In this document: in pieces, positions 1 to 64,000 of the stretch | Position numbering within the stretch: position 1 is the first letter of the stretch | Layout: each line of letters begins with the position of its first letter | Origin: Sphagnum compactum | Lineage: Eukaryota | Reading direction: 5' to 3' | Assembly (NCBI GenBank): GCA_965153455.1 | Contig: OZ234493.1 | Location: 2,666,001 to 2,730,000, forward strand | Length of the DNA: 64,000 nucleotides | Notes under the pieces: generated by a model | What the model was told of the DNA's origin: nothing | The model's database searches: none | The model's input: the letters and a program-made list of their open reading frames with translations, nothing else | Position numbers and translations under genes: made by a program

Positions 1-778
1 ATGAAACTGAAGACACCTCCATCTTTGCATGGTCTTCAATTTTCGATGTTGGACACTATCATTGGTTGCGCGGTCCGATTCACCGACTACCTCCTAATAA
101 CAAGGCGGATTACCTAGTTTGCACCATTCGACGCATCCTATATTTCCTGGAGTAATGAACTATCATTGTGGCATAGCCCAGGACTTAAGATATAATTGCA
201 ACTACTCGTTGAGCTTATCCATAATCCAAATAAATGTTTCATTCATTACGAAACTCATGTTGCCATTGCCACCCTATCCCCATGTTTATTTAATCGTTAA
301 GTTGTTTCAACTTAATTTTATGCTTATAAGGTTTGAAGATTGTTTTATCTCTATTTGACCTTTCATTGACATCCCCTCACCTGCTTCATGAATCTCAAAC
401 ATCCTTGCTACTCACTAAATACTAAAACAAGACCAAAGTTTTGTTGCACACCATGAATTTTGGTGGCTGCTTTTACCCTCAACCCTTTAGAGATTTTCTC
501 ACCCCTAATTATGCCACTGAGGTTCTAAAACTATGGTTTACCGGCTTTTTGTTGAAGAAAAGAACTAACCCAACACCTTATTCACCAATATCATATTTCA
601 AAAAAGAAAACAACCCCCACACAGACCCATGCACATTCATCATCCCTTATTCCAACATGAAGTTGTTAAGAACCCTTAATAACCTTACCACATTCGAATA
701 TCCTTGATGCAACTCTTAAAAATTAAGATTACCAAACATGGCTATGTCGCTATGGTTCACATTTGGTCTTTCTTCTTT

Positions 779-1450
779 CTACATGTCTCCACATTGTGAT
801 TTGTCATCCCACAATTTGTGCAATGATATTAGTCTTTCTATATTACTTTGTGTTTTTGCTAGTATTATATGTTTAATACTCTCTAGTACTAACAATGCAC
901 TTTTTACTTCTGTAGTAGTCATACCTTCTTCACACAACATTGCCGCCTCCTTATGTTGTTGTAATGTTGACTGCTTCATCCTTATAGTTGCTGATTGCAA
1001 ACCCGTTCTAAACACAATAGTTAGAAAGTTGTATGTGGTTGGTACTTGTAAACCATGAGCCAACTTTTGAATCCTTCATAGTAAACCTCCACCCTTTTAG
1101 TCTCCTCTTCCTTCATGTTTTTCAGCTCCATGTATATTTACTCATCATTCTGAGTCTTCCGATGACGTTTGCAAAATGCTTGAGTAAGTTTCGGAAAAGT
1201 ATAGTAAGGAAATTTTGACATTTAATTATGGCACTAATCCGATGTCGTATCTCTTAGTGTATAGCTAAACACATTGATGTACCTTTTAGAAGTCTTTGCA
1301 TTTGCTTTTACTATAGAATTGAACATTTTAACATGAACATCTGGATCAACATCTTTTTTGAAATCAGGATATTTAAGAGTTATTTTGTTTGGCTTAACAT
1401 AATGGCCATCTTTGTAATCAAGAATTGGTACCATTATAACAATTGGTTCT
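779..1450 (-). pseudogene. Degenerate LTR-retrotransposon gag-like coding relic
   Basis: Broken minus-strand ORFs (KPNKITLKYPDFKKDVDPDVHVKMFNSIVKAN...FSYTLRD; FRTGLQ...LQQHKEAAMLCEE) resemble Ty3/gypsy gag capsid regions; the two pieces are in different frames. The region hosts later insertions (solo LTR, hAT). Confidence 0.55.
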
Positions 1451-1640
1451 CGGTCTCCACCTTTTGAATGCATGGCATCTGCACTTTTACACCCTCCAAT
1501 AGCCATTGAATTCGTCAATGGTCGATTTGCAGTCCTGTTCCCATGAGTAGCTGTTATCAGATAAGTAAACACCATTTGAGGTATGCCAATAACTCTAGTA
1601 GCAGTTGCTGGTAGCACTAAACTTTGACTCAGATTCTTTC

Positions 1641-2547
1641 TGACACACCCCCAAACTCCTTGTAAGACTCAAATGCAAGTCCGAAAGTGAAAACAATGGA
1701 ATAAAAAATTGGGATGTGCTTCTTAGCTCGTAGCACTTTGGGGGTAACAAGGGCGTGCTGGAGCTTTGGGATAGGGACTAGGAACAATGATAAGTGATTC
1801 AACTATTCACACATGCCTTCACAAACTAAACAATAAGTTGGTTAGTGCATATTCACACAAGTCACGAGCACATTCGGATTCACAAGACTCACCATGGCCT
1901 AGATTTAGGAGAAGCCATCACCTTCCCCCTTCTAGTATTTTCTAAACATGGCCACAGGGCTTGCATCCAAATGTCATTTTGTCTCGGGACTCTCAAGTTG
2001 GGAGTCTTGAAATTCCCGAAATTGGGACTTTTGCGACTTTGGGGCCCATAACGTTTTATGTAGACCTCCGATTGAGGTGAGGTTTTAAGCAAGTTGTAGC
2101 CCTTGTTGAAAGATTTCCAACGATATGTGGCAAGCCACTTGAAAGCAAATAAATCAGGGCGATTCCTGACTTTTAGTGGTCGGGAGTCAAACTGGCAGTT
2201 TGACTCCCAGCATTTCTTTTGGCCATAACTTGTGTTTTAAGTACCTAAATGGGTCATGTGAACTCATTTTAGACATCTACATTTCAAGAGTTCCAATGGT
2301 ATAGGGAACTTTTCAATCCAATAGGTTTTGACCCCTAAAATCGGTCTTTGAAGATTCAAGAGTCCATTGGGACTCCAATTCCCAAAGTGGGAGCCCACTT
2401 GGGAACCCATTTGGGAGTGTGTGGGTTCATTCCCTCACACTCTTCTACACTCTGGGGAGCATGAAATGTGACTCCCGGGCTTCACTTTCGACTTACACCT
2501 TTGCAAGCCTTTACCTTGGTCACGAACCCAAGACTAGGGTCGCGACA
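1641..2547 (-). mobile_element. Solo LTR, 907 bp
   Basis: Begins TG (TGACAC) and ends CA (GCGACA), flanked by 5-bp CTTTC/CCTTC (4/5 match). Reverse-complement homologous to 51668-52477. No internal coding region. Confidence 0.75.
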
Positions 2548-3458
2548 CCTTCCTACCAAGATTCCACCTGATCTACTACCCAATTTTGTTGTAGATCTAA
2601 TTAACACTCCCCTTCTAATAACATCTATGATGAGCTCAACAACCGTTTCCACTCCTGTGGTTGTTATACCTACATTAAGTGATTGAGTAATTCTTATTAT
2701 AACATGTTGTCTCCGGGTTTCAATAACTACCGCTTTTGACATTATTGGGGAAGCTGTGTTGACTCGAGATCGACGTCACTCCAGTCTGTCGTTACTCATC
2801 GGTATCCTCTATGGTCTTATTCTTGTTCTTATGGTTGATCTATTAATGCTCTTGCCACATTTTGTAACTCCACATGCCTAACAATATCTTCTTTGATGTG
2901 AAAAGGCACAAATGGACAATCCATGATTGCATGTCTTTCTTCTTCATAGAATCCATAAACCCTTGAAAGGAACCTGATCATCTCTGGATCCACAAACCTT
3001 TGAAAGTAACTTGATCATCTTCGAATCCACATATTCACATAGTAGTGACATACGCTCAATTCGATTCAAACATACGCGTATTATACGTTTTTTTGGGCTT
3101 TTAAAAAAATACGGCCCAAAATACGCAGAGTGGTAAAGGTTATGCAAAGAACCATTACCGGGCCACAAAAACTGCAGTCTGCTAGACTCTACAGTACTTA
3201 ACAACCTAGTTACATTTTCGCCGTCAAAATCGACGATTTCTGCAGCAACAAAATCACCTGTCGACGCCTGATATTCACGGTGCTCATTTCGGAACCCCGC
3301 CAAATATGGACGGTCTAGGATCAAAAGGTTTCGCGGATAAATCTTTTGATTGGCCATGACTCGGATGGCTCAGCCATGACACTAACAGCATTCGGAATCA
3401 GACTGTTGCAACTTGCAAGTCTGGATCTGATACTAAGTAATAATTTCAACTTTCTTTC

Positions 3459-5385
3459 ATGCTACAATCGAGCAGGGCGACCTTTGGAATGGGGAAGGAG
3501 AAAGGACCTGAGTGGACCGAGGTCACCATCCTCCAGGAACCTGAGAAAGCGGGGGGGAACTTTCAAGTCAAGTGTGGGCACTATGAGCTCGTGTTTTGGG
3601 GGGGTGCCACAAGAATCCGGGGCCACTTCTTGGGTCAGGTGGCTTGTGGAGTCAAGAAGTGCACCAAATGCCCCCAAGCCCTCAAAAAACAGCTTCAGGA
3701 TATTGATCAGGCGAAAAGAGAATAGGAAGGTGCAAGATCTGGATGAGGCTGCAGCTGCTCTCCCGCAAGGCCCCACCAAAAAGCAGAGCACTCTCAAAGC
3801 TGCCTTTGGAAAGCAAGATAAGTCTAAAGTAGATGCTCTGTGGGGTCGTGCCTTTTATGGCAATGGTCTTTCTTTCCGCTTGATCAATGACCCTCATTTC
3901 AAGGCAGCCGTTGAAGCTACCGCTGATTTTGGCGAGAACTACAAGTTGCCAAGTCTTGTATCTCTTCGTACCACCCTGTTAGACAAGGAAAAGGTATCGG
4001 TGGCAGCAGAACTCAAGTCATTTATGGCGTCAGCGCGGAGCAACAAGGCAACCATAACCAGTGATGGGTGGTCAGACACTCGGAATAGGCCTCTTCTCAA
4101 TCTTCTGATGGTCACACCCAAGGGTGAGAAGTTTCTTGAGAGTGTAGACACAAGTGGGGATACCAAGGATGCAGACTTCATTGCGCAGGTTGTTGGCAAG
4201 GCAATCGAGGATGTGGGGGCAGAGATTGTGGTCCAGGTGTGCATGGACAGTGCAGCAGTTTGTAAGGCTGTAGGTCGCAAGCTAGAAGCCCGCTTTCCCC
4301 ATATCACATTTACTCCTTGCACCCCGCACTGCCTAGATTTGTTGCTCGAGGACATGGGCAAGCTGGATTGGGTCTCCTCCGTCATAGCCGAGGCAAGAAC
4401 AGCGCTGAAGTTCATCACAAACCATCATAAGAGTCTAGCTCTCTTTAGGAGCCTGTCCAAGCTAGAGCTCTTGAAACCAGGGGAGACCAGATTTGCCACC
4501 AACTTCATCATGCTACAGCGCATGCATGAGGTGAAGGCATCACTGCAGCAGCTTGTGGTCAGCGACGCTTGGGGGGAGTGGAACCAGAAGTCGTCGCATG
4601 AGATGGAGGGAGAGGAGGTGCACGACATCCTGACTTCCGCTGCATTTTGGAAGGGTGTGAAGGAGTTGTTGGCTGTTTCAGAATCGATAGTCTGTTTTTT
4701 GCGCCATTGTGACAAGGGTGTTCCAGTTGTGGGAAAGGTTTACTATGCCATGTTTTTGATTGGCGAAGAGCTGGGGGCGCTCAAGGAAGGAACGAGCAAG
4801 CAGCATCCGGGGGTGAAGCTTTCTGCTGTCAAGTATGAGCAGATCAGCTGGCTTTGGCGCAAGCGCTGGGAATATTTGCATTCAGATATGCACTCGGCTG
4901 GGTTTGTTCTGGAGCCGGAGTTCCATCCAGCAGAATATGGACAGGACCAGAATGCGGAAGTGATGCAAGGGTTTTTGAACATCCTAGAGAAGCTCGTCTC
5001 AGATGCAGACGATCAAGCAAAAGCCCTGCAACAATTGGTGCAGTTTAGAAACCAAGAAGGTTTGTTTGGCAGACCCGGCATTCAAACGGCCATGAGAGCG
5101 ATGCCCGGGTGGAAATTTTGGCAACAGTGGGGTCAGCAAGTTCCAGAGCTTTAGACAGTAGGCGTGACGGTCCTCAGCCAATGTTCTGCAGCCTCAGCGT
5201 GCGAACGCAATTGGAGCACTTACGATTTCATCCATTCGAAAAAGCGAAACAGGTTGACCCCGCAAAGAGCTCAGGATCTAGTGCATGTCTTCTCGGACCT
5301 GCGCCTAGCACATAAAGTGAACAGCATTGAGTTTGAGGAAGAGATGGTTAGTTGGATGGAAGAAGAAGAGCCAAACGACGATTAG
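3459..5385 (+). pseudogene. hAT transposase pseudogene (BED finger, DUF659-type core, C-terminal dimerisation region)
   Basis: Near-identical to 29472-31412, but with CAG>TAG at 3723-3725, an adjacent 14-bp frameshifting deletion, CAG>TAG at 5152-5154 and a BED Cys>Tyr change (CGHY). Motifs TSDGWSD, CTPHCLDLLLED, TRFAT and CERNWS are present. Confidence 0.93.
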
Positions 5386-5600
5386 AGCGGGAACAAGAAG
5401 GGGACGCGATGCACTTCTATAAAAGGTGAGCTTACGTGATCATCGTTGTCTTTGTTCACTGTTTCGGAAGTAGGTGTAAAATTGTGTCAAATGTTTTTGA
5501 TCATCTTTGAAACCAATTGCAAGCTCGACAAGGACCAGACCCTAAAACTAGTGTGTAGTTTTATTCAAGGTATGCCTATGCTCAAGCTGGTTAAGAAGGG

Positions 5601-5842
5601 TTTGGGCACAACTTAAGCTCAGCTTGCTCAGCGTTTTGCTCATCGTATGTTACTGAGCTGATGTCTGCTCAAAATGGTCACAGATTTGGGCACAACTTCA
5701 GTTCAGCTTGCTCAGCGTTTTGTTAATCGTATGTTACTGAGCTGATGTCTGCTCAAGATGGTCACAGCTTTGGGCACAACTTAAGCTCAGCTTGCTCAGC
5801 GCTTTGCTCATCATATGTTACTGAGCTGGTGTCTGCTCAAAA
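5601..5842. repeat. Tandem repeat, ~3 x 84 bp, in the 3' part of hAT copy 1
   Basis: TTTGGGCACAACTT recurs at 5601, 5685 and 5769; each unit contains CTCAGCTTGCTCAGC...TTACTGAGCTG. Confidence 0.9.
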
Positions 5843-6824
5843 TACTTGAAAATACTTCTTTTTGAGCACCTTCGAAAAATACGGGTATTTCGTATGTCAC
5901 TACTATGCATATTCATGATCCTTTATTTCGGTAGTGTACCTTGGTTGTTCCAATTTTGGATTTCCTTGATGTGAATATGATTATAGTACTTCATTCAACG
6001 CATTCACTTGTGCCTTTGCATATTCAGATGATCTTGGGTAATTTTCCTCAGTTTTTTTAAACACATCAACATTGGTGTTTTCATCCACCTCCTAGTGTTC
6101 CATTGGTTCATAGTAATCTAGCAATGCAGATTGATACACAAACCTGGGTTGTATACTTCCTGTAACATCCTTCCTTCAGTTAGTCATTGATTTTGGACTT
6201 GAGACTTCTTACGGTTGATCAGGTACTATAAAAATTCATGTTCTGTTTTGATCTTTACAATTTGAACCGCAGATTGCAACTAAGAAGTATACTACATGTG
6301 CTCATTCGGATGAGTAATCGATTACATCTCTCTGTGTGGAGATTGTTGTATGGAATTATGCCTTCTCTAAAAACCCCTAGCCCATACGTTTCACCGTACC
6401 ACTTCTTGTGGTGGAATCAACTTGTGCTTCGTAGGCCTTTTTTTTGTTCTCAAAACTCGTCTATCTAACACCAGATTTTGAGATGGGGTTTCTGTAAGCC
6501 CTACATATTCCTCTCCATTTTCGAAATTATTTTTTGTTTATTTTTCAATAACTTACCAATTTGCCTCCAAGTCCAATTGTCACTGTAAATTCCGAGCCAC
6601 CATTCGATTCATCTTGTTTCATAATTTTTCGTCTTCAAAGTCTGTAGATCATTCTGTAGTCCTTATGGTGTCAACCTCGTAGACCTTTGATACTTTCTAA
6701 CATACCCTTTAAAATTCTAAATTAAAAAAACAACAATATTCGTCTGGACACTTTCATCTATAGAATACAACAAAATTTGTAGAAAACCTTCCTATTACTG
6801 AAAGAAAAAACAGAGAAAATTTTT

Positions 6825-6844
6825 TCCCCATAAGATGGTCGCCA
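6825..6844 (-). promoter_or_regulatory. Possible primer-binding site of the minus-strand LTR retrotransposon
   Basis: Minus strand reads ...CTACCA-TA-TGGCGACCATCTTATGGGGA: a CA end, a 2-nt spacer and a TGG-initiated tract, upstream of the gag relic. The matching LTR was not delimited. Confidence 0.4.
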
Positions 6845-7849
6845 TATGGTAGAATTCAAATTCAAATTCTTGTAGAATATTTCACGCTACTATAACAATA
6901 TATTTGCATTTCACATGCCTATGTTCACTATTTCTGTTTTAAGTTTCAACAAACTTAACACTACCATTCATTCCAACATTAGATTCATGGTTATTGCATA
7001 TAACCAAAATCTACACTTCAAAATACATTATAAAAAATTCCAAAAACAAGATTACAATTCATTTCATCATAATCTAACACTACAGGAAATCCACACAAAA
7101 TATGAACATAGAGTTCACTATAGAAGTTTATGCTTATTTGTATTATTGAAAACATGAATCCAAATTATAACGTAATCCCATGTTTTGTTAAAAAAAATCC
7201 CAAAACAACAATTATAATCTATGCTATATCAAAATAGAGTCTATGGTTTTCTACTGCAAGTACTTTTAGCTTTTCCTATTCTTTTTCAAAACTTTAACTT
7301 TCTGTTTCATCTTCTTTTCCTCCCTCCGTTCTCTAGAACTCTCCCCTTTTTGAACCATCCCAAGTCACATCATTATGATCCAAAACAATAAGAAGTCAAA
7401 ATTCAAACTAACAAAGTTCCTTGATTAGTCCCACCTTGTTCATCCCGAATCAGATATTCAGCTTACCCCCTTAACACCTACCTATTTAGGCCTACCTACC
7501 TACCTACCTACCAACCAAATGGTTGGATTAAATTGAAATTAATATTATATATATAATATTCAATGGCATTTATGACTACAAACCCAATCATGGGTGTGAT
7601 CATATTTGCCATGTTTTGGCGTAGTGATAAAACCACCCAATCTAGTCAAATTGGCAAGTGCCCAAGTCAATAAGGCCACCTATTATACTCAATCAATAGG
7701 GCTAACTAAGTAGGCTTGGTCAAAATGGCTAATTACAAATTCTAATACTAGTTGGGTATCTTGGGATTACATGTAACATTTTGAATATGTTTGACCAATC
7801 AGGAAAAAGTTGAAAAATGTAGAAGTTAGCTAATCATAACTAAATGAAT

Positions 7850-9680
7850 CATGACCAAATTCATTATCGTTAAACTAATTATATATACATGGTTTATTTA
7901 ACTATGGTTAAATTGATTATATTGAAATTAGTTATGGCTCAACTACCCATGAAAAAACTAATTAAAGTTATAATTAACCATAACTAATCTAACCATGGTC
8001 AATTTAATCATGTTCAATAACTATGGTTAGTTTAACCATAGTTTGTTTAGTTGTATATGTTTTAACCCTAGTTAATTAACCTTATTTAATTTAACCATGG
8101 TTCATTTATTCATAATTAATTATTCCATCATTGTTGGTTTTGCCATAATGAATTTAACCATGGCTATATAAACATAACTAAATTAACTATACTTATTTTT
8201 AACATATTAACTATTTTACCCTAATAAATATAACCATAATTAATTAATGTTATTGTTAATTTCACCATGGTTGGTTCAAGCCATAATTATTTAAAAAAAT
8301 ATTTTAGCCATAATTATTTCATTCATGTTTATTTTAACCAAATTCATTTTACTCATGGTTAGTTGAACCATTTAAAATTTAGCCATGATTACGTTTTTCC
8401 ATAATTATTTTAACCATCTTGATTTTAACCACAAGTATTTCATTCATGTCTATTTTAACCATAATTAGTTTATGCATAGTTGGTTTAGCCATATTAATTT
8501 TATTCATGGTTAGTTTAGCCATTTCTAGTTTATGGTTGGTTTAACCATAAAATATTTATTCAATAATTAGTTTGGCCATATATATATTATTCATGGTTAG
8601 TTTAACCATATTTATTCATTAATTAGTTTAGCCATTTCTAATTTAACCATGGTTGCTTTAGCGACAAAATATATATTCATCGGTTGATTTGGCCATATTT
8701 ATTTTATTCATGGTGAGTTTAGCCATATATATTTTACTCATAGTTAGTTTTAACCATTTTTTGTTTAACCAGGATTGGTTTAACCATAAAACATTTATTC
8801 ATTGGTTAGCTTGGCCATTTTTAACTTAGAAATGGTTAATTTAACCATATTTGTATTACTCATTGTTAATTTAACCATTTCTAATTTAACCATGGTTGGT
8901 TTTGCCATAATTATTTTACCCAAAATTAGTGTAGTCATTATATATTTAGCCATTATTTATTTATATATGGTTAATTGAACCATAATTATTTAGTCATGGT
9001 TATTTTTTCATAATTATTTTTAATTTTTGGTTGGTTTAGCCATGATTAGTTTAATAATATTAAATTTTTCCATAATTATTTGGTTTATCATGGTTGGTTT
9101 TGCCACAATTAGTTTAGTCATTTTTATTTTTGCCATAATTAAGTTTTCCTAGGTTAAATTAACCACCTATTTAAATTATGTAATGTAAGTATGTGGTTAA
9201 ATAACTTAAATACAGGTATCTTATATGTAGGTTTATTTATTTATACATACCCTACCTATGCTCCATCTATTTACCTATACTTGAACCTATAAGTAACTTA
9301 GTTATATAGGCTAGGGTAGGCCATTTACATGCCTATGATAAATTACTAGTTGGTTAAAGTTATTTACCTAAAATACATTAATGAATGTGTAATTACGTAG
9401 TTAAATAATAATTATTAAAAATACATTATTGATAATGTATAATGAATTAGGTCAAATTTATGAAGATTAGTTATAATTTGGTTGTAATTATCAATCAACA
9501 ATACAATACATTATAATTATATTGATATTTTATATAATTCAAGGATTTATAATATTATTGTAATTATTAATTAATTAAATAAGTAGACATTAACTATTAT
9601 TAATTTTTATTTTAACTTAATTAACATACATATTTACCTACCTCTTTATCTATTTATTTACTTAATTTATGTATCTTATG
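7850..9680. repeat. Very AT-rich degenerate repeat array (TTAACCAT/ATGGTTAA motifs), probably the interior of a non-autonomous DNA transposon
   Basis: Dozens of TTAACCAT/TTAGCCAT and ATGGTTA motifs in both orientations. The adjoining block near 9860 (TGGGATGAGCCAAT..AAAGGCTCAACCTTAAA) recurs near 27820 and, more diverged, near 46420. Confidence 0.7.
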
Positions 9681-10707
9681 TAGTTATTTAGGAATAATGT
9701 TGGGTGAATTAAAAGGTTTTAATGTTGTGGGGACATGAAAATGTTTTTCCCTCCCAAAAGTTTGTCCCATATTGTTTGTCATCCTTTCCAAATGACGAAC
9801 AATATAAATAAATGCACCATAAGCATCCAAAACATAAGAAATATTTTTAAAAGGAAAGCCACTTGGGATGAGCCAATTGAAAAGGCTCAACCTTAAAGGC
9901 TAAATGAAATATGATTTTCCTACCTAGGTCATCCAGGTGTAGGCTTAATTTAGGTGGTGTACATTTAAGCCTAGTAAAGATCATAATTTAGGTTGCCTTA
10001 ACTTACTTTAGGCTTCTATGCCTAGTCGTTGGTTATAGGCTCCTAGACTTAGGCTTGGGAGCATAGTTTGTATGTTCTTAAACATAGGTACCTTAATAGT
10101 AAGTATTTAATTTTAAGTTTAACCTAGGTTGCTAAGGTTCTATCACGTGGCATAGCCTAGTGGCCATTGTTTAAATGCCACTTGGCATAACATAGGTGTC
10201 CAATGTTTAAATGCCATGTGGCATAGCCAGGTGGCCACTATTTAAATGTCACACGGCATTTGTTTAGTCAAAATGGTGTTTGACTAGTCAAAAAATGATT
10301 TGACTATTGTATTGACTAGTAAAAAATACTAATTGAAATGACTAGTAAAAAATGCCAACCTAGGCGTGGTAAAAAAGTACATGGTCTAGTCACAATGGAT
10401 AGGTTCAAAACAACTTGTCCAAAATGATTGAGAGTTTTTTTGATGCATGTTCAAAATGGGTTTTTTTAAACCAAAATTTCTAGTTTAAAGAAAAATAATT
10501 ATAGTAATTACATCTTATAATTTTTTATGTAATTTGTTTTCTTATTCAAGTTGGGAATCATAATTCAATGGGGAATTTGGCATAATGATGATTTTATGGC
10601 ATGTTAATGACATGTTGATGCATGACATTCTAGGTGATTGAATGCACACGAAGGTGGTTCACTTTTTGAATCACGGTGCCCATTTTTACCCTAAACCCAC
10701 CTATAAC

Positions 10708-13153
10708 CAGGCCTCTCTATATACGGAAATCTATTAATAGAATCCATAAGTTCCGTATTTCATTTTCGTAGGGTGCCGTTTTTTAACGGTATCAAAAAAA
10801 AACTTTATTTCAGTTTTGAAAGTCCGTGGTGCATTTCCGGATCACCAAACGACGTTCCCTTGCCATTTACTGCATTTTTGCTCGATCGATGGAGACTTCT
10901 GAGCTTGCTCCAAAACGTCCCCGCAAAGCTGGAGCTCGCAAGACGCCCTTCCAGACGAAACATGCCATACAATATGGACTTTCCATTACAGCCCACGACC
11001 CGATGTCTTCTGAAGTTGTTGTTGTCCACTGCCAATTTTGCATATGCTTTGGTCGCGAAGGCTCTTCTAAAAAATCGTTGACGACTTGGACGTTCGAAGG
11101 ACCTCCATTTCGAACCGATAATTACACGCAGCACCTTCGCCTGAATCACAAAACTCGATGGGAAGAATACCAAGGGCTGGCACATCAGGAGAAATCGAAA
11201 TATTTCGACGTCGTTGTCAAGCACGCTGAAACTATATGCCATTACATCGAGCCCCGATCTGAAGCTATCTCATTGACCGTCAGCAGCAGCATCGTTGATG
11301 TTGTGATTGGCGACATGCTCTGGCATCCAACCAACATGGAAGGGCAAACACATGAAAACGCATTGTCTCTTTTTAAACGGAAGGAAGACGGTAGCTATCT
11401 CGTAGAGATCACCAAGTCAAAGCAATTCTTGCTAGCGACGCGTTATGTTGGATGTGGAATGTCGTTTACCATGGCTGCAGATGCAATTCATGATGCAAAA
11501 GAGGTTTGCGACATTCCAAAGTTCGGCACTTGCAGCGATTACTTGGTTGCTTCCTACGCCAGAGTTGCATGTGCCCTTTCGATTGAACACATTTCGCAAG
11601 TTCTATGCAGCAAATGGGCGTTTTTAGTGGCGTTTGACGCGTCAACCGACCTTCGGCAAACCTCTTGGGTTGATGTTCGCATTCGGTACTATCAGAACTC
11701 TGCTCTGGAAAACCTTCATTTGATTACTCTCCCATTTGCTGGTCGGCACACTGGCTTGGCCATGTTCGAGATGTTTGAGAAACTGTTTGACGCTGTCTAT
11801 CCTTTATGGAAAGACAAGTTGATTGGTTGCTCTACGGACGGGGCAGCAAATATGACTGGGCGTCTTTCTGGAGTTGTGACATGGATCCAAAACGTTGTGA
11901 AGCCAAACTTCATGCGAGTGTGGTGTCTGTTGCATCAAATAGACATCATTATGCAGAGGGTTTACAAGCGAGTAGGTTGTAACTTTTACAAGACGCTTAC
12001 CTCCATTATTTCATTCTTGAGGCGCCAGAAGAACCTCGTTGAGGAAATGCAAGCCATCTGTCCAAACCTTTCAGCCACTCGATGGGCTTCTATGTCGCGC
12101 GTTGCTTGATTTCTGGTTGAGAAGCGATCGGAAATTGTAACATACTTTGTTGAAACGGAACCATCCGATTGTTTTGACCAGCTTCCAACTCCTGCTTTCT
12201 GGATCTTGATCTCTGTCATTAGCGAGATCTCAATGCATGTTAATGAGTGCGTCGAGAGCTTGCAAGGCCGGCGGGTGACTTTACAGCAGCAAACGGTCGT
12301 CGTTCAATCACTGCTGGATTCTTTACAGCGTTTTGCTTTCGTGGAACTCACTCCCGATGATGACACTTTATCGACCGTGCAGGACGTCGTCGTTATTGGG
12401 GAGAGGCAGGTTAGTTACGCTGACCTAAGGGGATTCATTCAAGATCAGGGCATCTTCGCCAGCCAAATTCTTGATGCGCTAGAGCCAGAAGAACGCACTG
12501 AAGTTCTGGATGCCATTGGCGAAATCCTTTTGTCGATTGTCAACGGGTTGAGCTCAGTCGAGGCTTTGCGCGACGAAGTGAACGACGCCAGTACCGATGG
12601 CATGCCTCCTTGCTTGCCGCACAAACTGCTAGCGTTGAAACCACGCGACGTCGTTCAGTTAGTCCTGAAATTCCACGATCGACTGTCGGTTTTCTTGACT
12701 CAGAATTCCATTGATTTGATTGTCGATCAGCACAAGAAGCTTCTGAATGCCGTCAGCAAGGAGCCAAGGCTCCAAACTGCCTTGGCTCGTCACAGTGAGC
12801 AGACAGACTTCAGCGACGCTTGGAAGACCCCATCCATTAAGGACCGGTTTCCTGAGCAGATGGAGTTTTGTGGGGGCTTGGCTTCTCCTTTCCCCAACAC
12901 GGCCACCGTTGAAAGCGATTTCTCAGTTTTGAAATGGGAAAAGGATCTACACCGATCGAATATTACTCCTTTTTCACTTGAAGGGATCTTACACTGCCGT
13001 CAGATTCGCTTTTTGCTGAAGAATTAGTAATGAAAGCCAATGATAGAAGAGATTTCTGAATAAATTTTGTATTTTCCGTATTTTATTTCTGTAGCGCGCC
13101 GTATTTTATTGAAAAACGGAACATGGGGATTGTTCCGTAGATAGAGAGGCCTG
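10708..13153 (+). mobile_element. hAT DNA transposon, family B
   Basis: 21-bp TIR CAGGCCTCTCTAT(A/C)TACGGAA (20/21 match; 10708-10728 and 13133-13153); 8-bp TSD CCTATAAC/CTTATAAC (7/8); CCGTA/TACGG subterminal motifs. Confidence 0.93.
10889..13027 (+). pseudogene. Intronless hAT-like transposase (~712 codons) with one internal stop
   Basis: ORFs 10826-12109 and 12206-13027 share a frame and are separated by TGA at 12107-12109. Candidate catalytic motifs: AFDASTD, STDGAANMTG, WCLLH, TRW, TVESDFS. N-terminal CxxC...H...H finger (CQFC...HLRLNH). Confidence 0.85.
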
Positions 13154-13699
13154 CTTATAACAAATAATAACACTTATCAAATTGAGAATTTAAAATTGAT
13201 CTACATTACCAACTTGATTATGAAAATACCTATTTAATTATTTCTCAATAAAAGTATACCCACTTTTCACAATGAACTTTTGAAGTACAAAAATATGGAT
13301 TGGTCGATAGACTGGAATGGTAGAAAGTAAAAGGTTCATATTGAATTCCATTCCAAATTATTTGTAATGTTTCAATATATAGTGTAACATCAAATAATAA
13401 ACTTTTATGTGAAAATCTTCCCTCAAAAATCATAATCAAATTTTATTTAATGATTTTTGAATGGTCGAAATTGAACCATATTTCATAAATCCCTAACATA
13501 GTTGTTTTTTTTCAAATTTTATTTTTTTCTTCTAGAAATGTATATATTTGGAACATGTAGGGGGGCTCTTGTTTTTTCAAAAAATGAGTCACCTTTTACT
13601 ATGTACACCCTTTTGCAAAACTTGTTGTGTGACACAAAAACTGATTCACCTTATCTTGCACCCATTTGATGGCATCTACCAATTAGTCCAACAATAAGA

Positions 13700-14690
13700 C
13701 ACAAATCATGTATAGTTTATATGAAGGGGAATGCTTCATTATTGTGCGGGTGGTTTCATCCTTCTAGTGTTATATTTATGGTAGCCCATTTATATTGGTC
13801 ATGGATCACCAACCTTTGAAATTTTAATGGAATCATATCACCTCATAGGGAAGTTAGCCACGTGGGCATTTATTTTGCAAGAGTTTGTTTTTGACATAAT
13901 CCATAGGGCTAGTAGGGTTAATTAGGATGTCGATGGATTGAATCAAAGCCCAAGTTCCAATGAAATGATTAGCATAGGGGTTCAATGGCATGGTGATGTG
14001 GATTTGAAGGTAGTACTTGGATGGCATGCCTCTGCACACTTATATGTACCTTGTTAGGATTGGGTTAACACCCAGGGAATGTGATTAGGTTGTGCATAAG
14101 GCCAAGCGATTCAACAGGAAGGCATTTCCTTTTTACAAGTGTGGACAAATGGACAAGTGTGGGTTGTGCCTTGCCCAAAACAACTTAAGGGCCTTGTGCA
14201 ACATGCTCACGAAAAGTTGAGCCATTTTGGGGTCCGATAGACCTATTGTTTGTTTTAGGTGCAATATTGGTGACAAAGGATACAACTACAAGTTCAACAT
14301 TTTGTTTTTTGGTGCATGGTGTTGACTAAGTGTGGGGGTCATTCAACCCATGTACATTTCATTTGTAGCCATTGTCCATCATGGGGCTTGGGTATTAATG
14401 GAGTTTGGAATTTGCCATTCGATTGAATTTGACAATGCAATTAACTAATATGTTTTGGTTATAATTTAAGATTTTTCAAAGTGGCTAAAGTTGGTGCCAT
14501 TACTAAATCGTAGCAATGAGGGTATTGCATATGCATTTTTTGATAGGGCATTTAGTAGGTTTGGGGCTTTAGTTGAAATATTCAGTAACCAAGGTACAAA
14601 ATTCCATGAGGAATTTTATGAATTATGTGAAAAAACATTGATTGATCATTGCACAATTTCACAAGACCATCTTAAGGTAAATGGTGGAAT
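13700..14690 (+). pseudogene. Ty3/gypsy pol relic (RNase H and integrase)
   Basis: Fragmented translation gives EGECF..., GKLATWAFILQEFVFDIIHR, HAHEKLSHFG, FSKWLKLVPL and FSRFGALVEIFSNQGTKF...TISQDHLKVNG, with many stops and frameshifts. Confidence 0.8.
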
Positions 14691-15482
14691 CATGGGGGAC
14701 ACCTCACCATGCATTCTAGATCCCTCAAGACTTCCACTCAGAATTCACTTTTTATGGGCCCTTTCCATTCAATGTTAAGTGCAATGTTGGGTGGAATAGG
14801 GATTAATTCTAGAATAGATGGGGAGGGATTATTTTGGTTTTTGGTCGACTATTCCCAATGTGTTCCATCAAAGTTCCCAATGTGTTCCCTGAAATGTTCC
14901 CAATAACATCTCATTTCTTATCTCATATTGTTTGGCAATGGTTCAATTTCCATTGTATATAAGTTGTAGAGGAGGGGGGGAGGGGACTGCAAAGGAAAGC
15001 ATGACAAAACATGCTTCTATTTTGCGGCGGGAAGCATATATTTAGGCTCTATGTAGTGGAGTGCCCCATGTTGCAAAAATATTGGTGGTGGGCCAATCAA
15101 ATGGCTCCTTCTGGGAAAAAAATAAATTAAAAAACTGACTATGGGTGTGATTAATTAATAGTCGCAACATGAATAAGTAGCACCCAACTTATGGTTACTT
15201 GTCCCACCTAGAAAAAAAGAAAACCATATCACATGAATAGGACAGCAAAATTGCACATTCTCGCCATTTAGGGAGGCTGGCATTGTGACAAAACTGGAGG
15301 CCACTAAGGAAGCTAGTAGGCCAAGTTTATGAAATTCAAAAAAGGCCAGGAAAGTGGTGAGAGGAGGGGGACATCAATATTTTGGCTTGGGCTTCCAGTG
15401 AAAACTACAACATTTTGTCCTGGGACCACAAGATGGAATATTGGCTTGGGCCTAGGTTACCAGTTAGAATATTGCATATCTT

Positions 15483-16436
15483 GAGACTCAAACAGTCAAA
15501 GGTCCATTTCATCTTTGGCAAACTATTGTCAATTTTGTCCTAAGCTCTAGGTGGCCCATGATCATTTTGTCCAGTGGCATTGGGTCTTAGGCCACCATGT
15601 CCAAGACCTTGGGTAGCCTAAGGTCAGATTGCCTAGAATTGATTTAAAAAAAATGTTGCCCATGAATGCATAAGATTCATTCCTTCCTTACTCAAAACAT
15701 CTTTCTTTTGTTTTTCTTTGTCTTTGGGGCTGGGATGTGGGGGGAGAAAGCCAGTCGAGGCATTTTGATTGCCTAAAAACTTACCTGGTGTACTTACTTA
15801 CCTAGCTGCACGTGCAAATACCCGCCTCCCTACTTGCCTACTTACTTCCCCACTTACTTAGGCTACCAACCTACCCACTCACATAGGTTGCCTACCTTCG
15901 TACCTATGCATTACCTAGTGTACTTACCTACCTGCTTACTTATTAGAACATAGGTAGATAGGGTAGGAAGGTAAGTTTTTAAAAAAGTTTGGGTAGGTGA
16001 ATATGTATGTAGGTAGGAAACTTCTTTCTTTGGTAGGTACACTAGGTAGGTGAATAGGTATGTAAGTAGGCCACCTATGTGAGTGGGTAGGTTTGTAACC
16101 TAAGTAAGTGGGGAAGTAACTTAGATAGGCAAATAAGTAGATGGGTATGTCGCCTATGTAGTTATGCAAGTAGGTACACCAGGTAATCAAAATGCCCTAA
16201 CTTGCTTTCCCCTAACCCCAAAGGAAAAAAAACAGAAGAAAAATGTTTGGGTAGGGAAAGAATGAATCTTATTCATTCATGGGTAGCATTTTCTAAAAAT
16301 TAATTCTGGGCAATCTGACCTTAAATTACCTGGGGGCCAGGACATCATGGCCTAAGGCCCATGCCACCATGACAAAATCACCATAGGCCATCTAAGACCT
16401 AGGACAAAATGGACCTTACATTGTCTGAGGTTCGAA
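15483..16436. repeat. Large imperfect inverted repeat (foldback/MITE-like), arms ~450 bp
   Basis: AGGTCAGATTGCCTAGAATT (~15621) pairs with AATTCTGGGCAATCTGACCT (~16302); CATGAATGCATAAGATTCATT pairs with AATGAATCTTATTCATTCATG; CCTAC-rich left centre faces GTAGG-rich right centre. Confidence 0.85.
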
Positions 16437-16689
16437 AACATAAACTGTATGTATCAAATTTGAACAAAATAGAGGATTAGAGCGCCTTGTGCCATCATAT
16501 TTGTAATTGCGACTAAGCTTGTTAATTCTTACCCATGCCAATTTTCCATATCTTGAGGTCCCATGACATAAAATATTCTAATTTTTACACCAACCCCAAG
16601 CAAACATTTTGATGCCTCCCTCCTCCCCACTTGCATGGTCTTTTCAGAGCTCCGTGAAACTTTGTATATAGTTGTCCAAGCTCTAAGTT

Positions 16690-17079
16690 CAATTCTCAGC
16701 TCGCTATCATGTCCAAGACCCTGGGCCACCTTGACCTGGCCCCTGGGTGTTCAATTTCTTGCAAGTTGATCACTGCAATGCAATTCATGTATAGTCAGTC
16801 ATTCTTTGGTGGTGTTGGCAGCAGTTTTGGATTGGTGATCACTATGTTTATCACAACAACGTGGCTTGCACTTGCAGTCCAGGTTTAGACATGGCTTTTA
16901 GTAGGCTTTTAGTGGTATGAGGGATATCTTCTAGCGCACGAGAGCACTTGGGTCTGCATCTAACGTGTTTGTCGCGTTCTTGCCTCTGACTTGTATGCCG
17001 GCAGTGCTGATCAGAAGTCTTCAAGGCACAAGCAATAGCTGCTCGTCACAGTGTGGGAACGCCACCATCCCGTATCCCC
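16690..17079 (+). pseudogene. Truncated 5' fragment of a third WAK paralogue
   Basis: Matches the 5' flank and start of exon 1 of both WAK copies (GCAGTTTTGGATTGGTGA..ATGTTTATCACA; AGAAGTCTTCAAGGCACAAGCAATAGCTGC; QCGNATIPYP), then similarity stops abruptly. Confidence 0.8.
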
Positions 17080-18193
17080 CTACCGCCCTTTTCGTCCTCT
17101 TTTTGATTCTTTGGTTTCTGCTGACTTGATAGCTTTTGAAGCTTGAGAGGAGCCATTTCAAAATTTGAAGTACCCACTAAATTATGTTTTGAACATATTG
17201 AGAGCAAATTGAAAGACATAATTTCATGTGCTCTTTGCACCTAATTTTATGGATGATGTGGACTTGAAGCAATCCGAAAATTCATGAAATTTTAAGATAA
17301 AACAAATTTCATCCAGAAGAAATGTTCATCGATAATCTTATTTCATCCATGAACTGTTGTTGTTCATTCACTTTTTTTTGGCATTAAAAGTTTTTCAAAG
17401 TCCATAGATGCACATCAATGAATATCACATATGTGAATTTTTAATGGATGAAAAATTTGTAGATGAAAAATTATGAACAAAATTTCATGGATGAAAAGAT
17501 GAACTTTCATGAATAAACCTCACCCATGTAATCATTGTTGGTTGAAGGGACATCCCTTGGCTAGGGACATCCATGGACATCATGGCCTTCAGCAATGAGA
17601 CCAATGTCCATTTACATACTCCTTGGCAAGGATTTTGCTAAGGAGATTTATCACACGCTGATCAAGTTCAGCAATTTAGAGGGTAGTTTGAAATTTGAAG
17701 GGCTCCTCTCCAGCTTCAAAGAGCCATCAAGTCAAAAATAAATAAGTAAAGGGAGAGAGCAGGAAGGAAATGAGGGGGGTGGCGTGCCCTGCGCAAGTCT
17801 GTGAAAAAAAATCAGCAGCGGCCTGATTTTGTGGGGTAGAAGTTTTGAGAGACTGGAAAAAAAATCCAGGCATTGGACTTCCCAGAGTTAAAAAGAATTT
17901 GTGGGCAGCTTGAACATCATTTGGGTAGTGGATGTCGCACGGCACAAGGTGAAGTGAACATGGCAATTGGGCATTTTGGACTTTGCGAGTTGGCAAAGTC
18001 GACTTATTGGGCATTGTGGACTTTGAGATTTGGCAAAGTGGAATTAGGCACACCTTGGAAAAGTAAGCGATATGGGAGAAGGCTTGCTTGTTGGATCGAT
18101 GGGAGAAGGCTTGCTGGTTTTGTCTGACAAGGTGTTCTTTTAGATGATCATTCTTTGATTGGGTTGGAAGCAGTTTTGGATTGAGGATCGGTT

Positions 18194-21100
18194 ATGTTTC
18201 TTACCTCAGTGATGGCTTGCAGTCAAGGTGTAATGGTAGTTTTATTTAGCAGTGACTTGAGAAATCATAAAAAAATTCAGCACATGAGAGCACTTGGGCA
18301 TGCTAAGTTGTTTGTTGTGTTCTTGGTTGTGGCTTCTTTTCCTGCAGTGTTCACAAGAAGCCTTCAAGGCACAAGCAATAGCTGTTTATCACAGTGTGGG
18401 AACGTCACAAATTCCGTATCCATTTGGCACCGGTCCGGGATGTGGCCTGCCGGAGTTTTCTTTGAACTGCACTAGTGATGCGGGGTCAAATTTCTCAGCA
18501 AATCCAGCGCTGCTGCTTGCACCGGCCTGTGGTTCTTCTGGCAACTTTTATCAGGTCACAAGCATCTCAGCCAATACACTCATCATCAACGCCACTAATC
18601 TTGTAGCAAACTCCTGTGATCCAACCGTCGGTTCCGGAAATTATGCAAGCACAAGCGCTTGTCTAGGTCCAGCTTCAGCGCCATATGTTTTTACGTCGCA
18701 GAATAATTTATTTGCAGTGGAGTGCAGAGGATGGGGCCAGTTATTTGGTGATGGTGAATTTGTTGGCCAATGCTCAATTGGATGTACTGCTACCAGCCAA
18801 AATGAAATGGCCTACTGCCATAACTTTGAGTGCTGTACCACACCACAATTTCCCAATAGTGTGCGCAACATCACGATTTATGGAGGAGGTAGCTGTGGAC
18901 GGGCCAGCGTGATCTACCCTCCTACTTATGAGTGGGGACAACCATTGGGAGAATGGGGAGTTCAGTTGGGATGGGCCATTCCTGGACCGAGTTGCCAAAA
19001 CGCGACAACGCTGGGTAACTATTCTTGCGCTGCGACGGCAACCTGCCAGGATGCTCAATTCTCAGGTCTGACAGGGTACACATGTGCGTGCAATGCTGGT
19101 TACTATGGGGATGGATACGGGAACGGAACCGGATGTCACGGTAAGCATGACCTAAAGAGCTCGTGCTATTAATGTCCTACTTAGAATTTCATACTTTTCG
19201 TTTTGGCGATGCTAGAAGACCATTATTTGAGACCTTGCAAATCAAGATTCTAATCAGGGCGTAGAAGGGATGAGCAAACATCTGATAGTTTTGTGTGAAG
19301 ATTACCTGAAGTGATGGCCGAAACAAGAACTACACATGTTTCAAACAAATTGTCTTGGTCTTCTTTGCAGTCCTCATTTATTGCTTTCCATCGACCAATG
19401 TGTGCAATTCTTAGCTCAGTCTTGCTTATATGAAATAGTTCGTGCAAGTCTGAGAACTAAGTAGATTGTTAATCAACGTTGTCAAGTCAGCATGCATATC
19501 CTTTGACTAAAAATGTTCTCAACATTTGCTTTGATCTGTAGATATCAATGAGTGCTTGAACCAAACATTGAACAATTGTTCAAGCAATGCAAAGTGTATA
19601 AACACCATTGGATGTTACTATTGTAATTGCACCAAAAGGCTTCATGGGTGATGGCTACACAAATGGATCTTCATGTATTGGTAAGCTCCTAATGTTGAAT
19701 AAGTTATTATGCTGGTGTCATCCTGACTCTGACTTGGGCATCCCATCCAGTAAACTTTGTCTGAAAGATGTGGTCAACATATAAGTTTATATAAAGTAAT
19801 ATATTGACAAATAAAATTTTGTTTCTTGCAGCTGCAGAAATCAACAAATGCTTGAACTCCACATTGAATAATTGTTCTCCAAATGCAATTTGTACCAACT
19901 CGACAGGAGGTTATTATTGTAATTGCACCAACGGATTATCTGGTGATGGCTCTCGTGATGGGACAGGATGTCAATCTATTAAGAAACGTAACCTTTTACT
20001 AGTTGCAGGTATTTCACAATGCTACCTACTACCTACTATCGAAAACAATTGTATGATTTCTATTGTGTAATACCCTTGAAGGTTTTCAACATTTATTGTC
20101 ATTTGATGACTAAAGACTATATATAGAATCTTTGGTTGCAAGAGTGCAACCATTGAAAGATAGTTGTCAACCTTGAGAGTTTGATTCAAATCTAATTCCA
20201 TCCAAATGAGACAATTACAATCCTTCCATGATGGATCAGAGTACATACCCAAACATGATTGTTGAGAATCATTAACTTTGTTCATCAAGTCTGAACCATG
20301 AGTAATAGATCTTTGTTGCAAAGGTGTCCAATACTAGAACCAACATTTTAATCAATCCTTTTAGTCTTGACTTTGAGGTTTCATTGTGAATCATGATCTT
20401 CTCTAACTTCGATTGTTGCCAATAACCAATTTTTTTTGCTATGTAATTGTTGTAATGGGTTGCAACTAAAGATGCTTGAAATGCATTTTGATCCTAGGAC
20501 TACCGGCAATAGTAGCTATACTTGTGGGGCTCGGAGGTGTTCTATTGGCCTTGTTGTGTTGTATCAAAAGAACAAGGACACATAAGCAATTTGCTCGAAG
20601 AAATTTTGAAGCCTTGGGGAAGCTTCAAGACTTTTTCACCTCATTAACTGATGGTGAATCAAATGCAACAACTTTGTTTTCTTTGAAAGAGCTAGAAAAA
20701 GCAACAAATGGATTTGCTGATGACCAAAAGCTTGGTGTTGGAGGATTTGGCACAGTTTATAAAGGCACAATGGAAAGTGGATTGATTGTGGCGGTGAAAA
20801 GGACAAATACACTAGACACAAGCGGTGCACAACAATTTTTAAATGAAGTGGCCTTGTTATCCCAGGTCAATCATCGTAACCTTGTTCGTCTTCATGGATG
20901 CTGCTTGGAGACAGAAGTACCAATGCTTGTGTATGAATATGTCTTGAATGGAAACCTTAGTGAACATTTACGAGGTGAAAAATTTAGTGAACTTGGACAC
21001 TTGACTTGGCTCAAACGCATGCAAATTGCAATTGAAACTGCAGAGGCCATTACTTACCTCCATTCAGAAGCAAATCCACCCATATATCATAGGGATGTAA

Positions 21101-21762
21101 AATCAACAAACATTTTATTGGACAATAACTATGGTGTCAAAGTGTCAGATTTCGGAATATCAAAATTGATCCCATTAGGTGCAACCCATGTTTCAACAAC
21201 AGCGCAAGGAACACCGGGCTACTGGGACCCTGAGTACTTCCTATCATACCAACTAACTGACAAAAGTGATGTTTATAGCTTTGGAGTCATTTTGTTAGAA
21301 TTGATAACCTCTCAACCTCCTATGAATTTCAATCATGATCAAAATGAAATGAGCTTAGTAGCCATGTGCGTTCCTCAAATCAAGGAGGGTAATTTAGAGG
21401 CAACTGTAGACCCCATGTTATCATCAGATTCTGAAGAAATGGAAACAACTTTACAAGAAATTGAAAAAGTTGCCATTATGGCAGTGCATTGTTTGGCATT
21501 CAAAGGAGACGATTGACCTTCCATGAAGCAAGTGACAAAGGTTTTACATCAAATCAAAGGATGCAATGGTCAATGGAGTGAAGGTAGAAGAAACATGTCA
21601 AGTGAATTTGGACTTGTTGGGGTTCATGAAATGAAACTAGTTCAAGAGTTGAAAATGCATCAATTAATAGATGCAAACACTCCAAACTCGAGTCAAAGTT
21701 CTAATGCATTGTCTACTTCTAATCACTCCAATAACTCTTCAAGCTTTTGTGTAAGGAAATAG
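18194..21762 (+). pseudogene. WAK: Wall-associated receptor kinase copy A (pseudogene); exons ~18194-19140, 19542-19680, 19838-20008, 20498-21762
   Basis: GUB_WAK-type CG..IPYPFG...GC, three EGF-like modules, TM segment and RD kinase (HRDVKSTN, DFG, GTPGYWDPEY); GT-AG borders. Lesions: +1 A near 18410, +1 A near 19635 (139-bp exon), CGA>TGA at 21514-21516. Confidence 0.9.
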
Positions 21763-23937
21763 ATTTAAAATTTAAGCTAGTTGTAATTTAGAATGTATTT
21801 GGTTGAACTATTTATTATCTCCTTAAATGGTGCACATTGAATGTTTTCATACATGATGCACATAAAGGCAAAGTTGAATGGACCAAAATGTGACAAGGAA
21901 AAACATATATTTAAATACATTTTCTTTGTATTTTTTATTCATGAATTTAATAAGGGATAATAATGTAACTCCAATTCAATCATGTAATCCATCTCTATGA
22001 TTTGCGTGAAAGTTCAATATCTTGCATTAATGAGTCAAAGATAAATACATTTGCACATAGGTGTTGTCTAAATTATTCACAAATTTCATAAGTTGATGTC
22101 CGTGTCAAGATTATATAAAATAACACATAATAAAGTTAAAATATAATATATTTGAAAATATGTTTGGGTAATGTTTTTAAGGTCACTAGCACCTCAAATA
22201 TTAAAAGTCTATTTATGATTTATTATGTTTATATTCTATTGTCTATTGTCAAAAAATGCCCATGCAAGTTGCTATTCCACCAAAAATAGAGGATTTTAAA
22301 TATCAATGTTTGAAAAATAATAATAAAGAGGGGGTCGAAAGGTGTCTTTTTGAATTTGTCTTTTCAAAAAAAAATCAACACCATAGTCATAATTAGATTT
22401 CTAATACCTTTTGTACCAATTTGCATCCCACTTCTCTTTGATTCACTTTTATAAAACTTGTCTCCAATCCACCCAACATTCCATTCAAGTTCCACTAGAA
22501 ATGGGCAACTCCACCAAAGTGGAAGTGCTTGGGAAAAACCCCACTAATATTCCACTATGCACAAACCCATTCCATTGAAATCCACTCTTGTCCACTTGCG
22601 AACCAACATATTCACTATTAATACCAAAATATTACTTACAATAATATGTATAATGGATTCCAATGAAATTTAAAATAGTTCATTGACTTTAGCTTAGTCC
22701 ATTACTATTGCATTAATGTTTGGTGGAACGTAGGGAAATGTAGTGAACTTTGGTTTAGTGGATTCTAGCTAGTGAATATTTATTATCTAGCGGGTACAAC
22801 ATAGTGTACAAAGGGATGTGGACTTCAACATATGCGTCAAACCTAGCTAATGGTTTTGGATCAACTAGTGATCAATCCCCAATTTAATCATATTTGGAGT
22901 TCTCCAATAGTGATCATCAGCATTTCAATTCCACTAGAATAATTCATTAGTAGAATTCATATGTGCATGGACCAATATTGACTACCTAACATATGTACAC
23001 TAAGAGATATAAACTAAAATGGTGTGCAATGGAAATGCAATCGCATTGATTTGAGACATTTTATTCCTTTGCAACTAAAGTTCACATCTTGAACATGGAT
23101 GAAAAACGCAACACATTCTTTCTAGCAATGTTATATTAGTACCTAATAACTATGTCATGCACTTATTCATCAAAACATTATAGCATAAATTTTTAACCTC
23201 TATGCGATAGTGGTAGACAAAGTAATGGTGTAGGCATATGAACAACCATCCATAGGATCACCAAAACAATTGGTGGTGGAATATGCCACTGCTAGGTGGA
23301 AGATTTGTCAGTGGGTGTAGTGGAATCTTAGTGGCCAAGGCACAAGAATAATTTGTTTTTTACAGTTAAATTTTGGTTTTTTTCTTTCCCTTCAATCAAT
23401 GTTTCCATGAGGCCCAATGGAATTAACCCATGTGATTTATTGGGCCCACATTGCATGTTTTAAGCAAAAGTTGGACCAAGATATTCTCAATTGTTGTGCA
23501 TGCAATTCACACTCCATTATGGATTTTGCACCCCCTTAATTAATATTTTGATCATTTGTTATTTGTTGTTTGATTTTAAAGTGTTGAAAGCCGGTTATGT
23601 GCATTTCACAACTTCCAATGTAATCCAAATGCATGGAATACACATTAGTGTTGTGCATGTAAATGGTTTGAGATTTACACTCCATGTAAATGTGGGGTAA
23701 ATACATTTCAAGGTATTAGAACTGACGTCATTAAGCAAATAAACACAAACTACGCACCTTTTTCAATTGGGGTTCATTGCATGGTTCATAAATGTAATCT
23801 TGCATTCAAGACATTGTTTACCTCGGGAATAATTAATAGCATTGAAGGTTTGCTACAGAACTGCCATGCATATTTTGTTCACAACCCAAAGAGGCACATT
23901 GACATGATGGAAACAAAAGGGCTTAAAATGCTCAAAA

Positions 23938-26900
23938 CGCTAGTAGAAAACCCCCCTTTTTCAACCAAAAGTTTTCAACTACATGACATTTGCAACTATG
24001 TTTCAAGTAGATTTTTAAAAATTTTTAAAATAGAAATATGGCAATTACCAATTAAGTTGATTCGTTTACTATATTAGTATGTCGTTGAAAGCATTTTTCA
24101 ACTGTGTGGTCATTTGTCGAATATTCTTGGCATCTAAAGTTCTTTAATTGGCGCATAGTCAAGACATTGACTAATGTTCAACTATTTTGGATGATAAAAT
24201 GTACTAAAGGATGGATGAAATATAGTCTTGTTTGCAACTATCTCTTTCAACTAGGTTAAACAATTAATAGGCAATTTTAATTTTATACATGTAATATTAT
24301 AATATTTATTTAAAATCATGATAACATTAAACTACGTGTAAAATATTTTTTATAAATGAATGGTTTTTTTTGTGCATATAAATATTAAACTTTAATTTCA
24401 AAATAAAGTTTAATTTTTTAAAAAATGTTAGTACTAATGTTTATGTTCAATACACATGTAATTTATTATTTTTATGTAAATCATTACAACATATCAAGTA
24501 ATGATATATAATTAATAATATTGTGCGACTATAATGTTTATTCATTTTTATACACATGATATCTTAATATTTGTTTAAAATTATGATAAAAACTCATTAA
24601 ACATTAATGTACCCTATGTCACTAGCCCAAGTTTGAATGCATTCAACTGAATTTTCCTTCCAAATCCCTTTTTACAATTTGTTTGAATTTCCAACAACAA
24701 TACGTACCCACCAAAAATTCAATAATAATGTTCAAATTTTAGGTCTCAAAATTACGAAATCAACTTTATTAAATCGAACTTGGTGAGGGCTTTCAAACAA
24801 TACCAAGAACGCCCCCAAGTTCCAATATAGTTTTCAATTTTGGTCTTTCAAAAAATTCAATGAAAAAATGGTTCAATACTCAATAAATTCCACACTGTAG
24901 TTCCAAACATTTAAAACCAAGTCATTGCACCCTTATTCATTGAAAAGTTTTTGATGACAAGTTCCATAACATAACCTAAGACATTGTGGTTTGGGAAATA
25001 TCATTATGACAAAACAAAACAAACTACCTTCCTTCATGGATAAATAAGGTAACATGTGTTGTTGGCCCCAAATGTGAACACACTCAATTCATTTTCCCTT
25101 GTAAACCCAATTTGTTCTAATTTGTTTGAATTTTTAACAACAAAACTAATTCAAAATTCAATATCTTCCACACCTTAAATATGAAAATTATGAAATAAAT
25201 TTCATTAAATCTAACTTAGCGATTATTTTCCACTAAATACACCTTTGGATTCCAGTAAATTTTTTATTTTTGATGTTTATTAAGAAAATGGTTCAGTATT
25301 CAATAACCTTTGCGTTGTAACTACAAAACATTTCAACCCAAGTCAGCGCACCCCTATTCATTGTTAGGTTTTCAAAGATATCAATAGCATTATATGAAGT
25401 AATTTGGTTTAGGAAATATCAACAAGATAGAATAAAACAAAACAAATTATCTACCTTCATTAATAGATTAAATTATGTGTAAATTATCTTTGTATAAAAT
25501 GAATGGTTATGTATGATGCAAATATTTTTTGTGCACACAAATAATAAAATTTTATTGAAGGAAATTGAATGAAATTTTGAAATATAAATTTGTAATAATG
25601 TGCATGTTCAATACACCTAATTATTATTTATATGTAAATTGGATTTTAGTTTACAACATATCAAATAATGATACATAATTAATATTTTTTGTGGAAATTT
25701 AATGTTTATTAATCTTTATAGACATGATATCTCAATAGTTTCTTTAAATTGCAATAAAAATTCATTAAACATTAAATTACATGTAAATTCCATTTGTGGA
25801 AATGAATGCTTATGTATGATGCAATTTGTTTTTGTGCATATAAATATTAAAATTTAATTTCAAAATAAAATTTAAGCAAATTTTGAAATATGAATTTGTA
25901 ATAATGTAAGTTCAATATATGTAATTTATTATTTCTGTGTAAATCAAATGTTAATCTACAACAAATCAAGTAATGATACATAATTCATAACTTTTTGGAA
26001 CTTTAATGTTTATTCATTTTTATATGTGTGATGTCTTAATATATATTTTAAATTACAATAAAGATTCATTAATTATTAAGGTAAACAAATGTTTTTTGTA
26101 TCCATGAATGATTACATGTATGAAGAATTTTTTTGTGCATGTAAATATTACACTTTAATTTGAAAATAAAATTTAAAGAAATTCTGAAATATAAGTCAAC
26201 TTAATATGTGTATGTTCAATACATGCATAATTTATAATTTCTATGTAAATTCAATTTTAATTTTCAACATATCAAGTAAGGATATTTAGTGTGTAATTTA
26301 TTATTTCCATGTAGATTCAATTTTAATTTACAGCATATCATGTAATGATACATAATTAATAACTTTCAAAATTTTAATTTTAATTTTAATTTTTGCTATT
26401 AGTTCCAATAAGTTTTTCATCTATTAAATTTATTTATTTATTTATTTATGATTCAACTATAATAATTTTTAGAATAATTAGTAAATATATTTAATAAATT
26501 ATCATGTAATTTCAAATATTATTTTATTTAACACTATGATACTATAATTTTTTTTTTCATATTTAATATTTATTATACTAAGTCATTTAATAGTTCCAAC
26601 AAGTTAGATAAAAATATGAAAAAAAATAGTTAAATAACTAGCCTAACCTAATTACTAGTTACAATATTATTAATATTAATATTATAATTGTAGTCAATTA
26701 TTAATTATCACAACATTATAATGATTATTGTAACTAAAATATCATATAAAATCTATTATTGAATAATATATTTGAGTTAATTCTTTGTTTTATTAAATGT
26801 TAAAAAGAATTTATAATGAATTTTGAACTAAAAAATTCAGTGATAATTAATTACTTAATAAATAAATACATTTAATTTTCTGATTTTTCAAAAAAAAACT

Positions 26901-28559
26901 AATAACCATATTATTTAATAAATGATGATAATATGTTTAATTGTTTAATTATACAACTATATAGTTAAAAATAGTTGATGAATAATTACTTCAAGTAATT
27001 AAGGTAAGTAGCTAGACCTAGGCTAGATAGATTATTAGTTTAGGTCTAGGCCTAATTAAGTTTAGACTAGCTTGTACAATTAGATTACAACTATTTGAGT
27101 TGCAATTAAGTTGTAACTAGGTTGCAACTAGGGTAGACATCAAATGGTACTCTATCATCAAACATTTTGAAGTTTCCCTTCATTTTAACACCAAATTGAA
27201 CATTTTTTATGTCATTGGAAGCACAAAACAGAAAGTTACAAATGATCTTAGAACCTCAAAAGCAAAAGAACAAAATAGAGAATGCAAAAAAAGAAAGATT
27301 GATATTTTGTTTCAAATTTTGTCTCTAGACCCCCTTTATTTCTAGTAACTATATCTTGTTCATTTCTCATTCATTCTGAACGATTTTAAAAGATACAAAT
27401 GCGCTATCTCAAAATCTATAAGACTTGTTGAAAGTGAAAAATAAAAAAAACAATAATTGAAAAGTTGAAGCTTCAAAATCATTCTGAACACTTATGAAAA
27501 AATCCAAAGCACAACCCCCTTCACTTTGAAATGACATATCTTACTCATTTTCAATTAGATTACAACGTTTTTTACATATTTGGATACGCCAAGTGGAGGA
27601 TTACAAAATTGTTTTAAATTTCAAAAGGAACAGACCATGGACAAGAGAGTTATAATGATCCAATATCGTTAAGTGTTTGGTGATAGGTGTGTTTTCCCTA
27701 GGTTACAACTAAAACTTTTATCCCATATTGTTTCATTTCCATTCCATGAATCCAAACTATATAAAGGAATGCACTAGGATTATTGGAGAACACAATAAAC
27801 ATGAAAATCTAATAGCCATTTGGGATGAGCCAATAAAACAGGTTCAACCTTAAAAGTTAAACCAAATGAAATAGGACTTCATTTATTAATTGCCATGTGG
27901 TTTAGGTCTAGGCCTAACATAGGTGCCTAAATCTAGCCCTACTTTAAGCCTAGATTAAATGGCCTATGTTTAAGTTTAACCTATGTGCTTAAGTTTAGAG
28001 CTAACATATTCTTAGGCACCAAGTGCCTAAACTTTTGATGTAGATGTGCCATGTGTCATTTAACTATGCGTTGACCCCACATTTTATGAATGTGCCACAT
28101 GTTAACATTGTTAGTGTGCCACGTGTCACCAAACCACTGGCCAAATGTTCAATTTACATAGCTGCAACATAGTCAAAATGTTCAATTTACATAATTGCAA
28201 CCTAGTTGAAAGTGTAATTATATTTTTAGTTGATGTCATGCTTAGTTAGCAGATGAAGTTCATCCATTAGTTGAATGCAATTGACAACATCCCTCGACTA
28301 TATTGGTAGAACAATTTTCAACTAAATTGGTAAAAAGTGGCACATAGTGGCTATTGTTGTGGTGTTGACATGTGGCATACACTTTCCACTATAATTTCAC
28401 TCTTGACTTGTACTTTTCAACATTATTGGTTAGTAATTGCAAAAAATATTTCCTAGTTGTAAGAAATAAATTGCAACTATATGTGTAGTTTTCGACTTGA
28501 TTTATAGTTGAATAGTAGTTGAAAACATAGTTGCAAAAGGGGGGTGTTTTTTACTAGTG
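23938..28559. mobile_element. Non-autonomous CACTA-type element, 4.6 kb
   Basis: Left end CGCTAGTAGAAAACCCCCCTTTT; right end reverse-complements to CACTAGTAAAAAACACCCCCCTTTT; 3-bp TSD AAA/AAA; TTGCAACTA/TAGTTG subterminal repeats. Removing it rejoins the host frame (ATG CTC AAA ATC GTT AAA ACG). Confidence 0.82.
24326..26370. repeat. AT-rich ~300-bp tandem units inside the CACTA element, interrupted by a duplicated ~440-bp block
   Basis: Unit starts near 24326, 25468, 25771 and 26075. AATTTGTTTGAATTT..AACAACAA occurs at ~24676 and ~25120. Confidence 0.7.
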
Positions 28560-29471
28560 AAATCGTTAAAACGCCCTAGATATCTCTCATGGGTCCTCTA
28601 AGGAACATTTTGTTAAAATTCAAACCAATTCTGGCCAAGATTTCTATGGATAGCAACAACAACAAGCTGCGAAGGTAACTTTTTGCCTTAAACTTCTATA
28701 TGTTTCTTGCATTGTATGTTATTTGTTGTAATGTTTTTGCATTTTCTAATTGATGGTTTGGTTGCATTTGCAAACTAATTTGACCTTACTACATGTTGGG
28801 AATGTGTTACATCATACTTTTGTTGGAAAACATTGATTCTCTTGTGCAATTTACATAGTAGGATGATGTTTTCATATGTGATTTGGTGACTATAGTAAAA
28901 GTTTGCCAGGGTAGCTCTATTTTTGATACAATAATGGCAGTTCTTCATTTTCTAGTGATGAATTTTGGGCATTTAAAGGTTTGTTGGATTAAAGCCATGA
29001 CCACATCCACATGAAGTGGGTGGCAGAATTGAATGACTCTAGTGAACATTGTGCCTTCATTGTGAATGATGATAAACTTTGGGCCATCCACAATGATCCA
29101 ATATTGAATGTTAGGATAGTTGTGACTAAGGATTCTTTTCAAAGTCTAATTTCACAAGTGCAGTCAAAGTGTTCATGTCAGTTTCTAACCTTATTTTCTT
29201 TTTGATTCATCTTGATGTGTTTTGACTTAAGGGTTTTGTTTTCTTTGAAACATAAATTTTAGTTTGGGACTTTGTTTTCTTTCAATCTATGTTGCAACTT
29301 TCCTTTTTTAATATGTCTTTGTTGGTTTGTGGGTGCATCTCATAGTAGTGACATACGAAATACGCGTATTTTTCAAAGGTGCTCAAAAATAAGTATTTTC
29401 AAGTATTTTAAAATTTGAAAATGTGAATACATGAAATACGTGAATACGATGAGCAAAATGCTGTTCCCGCT

Positions 29472-31412
29472 CTAATCGTCGTTTGGCTCTTCTTCTTCCA
29501 TCCAACTAACCATCTCTTCCTCAAACTCAATGCTGTTCACTTTATGTGCTAGGCGCAGGTCCGAGAAGACATGCACTAGATCCTGAGCTCTTTGCGAGGT
29601 CAACCTATTTCGCTTTTTCGAATGGATGAAATCGTAAGTGCTGCAGTTGCGTTCGCACGCTGAGGCTGCAGAACATTGGCTGAGGACCGTCACGCCTACT
29701 GTCTGAAGCTTTGGAACTTGCTGACCCCACTGCTGCCAAAATTTCCACCCGGGCATCGCTCTCATGGCCGTTTGAATGTCGGGTCTGCCAAACAAACCTT
29801 CCTGGTTTCTAAACTGCGCCAATTGCTGCAGGACTTTTGCTTGATCGTCTACATTTGGGACGAGCTTCTCTAGGATGTTCAAAAACCCTTGCATCACTTC
29901 CGCATTCTGGTCCTGTCCATATTCTGCTGACTGGAACTCCGACTCCAGAACAAACCCAGCCGAGTGCATATCTGAATGCAAGTATTCCCAGCACTTGCGC
30001 CAAAGCCAGCTGATCTGCTCATACTTGACAGCAGAAAGCTTCACCCCCGGATGCTGCTCGCTGGTTCCCTCCTTGAGCGCCCCCAGCTCCTCACCAATCA
30101 AGAACATGGCATAGTAAACCTTTCCCACAACTGGAACACCCTTGTCACACTGGCGCAAAAGGCAGACTATCGATTCTGAAACAGCCAACAACTCCTTCAC
30201 ACCCTTCCAAAACGCAGCGGAAGTCAGGATGTCGTGCACCTCCTCTCCCTCCATCTCATGTGACGACTTCTGGTTCCACTCCCCCCAAGCGTCGCTGACC
30301 ACAAGCTGCTGCAGTGATGCCTTCACCTCATGCATGCGCTGTAGCATGATGAAGTTGGTGGCAAATCTGGTCTCCCCTGGTTTCAAGAGCTCTAGCTTGG
30401 ACAGGCTCCTAAAGAGAGCTAGACTCTTATGATGGTTTGTGATGAACTTCAGCGCTGTTCTTGCCTTGGCTATGACGGAGGAGACCCAATCCAGCTTGCC
30501 CATGTCCTCGAGCAACAGATCTAGGCAGTGCGGGGTGCAAGGAGTAAATGTGATATGGGGAAAGTGGACCTCTAGCTTGCGACCTGCAGCCTTGCAAACT
30601 GCTGCACTGTCCATGCACACCTGGACCACAATCTCTACCCCCACATCCTCGATTGCCTTGCCAACAACCTGCGCAATGAAGTCTGCATCCTTGGTATCCC
30701 CACTTGTGTCTACACTCTCAAGAAACTTCTCGCCCTTGGGTGTGACCATCAGAAGATTGAGAAGAGGCCTATTCTGAGTGTCTGACCACCCATCGCTGGT
30801 TATGGTTGCCTTGCTGCTCCGCGCTGACGCCATAAATGATTTGAGTTCTACTGCCACTGATACCTTTTCCTTGTCTAGCAGGGTGGTACGAAGAGATATA
30901 AGACTCGGCAACTTGTAGTTCTCGCCAAAATCAGCAGTAGCTTCAACGGCTGCCTTGAAATGAGGGTCATTGATCAGGCGGAAAGAAAGACCATTGCCAT
31001 AAAAGGCACGACCCCACAGAGCATCTACTTTAGACTTATCTTGCTTTCCAAAGGCAACTTTGAGAATGCTCTGCTTTTTGGTGGGGCCTTGCGGGAGAGC
31101 AGCTACAGCCTCATCCAGATCTTGCACCTTCCGTTTTTGCGTTTCCTGTTCTCTTTTCGCCTGATCAATATCTTGAAGCTGTTTTTTGAGGGCTTGGGGG
31201 CATTTGGTGCACTTCTTGACTCCACAAGCCACCTGACCCAAGAAGTGGCCCCGGATTCTTGTGGCACCCCCCCAAAACACGAGCTGACAGTGCCCACACT
31301 TGACTTGAAAGTTCCCCCCCGCTTTCTTAGGTTCCTGGAGGATGGTGACCTCGGTCCACTCGGGTCCTTTCTCCTTCCCCATTCCAAAGGTCGCCCTGCT
31401 CAATTGTAGCAT
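29472..31412 (-). CDS. hAT transposase, uninterrupted 646-aa ORF (real start may be the second Met, MGKEKG)
   Basis: BED finger (W...VKCGHC...RIRGHF...C); DDE candidates TSDGWSD, CMDSAA and CERN; CxxH (CTPHC); C-terminal dimerisation region; no stops. ERNWS is changed to ERNCS. Confidence 0.92.
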   Translation of the reverse strand: MLQLSRATFGMGKEKGPEWTEVTILQEPKKAGGNFQVKCGHCQLVFWGGATRIRGHFLGQVACGVKKCTKCPQALKKQLQDIDQAKREQETQKRKVQDLDEAVAALPQGPTKKQSILKVAFGKQDKSKVDALWGRAFYGNGLSFRLINDPHFKAAVEATADFGENYKLPSLISLRTTLLDKEKVSVAVELKSFMASARSSKATITSDGWSDTQNRPLLNLLMVTPKGEKFLESVDTSGDTKDADFIAQVVGKAIEDVGVEIVVQVCMDSAAVCKAAGRKLEVHFPHITFTPCTPHCLDLLLEDMGKLDWVSSVIAKARTALKFITNHHKSLALFRSLSKLELLKPGETRFATNFIMLQRMHEVKASLQQLVVSDAWGEWNQKSSHEMEGEEVHDILTSAAFWKGVKELLAVSESIVCLLRQCDKGVPVVGKVYYAMFLIGEELGALKEGTSEQHPGVKLSAVKYEQISWLWRKCWEYLHSDMHSAGFVLESEFQSAEYGQDQNAEVMQGFLNILEKLVPNVDDQAKVLQQLAQFRNQEGLFGRPDIQTAMRAMPGWKFWQQWGQQVPKLQTVGVTVLSQCSAASACERNCSTYDFIHSKKRNRLTSQRAQDLVHVFSDLRLAHKVNSIEFEEEMVSWMEEEEPNDD

Positions 31413-31634
31413 GAAAGAAAGTTGAAGTTATTACTTAGTATCAGATCCAGACTTGCAAGTTGCAACAGTCTGATTCCGAATGCTGTCAGTGTCATGGCTG
31501 AGCCATCCGAGTCATGGCCAATCAAAAGATGGCCAATCTTTCTTAAGAGACTCTGATTAGTGCCAAAGAGAATGTCTTATCAGGAGGGGAAGGAGAGAGA
31601 GACAGAGATAGAGAGTGACAGAGAGCAGGAAGAA

Positions 31635-34500
31635 TCAAACTAGCTCTTCTTCCAAGAGGGTATGCTTTAGTGCTTCATAGCACATGAAGGAGAGACCTGC
31701 TGCTGGCATGAGCTTAAGGCAACTGGGGCCTAAACCTCTATACAAACCCTTCAAGCCTCGCTCTTTTGCAATTCCCCTAAGTGCATTTAATGTGCCTTTA
31801 TACACTACCCTCCCCTTCAATGCCCCTACCTGCACAAAAGAATCAAACCCCAAAGTTTCAGCATAATGTCTCTTAGGTGGAAGGTGATAACCCCAAATTG
31901 TTTTCTAGTTTTCCAACCTGAGCAGTTCTCTGTTCTTTGCACCTTCCAGAAGGTCCTATAAAAGACTCATCCACTCCTTGGCTTGTTTTCTCTCTAGGGA
32001 ACAGATGTTCAAAGGACATGACTTCCTGTTTGAGTTTCAATTTTGAGGTACTAACCCATACAGATCACATTTTCAGAGCTTTGCTTTGATCCCCAAAACT
32101 GTTCCATGAATTTTGCTTGGTTGTAATAAACAAGCTAGGCCTTGAATCGAAGCACCATCCATGAAACAAATCACGCTAGAAACAAGGTTCATTCAAACAT
32201 ACACATGTGGAAAGGGATTAGGGTTCTAAGGTTGATGAAGCAATACATGTTCACAGGGTGGATATGGATGACTCCAAAATGCTTGAGATCTTAGGTTATA
32301 AAAAATCTTTGATGAAATTGATGTGACACACATGATTTGTTGAGGCTGTAGTAGAGTCTAATTGTGGAAGATGGGGTCAGTGTAGAGATCTTGACCTGCA
32401 TGTGCTTGCGCGCCACTTCTAGAGGAAATGTGCTCGTGCTGGCTATTGCTCCAGCAAGCGAGCCAATCAGCAATGTCTGTATGTTCCCAACCCTGTCTGT
32501 CTTACTGCATCTCTTGTAAAGAGAACGTAATGAACCATACACAAAATAGTTGACACCAGCATACGGGGTCACCCCAATGACACTTGGAGCAAGGCCTCGA
32601 TAAAGCTCCAAAACACCTTCTTCAGATACTATCCTCCAAAGAGCATGCAAAATGCCTCGATACTCATCAGGCTGATTGATCACAAAACCAAAAGAGATTT
32701 CAGTTCAATTTCCTTCCATGAGAAATTGTGTTTGTTGAACCCTTTAAGACTTCTTCAAGCAACATGTTTTTCTCTTTCTGCTTTTGCCTATGTTGTTCAG
32801 ATCTAAGGGTTCCATGTTTGAGGGTAACAATTCAGCACACCAATGCTGTTGAGATTTCATTGCTATATTTTATGTGTTCTAGGGATTCCATGTATAAGGT
32901 CATGGGCATCACTGAATCCCTGATGTTCTTTTGAGAGATTTAAACTTTGGGCAAGTTTTCAAACCAGCAAGTTGGAAACACTATGAATTGGAAAATACCT
33001 ACCTGAATTGTGAGGCGAGTTTTGAGAAGCTCAAGTGGGTACATACACACAGTTGATGAAATGCCCGCACAGGAGCCTGCAATTGGTGATACTGGCAGAA
33101 ATGCAAGCTTGCCTGGTGTCCCGTCCTTTGGACTCAGGTATGCCTTCACAAAATCATATGCAAAGAGCTGCAAAGAACATATTAAGGCACAATCTCCCAT
33201 CAGAAGCTCCACTTTTGTTCAAGAGAAAAGAAAACAAACAGAGGTACAATCTCCAATCAGAAACTCAACTTTTGTTCAGAAGAAAAACACAAACAGATCC
33301 AGTTAGGGTTAGGAAGCTCAACTTTTGTTCAGAAGGAAAACAAACAAACAGATCCAGATAGCTTTTGCCTGCCCAAATTAGGTCAACTAGAAATGAGAAG
33401 CCACCCCCAGTGAATCTTCATTGAGGGGAGTCAGTTTTTCATTGCCTGATTATGGTGATCTAGCATGCGGGATCACACAAGATCACACATGTTATGTGGC
33501 AAAACAAGATTCAACAAGACTGAAAAATGTGGAATACACTTCCAAAAATACCGAAGATTACTGATAGGTACATACCTTGCTCTTCTGTTTTGGAACCAGA
33601 CTTCCACTTGCCGAGGTCGCAAGTTTAGTTGCTTTGCCAAGGCGCTCTTTTGCTTCTGCAGAGGGGAGCCAGCCACACAGATATCATCAGAAATAAGCAG
33701 CAGAAGAAACGGTACAGAACCGACAATGACCTAAAGGAAAAACTCTGGACAAGAATCATGAGAGCGGCAGCAGAAGAGAGTCGGACATCCTTGTTCATAC
33801 CGGGTTAAGAGTGCTATGATCTTTGAAGCTTTCTTCTAGGAGAGCTGATTGTTCTTTGGAGAGACGAAGCTTCTTCCTCGTGGTTCCTCCTCCTCCCTCG
33901 TCTTCATCATCGCTACAACCTCTGGAGCTCAGATCGCACGCTCTTTCCCGATCCAGCAGCTGTTCGAACAACTGATCGTGCTGCTGAAGATGCCAACAGC
34001 AAAGGAGTTGAAAAACTACAAAGGAAGAAAAACTCTGCCAGATCTGAAGCTCACCCAAGAAAAAAATTTGTGAAAAACGTGAAGAAATGCGGTTTGCAAT
34101 CTCGAGCTTGCTTGCTTGCTTTGATCGTGGGTGAATACTTGTTTGAAGCTTTTCACTGGGGAATAGAAGTAATGAGAGAGAGAGAGAGAGAGTAACAATA
34201 ACACTAACCTCGATGGCTTTGCTGGGGGCGACGCGAATGACATTGATGGCGTTGCCACGGAAAAGCCCAGGCCATCCTTCGTTGGTGATGATCCAGTGAA
34301 AGATTTCAGGGAGCGAATGGCCATGGCTGCCAACCATCAAATGCGTGCGGATGGTCTCGACTCTCCAATGGTGCCATTGCAATTCTTGAGAAAGCTCCAG
34401 CTATGGCTCTGCTCAGTAACCTTCTGCCGTTGGGCCCTAGTTTCAGCTTGAAGCTCGATTTTCTTCTTCTCTCTTGTGCAGCTTGTTCTCTCTCACCCAT
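31635..34500 (-). pseudogene. BT1: Captured mitochondrial-carrier-family gene, BRITTLE1-type adenine nucleotide transporter; exons 34500-34209, 33167-33003, 32671-32396, 31829-31635
   Basis: Three carrier signatures ([32 protein letters not shown]) plus [25 protein letters not shown] and LGPSCLKLMPAAGLSFMCYE. Phase-0 GT-AG introns. A 7-bp insertion near 34356-34362 frameshifts exon 1. Confidence 0.9.
33576..33983 (-). pseudogene. Captured HD-Zip class II homeobox fragment, two exons (~33983-33801 and 33655-33576)
   Basis: [38 protein letters not shown], then a GT..AG intron, then the 80-bp exon [27 protein letters not shown] followed by GTATGT. No leucine-zipper/CPSCE exon follows. Confidence 0.93.
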
Positions 34501-37500
34501 TGCTATTGTGTCTTCAGAGTCCTGTTCTGAATCGTCGATTTTGGCGGCGAAAATGTAACTAGGTTGTTAACTACTGTAGAGTCTAGCAGACTGCAGTTTT
34601 TGCGGCCCGGTAACGGTTCTTTGCATAACCTTTATCACTCTGCGTATTTTGGGCCGTATTTTTGAAAAAAAACAAAAAAAACGTATAATACGCGTATGTT
34701 TGAATCGAATTGAGCGTATGTCACTACTATGGTGCATCTGCCTTGCTTTCAATGTGTGTTGCTGTTTGTAACATTTTTTTTTTTCAATTTTTTTTGTTAG
34801 TTTACAGTTGCATCTACCCAACTAATCAAAGAGTTGGACAACCGCTTCCCCTAGCGTGCCTTGCTCAATGCCATGGGCATTGTATGTCCACAGTACTAGT
34901 TGCAGCCCAATTATGATGATAGTTTTACCAAGCATTTGGAAGTATGAAAGTTTGGTACTGTGATCCAAAACTCTTGGGGTTTGGAGGTTCAAGTTCATTG
35001 GTTGCACCATTGCTTGATTGTTGGGGGCTAGATGCGCATAGCAAGGGATGTTCAAATTGTGTATGGAAAACAATTTTAAGGCTGCCATGGAACCACCTTT
35101 TGATTTGAATCCATTGATTCGAATTTGGAAGACAATTGATGCATCTTAAGTTTTCATGCATTCTAGAGTATTTTAAGTTGGTAAAAATGGCCATAGTCCA
35201 TGTTAAAGGGAGTGTAGAAAATGAGAGATGTTTTTCATTTCTTGCATGTCGTAAGAACAAGTTGCGAGTACTTTAGATCCTCACCTTCCTCTTGTTGTTA
35301 GCATGTATAACCAAAAGTTTTTTTTTACTTTAAAAAGTTTTTTTGTACATTGCCACATTTGATGCTTGGATTAGAGCAATTGATCGTTACAGTATTCTTG
35401 CGTAAATGACATTTTGTTCTAACATTTCTAGAAATGCATAGTTCTTGCCTTCCATACTTTTATGACTTTGTTCACCCTGGCAATAGCTTCATGTTCTTTG
35501 TTGGCCTAGGCCTTTTGTTTCTAGCATCTTAGTATGTTTAGTGAACCATTTGAAGATATGGAAATTTGTGGTCTTGGTTTGAAACTTTATTTTCAATGAG
35601 AGTTTTTTTCAATGAACATTGTTTGATAAGTAGTTTGCTTCTCACTCACAAGGCAATGGAGCCAACAACATCACATCCTAAATCTAGACAGTAGCCTTAA
35701 GTCTATATTAAAATGTTGATTGTCGCCATTATTGGCATGTTTCGAATTCCCTTTGATAGCCATTACCTTTCATTTGCAACATACAAATTATTGCCAATAT
35801 CTTGCATTTTTCAGCATATGCGCGCCACCTCCTTTAAATAATATTAAAAAAGTATTGCCACTTGGATTGTGGAATCCAGGGCTCCTGAAGTGATGTGGGC
35901 ACTTTATGAAAAACCAAGAAAAAAAAGGGCTGGAAGAGAGTACTCTAAGTTCCATCAAAGAAAGAAAGACCCGTGGGACTTGAATCATGGTGTGGTTGTG
36001 AGAGACTTATTCCACTTTGCATAGTTGTGGTATTCTTCTCTATCCTAGAAAGACCATAAGGCCCATGAGAATGCTTGTTTTTTCTTATGTATTCCTTTTC
36101 ATTCTTTTAATGATTGTTGAAGCACCAGCTAAGTACCATCAATGATGAATACTACCCATTGCCCACAAAATGAGTCTATGAAGAAGATGATGGCACCATT
36201 TGACCACCATTGGGAAAATAAATCAATTGACAAAATAGTTTGATTGGTGGTCTGTCGTGAAGATGGTCCCATGGGACCACCATTTTGAGGATTGTAACCT
36301 ATTTGGGTGCATTATTCTCACGCACTTTTTCAGGCTTTTTCCTAAGTAGGACAGGTAGTCAGTCATCTACTGGTTCCATTTTTGGAAGAGTCGGTTTTAC
36401 TCGGAATGTGAATTCTTAGAGAACAATGTTGTGCCATCATTTGAATTTTTAAAGTATAGGGTAAGTCCCCTGCTGTTAAGGATTTACGTGGCATAACAAA
36501 CCGAGGTGATCAATGCCTTCCAAAATAATTCCCTCCTTCACAGTGATCTGACTGGGTCACATCTTTCACCATAGGGATCTTATAAAATTATGCTATTTGC
36601 CCTAAGGAACATTTCGTAAGCCTAAATTCAAAAAATAATTCACCCTCCAGAGAAAGATTTAGCCAAATTTGACTACAAGCTAAATATGGAAGTAAAACTT
36701 GTAAATATCCTTTTTTTTTTTTTCCCCTACCTACTTGAACCATTTATAGAAATCTGGTGATTTTTCTTCTTTTTTTTTCGAATGCTGGCTATTAAAAATC
36801 TCAAAAGAACTTGATTTCAGCACTTTTTATTTTTAATATAACTGTTTCGCTATTATATATGGCCAAGAAAAAAGAGGCAGGTGCTGATTGTTTTGCCTGA
36901 CATGACATGGAAGGCCCCAACATTATATGTGCACATAGTGATGACGATGATGATGATGATGAAACCCTGCCAAACTTTATAAAAAGAAAGCACCCAAGAA
37001 GGGGGGAGAAAAACAAACAAGGGGCAAGGACAAAAGTCCAGGCAAGCAAACAGCCCAACAAAGGTGGGCCACAAGGAGGAAAGGGCACCACTAAGAATAG
37101 TTGTTATTGCAAGAGTACAAAAGTCTCACCTGCTTCTTTTTTATTCCTGACATGATTTCCTTTCTTGGCAGGGTTTTAGTATTATACCGTAGCCTAGGGT
37201 CAATTTCCACATTGAGAAAACAAATAATTATTATTTTTCCAAAAAAGATTTTAAATTTTTTTTGAAATTATATTATTTTCCATCATCTGCTATAATAATA
37301 TTGTGATATGAGTAGTGAAATTATTCAGAGTGTAGCCTCCGATAATAATTATGATGATTTTCAACATGTCAACTTCATATTTTCACAAGATTTCATTTCA
37401 CTATTTTGAGAATTATATAATGACGAAACTGACCTTAGGGTAAGGTAGGCACATATAATGTTTGGGAGAAACAAGGGGCCCTTTGCTGGCCTTTATGTAC

Positions 37501-37855
37501 TATGTCAGGTGTAGTAGGTTCATCAAGTGATAAGAAGAGGTTTGAGCAGGGCCTGTTCCAGCATGACCAGTATTTGCACCAATGATTCACATCACAGTAG
37601 TGTTCCCTGGACCCTCTAAGATAATAAGTTGGGGGTGCTTATTCATACTTCTAAACCCTAAACAATTTTCAAGTTGTACCCGTAATCATGTTAATCGGAA
37701 TTTTTTATATTAGTTTGATTTATTCAGTTGCCCGAGCTCTCTGCTCAAGTCTCAGCTCGCTGCTTTGGCGAGATGATCTTCGCAATGCATCTAGTTACAC
37801 TCCTGTATATGGTCATTCTTTGATTGGGTTGGCAACAGTTTTGGATTGGTGACAT

Positions 37856-40800
37856 ATGTTTATCACATCAGCGATGGCTTGCAGTCCAGGTGTAGATATG
37901 GTAGCGTTTGGTAGTGGTCTGAGGTACATAAGTTTTGGGCACACGAGAGCACTTGGGTATGCATCTAACGTGTTTGTCGTGTTCTTGGTTGTGAGTTCTC
38001 TGCCTGCAGTGCTCACAAGAAGTCTTCAAGGCTGCTTATCACAGTGTGGGAACGTCGCAATCCCGTATCCATTTGGCACCAGTCCGGGATGTGGCCTGCC
38101 GGAGTTTTCTTTGAATTGCAGCAGCGATGGATGGTGGGCAAATGCGGTGCTGCTGCTTGCGCCCCCCTGTGGTCGCTCTGGCAACTTTATCCAGGTCACA
38201 AGCATCTCAGCCAACACACTCATCATCAGCGCGATTCGCCTTGTAACTTTCTCCTGTGACCCAACCCTTGGTTCCGGAAATGCAACGAGCGCTTGTCTCG
38301 GTCCAGCTTCAGCGCCTTATGTTTTTACACCGCAGAATAATTTATTTGCAGGGGGTTGCGGCGCATGGGGCGAGTTATATGGTGACGATGAATTTGTTGG
38401 CCGGTGCTCGACTCAAGGATGTAATAGTACCGGTCAAAATGAAATAACCGACTGTACCACACCACAATTTCCCAAAGGTGTGCGCAACATCACGATTTAT
38501 GGAGGAGGCAACTGTGGATGGGCCAGCGTGATCTACCCGCCTACTTATGACGGGGGAGTATGGGGAGCTCAGTTGGGATGGGCCATTCCTGGACCGAGTT
38601 GCCAAAACGCGACAACGCTGCCTAACTATTCTTGCGCTGCGATGGCAACCTGCCAGGATGCTCAATTCCCAGGTCTGAGCGGGTACACATGTGCGTGCAA
38701 TGCTGGTTACGATGGGGATGGATACGCGAACGGAATCGGATGTCACGGTAAGCATGACCTCAAGAGCTCGTGCTATTAATGTCCTACTTAGAATTTCATG
38801 CTTTTCGTTTTGGCCATGTCTAGGAGACCATTATTCGACACCTTGCAAATCAAGATTCTATTCAGGGCGTAGAAGGGATGAGCAAACATCTGATAGTTTT
38901 GTGTGAAGATTACCTGAAGTGATGGCCGAAACAAGAACGACACATGTTTCAAACAAATTGTCTTGGTCTTCTTTGCAGTCCTCATTTATTGCTCTCCATC
39001 GACCAATGTGTGCAATTCTTAGCTCGGTCTTGCTTATATGCAATAGTTCGTGCAAGTCTGAGAACTAGCTAGATTGTTAATCAACGTTGTCAAGTCAGCA
39101 GTTCAATAAGTTATCATGCTGGTGTCATGGTGACTCGGACTTGGACATCCCATTCAGTAAACTTTGCCTGAAAGATGTGGTCAACACACAAGTTTGTATA
39201 AAGTGATCTACTGACAAACAAATTTTTTTTTCTTGCAACTGCAGAAATCAACAAATGCTTGAACTCCACATTGAATAATTGTTCTCCAAATGCAATTTGT
39301 ACCAACACGACTGGAGGTTACTATTGTAATTGCACCAACGGATTCTCTGGTGATGGCTCTCATGATGGGACAGGATGTCAATCTATCAGGAAACATAACC
39401 TTTTACTAGTTGCAGGTATTTCACAATGCTACCTGCCATCTAAACAATTGTATAATTTCTAATGTGCAATACCCTTCAAGGTTTTCAACATTTATTGTCA
39501 TTTGATGACTAAGGGGCTATATATACAATCTTTGGATGCAAGAGTGCAAACATTGAAAGACAATTGTCAACTTTGAGAGTTTGACTAAGCTCTAGTTCCA
39601 TCCAAATGAGACAATTACAGTCCTTCCACAATGGATCAAAGTACATACCCAAACATGATTGTTGAGATCATTAACATCGTTTATCAAGTATGAACCATGA
39701 CTAATAGATATTTGTTGCAAAGTTGATCAATACTAGAACCAATTTTGTAATCAATCGTTGTAGTCTTGACTTTGAGGTTTCATTGTGAATCATGATCTTC
39801 TCTAATGTTAATTGTTGTCAATAACCAAAAGATTGTTGTTATGTAATTGTTGTAATGGGTTGCAACTAAAGATAATTGAAATGCATTTTGATCCTAGGAC
39901 TATCGGCAACAACAGCTATACTTGTGGGGCTCGGAGGTGTTCTATTGGCCTTGTTGTGTTGTATCAAAAGAACAAGGAAACATAAGCAATTTGCTCGAAG
40001 AAATTTTGAAGCCTTGGGGAAGCTTCAAGATTTTTTCACCTCATTGACCGATGGTGAATCGAATACAACAACGTTGTTTTCTTTGAAAGAGTTAGAAAAA
40101 GCAACAAATGGATTTTCCGATGACCAAAAGCTTGGTGTTGGAGGATTTGGCACAGTTTATAAAGGCACAATGGAAAGTGGATTGATTGTGGCAGTGAAAA
40201 GGACAAATAAACTAGACACAAGTGGTGCACAACAATTTCTAAATGAAGTGGCCTTGTTATCTCAGGTCAATCATCGTAACCTTGTCCGTCTTCATGGATG
40301 CTGCTTGGAGACAGAAGTACCAATGCTTGTGTATGAATATGTCCCAAATGGAAACCTTAGTGAACATTTACGAGGTGAAAACTCTAGTGAACTTGGACAG
40401 TTGACTTGGCCCAAACGCATGCAAATTGCGATTGAAACTGCAGAGGCCATTACTTACCTCCATTCAGAAGCAAATCCGCCCATATATCATAGGGATGTGA
40501 AATCAGCCAACATATTATTAAACAATAAGTATGGTGTTAAAGTATCAGATTTTGGAATCTCAAAGTTGATCCCATTAGATGCAACCCATGTTTCAACAAT
40601 AGCACAAGGGACACCAGGCTATTGGGACCCTGAGTATTTCCTATCATACCAGTTAACTCACAAAAGTGATGTTTATAGCTTTGGAGTCATTTTGTTGGAA
40701 TTGATAACCTCTCAACCTCCTGTGGACCTCAATCGTGACAAAATGGAAATGAGCCTAGTAGCCATGTGCATTCCTCAAATCAAGGAAGGTAATTTTGAGG

Positions 40801-41072
40801 CAATTGTAGACCCTAAGTTATTATCATCAAATTTTGAAGAAATGGAAACAACTCTACAAGAAATTGAGAAAGTTGCCACTATGGCGATGCATTGTTTGGC
40901 GTTCAAAGGAGATGATCGACCTTCCATGAAACAAGTGACAAAGGTTTTACATCAAATCAAAGGTGATTGTCGATGGAATGAAGGCAAAGGAAACCTTTCA
41001 AGTGAGTTTGGACTTGTTGGGGTCCATGAAATGGAATTGGTTCAATTAATTGATGCAAATATTGCAAATTAA
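37856..41072 (+). CDS. WAK: Wall-associated receptor kinase copy B, apparently intact, ~745 aa; exons 37856-38747, 39245-39415, 39898-41072
   Basis: Exons total 2238 nt in frame with phase-1 GT-AG introns. Hydrophobic signal region, CGNVAIPYPFG, two EGF-like modules, TM segment and a complete RD kinase (GVGGFGTVYKG, VAVK, HRDVKSAN, DFG). The start Met is uncertain. Confidence 0.9.
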
Positions 41073-44000
41073 TTTCAAATTTTTACAACATTTTCTACTT
41101 CCATTCAATCTAGTAACCCTTCAAGTGCTTGTGTACATAAATAGATGTAAATTTTGAGTAGGTTGAACCACTATTTCTTAAGTCATTAAGTAGCATACAT
41201 TGAATGTCTTGGACATGATGCATGCATATCAAAGCAAAGTTGAAAGGACAAAAAAGAATGAAAAATCATCCTTTTAATTTCATTCCCTTTGTATTGGTGT
41301 TGATATACATAAAAACTCCACTTTAAATCATGTTATCTAACTTTACAATCCATGTGAAAGTTCAAATACTATACACTAATGAGTCAAAGATAAATAAAAT
41401 GTTTGCACATAAGCATTGTCAAAATTACTTACAAATTTCAAATATTACCACATAAGAAAAGTGTAAATTGGTTACTTGTAATCTTCACAAGTTTATGCTA
41501 TTGTCAAGCTTATATAAAAAAACACAAATTAATTTACATTAACATATATTTTAAAAATACGTTGCAAACCACTTTAGCACCTCAAACATTAAAAGTCAAT
41601 TTATGCTTTCTAATGTCCATAGCCAAGAAATGCCCATAGAAGTTCCTCTTTCAGCATAAATTGTGCATTATAAACATTAATTTGTCCAAAATAATAATAA
41701 TAATAATAATAAACTACATCACTAAAAAATAAAATAAATTTGTTTTCGATATGGGGTCCATTGCATTTCTAACATTACATTTTGACTCCCAATTTCAAGT
41801 TAACAAAACCAAACTTCATTTCTTGAACAAACATTGAAGCAATGAATTTTAAGCTTAAAACAACCCCCAAATTAGACTCCTTCCTTGTTATTGGGGTCCT
41901 TGAATCAAAATGGCTAAATCATTTGAGTTTGAAAACTATGATAATTGTGGGACATTATGTTAAATTATTTAGATGAATGTTGGGGTATTCAAATTTAAAT
42001 CCATCTAATCCAACTTTAGGTATTCATTTTAGTTTAAACTTTTGAAAGTGAACATGTGCATCAAATAAGGATAATTTTTGTGAAAATTTTTCTTATTTTG
42101 CATGTCACGAAAATGTTTTGATGATAAAAAAATTTAAATGATAAAAACCTACTATTGCAATACTTGGGCAAGTTTAGTAGTTCCCTTTTTGTTTAATTTA
42201 TTTTCACAACAAACAATCTAATCCTTTTGAACCAATTCCACATGCAACTAGATGTTCAAATTTGATCAATTTTGGGTGTTCATTGATAGATAATATAATT
42301 TTGCACCAATTGTTGAAGATAAATGAATGGCAATCATTAGCATGGAAATGACAATCCCAATTTCTTTTAAATTAATGATTCAATAAGTTAACAAAAAGTC
42401 TTATCCCATACCACAAAAATGTTTTACTAACTTTCTCCCCTTCTTGCCCACTATCAACAACCAATATATGTGTCTAGTCACACATAACAAGTTCTTATTG
42501 CCAAAATGATACACTTTGCACCCGTTGCTTGGTATATATGCAACTTGCAACCTAGCACTTTCATATGCATATAAAATAATAGTGTACAAGCAATGGATTC
42601 AATTGCCACCATATTATATAAATCAATTTATGGCTTTTATGCTTTAAGGGCATGTAAAAATCAAAAACCATCCAATGTTGGAGTTGCTTGCTTATGCTAT
42701 GGACAAGCATCTCACTTAGTATCAGGTGGCCACCAAATGCTAAAATGTTGATATCCCCCTTGTATTAAGTGGTCACTAGATGCTAAAATGTTGATGTACC
42801 CTTTGAACTTGAAACAAATTTTTAAATGCTAGGTCGTTTAGAAGATCAAAGATCCAAGACAAAATATTTAAGCTATGTACAAGACTTATTATTGGATGGC
42901 CACCAAATATTAAGTATTAAATTCCAAACCAAATTCAAACATAAGATTTAGCTCCATTGTTATGATGAATTTGTTCACATATTATCATCTATCAAGATCA
43001 AACTTAACCTCCAAATCAAAAAATTTAACAAATATTTGGCAATTCTTAGTTTAAATCACAATTTGAACATTCATGTGACGTAAATAGTCACTCGACATAA
43101 ACAATCAAAGTCTTTGTTTCTAATTGTGGTTAAGTGCATTTAGCCTCTTCGATGTTTGTTCTAGCCCAACTAGCATGCATATTAGTCGTATGTTGTAGTT
43201 GCATCTACAACTAGAATTTGGTTCAACCCTTCTTGTAGTTGTATTTGTGATTACAACAAGTTGCAACTACATGGACATGTAGGACCAACACATTGTTAGT
43301 TGTAAAATTAGTTCAAGGTTTTAGGGTTTAGGCATAGTAGTCACAAAAATATGGTCAGAATGGACAACATTTCATCCAATCATATCTTTAGATTTACTAA
43401 TTGGGACTTGGATCTAGACTAAATGCTTTATTATGAAGAAAATTGTGTGGTTATTTATTGATAAGAAAACTCATTTACTAATAGTAAAGGACTTTTGAAG
43501 TCGAAAAATAGGGACTAGTCATTTGATTAATACAAAATGATAAACTCATATCATGAATATTTTCTTTGAAAACCTTAACCTTTTAATAGTTAGGGACTTT
43601 TAAATGATTCAAATTTGACCATATTTTCATAAGTCCACATGAGTTGCAATTTTATTTTTATTTTTTTCAAAATTGTCCCAGAAGAATATGTTTTGAAAGC
43701 TTTAGATGGGCCATTATTCATATGGATTTTGTGGGTTTTCCTTTTAAGACTTCTAAGTTAAAAATAACATCATTTACATTAAATATATATTTTCACATAG
43801 ATTTGGGAAAGTTTGTAGGTGATTGAACACATATTATTCAAAGATTATAATAATAACATTTTTAAAAACAATAATCGTGTCCTTTTGAATCATTAAAAAA
43901 AATCTTGTTTGGATTCATAAAGACTATAATTTTTGCCATTTTTGAACCATTCGATTGTGCATTCACCTTCGAATCCTTTAGTTGTGCTAGTAGAAGATGA

Positions 44001-45029
44001 AGAGTTTGAATAAACATCATTTGATGTGAATGTTCCCAACGGTTGTGCGAAAAAGAATCGTCCAGAAAAGTGGTGCACACTTAAGTTGATTATTCAGCAT
44101 GGGATCATCGATTATCTCTTAACCCCACATGCTTTAGTAATCTACTTAGGATTTTGTTTTGCTCATGGAGCCACGCCAAAAAGGTTCAAAAAATGTTAGT
44201 GCAAAGATGACAATGTTCATCTTCACTATTGAACTTGGATTTTTGGTGATGGCCATTATTGTTGACTACGAAGTCCAATCAACCCTTTTTCCATGGAGCA
44301 TCAAGCTGAGTACATAGTTCGCACCATTTGTCACATTCTGGACTTTTTGTAGTTATGATATTTCCCATCCAAGTTGTTTATTAAGTTGTAGTTTACTTAA
44401 GGCCACTTAGGTGGAAATGTTAATATATAAATTCGATCCTAATTTTGTTTGGGAACCTAATATAAATGAAGTTTGAATAAAGATGTTTTAGGACTACATT
44501 TTGGAAATCTTATAAGCACATCTTATAAGCATTAGTGCCTGAAGGTTATTTTACAAAACTATTTCAATATTGTCATGGCGAAATGTTAATGTTAATTATG
44601 GGGTTGTGTTTCTCATATATCAATAAAACCACATCTAATTTTATATCCTTTTCAACCTCTTTACAACATAAAAAGGATAATGCATTTTAAAAGATATACT
44701 AAGTTTTAAAATTAATTAATCACTATAGTAAATTAAATAAAAGGGTTCTCTACATTTGAAAATATTCAAAGGTTAATTCAACTATTAATAATTATTACTT
44801 GAAAGTTTATAAAAATTCAAATGATTATTACTAAGGAAATTTAAAGAACTAAAACTTAACAAATTACTCAATTGTAATTCATGGTTCACATCAAGGATGA
44901 AGGCAACGAACATTACATAATCGTGCATGTGCAATGATGGGTGCCATTGAAGAAAGGTGTCGTGAACAATGTGGAGTTGTATCGAAACTATTGGTGAGGA
45001 AAGTGGAAACTAGTTGGTAAACTAAGCGA

Positions 45030-46260
45030 GGTAAGTTTAATAGGTTACATTAAATTAAGTAGGCCTATGTATATTAGTAGCCTAGCCTAGCTTGCATATT
45101 TAATTAATCGGCCTAAATTATTTATAGGTAATAGTAGGTTAGTTTATTAGGTGTAACTAATTGGTTAGGCTATGAAGGTTAGACCTAGTTAGGTTAAGTG
45201 AGCTAGGTAGGTAGTTGGTAGCTAGGCTAGGTCATTAATTAATTAGTAAACTAGGTAGTAGGTAGGTTAATTAGTTTACCATGTGAATATGTGATCATGT
45301 TTTCCTACTAATTAATTAATTAACTTAGGTATTTAATCAATTAGTTAGTTAGGCTAAGTAGTATGTAATAAGTAGAAAAGGTACTACTAGGTGTAGTAGG
45401 TAGGTAGGTAAGTTAAACAAGAGGTATTTTGTTTTGTGGATATGTCATAATGTTTCTATATTAATTGATAAAATAATTACTTATGTTAACAAATTAGTTT
45501 ATTAAATGTAAGGTAGGTTATTAATTTATTAGGTACTAAACTAGGGAGTAGATAATAGGTTGTAAGTAGGTAGGTAAGGTAAACAAAAGTTTTATTTTAT
45601 GGATATGTTATAATGTTTTTGTATTAATTGATTAATTAACTAGTTATATTAAACAATTAATTTATTAAATGTAGGATAGGTGATTAATTTGTTAGGTAGG
45701 CTAGGTAGTAGATAGTAAGCATGTAACCTAGGTAATATATAATAAGTACGATAGGTACTAGTAGGTCGTAAATGGGTAGGTTATAAGTTAAGCAAAAGGT
45801 ATTTTATTTTGTGGATATGTTGTAGTGTTTTTGTATTAATTGATTAATTAATTATTTATGTTAAACAATTTATTTATTATATGTAGACTAGGTAATTAAT
45901 TTACTGGTAAGCTAGATAGTAGATAGTAAGTATGTAGCTTACATAGTATGTGATAAATAGGATAGGTAGTAGTAAGTAGTAAGTAGGTTAAATTGTAAAT
46001 ATTTTATTATGTGGATATATGATTTTACAATAATAATAATAAATTAAGTAAGTTAGGTAATAAACAGTAGGTATATAGCCTAGGTAATATGTAGTAAGTA
46101 GTTAAGTTAAGTAGTAGGTATTTTATTGTGTGGATATGTCATAGTGTTTTATATTAATTGATTAATTAATATAGTAGGTTAATTTGTAGGCAATAAGTAG
46201 GATAGATAATAAATAGTTAGTGAAAATGATAAATATTTTGTTGTGTGGAATGTTTTTGTA
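45030..46260. repeat. AT-rich degenerate tandem array (TAGGTAG-rich, ~180-200-bp period)
   Basis: TATTTT.TT.TGTGGATATGT recurs near 45425, 45592, 45800, 46001 and 46119. A CACTA-like right end (TTCTTCTAGTG) lies at ~46973-46983. Confidence 0.65.
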
Positions 46261-48729
46261 TGGGACAAAAGATGTCATGATAGTGTTGTAGTGTTTCCCT
46301 TCACTAGAATTGTCTCATATCCTTTGTCTACAACTTCAAACTTGTAAAGTATATAAGTAGGTGAAGGAATGGACTTGAATCATGGAATGCATTATAAACA
46401 TAGTGTATGTGCCATTTGGGATGAACCGGTCAAAAGGCTTGTACCCAACAAAATAAATAAGATCCTACCTACCTACTTAGCCTATGTTAAGTGGTTTATT
46501 TTACCCTAGCCTAACCTAAAATAAGTTGCCTACTATAGTTTAGCCTAGAATAGATTATAATTAATTAATTATAAAAATCAATTACTATAATTATAATATT
46601 TAATCATTGTAATTATAATATATGTTTTTTGAAATGGAAAATTGCCACGTGTTTTATGGCCATTGGTTCTTTAAATTACTACATGGTTAAATCCTAACCA
46701 CCCATCAATGACGCATTTGGTAGCATGTGACTATCCCAAATGTAGTTGTAAATTGGGGTTCCACGCCATATTAAGAATCATCCATGGTAATGGATGAGAA
46801 ATTCTAGCCTAGTCGTAAGAGGTTTGCAACTACATTTTCAATTTCATGGCCATGTCATGTCTTTTGCAATTGATTGTTTTTGGCACTTGTTTTAGGCGAT
46901 TAAGCTATTTTCAGTCACATGTGTCCATTACAATTACAAATGAGTCGCAAATTGAATCGTTGATTTTCAAATTTCTTCTAGTGTATATTAATCACCATAT
47001 GCATTTGAATAAAGAGTACCCAAATAAAAAAATGAAAACGTCACAAAAATGAGTCACTCAATTGTGCATTTACCCTTGAAGGCATAGTAGCATCATTTGC
47101 CATGATTGAATTTTCACTTGCATCAACAAAAACCAAAAGGATAACCAGAGTAACTTAATATTTGTATTCAAAGGAAGTTGATGCTTTTATTTAAGAAATT
47201 AGAATAGGTGTACCGTGTGGTGGTGACAGCGAAGCTACATGAAAACCCAAACATCTTAGTTCCAATGGAGTCATGAAACCTTAATTTTGATGGTGGATTT
47301 CAAAAATACATGGGAATTCTCGAAATGGAAATTCTATTTCCAATTTATTATGTACTACACAATTAATTAATACATGGTAAGGAATAATTAGGGGGTATTA
47401 AATAAATAAATAGTACATGAAAATGTTACTAATGTTATTGAGTTGATTTAGTCAAATGAGAATTCAAGAATGTTTACTTATTACTACCAGTAAATTATCC
47501 TAGGAATTAGTACTTTGAAAAAATAAGAATGAAAAAGTAGGCAGTTAAAGTCAAACGGATGGAATTGGCAACAATCAAACTTAAGGACCCCATCAAGATA
47601 TCCAATGTGAGGAAAATGATGAGTCCTTTAATTTCATTGGTCATGAGGATTATCATCATATTTTGATTAAAAGATGGAAACCTCTTAGTGTTTTATTGGG
47701 CACAAGAATTCTCATCCTAAACTCCATTAGAAGGTCAAATCATCATTGATTCCCATTGGTTCATAAAAGATGAGGAGGCCATTGATTGGAAGGAAATATT
47801 TTCACAAATTTCCAATGAACAAAGAGAACAAACTCAAGGAGGGGTCATGGGAAGCTTTTGGATTTTGAAATTTTTGTTTTCTTATTTTTGGGAAGAGGAA
47901 AAAAACTTAGGAAAAAGAGGAAAATGAGTGTGTGAAAGGAGAACTAGTTTGTTCTGTGTGAAAAAATGTTATTCATGAAAATGATGGTGTGCAAACAAAA
48001 AAACATGGAAGAAAGTTATGTGTAGCAAGTAGTCATAGTTGGAGTTCATAGAATAATTTCCATGAACAAACATGTGGACTTTTTACTAAAATAATTTTTT
48101 TTCTCTCATATCCATTGTTGGATTTATTTCAAACTTCAAACAACTTTATTTAAGAAGTGTAGAATGTTCTCTCAAAATTTCAGCATCATCAAAGCTCTTA
48201 TAAAAGAACTACACTTGCCAGAAGTAAAGGGGTCTAAAGCCGTTTTTTTCCTCAAAACTGGTCAAAATAACTTTTGATTTTGAAAAATAACTTTTGATTT
48301 CAGAATAAAAACTTATAAGATTTTGTATCATTTTTGCCTTTGAGATTATTTTTTCCAACAACTCTATGCATGTTAGATCTGAAGATTGTATGAAAATGTT
48401 ATGATGAATGGAACCAAGGGGGGTCAACTATCAAAACGTGAACAGTGACTAAACATCAACATAATTTTTTTTACATCTTATCATGGTAAGTCTTGATTCT
48501 TTCAAAATGTCTTAATATTCTCCAAGTGGACACAATGCACTAGATTCTTTAATGAGATTCATTACATTCCATTGAACCATCTCAACTTGTTAGAATACAA
48601 CTACATAGTAGTTCCACCCCTAAATGAATTTTGTGAGTTGCATATTTTCATGTGGAAGGGTGTGTAAGAATTCCTCACACTTGACAACATCACTATTCGT
48701 TCAGCCCAACCATACAGGGTAAACTTTGA

Positions 48730-50070
48730 GGTTCAATGGTCGTGTGAGGATGAAATCTTCATTATGTAAATATTTAAAAGGTGTGTAAGGAGCCATTTCA
48801 TTATTGGTTTCATGTTTTTAGGGCCACAAAAGGGTTCCAACATTATGTCTTCCTTGTCCACAGGGATAGGTGAGTTGGGCTCTACAAACTGTGAATGATT
48901 AACCCTCCAATTACTAGTTGGCCAGAGGATTTCCAACAACACTGTACTTTGTTGTGGAAAAGGGTTTGCCAACATCTCTAAAATAACCTCCTAGTAATCA
49001 ATGTAAAACTTCATTATATCAGCGTACTTTGGATCTTTCGACATTCAGGTTCCAGAATTCCAAATACTTCAAAATTCCAATAGCAATGAAATTCTACTTC
49101 TCCATTACCTCAGTAACATCGTTCCCCCAAATTGGACAAAATGGAACAAACTTAGAAACTCCACTTGGTAACTTTGGCCAACCTTTATCGTTAAACTTCC
49201 ACAATCGTATAGCAAGGCCTTCCTTCGAACTCCACATCTTATCATTTGGTGAAAGATTGTATTACATCACAGGCCATTCAAAGGAATTGACAAAAAATGG
49301 AAGAAAGCATATCTATATGGCCTACTAATACCTCTGCATTGTCTTTTGAATACCCTTGCACCCAAGTTTTGAAATCATGAATTTCTTGAATCAATTGGGG
49401 AATGAAAGGTCGTTCTTGAGAATCCATGAATGCTTTCATCAAGTCTGCCAAACAATAGTTGGATTGTTCTCTTAACTTTTTTGACAAGTAGCTGAAACAC
49501 CCATCAATGTCCTCATGTGTGTGCCCCACAACAAGGAAACCCAACCGCACCTCCTCAAAGACATCCCTCGCAGTTAAGAGTGAAAGAAATGCAAGCAAGT
49601 ATCTATTTTTGTTGTCTTTCACACAATTGTCCATTTGAAGCAACAATTTCCATGGCAAAGGTTTTGCACCAATAAATTGTTCAAGGGCTTTCAATCCTTC
49701 ATGCATTGAGACTTCCCTTGCATTAGGAGTGAAAAAAATTCACTCTAAAACTCCTTTTCAAACAACTTCTTCAACTCATGAATTTGCTCCTTCTCCAAGG
49801 TTTTTAGAAAGTGAAATAGCAAAGCAATGGTGAAATTAGGGTCATTAGGCCACAATTCATTTGAATATTGAGTGTAGGCTTCATCTCCATGCCCATGAAC
49901 TATCATTCCCGTTAGTGTAACTGGCAATTGACCCAACCTCACCATCATTTTGTTTTTCATTTTAAGCCTTGGGATGGCAATCTTGGAATGATCCATCATA
50001 TTGTGAATGACACACAAGAACTCTTCCTTCAATTGAACAAATTTTGTTTTCCAACTTCTATCACTAAAAG
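48730..50070 (-). pseudogene. DUF7869-like / Sola-type DNA transposase relic
   Basis: MDHSKIAIPR...LTGMIVHGHG...NDPNFTI followed by LLLQMDNCVKDNKNRY...GFLVVGHTHEDIDGCFS; split across several ORFs. No termini identified. Confidence 0.7.
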
Positions 50071-51667
50071 AAATTATGTCCTTTGCAACTAAAAAATCTA
50101 TGACTACAAGTCCTAAATGACTATATGTATGACTTTGGTCATAAACTATTACGTCGAATCCTATGTGTAAAAAGTTATAGTCATACATTAATGGGGCATG
50201 TGACTAATAAATGATGAGGTGGTAACAAGATGGAGGATGTCAATTTTCATCACTTTTATCTCATCTATATGGCATCCATGATTGATGACAAAGTGACATG
50301 GATGTTCGATTGTCATTACAATGATTAAAAAATAACTATAAGTCATTTGATATGAACATAAACAACCCTACCCCCATCCCCCACCTACCTATGTACCTAC
50401 CTATTTACCTACCCACCCACCCATCTATTAACCTACCTATTTGTTTACTCACCAAACCACCTACTTATCACATACCACTACTATAGAACTTGTCCCTAAA
50501 CCACTCAAAGTTCCACGCACCTTCCACTAGAAAGGATTTTGTTTCACCTTGGTGAATTTCCAATGGACATCCCTAATGATCAAAAACCCATGGCAAGGTC
50601 TACACTACAATTCCACTATGCACTAGCTTGGTCCACTAATCCAATTACTTTCCACCCAATCCAATATAGTTGACAAACTTCCATTTAAAATTTTAGCATC
50701 AAATTTTTTTCACATGCTTGCCCATGGACATTGTCTAAATTCCCAAGGTGGATCTTGGGTGAATGTTGTGGCCTCACACTTGGTAGTCATGGAAGTTCCA
50801 TCTTTCTTCTTGATGGCATAATAATACATTAATGAACTGCAACATGTTCAGTTAAGTTAATTTTTTTGATGACCCCTATAGATCCAATTAACAAGGTTAG
50901 ATTGCGACATTTGACAATGCATACATTGACATGACATACAACATGACTAGTTCATGGGCTTTTGATAACACATGTAGATTCCATTCATGAAATTAGATGT
51001 TCAAATTTTGACAAATATGAATGGTAAGATTAGTTGAATTTCACCTTTTTGCTTGATCACAAAGAAATACAATGACATTGGATAATGTTGAGGTATTGAA
51101 CTTTTAATGACAATTACAGATCTAATCCATAATAGAAAAAAGATAAGATGAAAAACATCCAGATGAAGGGAAATGACAAATGATTAAATGAACAAAGTAA
51201 ACAAATGACATCATAGCTTGAAAAAAAACACCCTTGCTAGGCCCTAAGACACTCTAGATCCTTTTTCACTCTTGTTTTCCCCTCTCTACAATAGTCTTGT
51301 TGTAGGATATTCTCAACAAGCTAATAATTGCCTACAACAACCTCAGCTTCTCTTAATGAGCATGAATGTAGTTATGAGAATACTCACATGTTGCTACAAT
51401 GCCAACTCTTGATCATATCACCCTCCTAACATTCTTACAATATAATTTACATACCACCACTACAACTTTTAATACAACTCAATTCAACTATGCTAGTTGG
51501 CTTGCAACTTCCTCCCACAAAACATATAGTAGCAGTAGCAAGTCTTAAATTTATTACAATAATTCTTCCACGGTTAGACTTGTTTTTATTCCTCCATGAT
51601 GATGAATAATGATGATGATTTCTTTCTTTGTTGCTTTTGAAATGAATTTCAGTATACACTTGTTAAT

Positions 51668-52477
51668 TGTCGCAACCCCACTTTGAGAGAGTGTGAGGAT
51701 GAGACTCACACTTTCGAAATGGGGACTTGGGAGTCCTCCCGGACTCCCAAAACTTCAGAGTTCAATGCAGGGGCCAAAACACCTCGCATTGAAAAGTTCT
51801 TAATATCATTGAAAAGCTATTGAAGTGCAGATGTTGAAAATGGGCTGGCATGAGCCATTTGGACATCTGCAGCATAAGTTATGACCAAAAGAAGGGCCGG
51901 GAGTCAAACTGGCAGTTTGGCTCCCGACAACTAAAAGTCGGGAATTGACCTGACCCCAGTGTGTGCAGGTAAAGTACACACCGTTGGAAAGCTCTTGACG
52001 AGAACTATAACTTTGCTTTAAACCTCATCCCAATAGGAGGTCTGAGCAAAGAGTTATAGCATCGCAAAGTTGTGGGAGTCTAAACCGGGATAGTTTCGGG
52101 ACTCCTCTTTGGGAGTCCCAGGACAAAAAACCATTCGGGCGTAGGCTCCGCGGAGAGACGCAGAGAATACTATATGGGGGAAGATGGTGGTTTCCCCTGA
52201 GTCCGGGCCGTGGTGAGTCTTGTGAATCCAGAGTTGCCCGTGGCTTGTCCTAGCACTAAAGGTGATCTAGAAAGTGAACTAACCAACTTGTTGGTTGGTT
52301 TGATGTAGATTTGAGTGAGTAACTAAAGCTTGTCACTCTTCCTAGTCCCATCTCGGAGCTTCAGCACGCCCCTCTACCCATTTTAGTGCTGAGAGCGTGC
52401 CCCGAGTTCCTCACAATTTCGCTGTTTCAGTAACTTGGACCCATCTTGGGTCTAACTAGGAACTTGGGAGCGCGTCA
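51668..52477 (+). mobile_element. Solo LTR, 810 bp, same family as 1641-2547
   Basis: TGTCGCAACCC...GCGCGTCA (TG..CA); flanks TTAAT/TTAAC (4/5); GC-rich island in AT-rich surroundings. Confidence 0.78.
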
Positions 52478-55400
52478 TTAACACAGTAACTCCCAATCGT
52501 TTATGCACCAAGTCTAGAACTATTTTCTACACTACATCCATGAGAAGCTCTTGCAATGTGTTGTTTCTTAAATGTTCATAACATTATTCAAAACACCAAT
52601 TATGACATCACAAACACTTAGTGAAATTTCTGGTGCCTCCATTTCCAAGAGCAAGGCTTCACAAGTACATTGGGTTCCACTCGCTGTGCCTTTCAATTTG
52701 AAGGGTCCCAAATCAGAAATCTAACTTATTGCTAATGAATCCTCTAGTGTCTCTTCATGGTTTAGTCTTATCTGAGAATATGGACTAGATTGACAAAGCT
52801 AAAAAGGAAACAAAAAGAACATACCTCTTTGACTTTGTTATGTTTTCAGCTTCCCCATTCCCATCAAGCTTGTAACTCAAAATGAAAGAAGGATACCAAC
52901 ATCCTTGCCAAAAGTTGCAAGGGTAGTCTGTACTTGAAAATTAACATTTCCATTAAACATTTGTAATCTTCAATTAGCATAACATGAGGAAGTTATGGTG
53001 AATATATCCAGGTTATTATAATTGCAAAATGGGCCTACAACCTAGCCCAAGGACATCATACATAGATAATGGTCATGGATCTACTATAGTTGTTGTATAA
53101 GGGAATAAACAAGTCCACTAACTAATAAAAACTGAAGAATCCATGTAGCACAAGTAGATGTCCTTCCAAGTCTCAAGGACACTAAGGGTCAGGAAAGCAA
53201 CCTTAAGGGCACAGGGTCCTTCTTTATGTCCTTAATTTGCTTCATTATTTGTGCACAATTGTGTGGGTGGTGAGAACTTGAAAAGCCTGCCCTCACCAGT
53301 GCTTTTTTTAGGAATTTTTTATGTAGACAAAGTGGATATCAACCATAAGATGATGTAGAAAAAAGTGACTATCATTCAGAGGAAAATTTAATCAAATCTG
53401 GCTACAAAGCAATCATGAAGTATAAATCTTTAATCATCCTTCTATATTTTTAGCTATGCACTTTAAACAAAATTAAAAAATCTGAATTTTTAAACTATTT
53501 TTTCCTCACTTTTGGGCAATTGAAAAAATCAATTCATTTTTGAACTTTTGACCTTTAATTTTGCTTTTGAGCGAGGGTTTGTCAGTAAAAATAAGGCTGA
53601 CCCCACCTCCTGCCAAAGTACTTGAAATATTTGTATTGGGTAGATGTCCCCACCTCATGCCCAAATGCCTAAAATGATGCCTAAGTAACTTTATGTGCAG
53701 TAAGTTGTAACTGGAAGAGATATTTGACAATTTGGAAGACTTATTTCTTGGAGGGCATGGATGGACAAGCTTTGTGACCCTCAAACATGAAGTCTAGAGC
53801 AATTTGATTCATGTTATGAAATTATTAAATAATATGGTTGGATGTGGTTGGGTAGGGGTGATGTTCATAATGATGGGATGACATAAGTTGTTGGTAGTTG
53901 GGGTTGTGGGTGAGGGGTTGTGGGAACTGCTGTTTTAATCACTAGGAAATTCACATTCACCGCATGCATGATGATCATAAAAAGTCGGATAGGTACAAGC
54001 AATTCCAAGGAAGTTTCCTACCATATTTGGAGGTCACATTATATCCTTGAATATTGACCCTAATATTATGATGGATATACTATGCCTAGTCCTCAAGGGT
54101 GGGAGGGATCCTATGTATAGGCATGAGATCACACCCACTCTTGAAGAGTAGGCAATAGGACTCTTGCCCTTTCGTGCCTCATGATCCGAGTATGTTTAAA
54201 TGCACGATAATTCTTGCCTTGTGCTTTACAATTGGTATAATTTCCCTATAATTTTCAACTTTCTACTCAGTGGTTTGTAAAGTTTTCACAAGGAAAGAGG
54301 ACAACTCCCCCAACACAAGTCATCTAATAAGATTATATTGTGGTTGATTGTGGTACTCCGGTTGAAGCTCAATTGCAAAAAGTAGGATGAAGACATGCAA
54401 CCCAATGGCTGGAATCATATCACCTAACTTACCAACCTCTGTATCTTGATTCTCGACTACCTCACGATTAGGCCTATGCACCCTTCAAATCAACATTTGT
54501 CAACAATCCCCATTTGTGCATCACTACAATGTGACATCTAGGAACTAACTAACTACCAGCAGTTGTGAGATGTGCGTTGCTGAGTACAAACCATTATCAT
54601 GTTGGTGGCTTCTTCATATCCGTACTTATGTCATAAAAGCATTTAAAACTTATTTTCCAAAAACTTGTGGTTTTTTGGGCATTCTCTAATCTTTCTTTCT
54701 TTTGCAACCCATTTCATATCAAAATTCATTTGGTGTATATTTTCATTATGTTTACTTGATTAGGACTTGTATAAAACCTCTGAGCATTGGTTCATTCGTT
54801 ATTGTGTGCAAAAGTAATTCCATACCAACGTTGGGAACTTCATGAAATATATAAATTTAGTACAATTTAACACTTCCCTGGTTTTCAATTTACCCAAAAA
54901 AACAAACCCATCGATTTTCAGGCAGGCTCATTCTGGCTAGCGAGAGAACAGTTGGGTATTTGACCAGTTTTCAAGTTAAAACAAATTTTAACCTCAGACC
55001 TCCTAGAGGAAGACAAGGGTATTTATGAGTGTGTGTTGGGGTGGATCTTAGAATTAGAAACAGATAATTAACCAGTTATCAGCCTCTGTATATATTAGTG
55101 TTGAGTGGGTATCAAAAAAAATTGTGAGAACTGATCAAGAGTTAAATCTGATTCTCACGATGAACATCAATCGATATCATATCAAGTGATATTCAATATG
55201 ATATCCAAATTGTTAGATCTTATGGAGTGAGGATCTTTTTGAATCAGGTCTTTATGTATTTTTCAAATATTGATACTTGGGCAAGGTAATGGAGAATACT
55301 TGAGGTAGGTTTTCAGGAGTCTACTATTTACTCAAGGTAGTAGGAGTTTCTTGGCAAGTGGCTTCTAGAAGCTTCTAGAGGAACCCAATGTTCTTAGATT

Positions 55401-55744
55401 TTAGATTTAGGGAATTAGGGTGGCTACCGCTCAATGGACATCTTTAGTGGAGAGGGAAAACTTGTCTTCACATAGATAAATTGACCCAAACTTTCATTTG
55501 GGCCTCACATTTCTCCATAGCTCAAGTGTTTTGAAGTTGGGTTGTTGAAGATTTGTGTGCATTGAGGAAATTGATTTTTTTTTGTTTTTTCCAACTCACA
55601 ACTCTACTTGCACATCTTCTTCTTGGCAAGATTTCCTTGTGCATTTCTTTTTTAGTAGTGATGGCATTGCTTTTTCAAATACGTGATTGTGCTCTTAACT
55701 TTGCTTGTGCATTTTTGCCATGGTTCCTAGCTTTGCTTGTTGAT

Positions 55745-55960
55745 CTACGCATGTACTCTCCCCCCCTCCTGTTTGCTTGTCTAAGTGTGAGATTGTAGCA
55801 TTTCCTTCTTAGTTTTTGGCTTTGTTCATTGATTTTTTGCATGTACTTCCCCTTCCTTGGTTTGCTTGTGCAAGTGTGAGATTGTAGCATTTCCTTCCTA
55901 GCTATTGGCTTTGTTTGTTGAGCTATTGCATGTATTTCCCCTCCCTTTGCTTGTGTAGTT
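55745..55960. repeat. Tandem repeat, ~2.5 x 89 bp
   Basis: GCATGTA(C/T)T..CCCC..CC...TTTGCTTGT recurs at ~55749, ~55839 and ~55928; AAGTGTGAGATTGTAGCATTTCCTTC occurs twice. Confidence 0.8.
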
Positions 55961-57010
55961 GTCAAATCTTAGGAGGTTTGATTTTCAACGTTGAAGTTTT
56001 TTTTCAAGCTCCAAGTTTGGAACTTCTATTAATTTTTCACAATTTCTTTTTTTTTATCACGTTTTTTTAAAACTATTTTTAAAAAATTGGTTATTTTTGG
56101 ATTTTTGGGCTTTTATATCGTCACATTTCCTGTTTTTTAAATTAATTATTATTTAAAATATTAATTACTATAAATTCTTGTTGTGTAGGATCTAAACAAA
56201 TGTTGCTTGCAAATGAACAATTTTAAAAAGTTGATATTTGTGAGAGAATTGGCTTAATGAGTTGAGGGTTAGTTGTACTTCTCCATCTAACTTGATGGAG
56301 TTAATTGAAAGAAATATTGATCTAGAAAAAATCTGGAAAAAAATAGAGATGTCTTTATACAAGATGAGATTCAAGAAGTATGATGAAAACAACATTTGTT
56401 CATTTTCATCAATTTTTATTCATTTTTTTAATTTTTCTCAATTCATACTAGGTCTTTTTCGTTCTTATTTTATTAAAAAAATTGATAATTGACTTAAGAA
56501 AATTGCTTAAAATAACCTCCTATTATTAACTTTGTGAAAATCACCTATTTGAGAATAGACTTACAAATTTAAAAAATCAAAAGCTGAAACCGTGGTAGGT
56601 TTATTAAAATATGAAAAATAATAATTTAAGAATTGGGTTGGTTCTTCAAAATTGTTGCAAGGATTGGAATGAATGATTATTTTTAAAATGGGAACAATAC
56701 TTAACATTGGCATATACACACACTTACCTATCAATTCTCAAAACTTTCAAAGAATTCGTTTTTGGTATATAACTATTGTTCTCAAAAGATGGAAAATTCA
56801 AAGAACTAGTGGGTTTTTCATGAAAACAATGATTCTTTGTCATTTCTTTCATGAAAATTGCTATTTATTAAGGTTTTTGAAACAACTCGTAGTTCTTTGA
56901 TTTTGATTTTGTTTTCTTCTAAAAGCTGAAATTGACATTTCTTTGATTCGAGAATAGTTTAAAAACTAAAATTGATTGTTCTTTAAAAATTTAAAGAACC
57001 ACGCAACATT

Positions 57011-57180
57011 GGTTTTAACCTCTAGACCATGAGCTTTCATGTGTATGAGAGATCCATGAAATGGTTTATTTAAAGTTTATACATGTAGATGGCCATCAAC
57101 ATGTATAAACACTAAATAAAAAAGGTTTTGCCACATCCTTGAAATATGAGTGCTCATGATTTAATGGTTAAAGTTTTTAA
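57011..57180. repeat. Small palindromic MITE-like element
   Basis: Central GTTTATACATGTAGATGGCCATCAACATGTATAAAC (36 nt, one mismatched pair); outer arms TTTAACC..TAGACCATGAGC and GCTCATGATTTAATGGTTAAA. Confidence 0.65.
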
Positions 57181-60084
57181 CTTTAGGAGGTTTAAGTTCA
57201 AATCCTTGGAAAGCCTATCTATGAATAGGTCTTTAATCTTTCAGGTTTACTTACTTACCAGGCTCTAGACCTCTAAGCTTGAGTATCCCCAGCTTGAGAA
57301 CCAGACCTAATTAAGGCCTTTGACCTCACTTGAGTATCGAATGCAGTCGGATCTCAATTAATGAGAACCGATATGATGGTTATTGATCTGGGTGATATCC
57401 GCTTGACATTAATGTCTAGCTTGCTTACAAGCATGCAAGCAAAAGAACTTGTGAGAAAGACAAGAACTTCCTTATATACACCTTTATGGCATCAAGGACT
57501 TGACATTTAGACAAGAAAGAAAGTTTTGATTATTTTGCATACAATGACATTAGAACCAAATAAATCATTTATGAATCAATCAATACTTCAAGTGGGCCAA
57601 TGTGGGCGGATGACACATGATTCAAAACTGGATTTTCAAGATCACTTTCACTATTTTTATTGTATTGATTCATGACATACAACTTATTCATACATTATAG
57701 TATCCCACAATTTGCATTTATATAATATTTTTATTATCTACATATTACAAAATTTAATTCCAAGATTGAATTAAACCTTATACGTTTTTGCAATTCATTT
57801 TACATATAAATCAGCAAAGTGACCTTCTAAGACATGGTTTAAAGGGCTAGATCACATACTGTACATCACAAATTTCCATCATTATGAACTCTTAACCAAA
57901 TAGCAATTTGAGTTGAATACGCATATTGTTGAAATATGCTCAAAGTTCTGTAGAAAGTGGAAGAACAAGAAAAAGAAAAATATGCGACCACTAATAAAAT
58001 ATTTATTTGATCAAAATTTGGTATTACATGTGATCCAATGAAATTGGCATAGAACATTGATGTAACTCAAGATCTGTAGTAATCACCCAACCACATGACA
58101 AGAAAAAAATGGTATAAATTTTGTCTCCCCCAAAGACCTCCAAATGGTATTGACTATTAACAATAATTCCCTAATAAGAACATGTATCGATGTCTCAAAT
58201 GTCAAGTGCCCTTTTCAATTCCTTTTTACCAAGTCTCAATAACAAGAGCTATGATAAGAAAAATTGTCATAATGCTTTGGTAGGGTTACACTTAGTGTTC
58301 GGTGCTTACCTAGTTTGGAGGGTTAGAATCATCGATTTCAGTTAGTAAAAATTGATCAGAAATGAAGTCTGATTTTGGAATCGATTCAAGAATTGGAATT
58401 GGAGTTTATATTTTTGAAGAACCAAACCTGAAACAAGGTTTTTTATTCCATTCATGGGTAGAATTGAAAATGAGATTTTGGAAAAAAAATTAGAACTGAG
58501 AGCGAATAAGAGATCAACTAGTTGTAACTGCTGATTCCAGTTTGGGTTACCTGGAACCAAACCAGAACCAAGCTTAATTTTCAAAACCAAAATCAGAGCT
58601 GGAATTATAATTCTTCGAAGAACTAGACCTGCATTTGTGATTCAGTTCTGTGTGGAACTAGAACTGGAATGGTTCTGATTTTCAAAATTGGATATTGTTA
58701 TTCTTTCATAAGAATAAAGAATTGCCCAACACTAAGTACAACACAACTTCAATTCTCCACTATCTAGTTCATTAGTTCACCTCTCCTTGCCCTATTTACA
58801 TTCTAGGTAAGGAATGAGAGTTTGGAATTTAGATATGGGAACTTCGAAACAAAGTATGAAACAAGGCGAGCAAGGGCAATGCAGGAAAACTAACAATGGG
58901 AACCAACAGCAAAAATCTGAGAACATAACTAAACCGAATAACATAATTAACATATTTACAATGTTCAGAAGCAATTTCAAAACATTGTAATGGCAGTTTT
59001 TGTTACTGTTGGGTGCTTGTAAGAAATTACAACATATTCCTTCCGGTTTGTCAACCAGTGATCTCTCATATAAGGGGAGCTGATGAGACAAGTTTAAAAT
59101 TCCTCATTATAGGAACAACCAGATGTCATAACAGAAAAGAATCAGGTGTGCCAGAGAACTGCCACCTAAATTAGGAAAACCCGTCACAGTTGCTTCATAT
59201 GTGCAAATAACTATAGAACCAAATGTGACAGTTTTTCTCATTTCAGTTTTGAAGATCACAAAGTTAGAAGGGGTCTGGCTTGGTTCCACGTAACCCGGAC
59301 TAGAACCAACAAGCAACTGCTGGTTGTGTTCTACTTTGGTTCCAGTCTTTTTCTTGATTCAGAATGTTGAGGCGGCTATTTGACAGAAACCTGAAGAAAG
59401 TAGAATCGAAGAACCAAAGGTTTTTGTGAACAAAATGTAGGACTTTTTAAATTGCTTGAGTGTGATGGAGAAAGTGAGAGTGAATTGATGCAATTTTGTT
59501 AGAAATTTGAATGTGACATCATAACTCATAACTGATATCCACTGTTTCTCCTAACAAATAGTATTCATAATTTTCTGTGTATGGCGAATGGGGATTCTTC
59601 CTCAAATTTCAACAAAGATGAGAAAATCTTTTGTCGTGTTGCACTTCTTTTTTTCCCTCCTCCTATTTAAAAACTTCTAGTCAAGTTGTGTGCTTTTCTT
59701 CTATCTTCATCTTATCACAAAGTTGAAGCCTTGTTATGCATTGCAAGTTGTTGTAGGCTTGTGCTAAAGTTCGTTGCTTTCAACTTCCAACTATGCGCTT
59801 TGATTGTCATTCTCTTCGTGACCATTTGATTTCATTCCATGTCCTTGCTATAACTACCATGGAAATTTCATGTGCACAAACTAACAATGTTAGTATGTAA
59901 CCTTGGTCTAATGCTTGTGTTTGAGGATGATTGGAAGGATATAGTAACTTGAGCATTGTGAATGTTCTAAAGTAGGAGAATGCTAAAAATTTATTTATTT
60001 ATTTACCTACCAATCCTATGTCCTAAACCTAGGTTAGACCATCTAGTTAAGTCACCTACGCTATCTAATTAGTTCACCTAAGTA

Positions 60085-60156
60085 ACAAGTGTCAGGACTT
60101 GAACTCCTCACCTCCATATTGAAGAGCCAAGTCCTTAATCATTGCACCACCACCCC
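60085..60156 (-). other. tRNA-derived sequence (SINE head or tRNA pseudogene)
   Basis: Minus strand GGGGTGGTGGTGCAATGATTAAGGAC...GGAGTTCAAGTCCTGACAC has A-box-like and B-box-like motifs at tRNA spacing, but a poorly pairing acceptor stem. Confidence 0.5.
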
Positions 60157-60279
60157 ATAAGGTGATATTTTTGAACAACATAATTGTAATGAACATGATT
60201 TTGGACCAATATATTGTAATAAACTTTCATGAATTTTTTTCAACATATTGCACTAAATGAATTTGAATTTTTTTTATGT

Positions 60280-61614
60280 ACTACCTACTTAATAAGTTAG
60301 GCTACCTACCTAATAGCCTAGGTGGCCTAGCCTAGGTTAGCTACATAAGCTTAACCTAAGCATAGTTTAGGCTATGTATTTACATAGGTAGCCTAGGTTA
60401 AGCTATGTACCTACCTAGTAGCCTAGGTTAGGTTACGTACTTACCTAGTGGACCTAGGTGGCCTAAATTAAGCTACCTGTTTTGTAGGCCTAGGTGGCTT
60501 AAGTCATGCTACATACCTAGTAGGCCTAAATGGCCTAGGTTAGGCTACCTACCTTGTAGGTCTAGGTGGCCTAATCTAGGCTACATACCTAGTAGGCATA
60601 AGTTAGCTTACCTACCTTGTAGTCCTAAGTGGCCTACTCTACATACGTAGTTACCAAGTAGATCAATAGCCTAGGTTAGGCTACCTACCTTATAGGTCTA
60701 AGTGACCTACACTACATGTATAACTACCAAATAGACCTCAATAGCCTAGGTTAAGTTACTTACTTAATAGGCTTAAATGGCTTAGGTTAGGCTACCTACC
60801 TTATAGGCCTAGATGGCTTACACTACATATGTAACTACTACATAAACCTTAATAGCTTAAGTTAGGCTATCTACCTCGTAGGTTGAGGTGGCCTAGGCTA
60901 CTGACCTAATTAATAGGATAAGCTACCTACCTACTAAACTTAGGTGGCCTATGTTATTTTATACTTAGTAGGCTTAGGCTAATAAGCTACCTACATGGTT
61001 AATAGGTCTACCTAATAAGCTTAGGTCACTTAAGATATTTATCTAAAAAATGTACACTACTTAATTAAAAATTATGTAGTAGTCTTAGGGTACATCCTAG
61101 GTAACCTATTAGGTAGGTCTAGGCTAGGCTACCTAACTAGGCTACTAATTAGGTTATTACTTAACAAGTAGCCTACTATCCTATTAATTATGTTAGGTAG
61201 ATAGGTAGTTTAGGCCTAGTTTACCATACTAGTTATGTTAGGTTAGTTAGGTAACCTACTTGTTTAACAAGTAAGCTAAGTCATCAAATGAGTATGGCTC
61301 AGTTGACTAAATGTCAAATCATAATGGTCAATTTGAATAAGGGTCAAATTAGGATGGTTAATTTGATTAAACCCTATCCATTTAATATAACCAATTTGAT
61401 TAAGCCATGGCCATTTTGATGGACGTTTGTTCATCTTGATTAAATTTTTGGCTTGACATTTAGTCAAATAGGTCACTTTAATCAAACATACTGATCAAAT
61501 ATGACACATGTGTTTTTCATGCCCCGAACCTTTAGTCAAATGGGACATACCCTTCAATTAGTGTGGACATTTCAGTCAAGTTGGCCTTTTGAAAAGTCAT
61601 GATTTCTTGTAGTG
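60280..61614. mobile_element. CACTA-like element end with CCTAGGTTAGGCTACCTACC repeat array
   Basis: Terminus GATTTCTTGTAGTG at 61601-61614 (reverse complement CACTACAAGAAATC); TAGTCAAA subterminal repeats; dense CCTAGG array at 60280-61270. The other end was not found. Confidence 0.55.
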
Positions 61615-61699
61615 CATGTTCGTCCCCAAGCTCTTTTTGATCAAGAACCAAATATTAAATGACCAGATGTAACGCCAAATGCCACTTTGGGATGTTTTT

Positions 61700-62480
61700 C
61701 TTTTTCACGAACATTTTTAAAAGACCATGAGACATAAAAGGATTTCTTGAAATATGCATGTTATTTGTCACTAAAGGTTTTTTGCCACTGAAGATTGTTG
61801 AAAATGTTTGGTTCCATATATTGGCTCTCTAGTTGTGCCTTAGGGTACTAAACTTCCCTTATAGGAAAGTTTTTATTGAAGATTTTCCTTTTTGCATTGG
61901 TGAAAAAAACCTTGAGAACATACATTGTGCAACTTGCTTTTGTTGAATATTTATTAGCCACATTCACTTTCAATCTTTGGATGTTGAAAGGGCTTATAAT
62001 GTTTTTTTGATAGTTGTTAATTTTTTGTCCACTATTTAGGAACCCAAAAATGTCAATGTTGAATTCTTTGAGGCCCATCATACAAATGGGCCTACCATGG
62101 CTATGAAGTTAGAAGCAATCCTTGACAAATTGAGTTCACACCAAAGATTATATGGTTTACATCAAGGATGAAGGCTCCAATTTGCAAGTTGTGCAATGAT
62201 TTTCAATTCAATTATGTCATGTGGAGACCTCGACATGGTTGAACCATTTGATGGTTATTGTTTCGATCATTCACTATCCAAGATATGTCAATATGCCACT
62301 TGTGATGGCAAGGTGTGTTGTAAATTACATTATGCATCAATAAAATCTACCCAAAATGACATCCATAAATGTATCACACGGCTGAATTTGTTTTGGCAAA
62401 GTGAAGCAAACATGGGAAAAAACACATGCAAAATTAGGTTTGAGCCTATGCAAATTAAACACCCTAGTGAATACGAGGTG
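61700..62480 (+). pseudogene. Degenerate hAT transposase relic (fourth lineage)
   Basis: Fragments KGFLPLKIVENVWF, TFTFNLWM, VVNFLS, YIKDEGSNL, GYCFDHSLSKICQYAT and KLNTLVNTR; frameshifted. Confidence 0.6.
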
Positions 62481-62659
62481 CATATTTAAAGTTAAGACCT
62501 TAGGTTTTTATGTTTTATGGTTGGAAGTTTAAAGTTTAAATCCTTTTGTTGGATCCCCATACAAGGTAACAATAATCAATAACAACATTTAGAAACGTCA
62601 ATAATAGTTTATAATTTAAATCCAGTTCAATGTTTGATTGAAAAGTAGGTGAAAGTGGT

Positions 62660-64000
62660 TAATTTCCATGGTTGATTTTTTTCAAGGTGGTTCTGATTTT
62701 TTTACATGGTTGGTCTTGTGATTTTTTGGGTGGCCTACCATGGGCAAAAATTACGCCTCCATATCCTTGTGAATTTTGTTATTGAAGTTCTTTTCCATGG
62801 TTGGTTTTTTTTTTCCTAGAAGTGTTTGTGATTTATTTTGTGGCCAATCTTGTGATTTTTTTGGTGTTTATCATGGGTATAAGGTTCCACCTTCACCCCC
62901 TTGTGAATTTTAGTGTCCAAGTTCTTTTCCATGGTTGATTTTTATTTTCCAAAGGTGTGTGGGTGTAAGCAGGATAACATGAGCCACATTTGCCTACTTT
63001 TGTGATTGCTTTTGGGGAAATATTTTTAGAATATTCTTGAAATATTCTTGAAAAAGTCTTCAATTCTTTCTTAAAAATATCTTCATACTATTTTATTAAC
63101 GTTCATGTTCAAAATTTGGTAAAAAATGTCATTTTCAAAAAAATTGAAATCCATTTACAAGTCCTTCTACTATTTAAAAGCAAGCGTTACACTGCTTAAA
63201 AAGTGTTTTTGTTAATTTTTTATTCATTGGATTGATTTCGAATTAATTCACGTGTTCCCATGATATATTAAAAATACAACTATATAAACAAATCTTACAA
63301 TTTCAACATCACATTAAATTATGACTTTAAAACATGAAAAGACCAAGCAAGTGTTACACTTGCTATGGTACGTGTTATTGTGACTGGACCCATGTGAGGC
63401 TTATTTACATGACTAATCTTGTGCATTTTTGGGTGAGCCATGGGTTCAAGGTTGTGCCTCCCCCAGCTTTTTGGATTTTTTTATTTAGGTTCATTTTCAT
63501 GGTTGGTATTTTTCAATCCAAGGGTGTTTATGGATTATTCATATGGTTAATCTTGAGAAATTTTTTGGGTGGCTTGCCATGGGTATAATAGCTTTCACAA
63601 TTTTATGAATTTCTTTTTCCAATTTTTTTTCCATGTTTGATTTTTTTTTCCAAGGATGATTTTATATTTTTGTACACCATTGATTTGTGATCCAATATCA
63701 TGTGTTTTTTTCATCTAGCATCAAATGTCAATGACATTTTGAGGTAGTTTCTCCTTATGGTCCATCAAGCTCTTTTCAATTAAATATAATGTGGTGTTTG
63801 GAATCAATTTCAAATTTCACATCAATTGCCTATTTCCACTATATATTTTCTAGGAAAGAAGTTCAATATCCTTCTATCATGGTTTACACATTATGGATTT
63901 GATGTAATTTGAGTTTAATTGAACTTTATGGTGGCTTGTACATGGTTAATTTCAACCGACTTTAGCTTTGTGTGGTTAATTTGAGTTTTGTAATAGGTTG
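62660..64000. repeat. Degenerate CCATGGTTGATTTTTTT-containing repeats
   Basis: The motif recurs at ~62666, 62795, 62929 and 63631, with TCTTGTGATTTTTT...CATGGG...CCTTGTGAATTTT blocks. Confidence 0.55.

Follow-up and report, generated by a model that had tools for sequence, protein, structure and literature searches.

Does a hAT transposon that holds both an open transposase gene and several kilobases of intron-bearing host DNA move that cargo by itself? The question is raised by a 5391-bp hAT element at positions 29341-34731 of the window (the whole 64-kb stretch of Sphagnum compactum contig OZ234493.1 that was analysed), which a first-pass annotation had proposed as a self-moving gene shuttle. 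As argued below, the locus is most probably a transduplicating Sphagnum hAT, whose composite form would have been spread by the transposase of its family, and of which the window copy has since decayed and the cargo become a pseudogene.

The limits of the element can be read directly from the letters. The 8-bp duplicated target site (TSD) GTGCATCT at 29333-29340 is repeated perfectly at 34732-34739, and the 17-nt terminal inverted repeat (TIR) CATAGTAGTGACATACG at the element's transposase-3' end (29341-29357, plus strand) is 100% complementary to 34715-34731; an 8-bp TSD together with short TIRs is characteristic of the hAT superfamily. The TIR motif has four matches in the 64-kb window against 0.14 expected, a number that none of 100 shuffles reached. 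ATACG/CGTAT motifs are clustered in the subterminal regions, with five in the 131 bp of the 3' region (29341-29471, minus strand) compared with one in the 5058-bp interior, and six in the 202-bp 5' region (34530-34731, minus strand, including the TIR at 34715-34731). The short form of the 3' region is also found in two metagenome loci, L001 and L002, and among the 13 complete metagenome copies, seven have a perfect 8-bp TSD, five have one mismatch and one has a non-matching pair.

These ends enclose an open reading frame (ORF) of 646 aa (29472-31412, minus strand), and the perfect TIRs, the perfect TSD and the open frame are thus all as first described. The ORF matches DUF659 at 5.8e-43 and the hAT dimerisation domain Dimer_Tnp_hAT (PF05699) at 1.7e-4, the latter being a marginal match (21.7 bits against a cut-off of 21.4 bits). 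Used as a single sequence against solved structures, it finds Hermes weakly (E 0.03-0.06), and a profile of 19 relatives matches the Hermes transposase at E 1.5e-11, with the dimerisation region included. D207, D268 and E587, the D, D, E triad of an RNase-H-like core, are invariant in 19/19 sequences and align with the DLW, TD and SER motifs of Hermes, whose residues there we take to be the catalytic ones. For an N-terminal BED-type zinc finger there is no Pfam zf-BED match, and C39, C42, H56 and C68 are invariant in all 19 sequences. Judged by sequence, the transposase is a member of the hAT superfamily.

The exact extent of the cargo is given by a cargo-free sibling of 2870 bp in the same window (3038-5907, plus strand), which has the same perfect TIRs, the TSD CATATTCA and a broken transposase gene, which against the open copy shows one in-frame stop and 14 gap columns. 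Sibling positions 3038-3238 align with 34731-34530, which is the 5' subterminal region, and 3341-5395 align with 31530-29462, beginning with the 118-bp element leader directly upstream of the ATG (31413-31530, minus strand; sibling 3341-3458). Between the two alignments, a 2999-bp insert (31531-34529) has taken the place of 102 bp in the 5' subterminal region; these limits, the shared orientation of cargo and transposase and the upstream position of the cargo all agree with the first-pass annotation. Elsewhere in the window, an ORF at 23649-24077 looks hAT-like by eye, yet has no Pfam match.

The cargo consists of a 5'-truncated, intron-bearing BT1-like mitochondrial-carrier gene and a two-exon HD-Zip fragment nested in its first intron. 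When six translated pieces were compared with Pfam, four matched Mito_carr, one matched Homeodomain and one had no match, which bears out an origin in two unrelated genes, although the HD-Zip piece had been placed beside the carrier rather than inside its intron 1. All parts lie on the minus strand. The carrier exon-1 fragment (34209-34529, with an in-frame ATG at 34500) begins within the parent's coding exon. The HD-Zip fragment (33576-33986; Homeodomain at 1.4e-10) runs from a partial exon (33986-33801) across an intron (33800-33656), which spliced reads bridge, to a further exon (33655-33576). Carrier exon 2 (33003-33167) is placed by a translated domain match and read joints, exon 3 (32396-32671) by a Mito_carr match at 3.2e-19 and read joints, and exon 4 (31635-31829) ends with the natural stop at 31635-31637, spliced reads supporting the intron at 31830-32395. 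The 3' cargo junction is formed by a 7-nt filler (31531-31537, minus strand), where L052-type copies, so called after one of the metagenome loci discussed below, have 261 bp instead. RNA reads exit the cargo at 33986, 33575 and 33003 and run on into parent exons, indicating that the parent genes exist and are expressed; full-length Sphagnum carriers of 532-536 aa (P0277 and P0280) have 95-97% amino-acid identity to cargo exons 3-4.

With both ends and an open ORF in place, the window copy might be a currently active autonomous element whose own 646-aa transposase moves the cargo. The D, D, E triad is present and the ORF is collinear with an open family consensus, with zero indels against it, but 37 of its 1941 bases differ from that consensus, 30 of them as C>T or G>A, and the ratio of 24 non-synonymous to 13 synonymous changes, with its deamination-like spectrum, speaks for decay. 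R474C, P491S and W590C, each a private or a minority change, replace residues common to 18/18 relatives; W590C lies three residues from the catalytic E587 and occurs in 0/38 other family copies. A573G, a family-wide change, likewise differs from 18/18 relatives, and universally conserved residues, which an autonomous element would be expected to keep, are replaced at these four positions. The open frame is unlike anything in the 78 metagenome loci, none of which has an open family ORF (the longest reaches 465 aa), and the lineage of the ORF must have remained open between capture and insertion; even so, 9.4% of 5000 simulated ORFs, given 37 such mutations each, stay open by chance. Comparison of the window ORF with other copies gives a median pairwise dN/dS of 0.44, which indicates that part of the family's history passed under constraint and that the open ORF could still be functional.

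Current activity is further favoured by the perfect TIRs and TSD, by the subterminal motifs retained at both ends and by an empty site in DNA run X4 (described below), whereas the 3-kb insert lies between the ORF and the element's 5' 202 bp. On the ORF, the few RNA reads of X24 each have 3-6 differences from the window copy and so derive from other copies; the bin at the 5' element-cargo junction holds no RNA reads, and no reads specific to the window copy were found on the ORF or the cargo exons. That the window ORF has stayed open is probably due to luck and not to current function, and it is unlikely that the copy is active today. It is similarly doubtful that the cargo lineage is autonomous now or was so recently, with the window copy as a surviving master that moves the 3-kb composite cargo itself. 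For the agent of mobilisation, cargo-free siblings acting in trans and the element's own transposase are equally possible. Were the autonomous reading true, the element would be a bryophyte gene shuttle that is active and moves itself, of a class that Pack-TYPE pipelines exclude by definition.

The preferred account, spread of the composite by the family transposase, draws on the other cargo-bearing copies. The cargo-bearing form is present in three of the 78 metagenome loci, L049 (96.6%), L002 (95.5%) and L052 (95.2%), which are mutually 93.5-94.7% identical, have flanks unlike those of the window and keep the transposase region, though degraded. The 5' cargo junction is crossed by the L049 contig and the 3' junction by the L049 and L002 contigs. 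Each of the three contigs shows one end only, with no paired TSDs readable, so that their transposition rests on the differing flanks; metagenome contigs may also include chimeras, and the two flanking 8-mers of L001 do not match. The 261 bp of the L052-type junction comprise ~165 bp more cargo and ~95 bases from the 'replaced' 102-bp part of the element, which marks L052 as the older form. Among the 26 carrier-like proteins listed, ten have element-derived C-terminal sequence, four with the window-type and six with the L052-type junction, and these ten gene models are annotated in S. fallax, S. jensenii, S. troendelagicum, S. balticum and S. tenellum. The cargo-type carrier models of S. fallax have locus tags 01G, 11G, 14G and 19G, which, on our reading of the tags, denote four linkage groups and hence different chromosomes.

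The insertion site itself is informative. In DNA run X4, a contig of depth 5.76, whose shorter side is 42 nt, joins 29340 to 34742 with a single TSD copy; this empty-site evidence is one contig, with four extra bases beside the site, and if the sample is allopolyploid the site could belong to a homeologue and not be an allele. The left junction in its filled state is covered by a second X4 contig (depth 4.44), in which 8 of 229 flank bases depart from the window, and the X4 sample therefore does not have the window's genotype. Summed contig depth over the cargo relative to the flanks is ~3-4x in X4 and ~10x in X8, depth not being copy number. When the 78 metagenome loci were searched by BLAST with the full window for orthologous flanks, only other repeats, at 74-90% identity, came up.

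Because the same junctions recur in copies with other flanks and in the gene models, and X4 has an empty site, capture is placed before insertion at this locus. Together these observations support the view that the cargo travelled inside a transposase-bearing hAT. This part of the self-moving shuttle proposal holds up; the part in which the copy's own transposase is active or expressed goes beyond the evidence, and R474C, P491S and W590C, like the ORF reads that derive from other copies, count against it. Host gene fragments lie between the TIRs and have been multiplied with the element, as seen in L049, L002, L052 and the models of five species, which is transduplication in the definition quoted in PMC3538342, a source drawn on in excerpt.

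Segmental or whole-genome duplication, together with speciation, could instead have multiplied the cargo copies, with no transposition after capture. Several of the named Sphagnum species with cargo-type gene models may be allopolyploid, and the one-ended view of each further copy leaves room for duplicated blocks; but the flanks of L049 (5') and L002 (3') are entirely unlike the window's, the window copy is flanked by a perfect 8-bp TSD of its own and has a contig for the empty site, and the tags of the S. fallax models point to four linkage groups. Duplication is very unlikely to account for these copies.

Nor does the cargo look like a functional element-borne gene, whether as a truncated carrier or as a chimeric transcript under selection. 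Open cargo-type gene models of 251-312 aa are annotated in six named Sphagnum species, S. compactum among them, and the cargo introns keep intact GT..AG ends, but between the window copy and L049 the cargo exons have diverged about as much (29/949 sites, 3.06%) as the cargo introns (43/1524, 2.82%); this comparison stands in for a codon-level dN/dS of the cargo, in which small indels disrupt the frame. An L049-type element-cargo junction occurs in an X15 RNA-library contig, contigs of this library including intronic sequence with DNA carry-over possible, and the spliced reads that were observed run into parent exons. The carrier fragment lacks the parent's promoter and ~215 N-terminal codons, and a private 7-bp insertion at ~34355-34365, absent from an X15 contig, shifts the frame of the exon-1 fragment in the window copy. 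A functional cargo is scarcely credible on this evidence.

An assembly chimera, or capture in place after insertion at a single locus, both of which the first-pass annotation had raised against itself, found no support beyond the fact that no listed contig spans the full 5.8-kb stretch, and has a negligible chance of being right: independent contigs cross both junctions, these recur in the L049, L002 and L052 contigs and in the models of five species, the translation of gene model P0245 runs across the window-type 7-nt filler junction, and the cargo is multi-copy with other flanks.

The history that best fits would begin with an ancestral full-length element gaining host sequence within its 5' subterminal region, at a distance of ~200 bp from the end, most likely through template switching during repair of an excision gap. 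The acquired DNA would have been the 3' two-thirds of a BT1-like carrier gene with its introns, plus the two-exon HD-Zip piece, which may have entered in the same capture, arrived later or already been inside intron 1 of the parent. A subsequent 261-bp deletion with a 7-nt filler would have produced the window-type junction. As the TIR and the subterminal motif cluster are retained at each end, the composite could be cut and pasted by the family transposase, and cargo and transposase gene would have moved together to new sites in several Sphagnum lineages. The window copy would be one such insertion, with ~2% decay after inserting, mainly C>T, and a cargo evolving neutrally as a pseudogene.

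What this adds is a clean case, and one that can be dated, in which a full-length DNA transposon has carried host genes with their introns, several kilobases in all, across a plant genus. Annotation quality is also concerned, since several Sphagnum genomes list as ordinary genes chimeric models that fuse carrier and HD-Zip with transposon sequence, and the case bears on the frequency with which transposase-encoding elements, left out of Pack-TYPE surveys, contribute to exon shuffling. A literature search found no publication combining Sphagnum with transduplication, and papers on Sphagnum, hATs and transposable elements, judged by title, included none on this subject.

The comparison with known systems, for which the sources were available in part, shows that the premise of novelty was overstated: transposase-encoding hATs with host genic DNA are already in print from grapevine and fungi (PMC2528002, PMC3538342, PMC6710886). 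Pack-TYPE elements, including Pack-hATs, likewise hold coding DNA between hAT TIRs with 8-bp TSDs, are multi-copy and have exon-shuffling potential, and the Sphagnum element carries host coding DNA between its TIRs, but Pack-TYPE elements are defined as non-autonomous, from which the open 646-aa transposase ORF sets it apart (Gisby and Catoni 2022, PMC8903248). In the excerpted description of the Pack-TYPE pipeline, a transposase BLAST match leads to the label 'autonomous TE' with no cargo check, so an element of the Sphagnum type would be missed or filed elsewhere; the Pack-hAT examples in S5 Fig of that paper might include transposase-bearing cases (PMC8903248). Pack-hAT-N8_XT of the western clawed frog is similar in that hAT-borne host sequence lies at several loci with distinct TSDs, and differs, in the portion of the paper used, in its 291-bp cargo, non-autonomous state and animal host (Tan et al. 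2021, PMC8277862).

The closest plant counterpart is Hatvine-6 of grapevine, a group of transposase-bearing hATs with genic DNA including introns and exons (Benjak et al. 2008, PMC2528002). Its members have a common transposase coding sequence and TIRs, with variable regions highly identical to genic sequence, which is transduplication; the extra sequence is, in the words of the excerpt, 'often unique, or shared by only few elements', whereas in Sphagnum one composite cargo with fixed junctions occurs in many copies and several species, in a moss host and with a DUF659-type transposase (PMC2528002). Among fungi, the full-length hAT-H3 elements of Pyrenophora tritici-repentis and Pseudocercospora fijiensis carry histone H3 and resemble the Sphagnum element in their TIRs, 8-bp TSD and host gene aboard, with DUF659 in P. 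fijiensis; they have been amplified to tens or hundreds of copies, and the 5.6-kb Ptr form is called 'likely autonomous' by its authors (PMC3538342, PMC6710886). As far as the excerpts of these papers go, the P. fijiensis cargo is an intron-less, transcript-derived complete H3, while the Sphagnum cargo is genomic, intron-bearing, 5'-truncated and a composite of two genes (PMC3538342, PMC6710886). The Sphagnum element is a bryophyte case added to the grapevine and fungal ones, of a kind already known from other organisms.

The element at 29341-34731 (5391 bp) is a well-bounded, multi-copy, multi-species transduplicating hAT transposon whose transposase gene is still open, with the 17-nt TIR CATAGTAGTGACATACG at both ends (29341-29357, inverted at 34715-34731) and the 8-bp TSD GTGCATCT, read directly, on both flanks. 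The TIR motif has four matches in the window (0.14 expected; four reached in 0 of 100 shuffles), and the other two bound a cargo-free sibling, a 2870-bp second copy at 3038-5907 in the opposite orientation, which has perfect TIRs, the TSD CATATTCA and a broken transposase. The 3' subterminal region of the sibling is longer and contains ~60-bp tandem repeats. The 646-aa transposase ORF of the window copy lies on the minus strand (29472-31412) and matches DUF659 in Pfam (5.8e-43), with a marginal match to the hAT dimerisation domain (21.7 bits; cut-off, 21.4 bits). Alignment with the sibling fixes the cargo limits at 31531-34529: sibling 3038-3238 corresponds to 34731-34530 of the window copy at 94.6% and 3341-5395 to 31530-29462 at 96.3%, and the 2999 bp between stand in place of 102 bp of the sibling. 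The TIRs, TSD, open ORF and cargo described in the first-pass annotation are all present.

The proposed origin of the cargo from two unrelated host genes also holds, as pieces of a mitochondrial-carrier gene and of an HD-Zip gene were identified. On the minus strand, the insert starts within a carrier coding exon (exon-1 fragment, 34529-34209) and continues through exon 2 (33167-33003), exon 3 (32671-32396) and exon 4 (31829-31635), which ends at the natural stop; all cargo introns have GT..AG ends, and four of six translated cargo pieces match Mito_carr in Pfam. Its nearest relatives among proteins are carriers of Sphagnum and angiosperm proteins named 'adenine nucleotide transporter BT1', which places the window in a peat moss. 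The full-length Sphagnum carriers P0277 and P0280 (532-536 aa) read '...GSEQDSEETIAMGEREQ...' where the cargo begins and extend ~215 residues further N-terminally, so promoter and N-terminal extension are missing from the cargo. Carrier intron 1 contains the HD-Zip fragment, consisting of a partial exon (33986-33801), a 145-bp intron and an exon at 33655-33576 (Homeodomain, 1.4e-10). In run X24, RNA reads depart from the stretch at 33575 and run on into sequence hand-translated as TKLKQTEVDC, which we take to be the start of an HD-Zip class II zipper, indicating that the HD-Zip parents are separate, expressed genes. Further along intron 1, just upstream of carrier exon 2, lie 3-4 degenerate tandem units of 53-57 bp (33176-33380).

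Copies were sought with the transposase in public metagenome contigs, yielding 78 loci (relatives in 93 of 117 candidate stretches), and cargo state was scored at the 47 that include the ORF 5' end. Cargo is absent from 41, with the TIR 400-431 bp upstream in 39 and cargo-free sequence in two, and present in three (L049, L002 and L052); in the remaining three the upstream sequence is too short to score. L049 extends from the 5' TIR across the whole cargo and into the ORF, with 96.7% identity to the window in 3319 aligned bases; the 3' cargo junction is crossed by L002 and L052. The three are mutually only 93.5-94.7% identical, and their flanks have no match to those of the window. L049 has a private 136-bp tandem duplication over the 5' element-cargo junction (contig positions ~355-490); a 'go-back' joint matching it is also seen in the RNA-library run X15. 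A 7-bp insertion at ~34355-34365 breaks the carrier frame in the window copy and is absent from L049 and one RNA-library contig. Carrier exons differ between the window and L049 at 29 of 949 sites (3.06%) and introns at 43 of 1524 (2.82%), a comparison in which purifying selection on the cargo is not apparent.

At the site of the window's 7-nt filler, L052 has 261 bp, comprising ~165 bp of extra cargo and ~95 of the 102 'replaced' element bases, and is thus the older form; the window-type junction is derived from it by deletion. Both forms recur in annotated proteins: 10 of 26 carrier-like proteins compared have an element-derived C-terminal tail, four of window type and six of L052 type, in S. 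fallax, S. jensenii, S. troendelagicum, S. balticum and S. tenellum, and in some of these models the HD-Zip exons are spliced out of frame between carrier exons. The S. fallax locus tags, which we read as different linkage groups, are 01G, 11G, 14G and 19G for cargo-type models and 02G and 05G for full-length genes. Assembly chimera and one-off capture are both contradicted, with junctions crossed in L049, L002 and L052 and the window-type protein P0245 translated directly over the filler; on the order of events, left undecided in the first-pass annotation, capture came first.

Among 24 read runs, 14 contain half or more of the sampled words, and four were compared with the stretch in detail. 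In the DNA run X4, a contig (depth 5.76; shorter side 42 nt) connects 29340 with 34742 through six intervening letters, leaving a single TSD copy and, beside the site, four extra bases; it represents an unoccupied site and not a typical excision footprint. A second X4 contig (depth 4.44) spans the filled left junction, and 8 of its 229 flank bases differ from the window, so the sample is of a different genotype or species, and its empty site may be an allele or a homeologue. Cargo-free copies give contigs that diverge exactly at 31530 and 34530, and summed cargo depth is ~3-4x that of the flank in X4 and ~10x in run X8, although depth does not equal copy number. Direct joining of 29409 to 34675 through an 11-nt filler in X15, and corresponding loose ends in X4 and X8, suggest that the family has a MITE-like deletion derivative of ~140 bp.

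The element lies in AT-rich intergenic DNA (flanks 33-38% GC, element and cargo 39-53%), with a wall-associated-kinase-like receptor kinase gene on either side. The two genes are tandem and have near-identical kinase domains (20470-21516 and 39876-41072), and the second also has GUB_WAK_bind and EGF domains at 37853-38779. A very AT-rich tract (26000-27000, GC 15-17%) lies ~2.5 kb from the insertion. A 142-aa open frame at 23649-24077, hAT-like by eye (CxxH-like stretch), was set aside, having no Pfam match. Window repeats at 1646-2549, 50065-50391, 51667-52395 and 62962-63393 recur at 74-90% identity flanking hAT copies on metagenome contigs.

That the window copy is currently autonomous and moved by its own transposase seems improbable. 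Its ORF is open, against 0 of 78 metagenome loci (longest family ORF, 465 aa); D207, D268 and E587, aligned with Hermes motifs, are conserved in all 19 sequences; and both element ends have clusters of ATACG/CGTAT motifs (5 in 131 bp, 6 in 202 bp), of which the 5058-bp interior has 1. In the protein collection, all matches above 63% identity fall short of 600 aa, the ten at 82-95% being fragments of 357-478 aa; the evidence is weak, as genome annotation commonly starts with the masking of transposon genes. However, 37 of the 1941 ORF bases depart from the family consensus (30 of these changes are C>T or G>A; 24 are non-synonymous and 13 synonymous), and 9.4% of 5000 simulations placing 37 such mutations on an open consensus remain open. 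Four positions depart from the residue common to 18 of 18 relatives, weakening the earlier suggestion of self-mobility: A573G is family-wide; among other copies, 4 of 43 have R474C, 5 of 42 have P491S and 0 of 38 have W590C. W590, three residues past E587, corresponds in the alignment to the aromatic position of Hermes 'SERTFS'. At 29993 and 29643, contigs or reads of all four examined runs show the conserved base, not that of the window, and the small number of RNA reads from X24 that fall on the ORF have 3-6 differences from this copy. Pairwise dN/dS to other copies (median 0.44; L002, 0.56; L049, 0.72) shows the usual combination of constrained master lineages and copies decaying neutrally once inserted. 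Taken together, the substitutions, simulation, dN/dS and reads point to survival of the open frame in a moderately young, probably silenced copy. Since this copy is open and descends from a captured ancestor, the cargo-bearing lineage had an open ORF up to insertion, and may equally have been self-driven or driven in trans.

A literature search found no paper combining Sphagnum with transduplication. Pack-TYPE elements, including Pack-hAT, are non-autonomous by definition, and packFinder labels elements with a transposase match 'autonomous', cargo not being checked (PMC8903248). Transposase-bearing hATs with cargo have nevertheless been published. In grapevine, Hatvine-6 elements have a common transposase and TIRs, and their variable regions match introns and exons of genes (PMC2528002). 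Pyrenophora tritici-repentis has 10 copies of a 5.6-kb hAT, described as 'likely autonomous', that bears a histone H3-like gene (PMC3538342), and a DUF659-type hAT with H3 reaches hundreds of copies in Pseudocercospora fijiensis (PMC6710886). A multicopy Pack-hAT has been reported from a frog as well (PMC8277862).

Follow-up and report, generated by a model that had tools for sequence, protein, structure and literature searches.

Transduplicated carrier and homeodomain exons as probable decaying cargo of a Sphagnum hAT transposon

Introduction

Transposons can join fragments of unrelated genes into chimeric open reading frames, as in the Pack-MULEs of rice and the Helitron cargo of maize; most of these chimeras are pseudogenes, and some are transcribed. 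Among hAT elements, gene capture is described in a passage of PMC3260210 as a rare feature. Passages of PMC2528002 describe Hatvine-6, a grapevine hAT that carries a transposase gene together with genic introns and exons. The Pack-TYPE transposons, including Pack-hAT of maize, are non-autonomous by definition according to parts of PMC8903248, which also give 8 nt as the size of the hAT target-site duplication. In a fungus, a hAT has captured and amplified histone H3, as an excerpt of PMC6710886 relates. A full-text literature search for hAT gene capture in Sphagnum or other bryophytes found no report.

This article examines a window of 64,000 nucleotides from Sphagnum compactum (contig OZ234493.1); the host is identified as Sphagnum by the best carrier protein matches, which are Sphagnum proteins. 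A preliminary description had drawn attention to an in-frame chimera of carrier and homeodomain exons, and had suggested a new fusion, an interfering truncated factor or siRNAs against both donor genes. With a probability of about 0.8, a Sphagnum hAT transposon with its own transposase gene carries the interval as transduplicated cargo, which is decaying and does not form a new gene. The 137-aa carrier–homeodomain ORF is most likely a by-product of exon shuffling that is not made as protein.

Sequences and sequencing runs

Copies and donor loci were taken from moss-metagenome contigs, which possibly represent several Sphagnum species; 80 loci were sorted by BLAST. Four sequencing runs were used. 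X22 consists of polyA raw reads, of which about 12% was read, and covers one tissue or condition; X1, X2 (metatranscriptome, mixed species) and X18 are contig runs. X22 and X18 have the same species label but perhaps different genotypes. Decay was analysed in nine cargo copies (the window, L001–L004, L016, L020, L022 and L010); changes common to related copies are counted once per copy, so that the counts are not independent events.

The hAT element

The carrier–homeodomain region is hosted as cargo by a hAT transposon of 5,391 bp that spans 29341–34731. Its features, and those of a sibling in the same window, are as follows.

29333..29340, unstranded: left copy of the target-site duplication GTGCATCT, read directly and identical to 34732–34739
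34732..34739, unstranded: right copy of GTGCATCT, a perfect 8-bp match to the left copy
29341..29357, plus strand: terminal inverted repeat CATAGTAGTGACATACG, the 3' end of the element in coding sense; 17 nt, 100% complementary to 34715–34731
34715..34731, minus strand: terminal inverted repeat, the 5' end of the element in coding sense, pairing with 29341–29357
29472..31382, minus strand: hAT transposase ORF of 636 aa, with ATG at 31382 and stop codon at 29472–29474
3038..5907, plus strand: cargo-free sibling of the same hAT family, with the same 17-bp ends and an 8-bp duplication CATATTCA on both sides

The 8-bp target-site duplication, the short terminal inverted repeats and the C-terminal dimerisation domain are those of the hAT superfamily. 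The transposase ORF contains DUF659 (PF04937, E 5.9e-43). The hAT C-terminal dimerisation region (PF05699) is recognised marginally, its 21.7 bits just passing the cut-off of 21.4; in a precomputed domain list, the two domains occur together in many of its relatives. These relatives, 620–753 aa long, align over 99–100% of the ORF, which is thus full length; one example is P0236 (707 aa, 63% identity). The 5' end of the element is present at 19 metagenome loci with 14 distinct upstream flanks, and the many insertion sites suggest that the element has been mobile.

The sibling at 3038–5907, used as the 'before capture' reference, has a damaged transposase frame. Its identity to the element is 96% across 2,069 nt in the transposase region and 94.6% across the 5' 202 nt. 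Its match extends up to 34530 and resumes from 31530, which sets the boundaries of the cargo; contigs of run X18 exit at 31530 into backbone sequence of the cargo-free form. The cargo lies between the 5' subterminal region of the element and the transposase gene, in the same orientation.

The captured sequence

31531..34530, minus strand: captured host DNA, ~3.0 kb, in the place of ~103 bp of transposon backbone
34209..34500, minus strand: remnant of carrier exon 1; capture begins at 34530, inside donor exon 1
34355..34361, minus strand: 7-nt insertion that breaks the carrier frame, its exact placement ambiguous within a local repeat
33362..33985, minus strand: HD-Zip II fragment of 624 bp inside carrier intron 1, with the zipper exon absent
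33801..33983, minus strand: HD1, with 33 codons of upstream donor coding sequence and then the homeodomain's N-terminal arm and helix 1
33576..33655, minus strand: HD2, the remaining homeodomain to ...WFQNRRA (Pfam Homeodomain E 1.4e-10, profile positions 25–54 of 57)
33003..33167, minus strand: carrier exon 2, whose out-of-phase reading after HD2 gives SSLHMIL*
32396..32671, minus strand: carrier exon 3 (Pfam Mito_carr E 3.2e-19)
31635..31829, minus strand: carrier exon 4 with the native stop codon, then ~100 nt of 3' UTR down to 31538

Carrier exon 3 shows 62–70% identity to named BT1 proteins of flowering plants. The joint between exons 2 and 3 (33003>32671) is seen in RNA, as is that between exons 3 and 4, which is listed as 31827>32394 with the cut shifted by 2. 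All four exons of the Mito_carr repeats are present, but they do not form one frame in the window because of the 7-nt insertion. The frameshift in exon 1 noted in the preliminary description is this insertion, which is private to the window copy: it is missing in 8/8 other cargo copies covering exon 1, in contigs of X1, X2 and X18, and in 7/8 raw reads of X22. The long N-terminal part of the donor, as shown by P0001, is absent from the cargo. ATG 34500 corresponds to an internal Met of the donor, and a carrier product begun at ATG 34337, the start proposed earlier, is without the first transmembrane helix.

The HD-Zip II fragment starts in mid-exon and continues through HD1, an intron of 145 nt and HD2 to 214 nt of the next intron. 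Capture stops there, so the leucine zipper (HALZ) is not in the cargo, while native HD-Zip loci continue to an exon starting GACAAAGCT. The region of the C-terminal CPSCE motif is missing as well. The class II identity of the donor follows from the donor-type protein P0133, which has the homeodomain and HALZ (PF02183) Pfam domains and the CPSCE motif. After splicing, the chimera has SSLHMIL in place of the final residues of homeodomain helix 3.

Donor genes and order of capture

The 80 loci comprise the following forms. Native carrier loci (4; L006, L007, L008 and L025) match only 34530–33986 and 33361–31538, the match of L006 reaching only 31666, where its contig ends; two further loci are spliced native carrier mRNAs. 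Native HD-Zip loci (5; L009 and L012–L015) match only 33989–33360, at 96%. Cargo copies with the homeobox insert are found at four loci (L001–L004), and copies that have a transposon end and no insert at five, representing four distinct sites. Thirteen loci contain only the transposon 5' end and the start of exon 1, and the remaining 47 are HD-Zip paralogues. The cargo exons are 96–99% identical to their donors. In the alignment, the two breakpoints of the insert are identical in all homeobox-bearing copies, and one X2 contig joins 33361 to 33986 via 9 other letters, which represents the insert-free carrier intron.

The moss-metagenome loci show that capture took place in two steps: that of a BT1-like carrier gene, followed by that of an HD-Zip II piece into its intron 1. 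The sibling without cargo, copies with the carrier alone and the two donor genes have all been recovered. In the first step, the hAT copied a stretch of genomic DNA, introns included, that begins midway through exon 1 of the carrier gene and reaches into the 3' UTR; this piece brought no promoter and no N-terminal part. In the second, one sub-lineage gained the 624-bp piece. The CAG CAG at the start of this insert, together with the pyrimidine run of the carrier intron, created the usable-looking acceptor in phase with exon 1. Carrier-only and double-cargo forms later transposed to many sites. Template switching during break repair is a plausible route of capture. The end of HD1 resembles the insert-free intron at 13/15 positions; this was discounted as chance, since the stretch belongs to a tandem repeat of the intron.

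Open frame and predicted splicing

33795..34400, minus strand: read-through open frame of 201 aa from stop to stop, comprising exon 1, 225 nt of intron and HD1
34209, minus strand: last exon base at the exon 1 donor GAG/GTTAGT, canonical
33983, minus strand: first base at the HD1 acceptor TTCAG/CAG, canonical
33801, minus strand: last base at the HD1 donor CCG/GTATGA, canonical
33655, minus strand: first base at the HD2 acceptor TGCAG/AAG, canonical
33576, minus strand: last base at the HD2 donor AAG/GTATGT, canonical
33167, minus strand: first base at the exon 2 acceptor TTGCAG/CTC, canonical

What the preliminary description had stated about the sequence is borne out throughout. The frame is open through exon 1, the intron and the homeobox exon (33795–34400 from stop to stop). 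Splicing from 34208 to the TTCAG acceptor at 33984 keeps the frame, with canonical signals and the right phase, and a translation begun at ATG 34337 over the full set of splices is exactly 137 aa long, with WFQNRRASSLHMIL* as its end. Skipping of the homeobox exons retains the carrier frame and predicts an N-truncated carrier. The homeobox exons are indeed placed within carrier intron 1, share the phase of exon 1 and come without the zipper exon.

The open frame follows the true carrier frame of exon 1, and its first in-frame ATG is 34337. Its intron part (34208–33984) is 225 nt long, and the frame ends 2 codons past the GT of HD1. Only one of the three frames of this intron is open, and this particular frame remains open in 2.9% of 20,000 mononucleotide shuffles and in 8.2% of 5,000 dinucleotide shuffles; the homeobox piece had about one chance in 3 of lying in phase with it. 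In copies that lack the homeobox insert (P0124), the same intron frame is already open. An open in-phase frame is mildly unusual, not compelling.

If the interval were a working gene, its transcripts would be spliced from exon 1 through HD1 and HD2 to exon 2. The product would be a homeodomain protein that has no zipper, or a carrier–homeodomain fusion in those copies that do not have the 7-nt insertion, and it would compete with HD-Zip II factors. Phase and splice signals fit such a product, and the intron frame is of a kind expected by chance in only 3–8% of cases. Furthermore, P0127, an automatic gene model of S. jensenii, is an in-frame fusion of exon 1 to HD1. Against this, an upstream ORF of 65 codons from ATG 34500 overlaps ATG 34337, and the stop codon of the chimera sits two exon junctions before the transcript end; poor translatability and nonsense-mediated decay would be expected. 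A zipperless protein cannot pair with HD-Zip partners, which argues against dominant-negative action by dimerisation.

Automatic models from other Sphagnum genomes also include N-truncated carriers (P0002, P0004 and P0010). At least six models named 'unnamed protein product' (P0002, P0004, P0007, P0010, P0097 and P0127) represent decaying transposon cargo; that they are not carrier or homeodomain genes is an annotation issue in published Sphagnum genomes.

Decay of the cargo

Neutral decay, which the preliminary description had named as evidence against its proposal, is seen across the nine cargo copies. Carrier exons have 99 changes in 4,333 sites (2.28%) and carrier introns 101 in 5,767 (1.75%); for the homeobox piece, the values are 24 in 1,209 (1.99%) for exons and 23 in 1,446 (1.59%) for introns. 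Exon rates are thus not below intron rates, which counts against a working gene. In the carrier cargo frame, 31 synonymous changes stand against 67 non-synonymous ones (omega 0.70); native gene omega is 0.06–0.28, and the native carrier genes L006, L007, L008 and L025 are intact, with omega 0.06–0.21. The homeobox exons have 7 synonymous and 17 non-synonymous changes.

Overall, the synonymous share is 38/122 (0.311), close to neutral expectations of 0.294 (carrier) and 0.317 (homeobox) derived from the intron spectrum. Under equal-rate site counts the expected share is 0.238 (binomial p = 0.04); this excess could reflect weak constraint, but it vanishes with the spectrum-aware expectation. The branch from native consensus to cargo ancestor was set aside as a measure of selection on the cargo, since it includes divergence of other species' native genes.

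A stop or frameshift occurs in 8/8 copies covering carrier exon 1, and the homeodomain frame has a stop in 4/4 other copies, with W48L in addition in L003. The window copy differs: its homeodomain frame, transposase ORF and ends are intact, so that this copy, taken alone, cannot be called dead, and the intact homeodomain frame speaks for a working gene. Its frame appears intact only because it is the youngest copy, ~0.7% away from the consensus of the family. Selection does not maintain the cargo exons, which gain C>T and G>A changes, stops and frameshifts at the pace of the introns.

Most changes are C>T or G>A (176/211, 83%), distributed over CpG (29), CHG (77) and CHH (70) contexts. This mutation spectrum suggests that the element is methylated and may be silenced by DNA methylation.

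RNA evidence

In X22, all reads at seven diagnostic sites are of the donor type: 15/15 at 34290, 19/19 at 33879, 11/11 at 33123, 17/17 at 33050, 16/16 at 33036, 13/13 at 32535 and 9/9 at 32573; cargo-type reads at these sites number 0. Reads leaving HD2 (29 + 19 = 48) enter sequence coding for RTKLKQTEVD, which belongs to the native zipper exons. Read depth on the homeobox exons was accordingly rejected as a sign of chimera expression, since these reads run into native zipper exons and carry donor letters. A difference of genotype between X22 and X18 is hinted at by the insertion of the window, which is not in X18, and by the X22 letter at 34290, which X18 contigs do not have.

The junction check proposed in the preliminary description could be followed in part. 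The joint from HD2 to exon 2 is below the listing threshold in all four runs, which counts against a working gene. The joint 34209>33983, like all exon 1 donor joints, falls outside the reach of the junction result, in which the repeat 34165–34209 is masked; the native joint of exon 1 to exon 2 is also unlisted, despite native reads on both exons.

In X18, depth is even over introns and exons, with cargo-type contigs at ~80–130 and donor-type contigs at ~10–15. This pattern indicates that the chimeric element is multi-copy there and not visibly expressed. Since the transposase region reaches a depth ~3x higher than that of the cargo, most family members lack the cargo. X1 and X2 are of mixed species and their letters do not separate donor from cargo, so that only structure counts there; diagnostic letters were discarded for these runs because record 22 of X2, which has native upstream exon 1, carries cargo-type letters in exon 2. 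By structure, the contig of X1 record 7 (33957–34238, depth 21) contains exon 1, intron and HD1 unspliced, and points to some chimeric-element RNA, or carried-over DNA, in the RNA library. High depth in the bin 31468–31656 (X1 and X2) was also dismissed; it stems from a GA-rich microsatellite that collects unrelated reads, marked as such by loose ends at 31593 and 31625.

Alternative readings

An RNA role is unlikely. In this case, the silenced multi-copy element would give rise to putative small RNAs acting in trans on the BT1-like and HD-Zip II donors. The identity of 96–99% to the donors is near enough for such action, several copies per genome are suggested by the X18 depth ratio, and the distribution of changes over the three cytosine contexts points to element methylation; for other plants, passages of PMC2528002 discuss transduplicated fragments as a source of regulatory transcripts. 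However, both donors are clearly expressed in X22 (exon depth ~6–15), and hence not silenced in that sample. The cargo lies in the sense direction, and antisense reads are not conspicuous, first-mate-minus-strand depth over the cargo being 0–2.

It is decidedly unlikely that a live, possibly autonomous hAT is shuffling exons now, with the chimera expressed, in an unsampled tissue or under stress, as a zipperless homeodomain protein or as small RNAs that tune the HD-Zip II and BT1-like donors. In the window element the transposase is intact and the ends are perfect, and a related accession may have an empty site at this position.

Service of the cargo to the transposon is highly improbable, whether as an intron-rich 5' leader that raises or tunes transposase expression or as DNA that resembles genes and thereby directs insertion or escapes silencing. 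In every copy seen, the cargo precedes the transposase ORF and has its orientation; cargo-bearing copies occur at no fewer than 14 metagenome flanks plus the window; and the transposase ORF is intact in the window copy with cargo and damaged in the cargo-free sibling. Yet no promoter was captured, as the cargo begins inside donor exon 1; a spliced leader of ~1 kb with upstream ORFs should reduce translation of the transposase; most family members are without cargo; and the cargo decays freely.

A working gene, whether a new fusion or an interfering factor, is hardly credible in view of the neutral decay and the lack of cargo-type reads at seven sites in X22.

Comparison with known systems

Decaying hAT cargo remains the preferred reading. 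One genus shows the whole series of captures by a cut-and-paste transposon, from the backbone to the backbone with one gene and to a second gene nested in an intron of the first. It also illustrates that a new gene cannot be deduced from a chimera that happens to be in frame in a single young copy.

Compared by description, a close system is Hatvine-6. As far as the passages of PMC2528002 go, both are hATs with family-wide terminal inverted repeats and transposase, and a variable interior made of amplified genomic copies of host gene sequence. The Sphagnum case differs in that it concerns a bryophyte, that both donors and the intermediates have been recovered, and that a second capture is nested in phase in an intron.

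Pack-MULEs and Helitrons belong to other superfamilies and have other capture mechanisms. With Pack-TYPE elements and gene-bearing Ds, as portrayed in parts of PMC8903248 and PMC3260210, the Sphagnum element shares host gene fragments between hAT ends and 8-bp target duplications, and a cargo that can merge into transcripts or gene models. Its full-length transposase ORF of 636 aa makes it Pack-like, and not a Pack element by the definition given there. Like the fungal hAT with histone H3 in the excerpt of PMC6710886, it is a complete element with captured host coding sequence and many copies; mutations of the C-to-T type have inactivated the copies, and purifying selection has acted on the gene of origin. 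The fungal mutations are due to RIP, whereas the Sphagnum spectrum would fit deamination of methylated cytosine; and the fungal cargo is one intact small gene, that of Sphagnum two genes with introns.

The element and its cargo

The carrier-homeobox chimera is enclosed by a hAT transposon whose transposase frame lies downstream of the captured material, on the same strand. The window also holds a cargo-free sibling of this element. The relevant features are as follows.

29341-34731: hAT element, 5,391 bp; perfect 17-bp terminal inverted repeats (CATAGTAGTGACATACG) and a perfect 8-bp target duplication (GTGCATCT)
34530-31531: cargo, delimited by alignment to the sibling and standing in place of about 103 bp of backbone
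33983-33801, minus: first homeobox exon (HD1), in carrier intron 1
33655-33576, minus: second homeobox exon (HD2), in carrier intron 1
32671-32396, minus: carrier exon 3
31829-31635, minus: carrier exon 4, native stop codon included
31382-29475, minus: transposase ORF, 636 aa, with DUF659 and hAT dimerisation region
3038-5907, plus: sibling; 17-bp ends identical, 8-bp duplication of its own (CATATTCA), transposase frame damaged

The 636-aa ORF is covered to 99-100% by relatives of 620-753 aa; its nearest relatives (82-95% identity) are truncated frames. The sibling is 96% identical to the element across the transposase region, but its N-terminal zinc-finger part lies out of frame, and at 5395-5839 the C-terminal dimerisation part is missing or replaced.

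Open frame and predicted products

The minus strand contains a stop-to-stop frame of 201 aa (33795-34400), which reads a mitochondrial-carrier exon in its true frame and passes through 225 nt of intron into HD1; its earliest ATG is at 34337. The preliminary description had noted this in-frame chimera, and both the observation and its structural reading hold. All six splice signals it named are canonical, joining 34337-34209, 33983-33801, 33655-33576 and 33167 onward yields the predicted 137-aa product ending in WFQNRRASSLHMIL and a stop, and skipping of the homeobox exons preserves the carrier frame. Pfam finds Mito_carr in frames of exons 1, 2 and 3, and Homeodomain in HD2.

Only one of the three frames of the 225-nt intron is open. 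Among mononucleotide shuffles (n = 20,000) 2.9% have this frame open, and among dinucleotide shuffles (n = 5,000) 8.2%; ORF P0124 shows that it was open already before the homeobox piece came in.

Donor genes and capture series

The top carrier matches are Sphagnum proteins; named flowering-plant BT1 adenine-nucleotide transporters rank after these, with 62-70% identity to exon 3. Metagenome contigs scanned with the 201-aa frame gave 80 loci from moss samples, sorted by BLAST against the element.

Classes of moss-metagenome loci
L006, L007, L008, L025: native carrier genes, matching only 34530-33986 and 33361-31538 (L006 only to 31666, its contig end)
L023, L024: spliced native carrier mRNAs
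L009, L012-L015: native HD-Zip gene, matching only 33989-33360, at 96%
L010 and L011 (one site), L016, L020, L022: transposon end with exon 1 and intron 1, but no homeobox piece
L001-L004: chimeric arrangement, unbroken
13 loci: 5' end and start of exon 1 only
47 loci: HD-Zip paralogues

None of the four native carrier genes has transposon ends; upstream they extend into a long N-terminal coding part, which protein P0001 also shows. The donor-type protein P0133 combines homeodomain and HALZ domains with a CPSCE motif, which places the second donor in HD-Zip class II. All chimeric copies have a single breakpoint pair in the alignment: the homeobox piece starts within a donor exon, between …ATGCTGC and AGCAGCACGAT…, and extends 214 nt into the intron following HD2. 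The native zipper exon lies further downstream and was not captured, and the TTCAG acceptor is a product of the junction itself.

The cargo was captured as genomic DNA, presumably by template switching in repair after excision. Such a route fits the retained introns and the breakpoints inside exons and introns, and has been suggested for hAT elements (PMC3260210). At the 3' junction, GATTGGCC occurs at the cargo end and recurs in the backbone 8 nt beyond, and may represent microhomology used there. Within carrier intron 1, 33176-33339 is a threefold tandem repeat with units of about 54 nt, also present in the native gene with a varying number of units.

The 5' end of the element is present at 19 loci with 14 different upstream flanks, so the cargo-bearing element has moved many times.

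RNA evidence

Sixteen RNA runs contain part of the stretch, and four were compared on 29200-34850 at 90% likeness: X22 (polyA raw reads, of which about 12% were read), the metatranscriptome contig sets X1 and X2, and X18, which shares its species label with X22 and has an even, DNA-like depth.

The HD1-HD2 joint is present in eight X22 reads and in X1 and X2 contigs, the exon 2-exon 3 joint in ten X22 reads and the exon 3-exon 4 joint in three. The HD2-exon 2 junction, one of those on which the chimeric transcript was to be checked, is not among the listed joints of any of the four runs. At the HD2 donor, 29 and 19 X22 reads continue into sequence reading RTKLKQTEVD, which represents zipper exons belonging to two native genes. 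Joints from exon 1 to HD1 or exon 2 are likewise unlisted, but usage of the exon 1 donor cannot be judged because the adjoining repeat 34165-34209 was masked; even the expected native exon 1-exon 2 joint is missing.

At seven diagnostic sites, where abundant cargo-type X18 contigs differ from the donor type, the X22 reads are all donor-type (15/15, 19/19, 11/11, 17/17, 16/16, 13/13 and 9/9). Introns are empty in X22; read depth on the transposase region is low there (1-5), and first mates map to the plus strand, as they do on the cargo exons. Depth in X18 is about 80-130 for the cargo type against about 10-15 for the donor type, and one contig (record 16) unites exon 2, intron and homeobox piece; the chimeric element thus exists in several copies in that species. 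An unspliced X1 contig (record 7) over exon 1, intron and HD1 could derive from nascent RNA or from DNA. In X2, one contig has 33361 and 33986 joined via nine other letters and represents the insert-free intron.

Decay of the cargo

Nine cargo copies (that of the window, L001-L004, L016, L020, L022 and L010), trimmed to their BLAST-supported range, were compared with their majority ancestor; L011 (same site as L010) and 13 short loci were left out. With changes common to related copies scored once per copy, and contigs possibly from several species, the carrier part has 99 changes in 4,333 exon sites (2.28%) vs 101 in 5,767 intron sites (1.75%), and the homeobox part 24 in 1,209 (1.99%) vs 23 in 1,446 (1.59%). 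The exon rate is slightly above the intron rate (Fisher p = 0.045). The carrier frame has 31 synonymous vs 67 non-synonymous changes (omega 0.70, vs 0.06-0.28 for native gene pairs), and the homeobox exons 7 vs 17. The synonymous share (38/122) is slightly above 0.238 when sites are counted at equal rates (p = 0.04); under the intron-derived mutation spectrum, the neutral expectation is 0.294 and 0.317, vs 0.311 observed.

All eight copies covering exon 1 have a stop or frameshift. In the window's copy the cause is a 7-nt insertion, which neither the other eight copies nor the contigs of the three contig runs contain. The homeodomain frame is stopped in all four other copies, by TAA at Q44 (L001, L002) or TAG at the first codon (L003, L004); L003 has also altered the conserved helix 3 tryptophan. 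The window's own changes are few (carrier: 7/921 exon and 8/1,312 intron sites; homeobox: a single change in 263 exon sites and 5/361 in introns), and its frame is intact because the copy is young. From these sequence comparisons, we read the cargo as being in neutral decay. The function proposed for the chimera as a protein finds no support and is unlikely; the cargo might hypothetically yield small RNAs.

C>T or G>A account for 176 of 211 changes in the carrier part (83%; CpG 29, CHG 77, CHH 70), mostly outside CpG. The spectrum is RIP-like, though the transposon is a plant one, and presumably stems from methylation in all contexts.

Relatives and neighbours of the element

A segment of 158 nt (34478-34635, including the ATG at 34500) is absent from most cargo-bearing copies in the metagenomes and X18 (L002, L004, L005, L017-L019, L021, L026-L028, L031, L035, L037, L039, L074), which carry the end variant CCTAGTTGTGACATACG. 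The window's element, which retains it, belongs to the sub-lineage with less deletion; in L003, about 136 nt are tandemly duplicated at the same boundary. X22, X1 and X18 all contain a miniature derivative in which 11 nt of filler (TTTAAAAGCCC and variants) link 29341-29409 to 34675-34731. X18 depth reaches 5,000-6,500 on the element ends vs about 400 on the transposase, which indicates a very abundant MITE-like offshoot of the family. X22 reads on the ends have the strand opposite to cargo reads. In X18, a contig of depth 18 links the left flank at 29246 with the right flank at 34747, skipping 5,500 nt. That accession may therefore have an empty insertion site, although the joint does not fall precisely on the element ends.

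The element adjoins a wall-associated-kinase-like receptor kinase gene (37853-41072, plus), with GUB_WAK_bind and an EGF-like match in ORF 1 and a protein kinase domain in ORF 2. A 142-aa open frame (23649-24077, plus), without a Pfam match at E 0.01, resembles part of a hAT transposase from a different family.

Gene models and comparison with known systems

Automatic gene models in S. jensenii, S. balticum and S. tenellum make use of the cargo.

Gene models and ORF calls on the cargo
P0127: automatic model, exon 1 spliced to HD1 in frame
P0007, P0097: automatic models, homeobox exons read out of frame, thereby keeping the carrier frame
P0002, P0004, P0010: automatic models, homeobox exons skipped
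P0121-P0125: plain contig ORF calls

The find implies a correction for Sphagnum gene models built on the cargo. A literature search gave no report of a comparable case for Sphagnum or other bryophytes; the value of the find lies in its unusually complete capture series. The element behaves like Pack-TYPE transposons but differs in keeping its transposase ORF, and for this reason falls outside their definition (PMC8903248). The nearest descriptions are Hatvine-6 of grapevine (PMC2528002) and a fungal hAT element in which histone H3 was amplified and the copies later mutated (PMC6710886).

Follow-up and report, generated by a model that had tools for sequence, protein, structure and literature searches.

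How cut-and-paste transposons pick up host genes is still argued, with gap repair, template switching at stalled forks and hybrid elements all under discussion, and the intermediate states of transposon gene capture are usually missing. Pack-MULE, Pack-CACTA and Pack-TYPE elements, which belong to another superfamily than hAT, are TIR elements in which fragments of host genes are acquired and multiplied, and Pack-MULEs may carry fragments from more than one locus. Elements of the hAT superfamily are known to capture gene fragments with introns, an event that a 2011 study of maize (PMC3260210) calls rare in plants. The maize captures and the Pack-hAT elements of Gisby and Catoni 2022 (PMC8903248) are described as hAT TIRs and 8-bp TSDs around intron-bearing gene fragments, with cargo acquired at the DNA level as filler. 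A fungal hAT element that transduplicated a housekeeping gene also amplified a captured host gene, in another kingdom and with another gene (PMC6710886). A literature search found no paper linking Sphagnum with gene capture by transposons.

The window, which is the whole 64-kb stretch of DNA that was analysed, is Sphagnum nuclear DNA and contains two copies of one hAT element that we call copy A and copy B (Table 1). Other transposon-like ORFs are also present in the window. Copy B resembles the maize and Pack-hAT elements in its TIRs, TSD and intron-bearing cargo. The maize cases are short and non-autonomous, whereas copy B has an open transposase frame of 651 codons and lives in a moss; the Sphagnum family also differs from them in offering the empty state and both loaded states, single and double, with their junctions. 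Pack-TYPE elements are defined as non-autonomous in PMC8903248. Copy B has TIRs and a TSD enclosing gene fragments with donors elsewhere, but its transposase frame is uninterrupted, and it is therefore Pack-like in its working and not a Pack-TYPE element by that definition. Transduplication by a hAT element with serial acquisition is a kind already known, to which the Sphagnum case adds a member. Our main reading, to which we give a probability of about 0.85, is that this element took up host DNA twice: a BT1-type gene first, and then a piece of an HD-Zip II gene into intron 1 of the captured BT1.

Copy B has perfect 17-bp TIRs at 34731-34715 and 29357-29341 and is flanked by an exact 8-bp repeat, AGATGCAC in minus-strand reading, at 34739-34732 and 29340-29333. 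Its transposase ORF matches PF04937 (DUF659, E 5.9e-43) and PF05699 (Dimer_Tnp_hAT, E 1.7e-4, 21.7 bits with a cut-off of 21.4) in Pfam. Judged by its TIRs, its 8-bp TSD and its dimerisation-domain transposase, copy B belongs to the hAT superfamily. This carrier, with its open transposase frame, is an addition to the initial annotation. Copy A also has perfect 17-bp TIRs and its own exact 8-bp TSD (CATATTCA), and its transposase frame is degraded. The hAT terminus was found with 0-2 changes at five further sites in metagenome contigs. Copies of the family thus lie at seven different flanks, two in the window and five in contigs, suggesting that the element is mobile.

Table 1. Positions of the two hAT copies and of the captured sequences in the window.
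Feature	Positions	Strand	Remarks
hAT copy A, 2,870 bp, without cargo	3038..5907	plus	same TIRs as copy B
hAT copy B, 5,391 bp	29341..34731	minus	TIRs and TSD
hAT 5' terminal and subterminal region, copy B	34530..34731	minus	94.6% identity to copy A 3038-3238
hAT transposase frame, copy B, 651 codons, open	29472..31427	minus	DUF659 and hAT C-terminal dimerisation domain
First cargo, BT1-type mitochondrial-carrier gene, genomic copy, 2,992 bp	31538..34529	minus	
BT1 exon 1 remnant	34209..34529	minus	ATG at 34500
BT1 intron 1, 5' part, from donor	33987..34208	minus	with (CT)n run
Second, nested cargo, HD-Zip II gene piece, 624 bp	33362..33985	minus	within BT1 intron 1
HD-Zip II partial exon	33801..33986	minus	up to ...STLNP, first homeodomain half
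HD-Zip II intron, 145 nt	33656..33800	minus	GT-AG
HD-Zip II exon	33576..33655	minus	second homeodomain half
Next intron of HD-Zip II donor	33362..33575	minus	first roughly two thirds
BT1 intron 1, 3' part	33168..33361	minus	
BT1 exon 2	33003..33167	minus	RNA joint 32671 to 33003
BT1 exon 3	32396..32671	minus	
BT1 exon 4	31635..31829	minus	stop codon 31637-31635
Filler at 3' cargo junction, 7 nt	31531..31537	minus	ATTGGCC

The first cargo sits in the 5' leader of copy B in the orientation of the transposase, where copy A has 102 nt of element sequence in place of 2,999 bp in copy B (34529-31531). Its start lies midway through the first coding exon of the donor, at about residue 221 of the BT1 protein P0005, exactly where the homology to copy A ends. 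At its other end it runs into the donor's 3' UTR, of which 97 nt (31634-31538) follow exon 4, and the filler ATTGGCC behind it repeats a motif found 10 nt further on in copy B. All three introns are retained, and Pfam gave Mito_carr matches on all four exons. From 34530 to 31538 the window aligns with donor-type BT1 contigs at 93-97% identity, introns included. These donor contigs (L003-L006) were recognised by a long N-terminal exon part that is absent from the transposon copy, and they contain no hAT sequence; they come from metagenomes and possibly from Sphagnum species other than that of the window. Intronless, cDNA-like contigs (L001 and L002) join BT1 exon 1, ending at 34209, to exon 2, starting at 33167. 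The flanks of intron 1 are as the initial annotation had them, with the donor GT at 34208-34207 and the AG at 33169-33168 before exon 2. The 3' part of this intron has tandem repeats of about 60 nt that also occur, in varying number, in the donor gene. The cargo has no intact carrier frame that begins at a native start codon: some 220 codons of the donor's N-terminus are absent from it, and exon 1 is thrown out of frame within the carrier motif PLETIRTHL by a 7-nt insertion at about 34361-34355. Other copies lack the seven letters at 34355.

Two homeobox exons with their own GT-AG intron had been reported on the minus strand within BT1 intron 1, and tblastn, Pfam and an RNA joint agree on this placement. 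Residues 108-170 of the Sphagnum HD-Zip II protein P0133 match 33989-33801 (98.4%, E 5.5e-37) and residues 171-197 match 33655-33575 (100%, E 8e-12). Residues 1-107 and 198-296 of this protein had no tblastn match in the whole 64 kb, which bears out the reported absence of the leucine-zipper exon. Pfam finds a Homeodomain on the ORF at 33476-33730 (E 1.4e-10), and the 145-nt intron is homologous to the donor intron in the intron-retaining protein P0132. The splice joint from 33655 to 33801 was seen in 47 polyA reads and four metatranscriptome contigs; the reads spanning it most likely come from the donor gene. An RNA contig runs past 33986 into the donor's upstream codons. At the other end, P0232, a read-through of the donor that comprises the donor exon, the whole of intron 3 and the zipper exon, ceases to match the window at 33359-33362; the copy does not include the zipper exon. 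P0232 was the one useful hit among nine in a protein search for donor forms that retain intron 3. From mid-exon to the middle of intron 3, piece and donor gene are colinear, and the donor proteins P0133 and P0232 extend past both breakpoints. On these matches, it is a fragment of an HD-Zip class II gene and not a gene, with N-terminus, zipper and C-terminus absent. The reported layout needs one correction, namely that the upstream of the two exons is not a whole exon: homology to the donor sets in at 33986/33985, within the exon, and the preceding AG is fortuitous. The AG before 33980 was rejected as a true exon start because the donor proteins are continuous through it.

The cargo, which contains frameshifts and stops, is in all likelihood passenger DNA without a function. 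We consider it very unlikely that it is a functional exon-shuffled gene, either one in which BT1 exon 1 and the homeodomain are read in frame as a zipper-less protein or one in which BT1 is kept as a working carrier. The splice donor of BT1 exon 1 and the fortuitous AG before the HD-Zip II piece are in the same phase, and one open frame in the window leads from BT1 exon 1 through the homeodomain exon (34400-33798), but exon 1 of the window carries the 7-nt frameshift, a stop at codon 9 is common to all four piece-less sites, and the junction of the second homeodomain exon with BT1 exon 2 does not keep the homeodomain reading in frame. One gene model of Sphagnum jensenii (P0127) is exactly such an in-frame fusion. 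Exons derived from the piece also occur in the gene models P0262, P0007 and P0264 (S. fallax, S. jensenii, S. troendelagicum); these three, however, read exon 1 and the homeodomain exons in non-native frames. The exons of the cargo (93-99% identity to the donor) and its introns (91-97%) have diverged to a similar degree, which also speaks against function. PolyA reads from one species hardly covered the element-specific parts: with 12% of run X24 used, depth was 0-0.8 both in the introns and where the insertion is not exonic. Exon reads of this run were mostly less than 90% alike and continued into donor exons, which suggests that they come from the donor genes. Among the joints listed for X24, after rows in the (CT)n run at 34165-34209 (one joint included) had been dropped, none led from 34209 to the HD-Zip II piece or to exon 2. 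The left junction is spanned by a contig of the metatranscriptome run X15 (33957-34238); since that run also covers introns, DNA carry-over is possible.

The order of events was based on the presence or absence of the piece across copies and not on divergence. All four genomic donor-type BT1 contigs lack the HD-Zip II piece, and their alignment to the window jumps from 33986 to 33361. A parental intron 1 already holding the homeobox fragment, which the initial annotation had named as the sign of a single capture, was thus not found among them. Five of the six hAT-BT1 element contigs (L015, L016, L019, L020 and L022), from four distinct sites, also lack the piece. Donors and piece-less element copies alike retain 9 nt of BT1 intron 1 that the window has lost at the site of the piece. 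In L014, which lies at a different site, the filled junctions are identical to those of the window, and the 625-nt stretch 33986-33362 is 96.5% identical to it, like the rest of the element.

Element-specific substitutions are common to copies with and without the piece, and in a tree the donors formed a group (support 100/99) separate from all six element rows. Support within the element group was 40/82; there the piece-bearing copies formed no clade based on substitutions and are united by the shared insertion only. The shared substitutions and parsimony argue for a single BT1 capture common to both lineages. The 5' capture junctions of the two lineages are not directly comparable because the cargo-bearing, piece-less copies all have a 35-nt deletion across the hAT/BT1 5' junction. 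The cargo copy is real and no assembly artefact: metagenome contigs obtained independently contain it, as do public runs from two other organisms and gene models from three Sphagnum species. K-mer depth in X5 was about 180-230 on the cargo and about 40 on a single-copy-like contig, a faint hint that a genome may have several copies of the cargo, depth not being copy number.

A very improbable account is that BT1 was captured once, from a donor allele or paralogue that already held the HD-Zip II piece, and that the piece-less elements lost it later. Only four genomic donor contigs, all metagenomic, speak to this, and the 35-nt deletion in every piece-less copy hinders comparison at the 5' junction, but none of the four carries the piece, and a later loss must have restored the donor's 9 nt exactly while sparing two element-specific bases, a G that lies 8 nt left of the site and a T some 100 nt right of it. 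Such a loss is possible only by a very short conversion tract. The element-specific changes that copies with and without the piece have in common also count against it. Ordering the two captures by divergence, as had been proposed, was carried out and gave no decisive answer: by segment, identity between the BT1 cargo and the donor contigs is 91-99%, and the HD-Zip II piece is 98-100% identical to donor proteins on its exons, with 85% amino-acid identity through the intron read-through, the species being different.

Both cargoes retain donor introns, and therefore both were acquired at the DNA level. At the junctions of the HD-Zip II piece, the C at 33986 and the CT at 33361-33360 are compatible with donor and target alike, giving overlaps with the donor of 1 nt on the left, as read from the end of one RNA contig, and 2-3 nt on the right, as read from the protein translation P0232. 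These overlaps, the 9-nt loss and the lack of a TSD point to templated double-strand-break repair or a template switch. The piece has the features of filler-DNA repair, being a contiguous ectopic copy with microhomology, a small loss and no TSD, and templated double-strand-break repair is the mechanism that we infer for it. The second DNA-level capture or template switch suggested in the initial annotation is supported by the kept introns and by both junctions. Animal TIR elements with captured host DNA have a median breakpoint microhomology of 2 bp and have been explained by gap-filling and template-switch models, according to PMC8277862. These 'Pack-TIRs' with their FoSTeST models and the filler DNA of plant double-strand breaks resemble the present case in short microhomology, no TSD, small deletions and a contiguous ectopic copy, whereas the mechanism in copy B is read from junctions only. 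The locally templated 7-nt filler at the 3' cargo junction points in the same direction as the filler and template-switch models. The tandem-insertion and aberrant-excision model for Pack-CACTA elements (PMC6379663) does not account for an insertion deep in an intron of an earlier cargo.

In a further reading that we hold to be very unlikely, the piece came into the captured intron with a different mobile element, whether a TIR element of Pack type, a Helitron or a retrocopy. Transposon-in-transposon nesting is common, and there are other transposon-like ORFs in the window, but 33985-33362 has no TIR or TSD, in line with the initial annotation, and no poly(A), the target has lost 9 nt in place of a duplication, the kept donor introns rule out a retrocopy, and colinearity with the donor from first to last base at the protein level leaves no room for carrier sequence.

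In our main reading, an ancestral element of the copy A type acquired about 2.4 kb of genomic BT1 DNA. This DNA came to lie in the leader, behind the 5' subterminal region and ahead of the transposase gene, in the orientation of the latter. The resulting hAT-BT1 element then moved to new sites and diverged. Later, in a single lineage, the captured BT1 intron 1 was broken and was probably repaired by copying 624 bp of the HD-Zip II gene, with synthesis primed by the 1-nt overlap on one side and the 2-3-nt overlap on the other and with the loss of 9 nt of intron. What is observed of this course of events is the structure of the element, its two donors, the empty and filled states, the junctions and the insertions at several sites, whereas the mode of repair is deduced from them. 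The likeliest routes would be synthesis-dependent gap repair after excision, or repair of another double-strand break or a stalled fork, combined with an ectopic template switch. Excision, replication and an unrelated break are candidate triggers, and a part of the transposase in the break would be hypothetical. The doubly loaded element moved again, at least to the site in the window and to that of L014.

We also considered whether this hAT family repeatedly receives host gene pieces in its 5' leader, and whether the element's transcripts could carry BT1-homeodomain fusion frames or give rise to small RNAs. Such transcripts are conceivable given that the cargo runs in the direction of the transposase and has working splice sites, and a zipper-less homeodomain product or the small RNAs could then interfere with the HD-Zip II donor gene, but we regard this as very improbable. 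If true, it would make the passenger a regulator that has spread across Sphagnum species. Transposon-borne chimeras are annotated as carrier proteins in gene models of three Sphagnum species, which needs correction. In two assemblies the HD-Zip II donor and one such chimeric model seem to be located on contigs of equal length. One family provides the empty state, in copy A, together with singly and doubly loaded states, with junctions at base level and both donor genes identified, and copy B is a clean example of transposons shuffling gene pieces.

On the minus strand, the window contains a BT1-type mitochondrial-carrier gene that is readable as four exons, each matching a Pfam carrier domain. 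Two homeodomain-coding exons lie between its exons 1 and 2, as the initial annotation had described, and they are divided by a GT-AG intron of 145 nt. The nested piece gave a Pfam Homeodomain match with an E value of 1.4e-10. Using tblastn with P0133, an HD-Zip II protein from Sphagnum, we found 98.4% and 100% identity to the two homeobox exons. The N-terminus, leucine zipper, and C-terminus of P0133 had no match anywhere in the 64 kb, in agreement with the earlier observation that the leucine-zipper exon is absent. The top matches of BT1 exon 3 were all Sphagnum proteins (85-97% identity) followed by BT1 proteins from seed plants (about 63-70%). The window is peat-moss nuclear DNA.

Coordinates of the two hAT copies and of the exons carried by copy B
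Feature	Position	Strand	Remarks
hAT copy A	3038-5907	+	17-bp TIR and own 8-bp TSD; cargo-less
hAT copy B	34731-29341	-	17-bp TIR and own 8-bp TSD; carries cargo
BT1 exon 1	34500-34209	-	Pfam Mito_carr
BT1 exon 2	33167-33003	-	Pfam Mito_carr
BT1 exon 3	32671-32396	-	Pfam Mito_carr
BT1 exon 4	31829-31635	-	Pfam Mito_carr
Homeodomain-coding exon, first	33986-33801	-	between BT1 exons 1 and 2; tblastn P0133
Homeodomain-coding exon, second	33655-33576	-	between BT1 exons 1 and 2; tblastn P0133

The carrier of the BT1 cargo is a hAT transposon. Copies A and B form an inverted pair of related units 23.4 kb apart, with an identical perfect inverted repeat at both ends of each and an exact flanking duplication that differs between them. 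Copy B contains an open frame of 651 codons (31427-29472) with DUF659 (E 5.9e-43, Pfam) and a hAT dimerisation domain that scores just above the Pfam cut-off. This transposase frame is degraded in copy A. The copies are collinear, with 94.6-96.3% identity over three aligned blocks, except in two places. At the first, copy A has 102 nt (3239-3340) whereas copy B has 2,999 nt (34529-31531). This extra DNA, made up of the BT1 gene and the homeobox piece nested in it, has the element's 5' subterminal region on one side and the transposase gene on the other, and is co-oriented with the transposase. At the second, near the 3' end, about 440 nt in copy A (5396-5838) correspond to 52 nt in copy B (29461-29410). 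This stretch of copy A includes 84-nt tandem repeats, three of which (5601-5852) take the place of part of its 3' region.

We scanned metagenome contigs with the full-length Sphagnum BT1 protein P0005 and obtained 56 loci. The 15 with at least 80% identity were analysed and the other 41 (at most 76%), which represent other carriers or other organisms, were left out. Three of the 15 hold only part of the N-terminal exon and do not overlap the window cargo, and two are intronless, cDNA-like contigs. Four (L003-L006) are genomic loci of the donor type that have the ~220 N-terminal codons missing from the element and no hAT sequence. The other six are hAT elements bearing BT1 cargo. The alignment of the donor loci to the window runs from 34530 to 31538, introns included, at 91-99% identity by segment. 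Because introns are kept and this alignment starts mid-exon, the BT1 capture occurred at the DNA level and began mid-exon. One T is common to element and donor at the 5' cargo junction. At the 3' cargo junction of copy B there is a 7-nt filler, a repeat of an element motif situated 10 nt beyond it. P0003 and P0012, gene models from two other species, retain more of the donor 3' UTR followed by the 102-nt segment of copy A, so the 3' junction of copy B is probably a later deletion and not the original capture junction. Tandem repeats of ~60 nt directly precede the acceptor of BT1 exon 2 (33361-33185, minus strand) and vary in number: L003 and the window have three units, whereas L004, L005, and L006 have four. 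These repeats are native to the donor BT1 intron rather than a by-product of insertion.

The homeobox piece had been proposed to be a second capture inside the first cargo. All four genomic donor loci lack the homeobox fragment in intron 1, jumping from 33986 to 33361 with 9 nt at that point that are absent from the window. Five of the six element contigs make the same jump with those 9 nt, and these piece-less, BT1-carrying elements occupy four insertion sites (L015 and L016 have a common flank), which supports the proposal. The sixth, L014, is at another site and has the identical insertion and junctions. Identity over 33986-33362 (625 nt) is 96.5%, matching the level of the rest of that copy. 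Read-through proteins of other copies contain the piece (P0121, P0122, P0123, P0125) or lack it, with the upstream part of the intron joined directly to the downstream part (P0124). Piece-bearing and piece-less copies have in common substitutions that distinguish the elements from the donors. A maximum-likelihood tree built on 889 shared columns placed the four donors in one group (100/99 support), separate from all six element rows, among which it gave no resolved order. The piece-less copies share the loss of 35 nt spanning the 5' cargo junction as well as a stop at codon 9; relative to the piece-bearing copies, they form a sister lineage and are not the direct ancestor. These comparisons make the nested HD-Zip II cargo a later event than the BT1 capture. 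In the simplest history, a single BT1 capture would have been followed by a lineage split, after which one branch would have gained the 35-nt deletion and the other the HD-Zip II piece, with both continuing to transpose.

The AG before the first homeobox exon is ruled out as a true acceptor because the donor proteins P0130, P0132, and P0133 read continuously through it. A metatranscriptome contig fits the window up to 33986 and then runs on with upstream codons of the donor, which places the left breakpoint mid-exon, with a single C (33986) that is compatible with both partners. The donor read-through P0232 extends from the second homeobox exon across all of the following intron into the zipper exon. 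Its match to the window spans 106 residues and ends at 33359, beyond which the two sequences part, placing the right breakpoint about two thirds into that intron. Here the CT at 33361-33360 fits both partners, as may one further base. PolyA reads ending at 33575-33576 are donor-gene transcripts that run on into the zipper exon, bearing out the HD-Zip II exon layout assumed in the initial annotation. P0132 retains the intron between the homeobox exons, and its translation there matches the intron in the window. The insertion is thus a single contiguous 624-bp donor copy (33985-33362) that replaced 9 nt of target, consistent with the idea that another locus had been copied at the DNA level. We found no TIR, TSD, or poly(A) at the 624-bp piece, and the initial annotation had likewise seen no TIR or TSD.

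We infer that the junctions fit templated double-strand-break repair with a switch to an ectopic template, based on the very short overlaps, the small target deletion, the contiguous ectopic template, and the 7-nt local filler elsewhere in the element. For cut-and-paste elements, interrupted gap repair after excision is the usual proposal. The same scar would be left by an unrelated break, or by a replication fork that had stalled. In animal TIR elements with captured host DNA, mostly hAT, breakpoint microhomology has a median of 2 bp, and both gap-filling and fork-switching models are discussed (PMC8277862). The tandem-insertion model for Pack-CACTA (PMC6379663) is a misfit for an event inside the intron of an earlier cargo. 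L014 also has a 137-nt tandem duplication across the hAT/BT1 5' junction (about 305-700 of L014), and a joint at 34561/34427 occurs in the metatranscriptome run X15; we regard this duplication as another sign of error-prone repair in the leader region.

The cargo looks like passenger DNA. A 7-nt insertion at 34361-34355 (minus strand) shifts the frame in BT1 exon 1 of the window copy. It is present in a high-depth contig of sequencing run X5 and absent from L014, some contigs of run X11, the sole X15 contig covering the site, and seven of the eight polyA reads there, and could mark a sub-lineage of copies. The early stop is common to the lineage without the piece, and exons are not clearly more conserved than introns in the cargo. 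BT1 exon 1 and the fortuitous acceptor before the homeobox piece are in the same phase, and the annotated model P0127 is an in-frame BT1 exon 1-homeobox fusion. In three other models (S. fallax, S. jensenii, and S. troendelagicum), the exons derived from the homeobox piece are read in non-native frames, which keeps BT1 exons 2-4 open. Element-specific parts had essentially no depth in one polyA run (X24). One RNA-library contig bridges the junction and is indistinguishable from DNA carry-over. In two named Sphagnum assemblies, the chimeric models P0007/P0264 and the donor gene P0133 are reported on contigs that are equal in length (18.8 Mb), with protein accession numbers of chimeric model and donor 150-290 apart. 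The HD-Zip II donor may be linked to an element copy.

Copy B lies between two wall-associated-kinase-like receptor kinase genes (18288-21516 and 37853-41072, plus strand), tandem paralogues with 82-96% DNA identity and a spacing of about 19.5 kb. Adjoining long open frames of 429 and 305 codons at 10820-13027 (plus strand) have no Pfam match; cysteine/histidine motifs at their start suggest another transposase-like gene. Two adjoining open frames at 49278-50203 (minus strand) match DUF7869 (E 4e-36 and 2e-6) and probably represent the broken gene of a different mobile element. Other repeats are a satellite, AT-rich and with a period of 15 nt (TTAACCATGGTT-like), and two arrays with repeat units of 36 nt to ~210 nt (7974-9100; 45409-46129; 60413-60825). 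The G+C content is only 24% in the region 24000-28000.

Capture of gene fragments by hAT elements is already known, and this Sphagnum element is a further case. Maize hAT elements capture intron-bearing gene fragments, which was termed rare for the superfamily (PMC3260210), and a later catalogue covers maize Pack-hAT elements (PMC8903248). Pack-TYPE elements are non-autonomous by definition (PMC8903248). Copy B behaves like a Pack element, but it is not one by this definition because its transposase frame is open. The element is not described among the listed papers on Sphagnum transposable elements and hAT or on gene capture, and Sphagnum is not mentioned in the listed gene-capture papers; it may not yet be in print. 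Transposon-borne chimeras were found annotated as carrier genes. The case is valuable because, in a bryophyte, one element family can be seen empty, singly loaded, and doubly loaded, with both donors and base-level junctions available.
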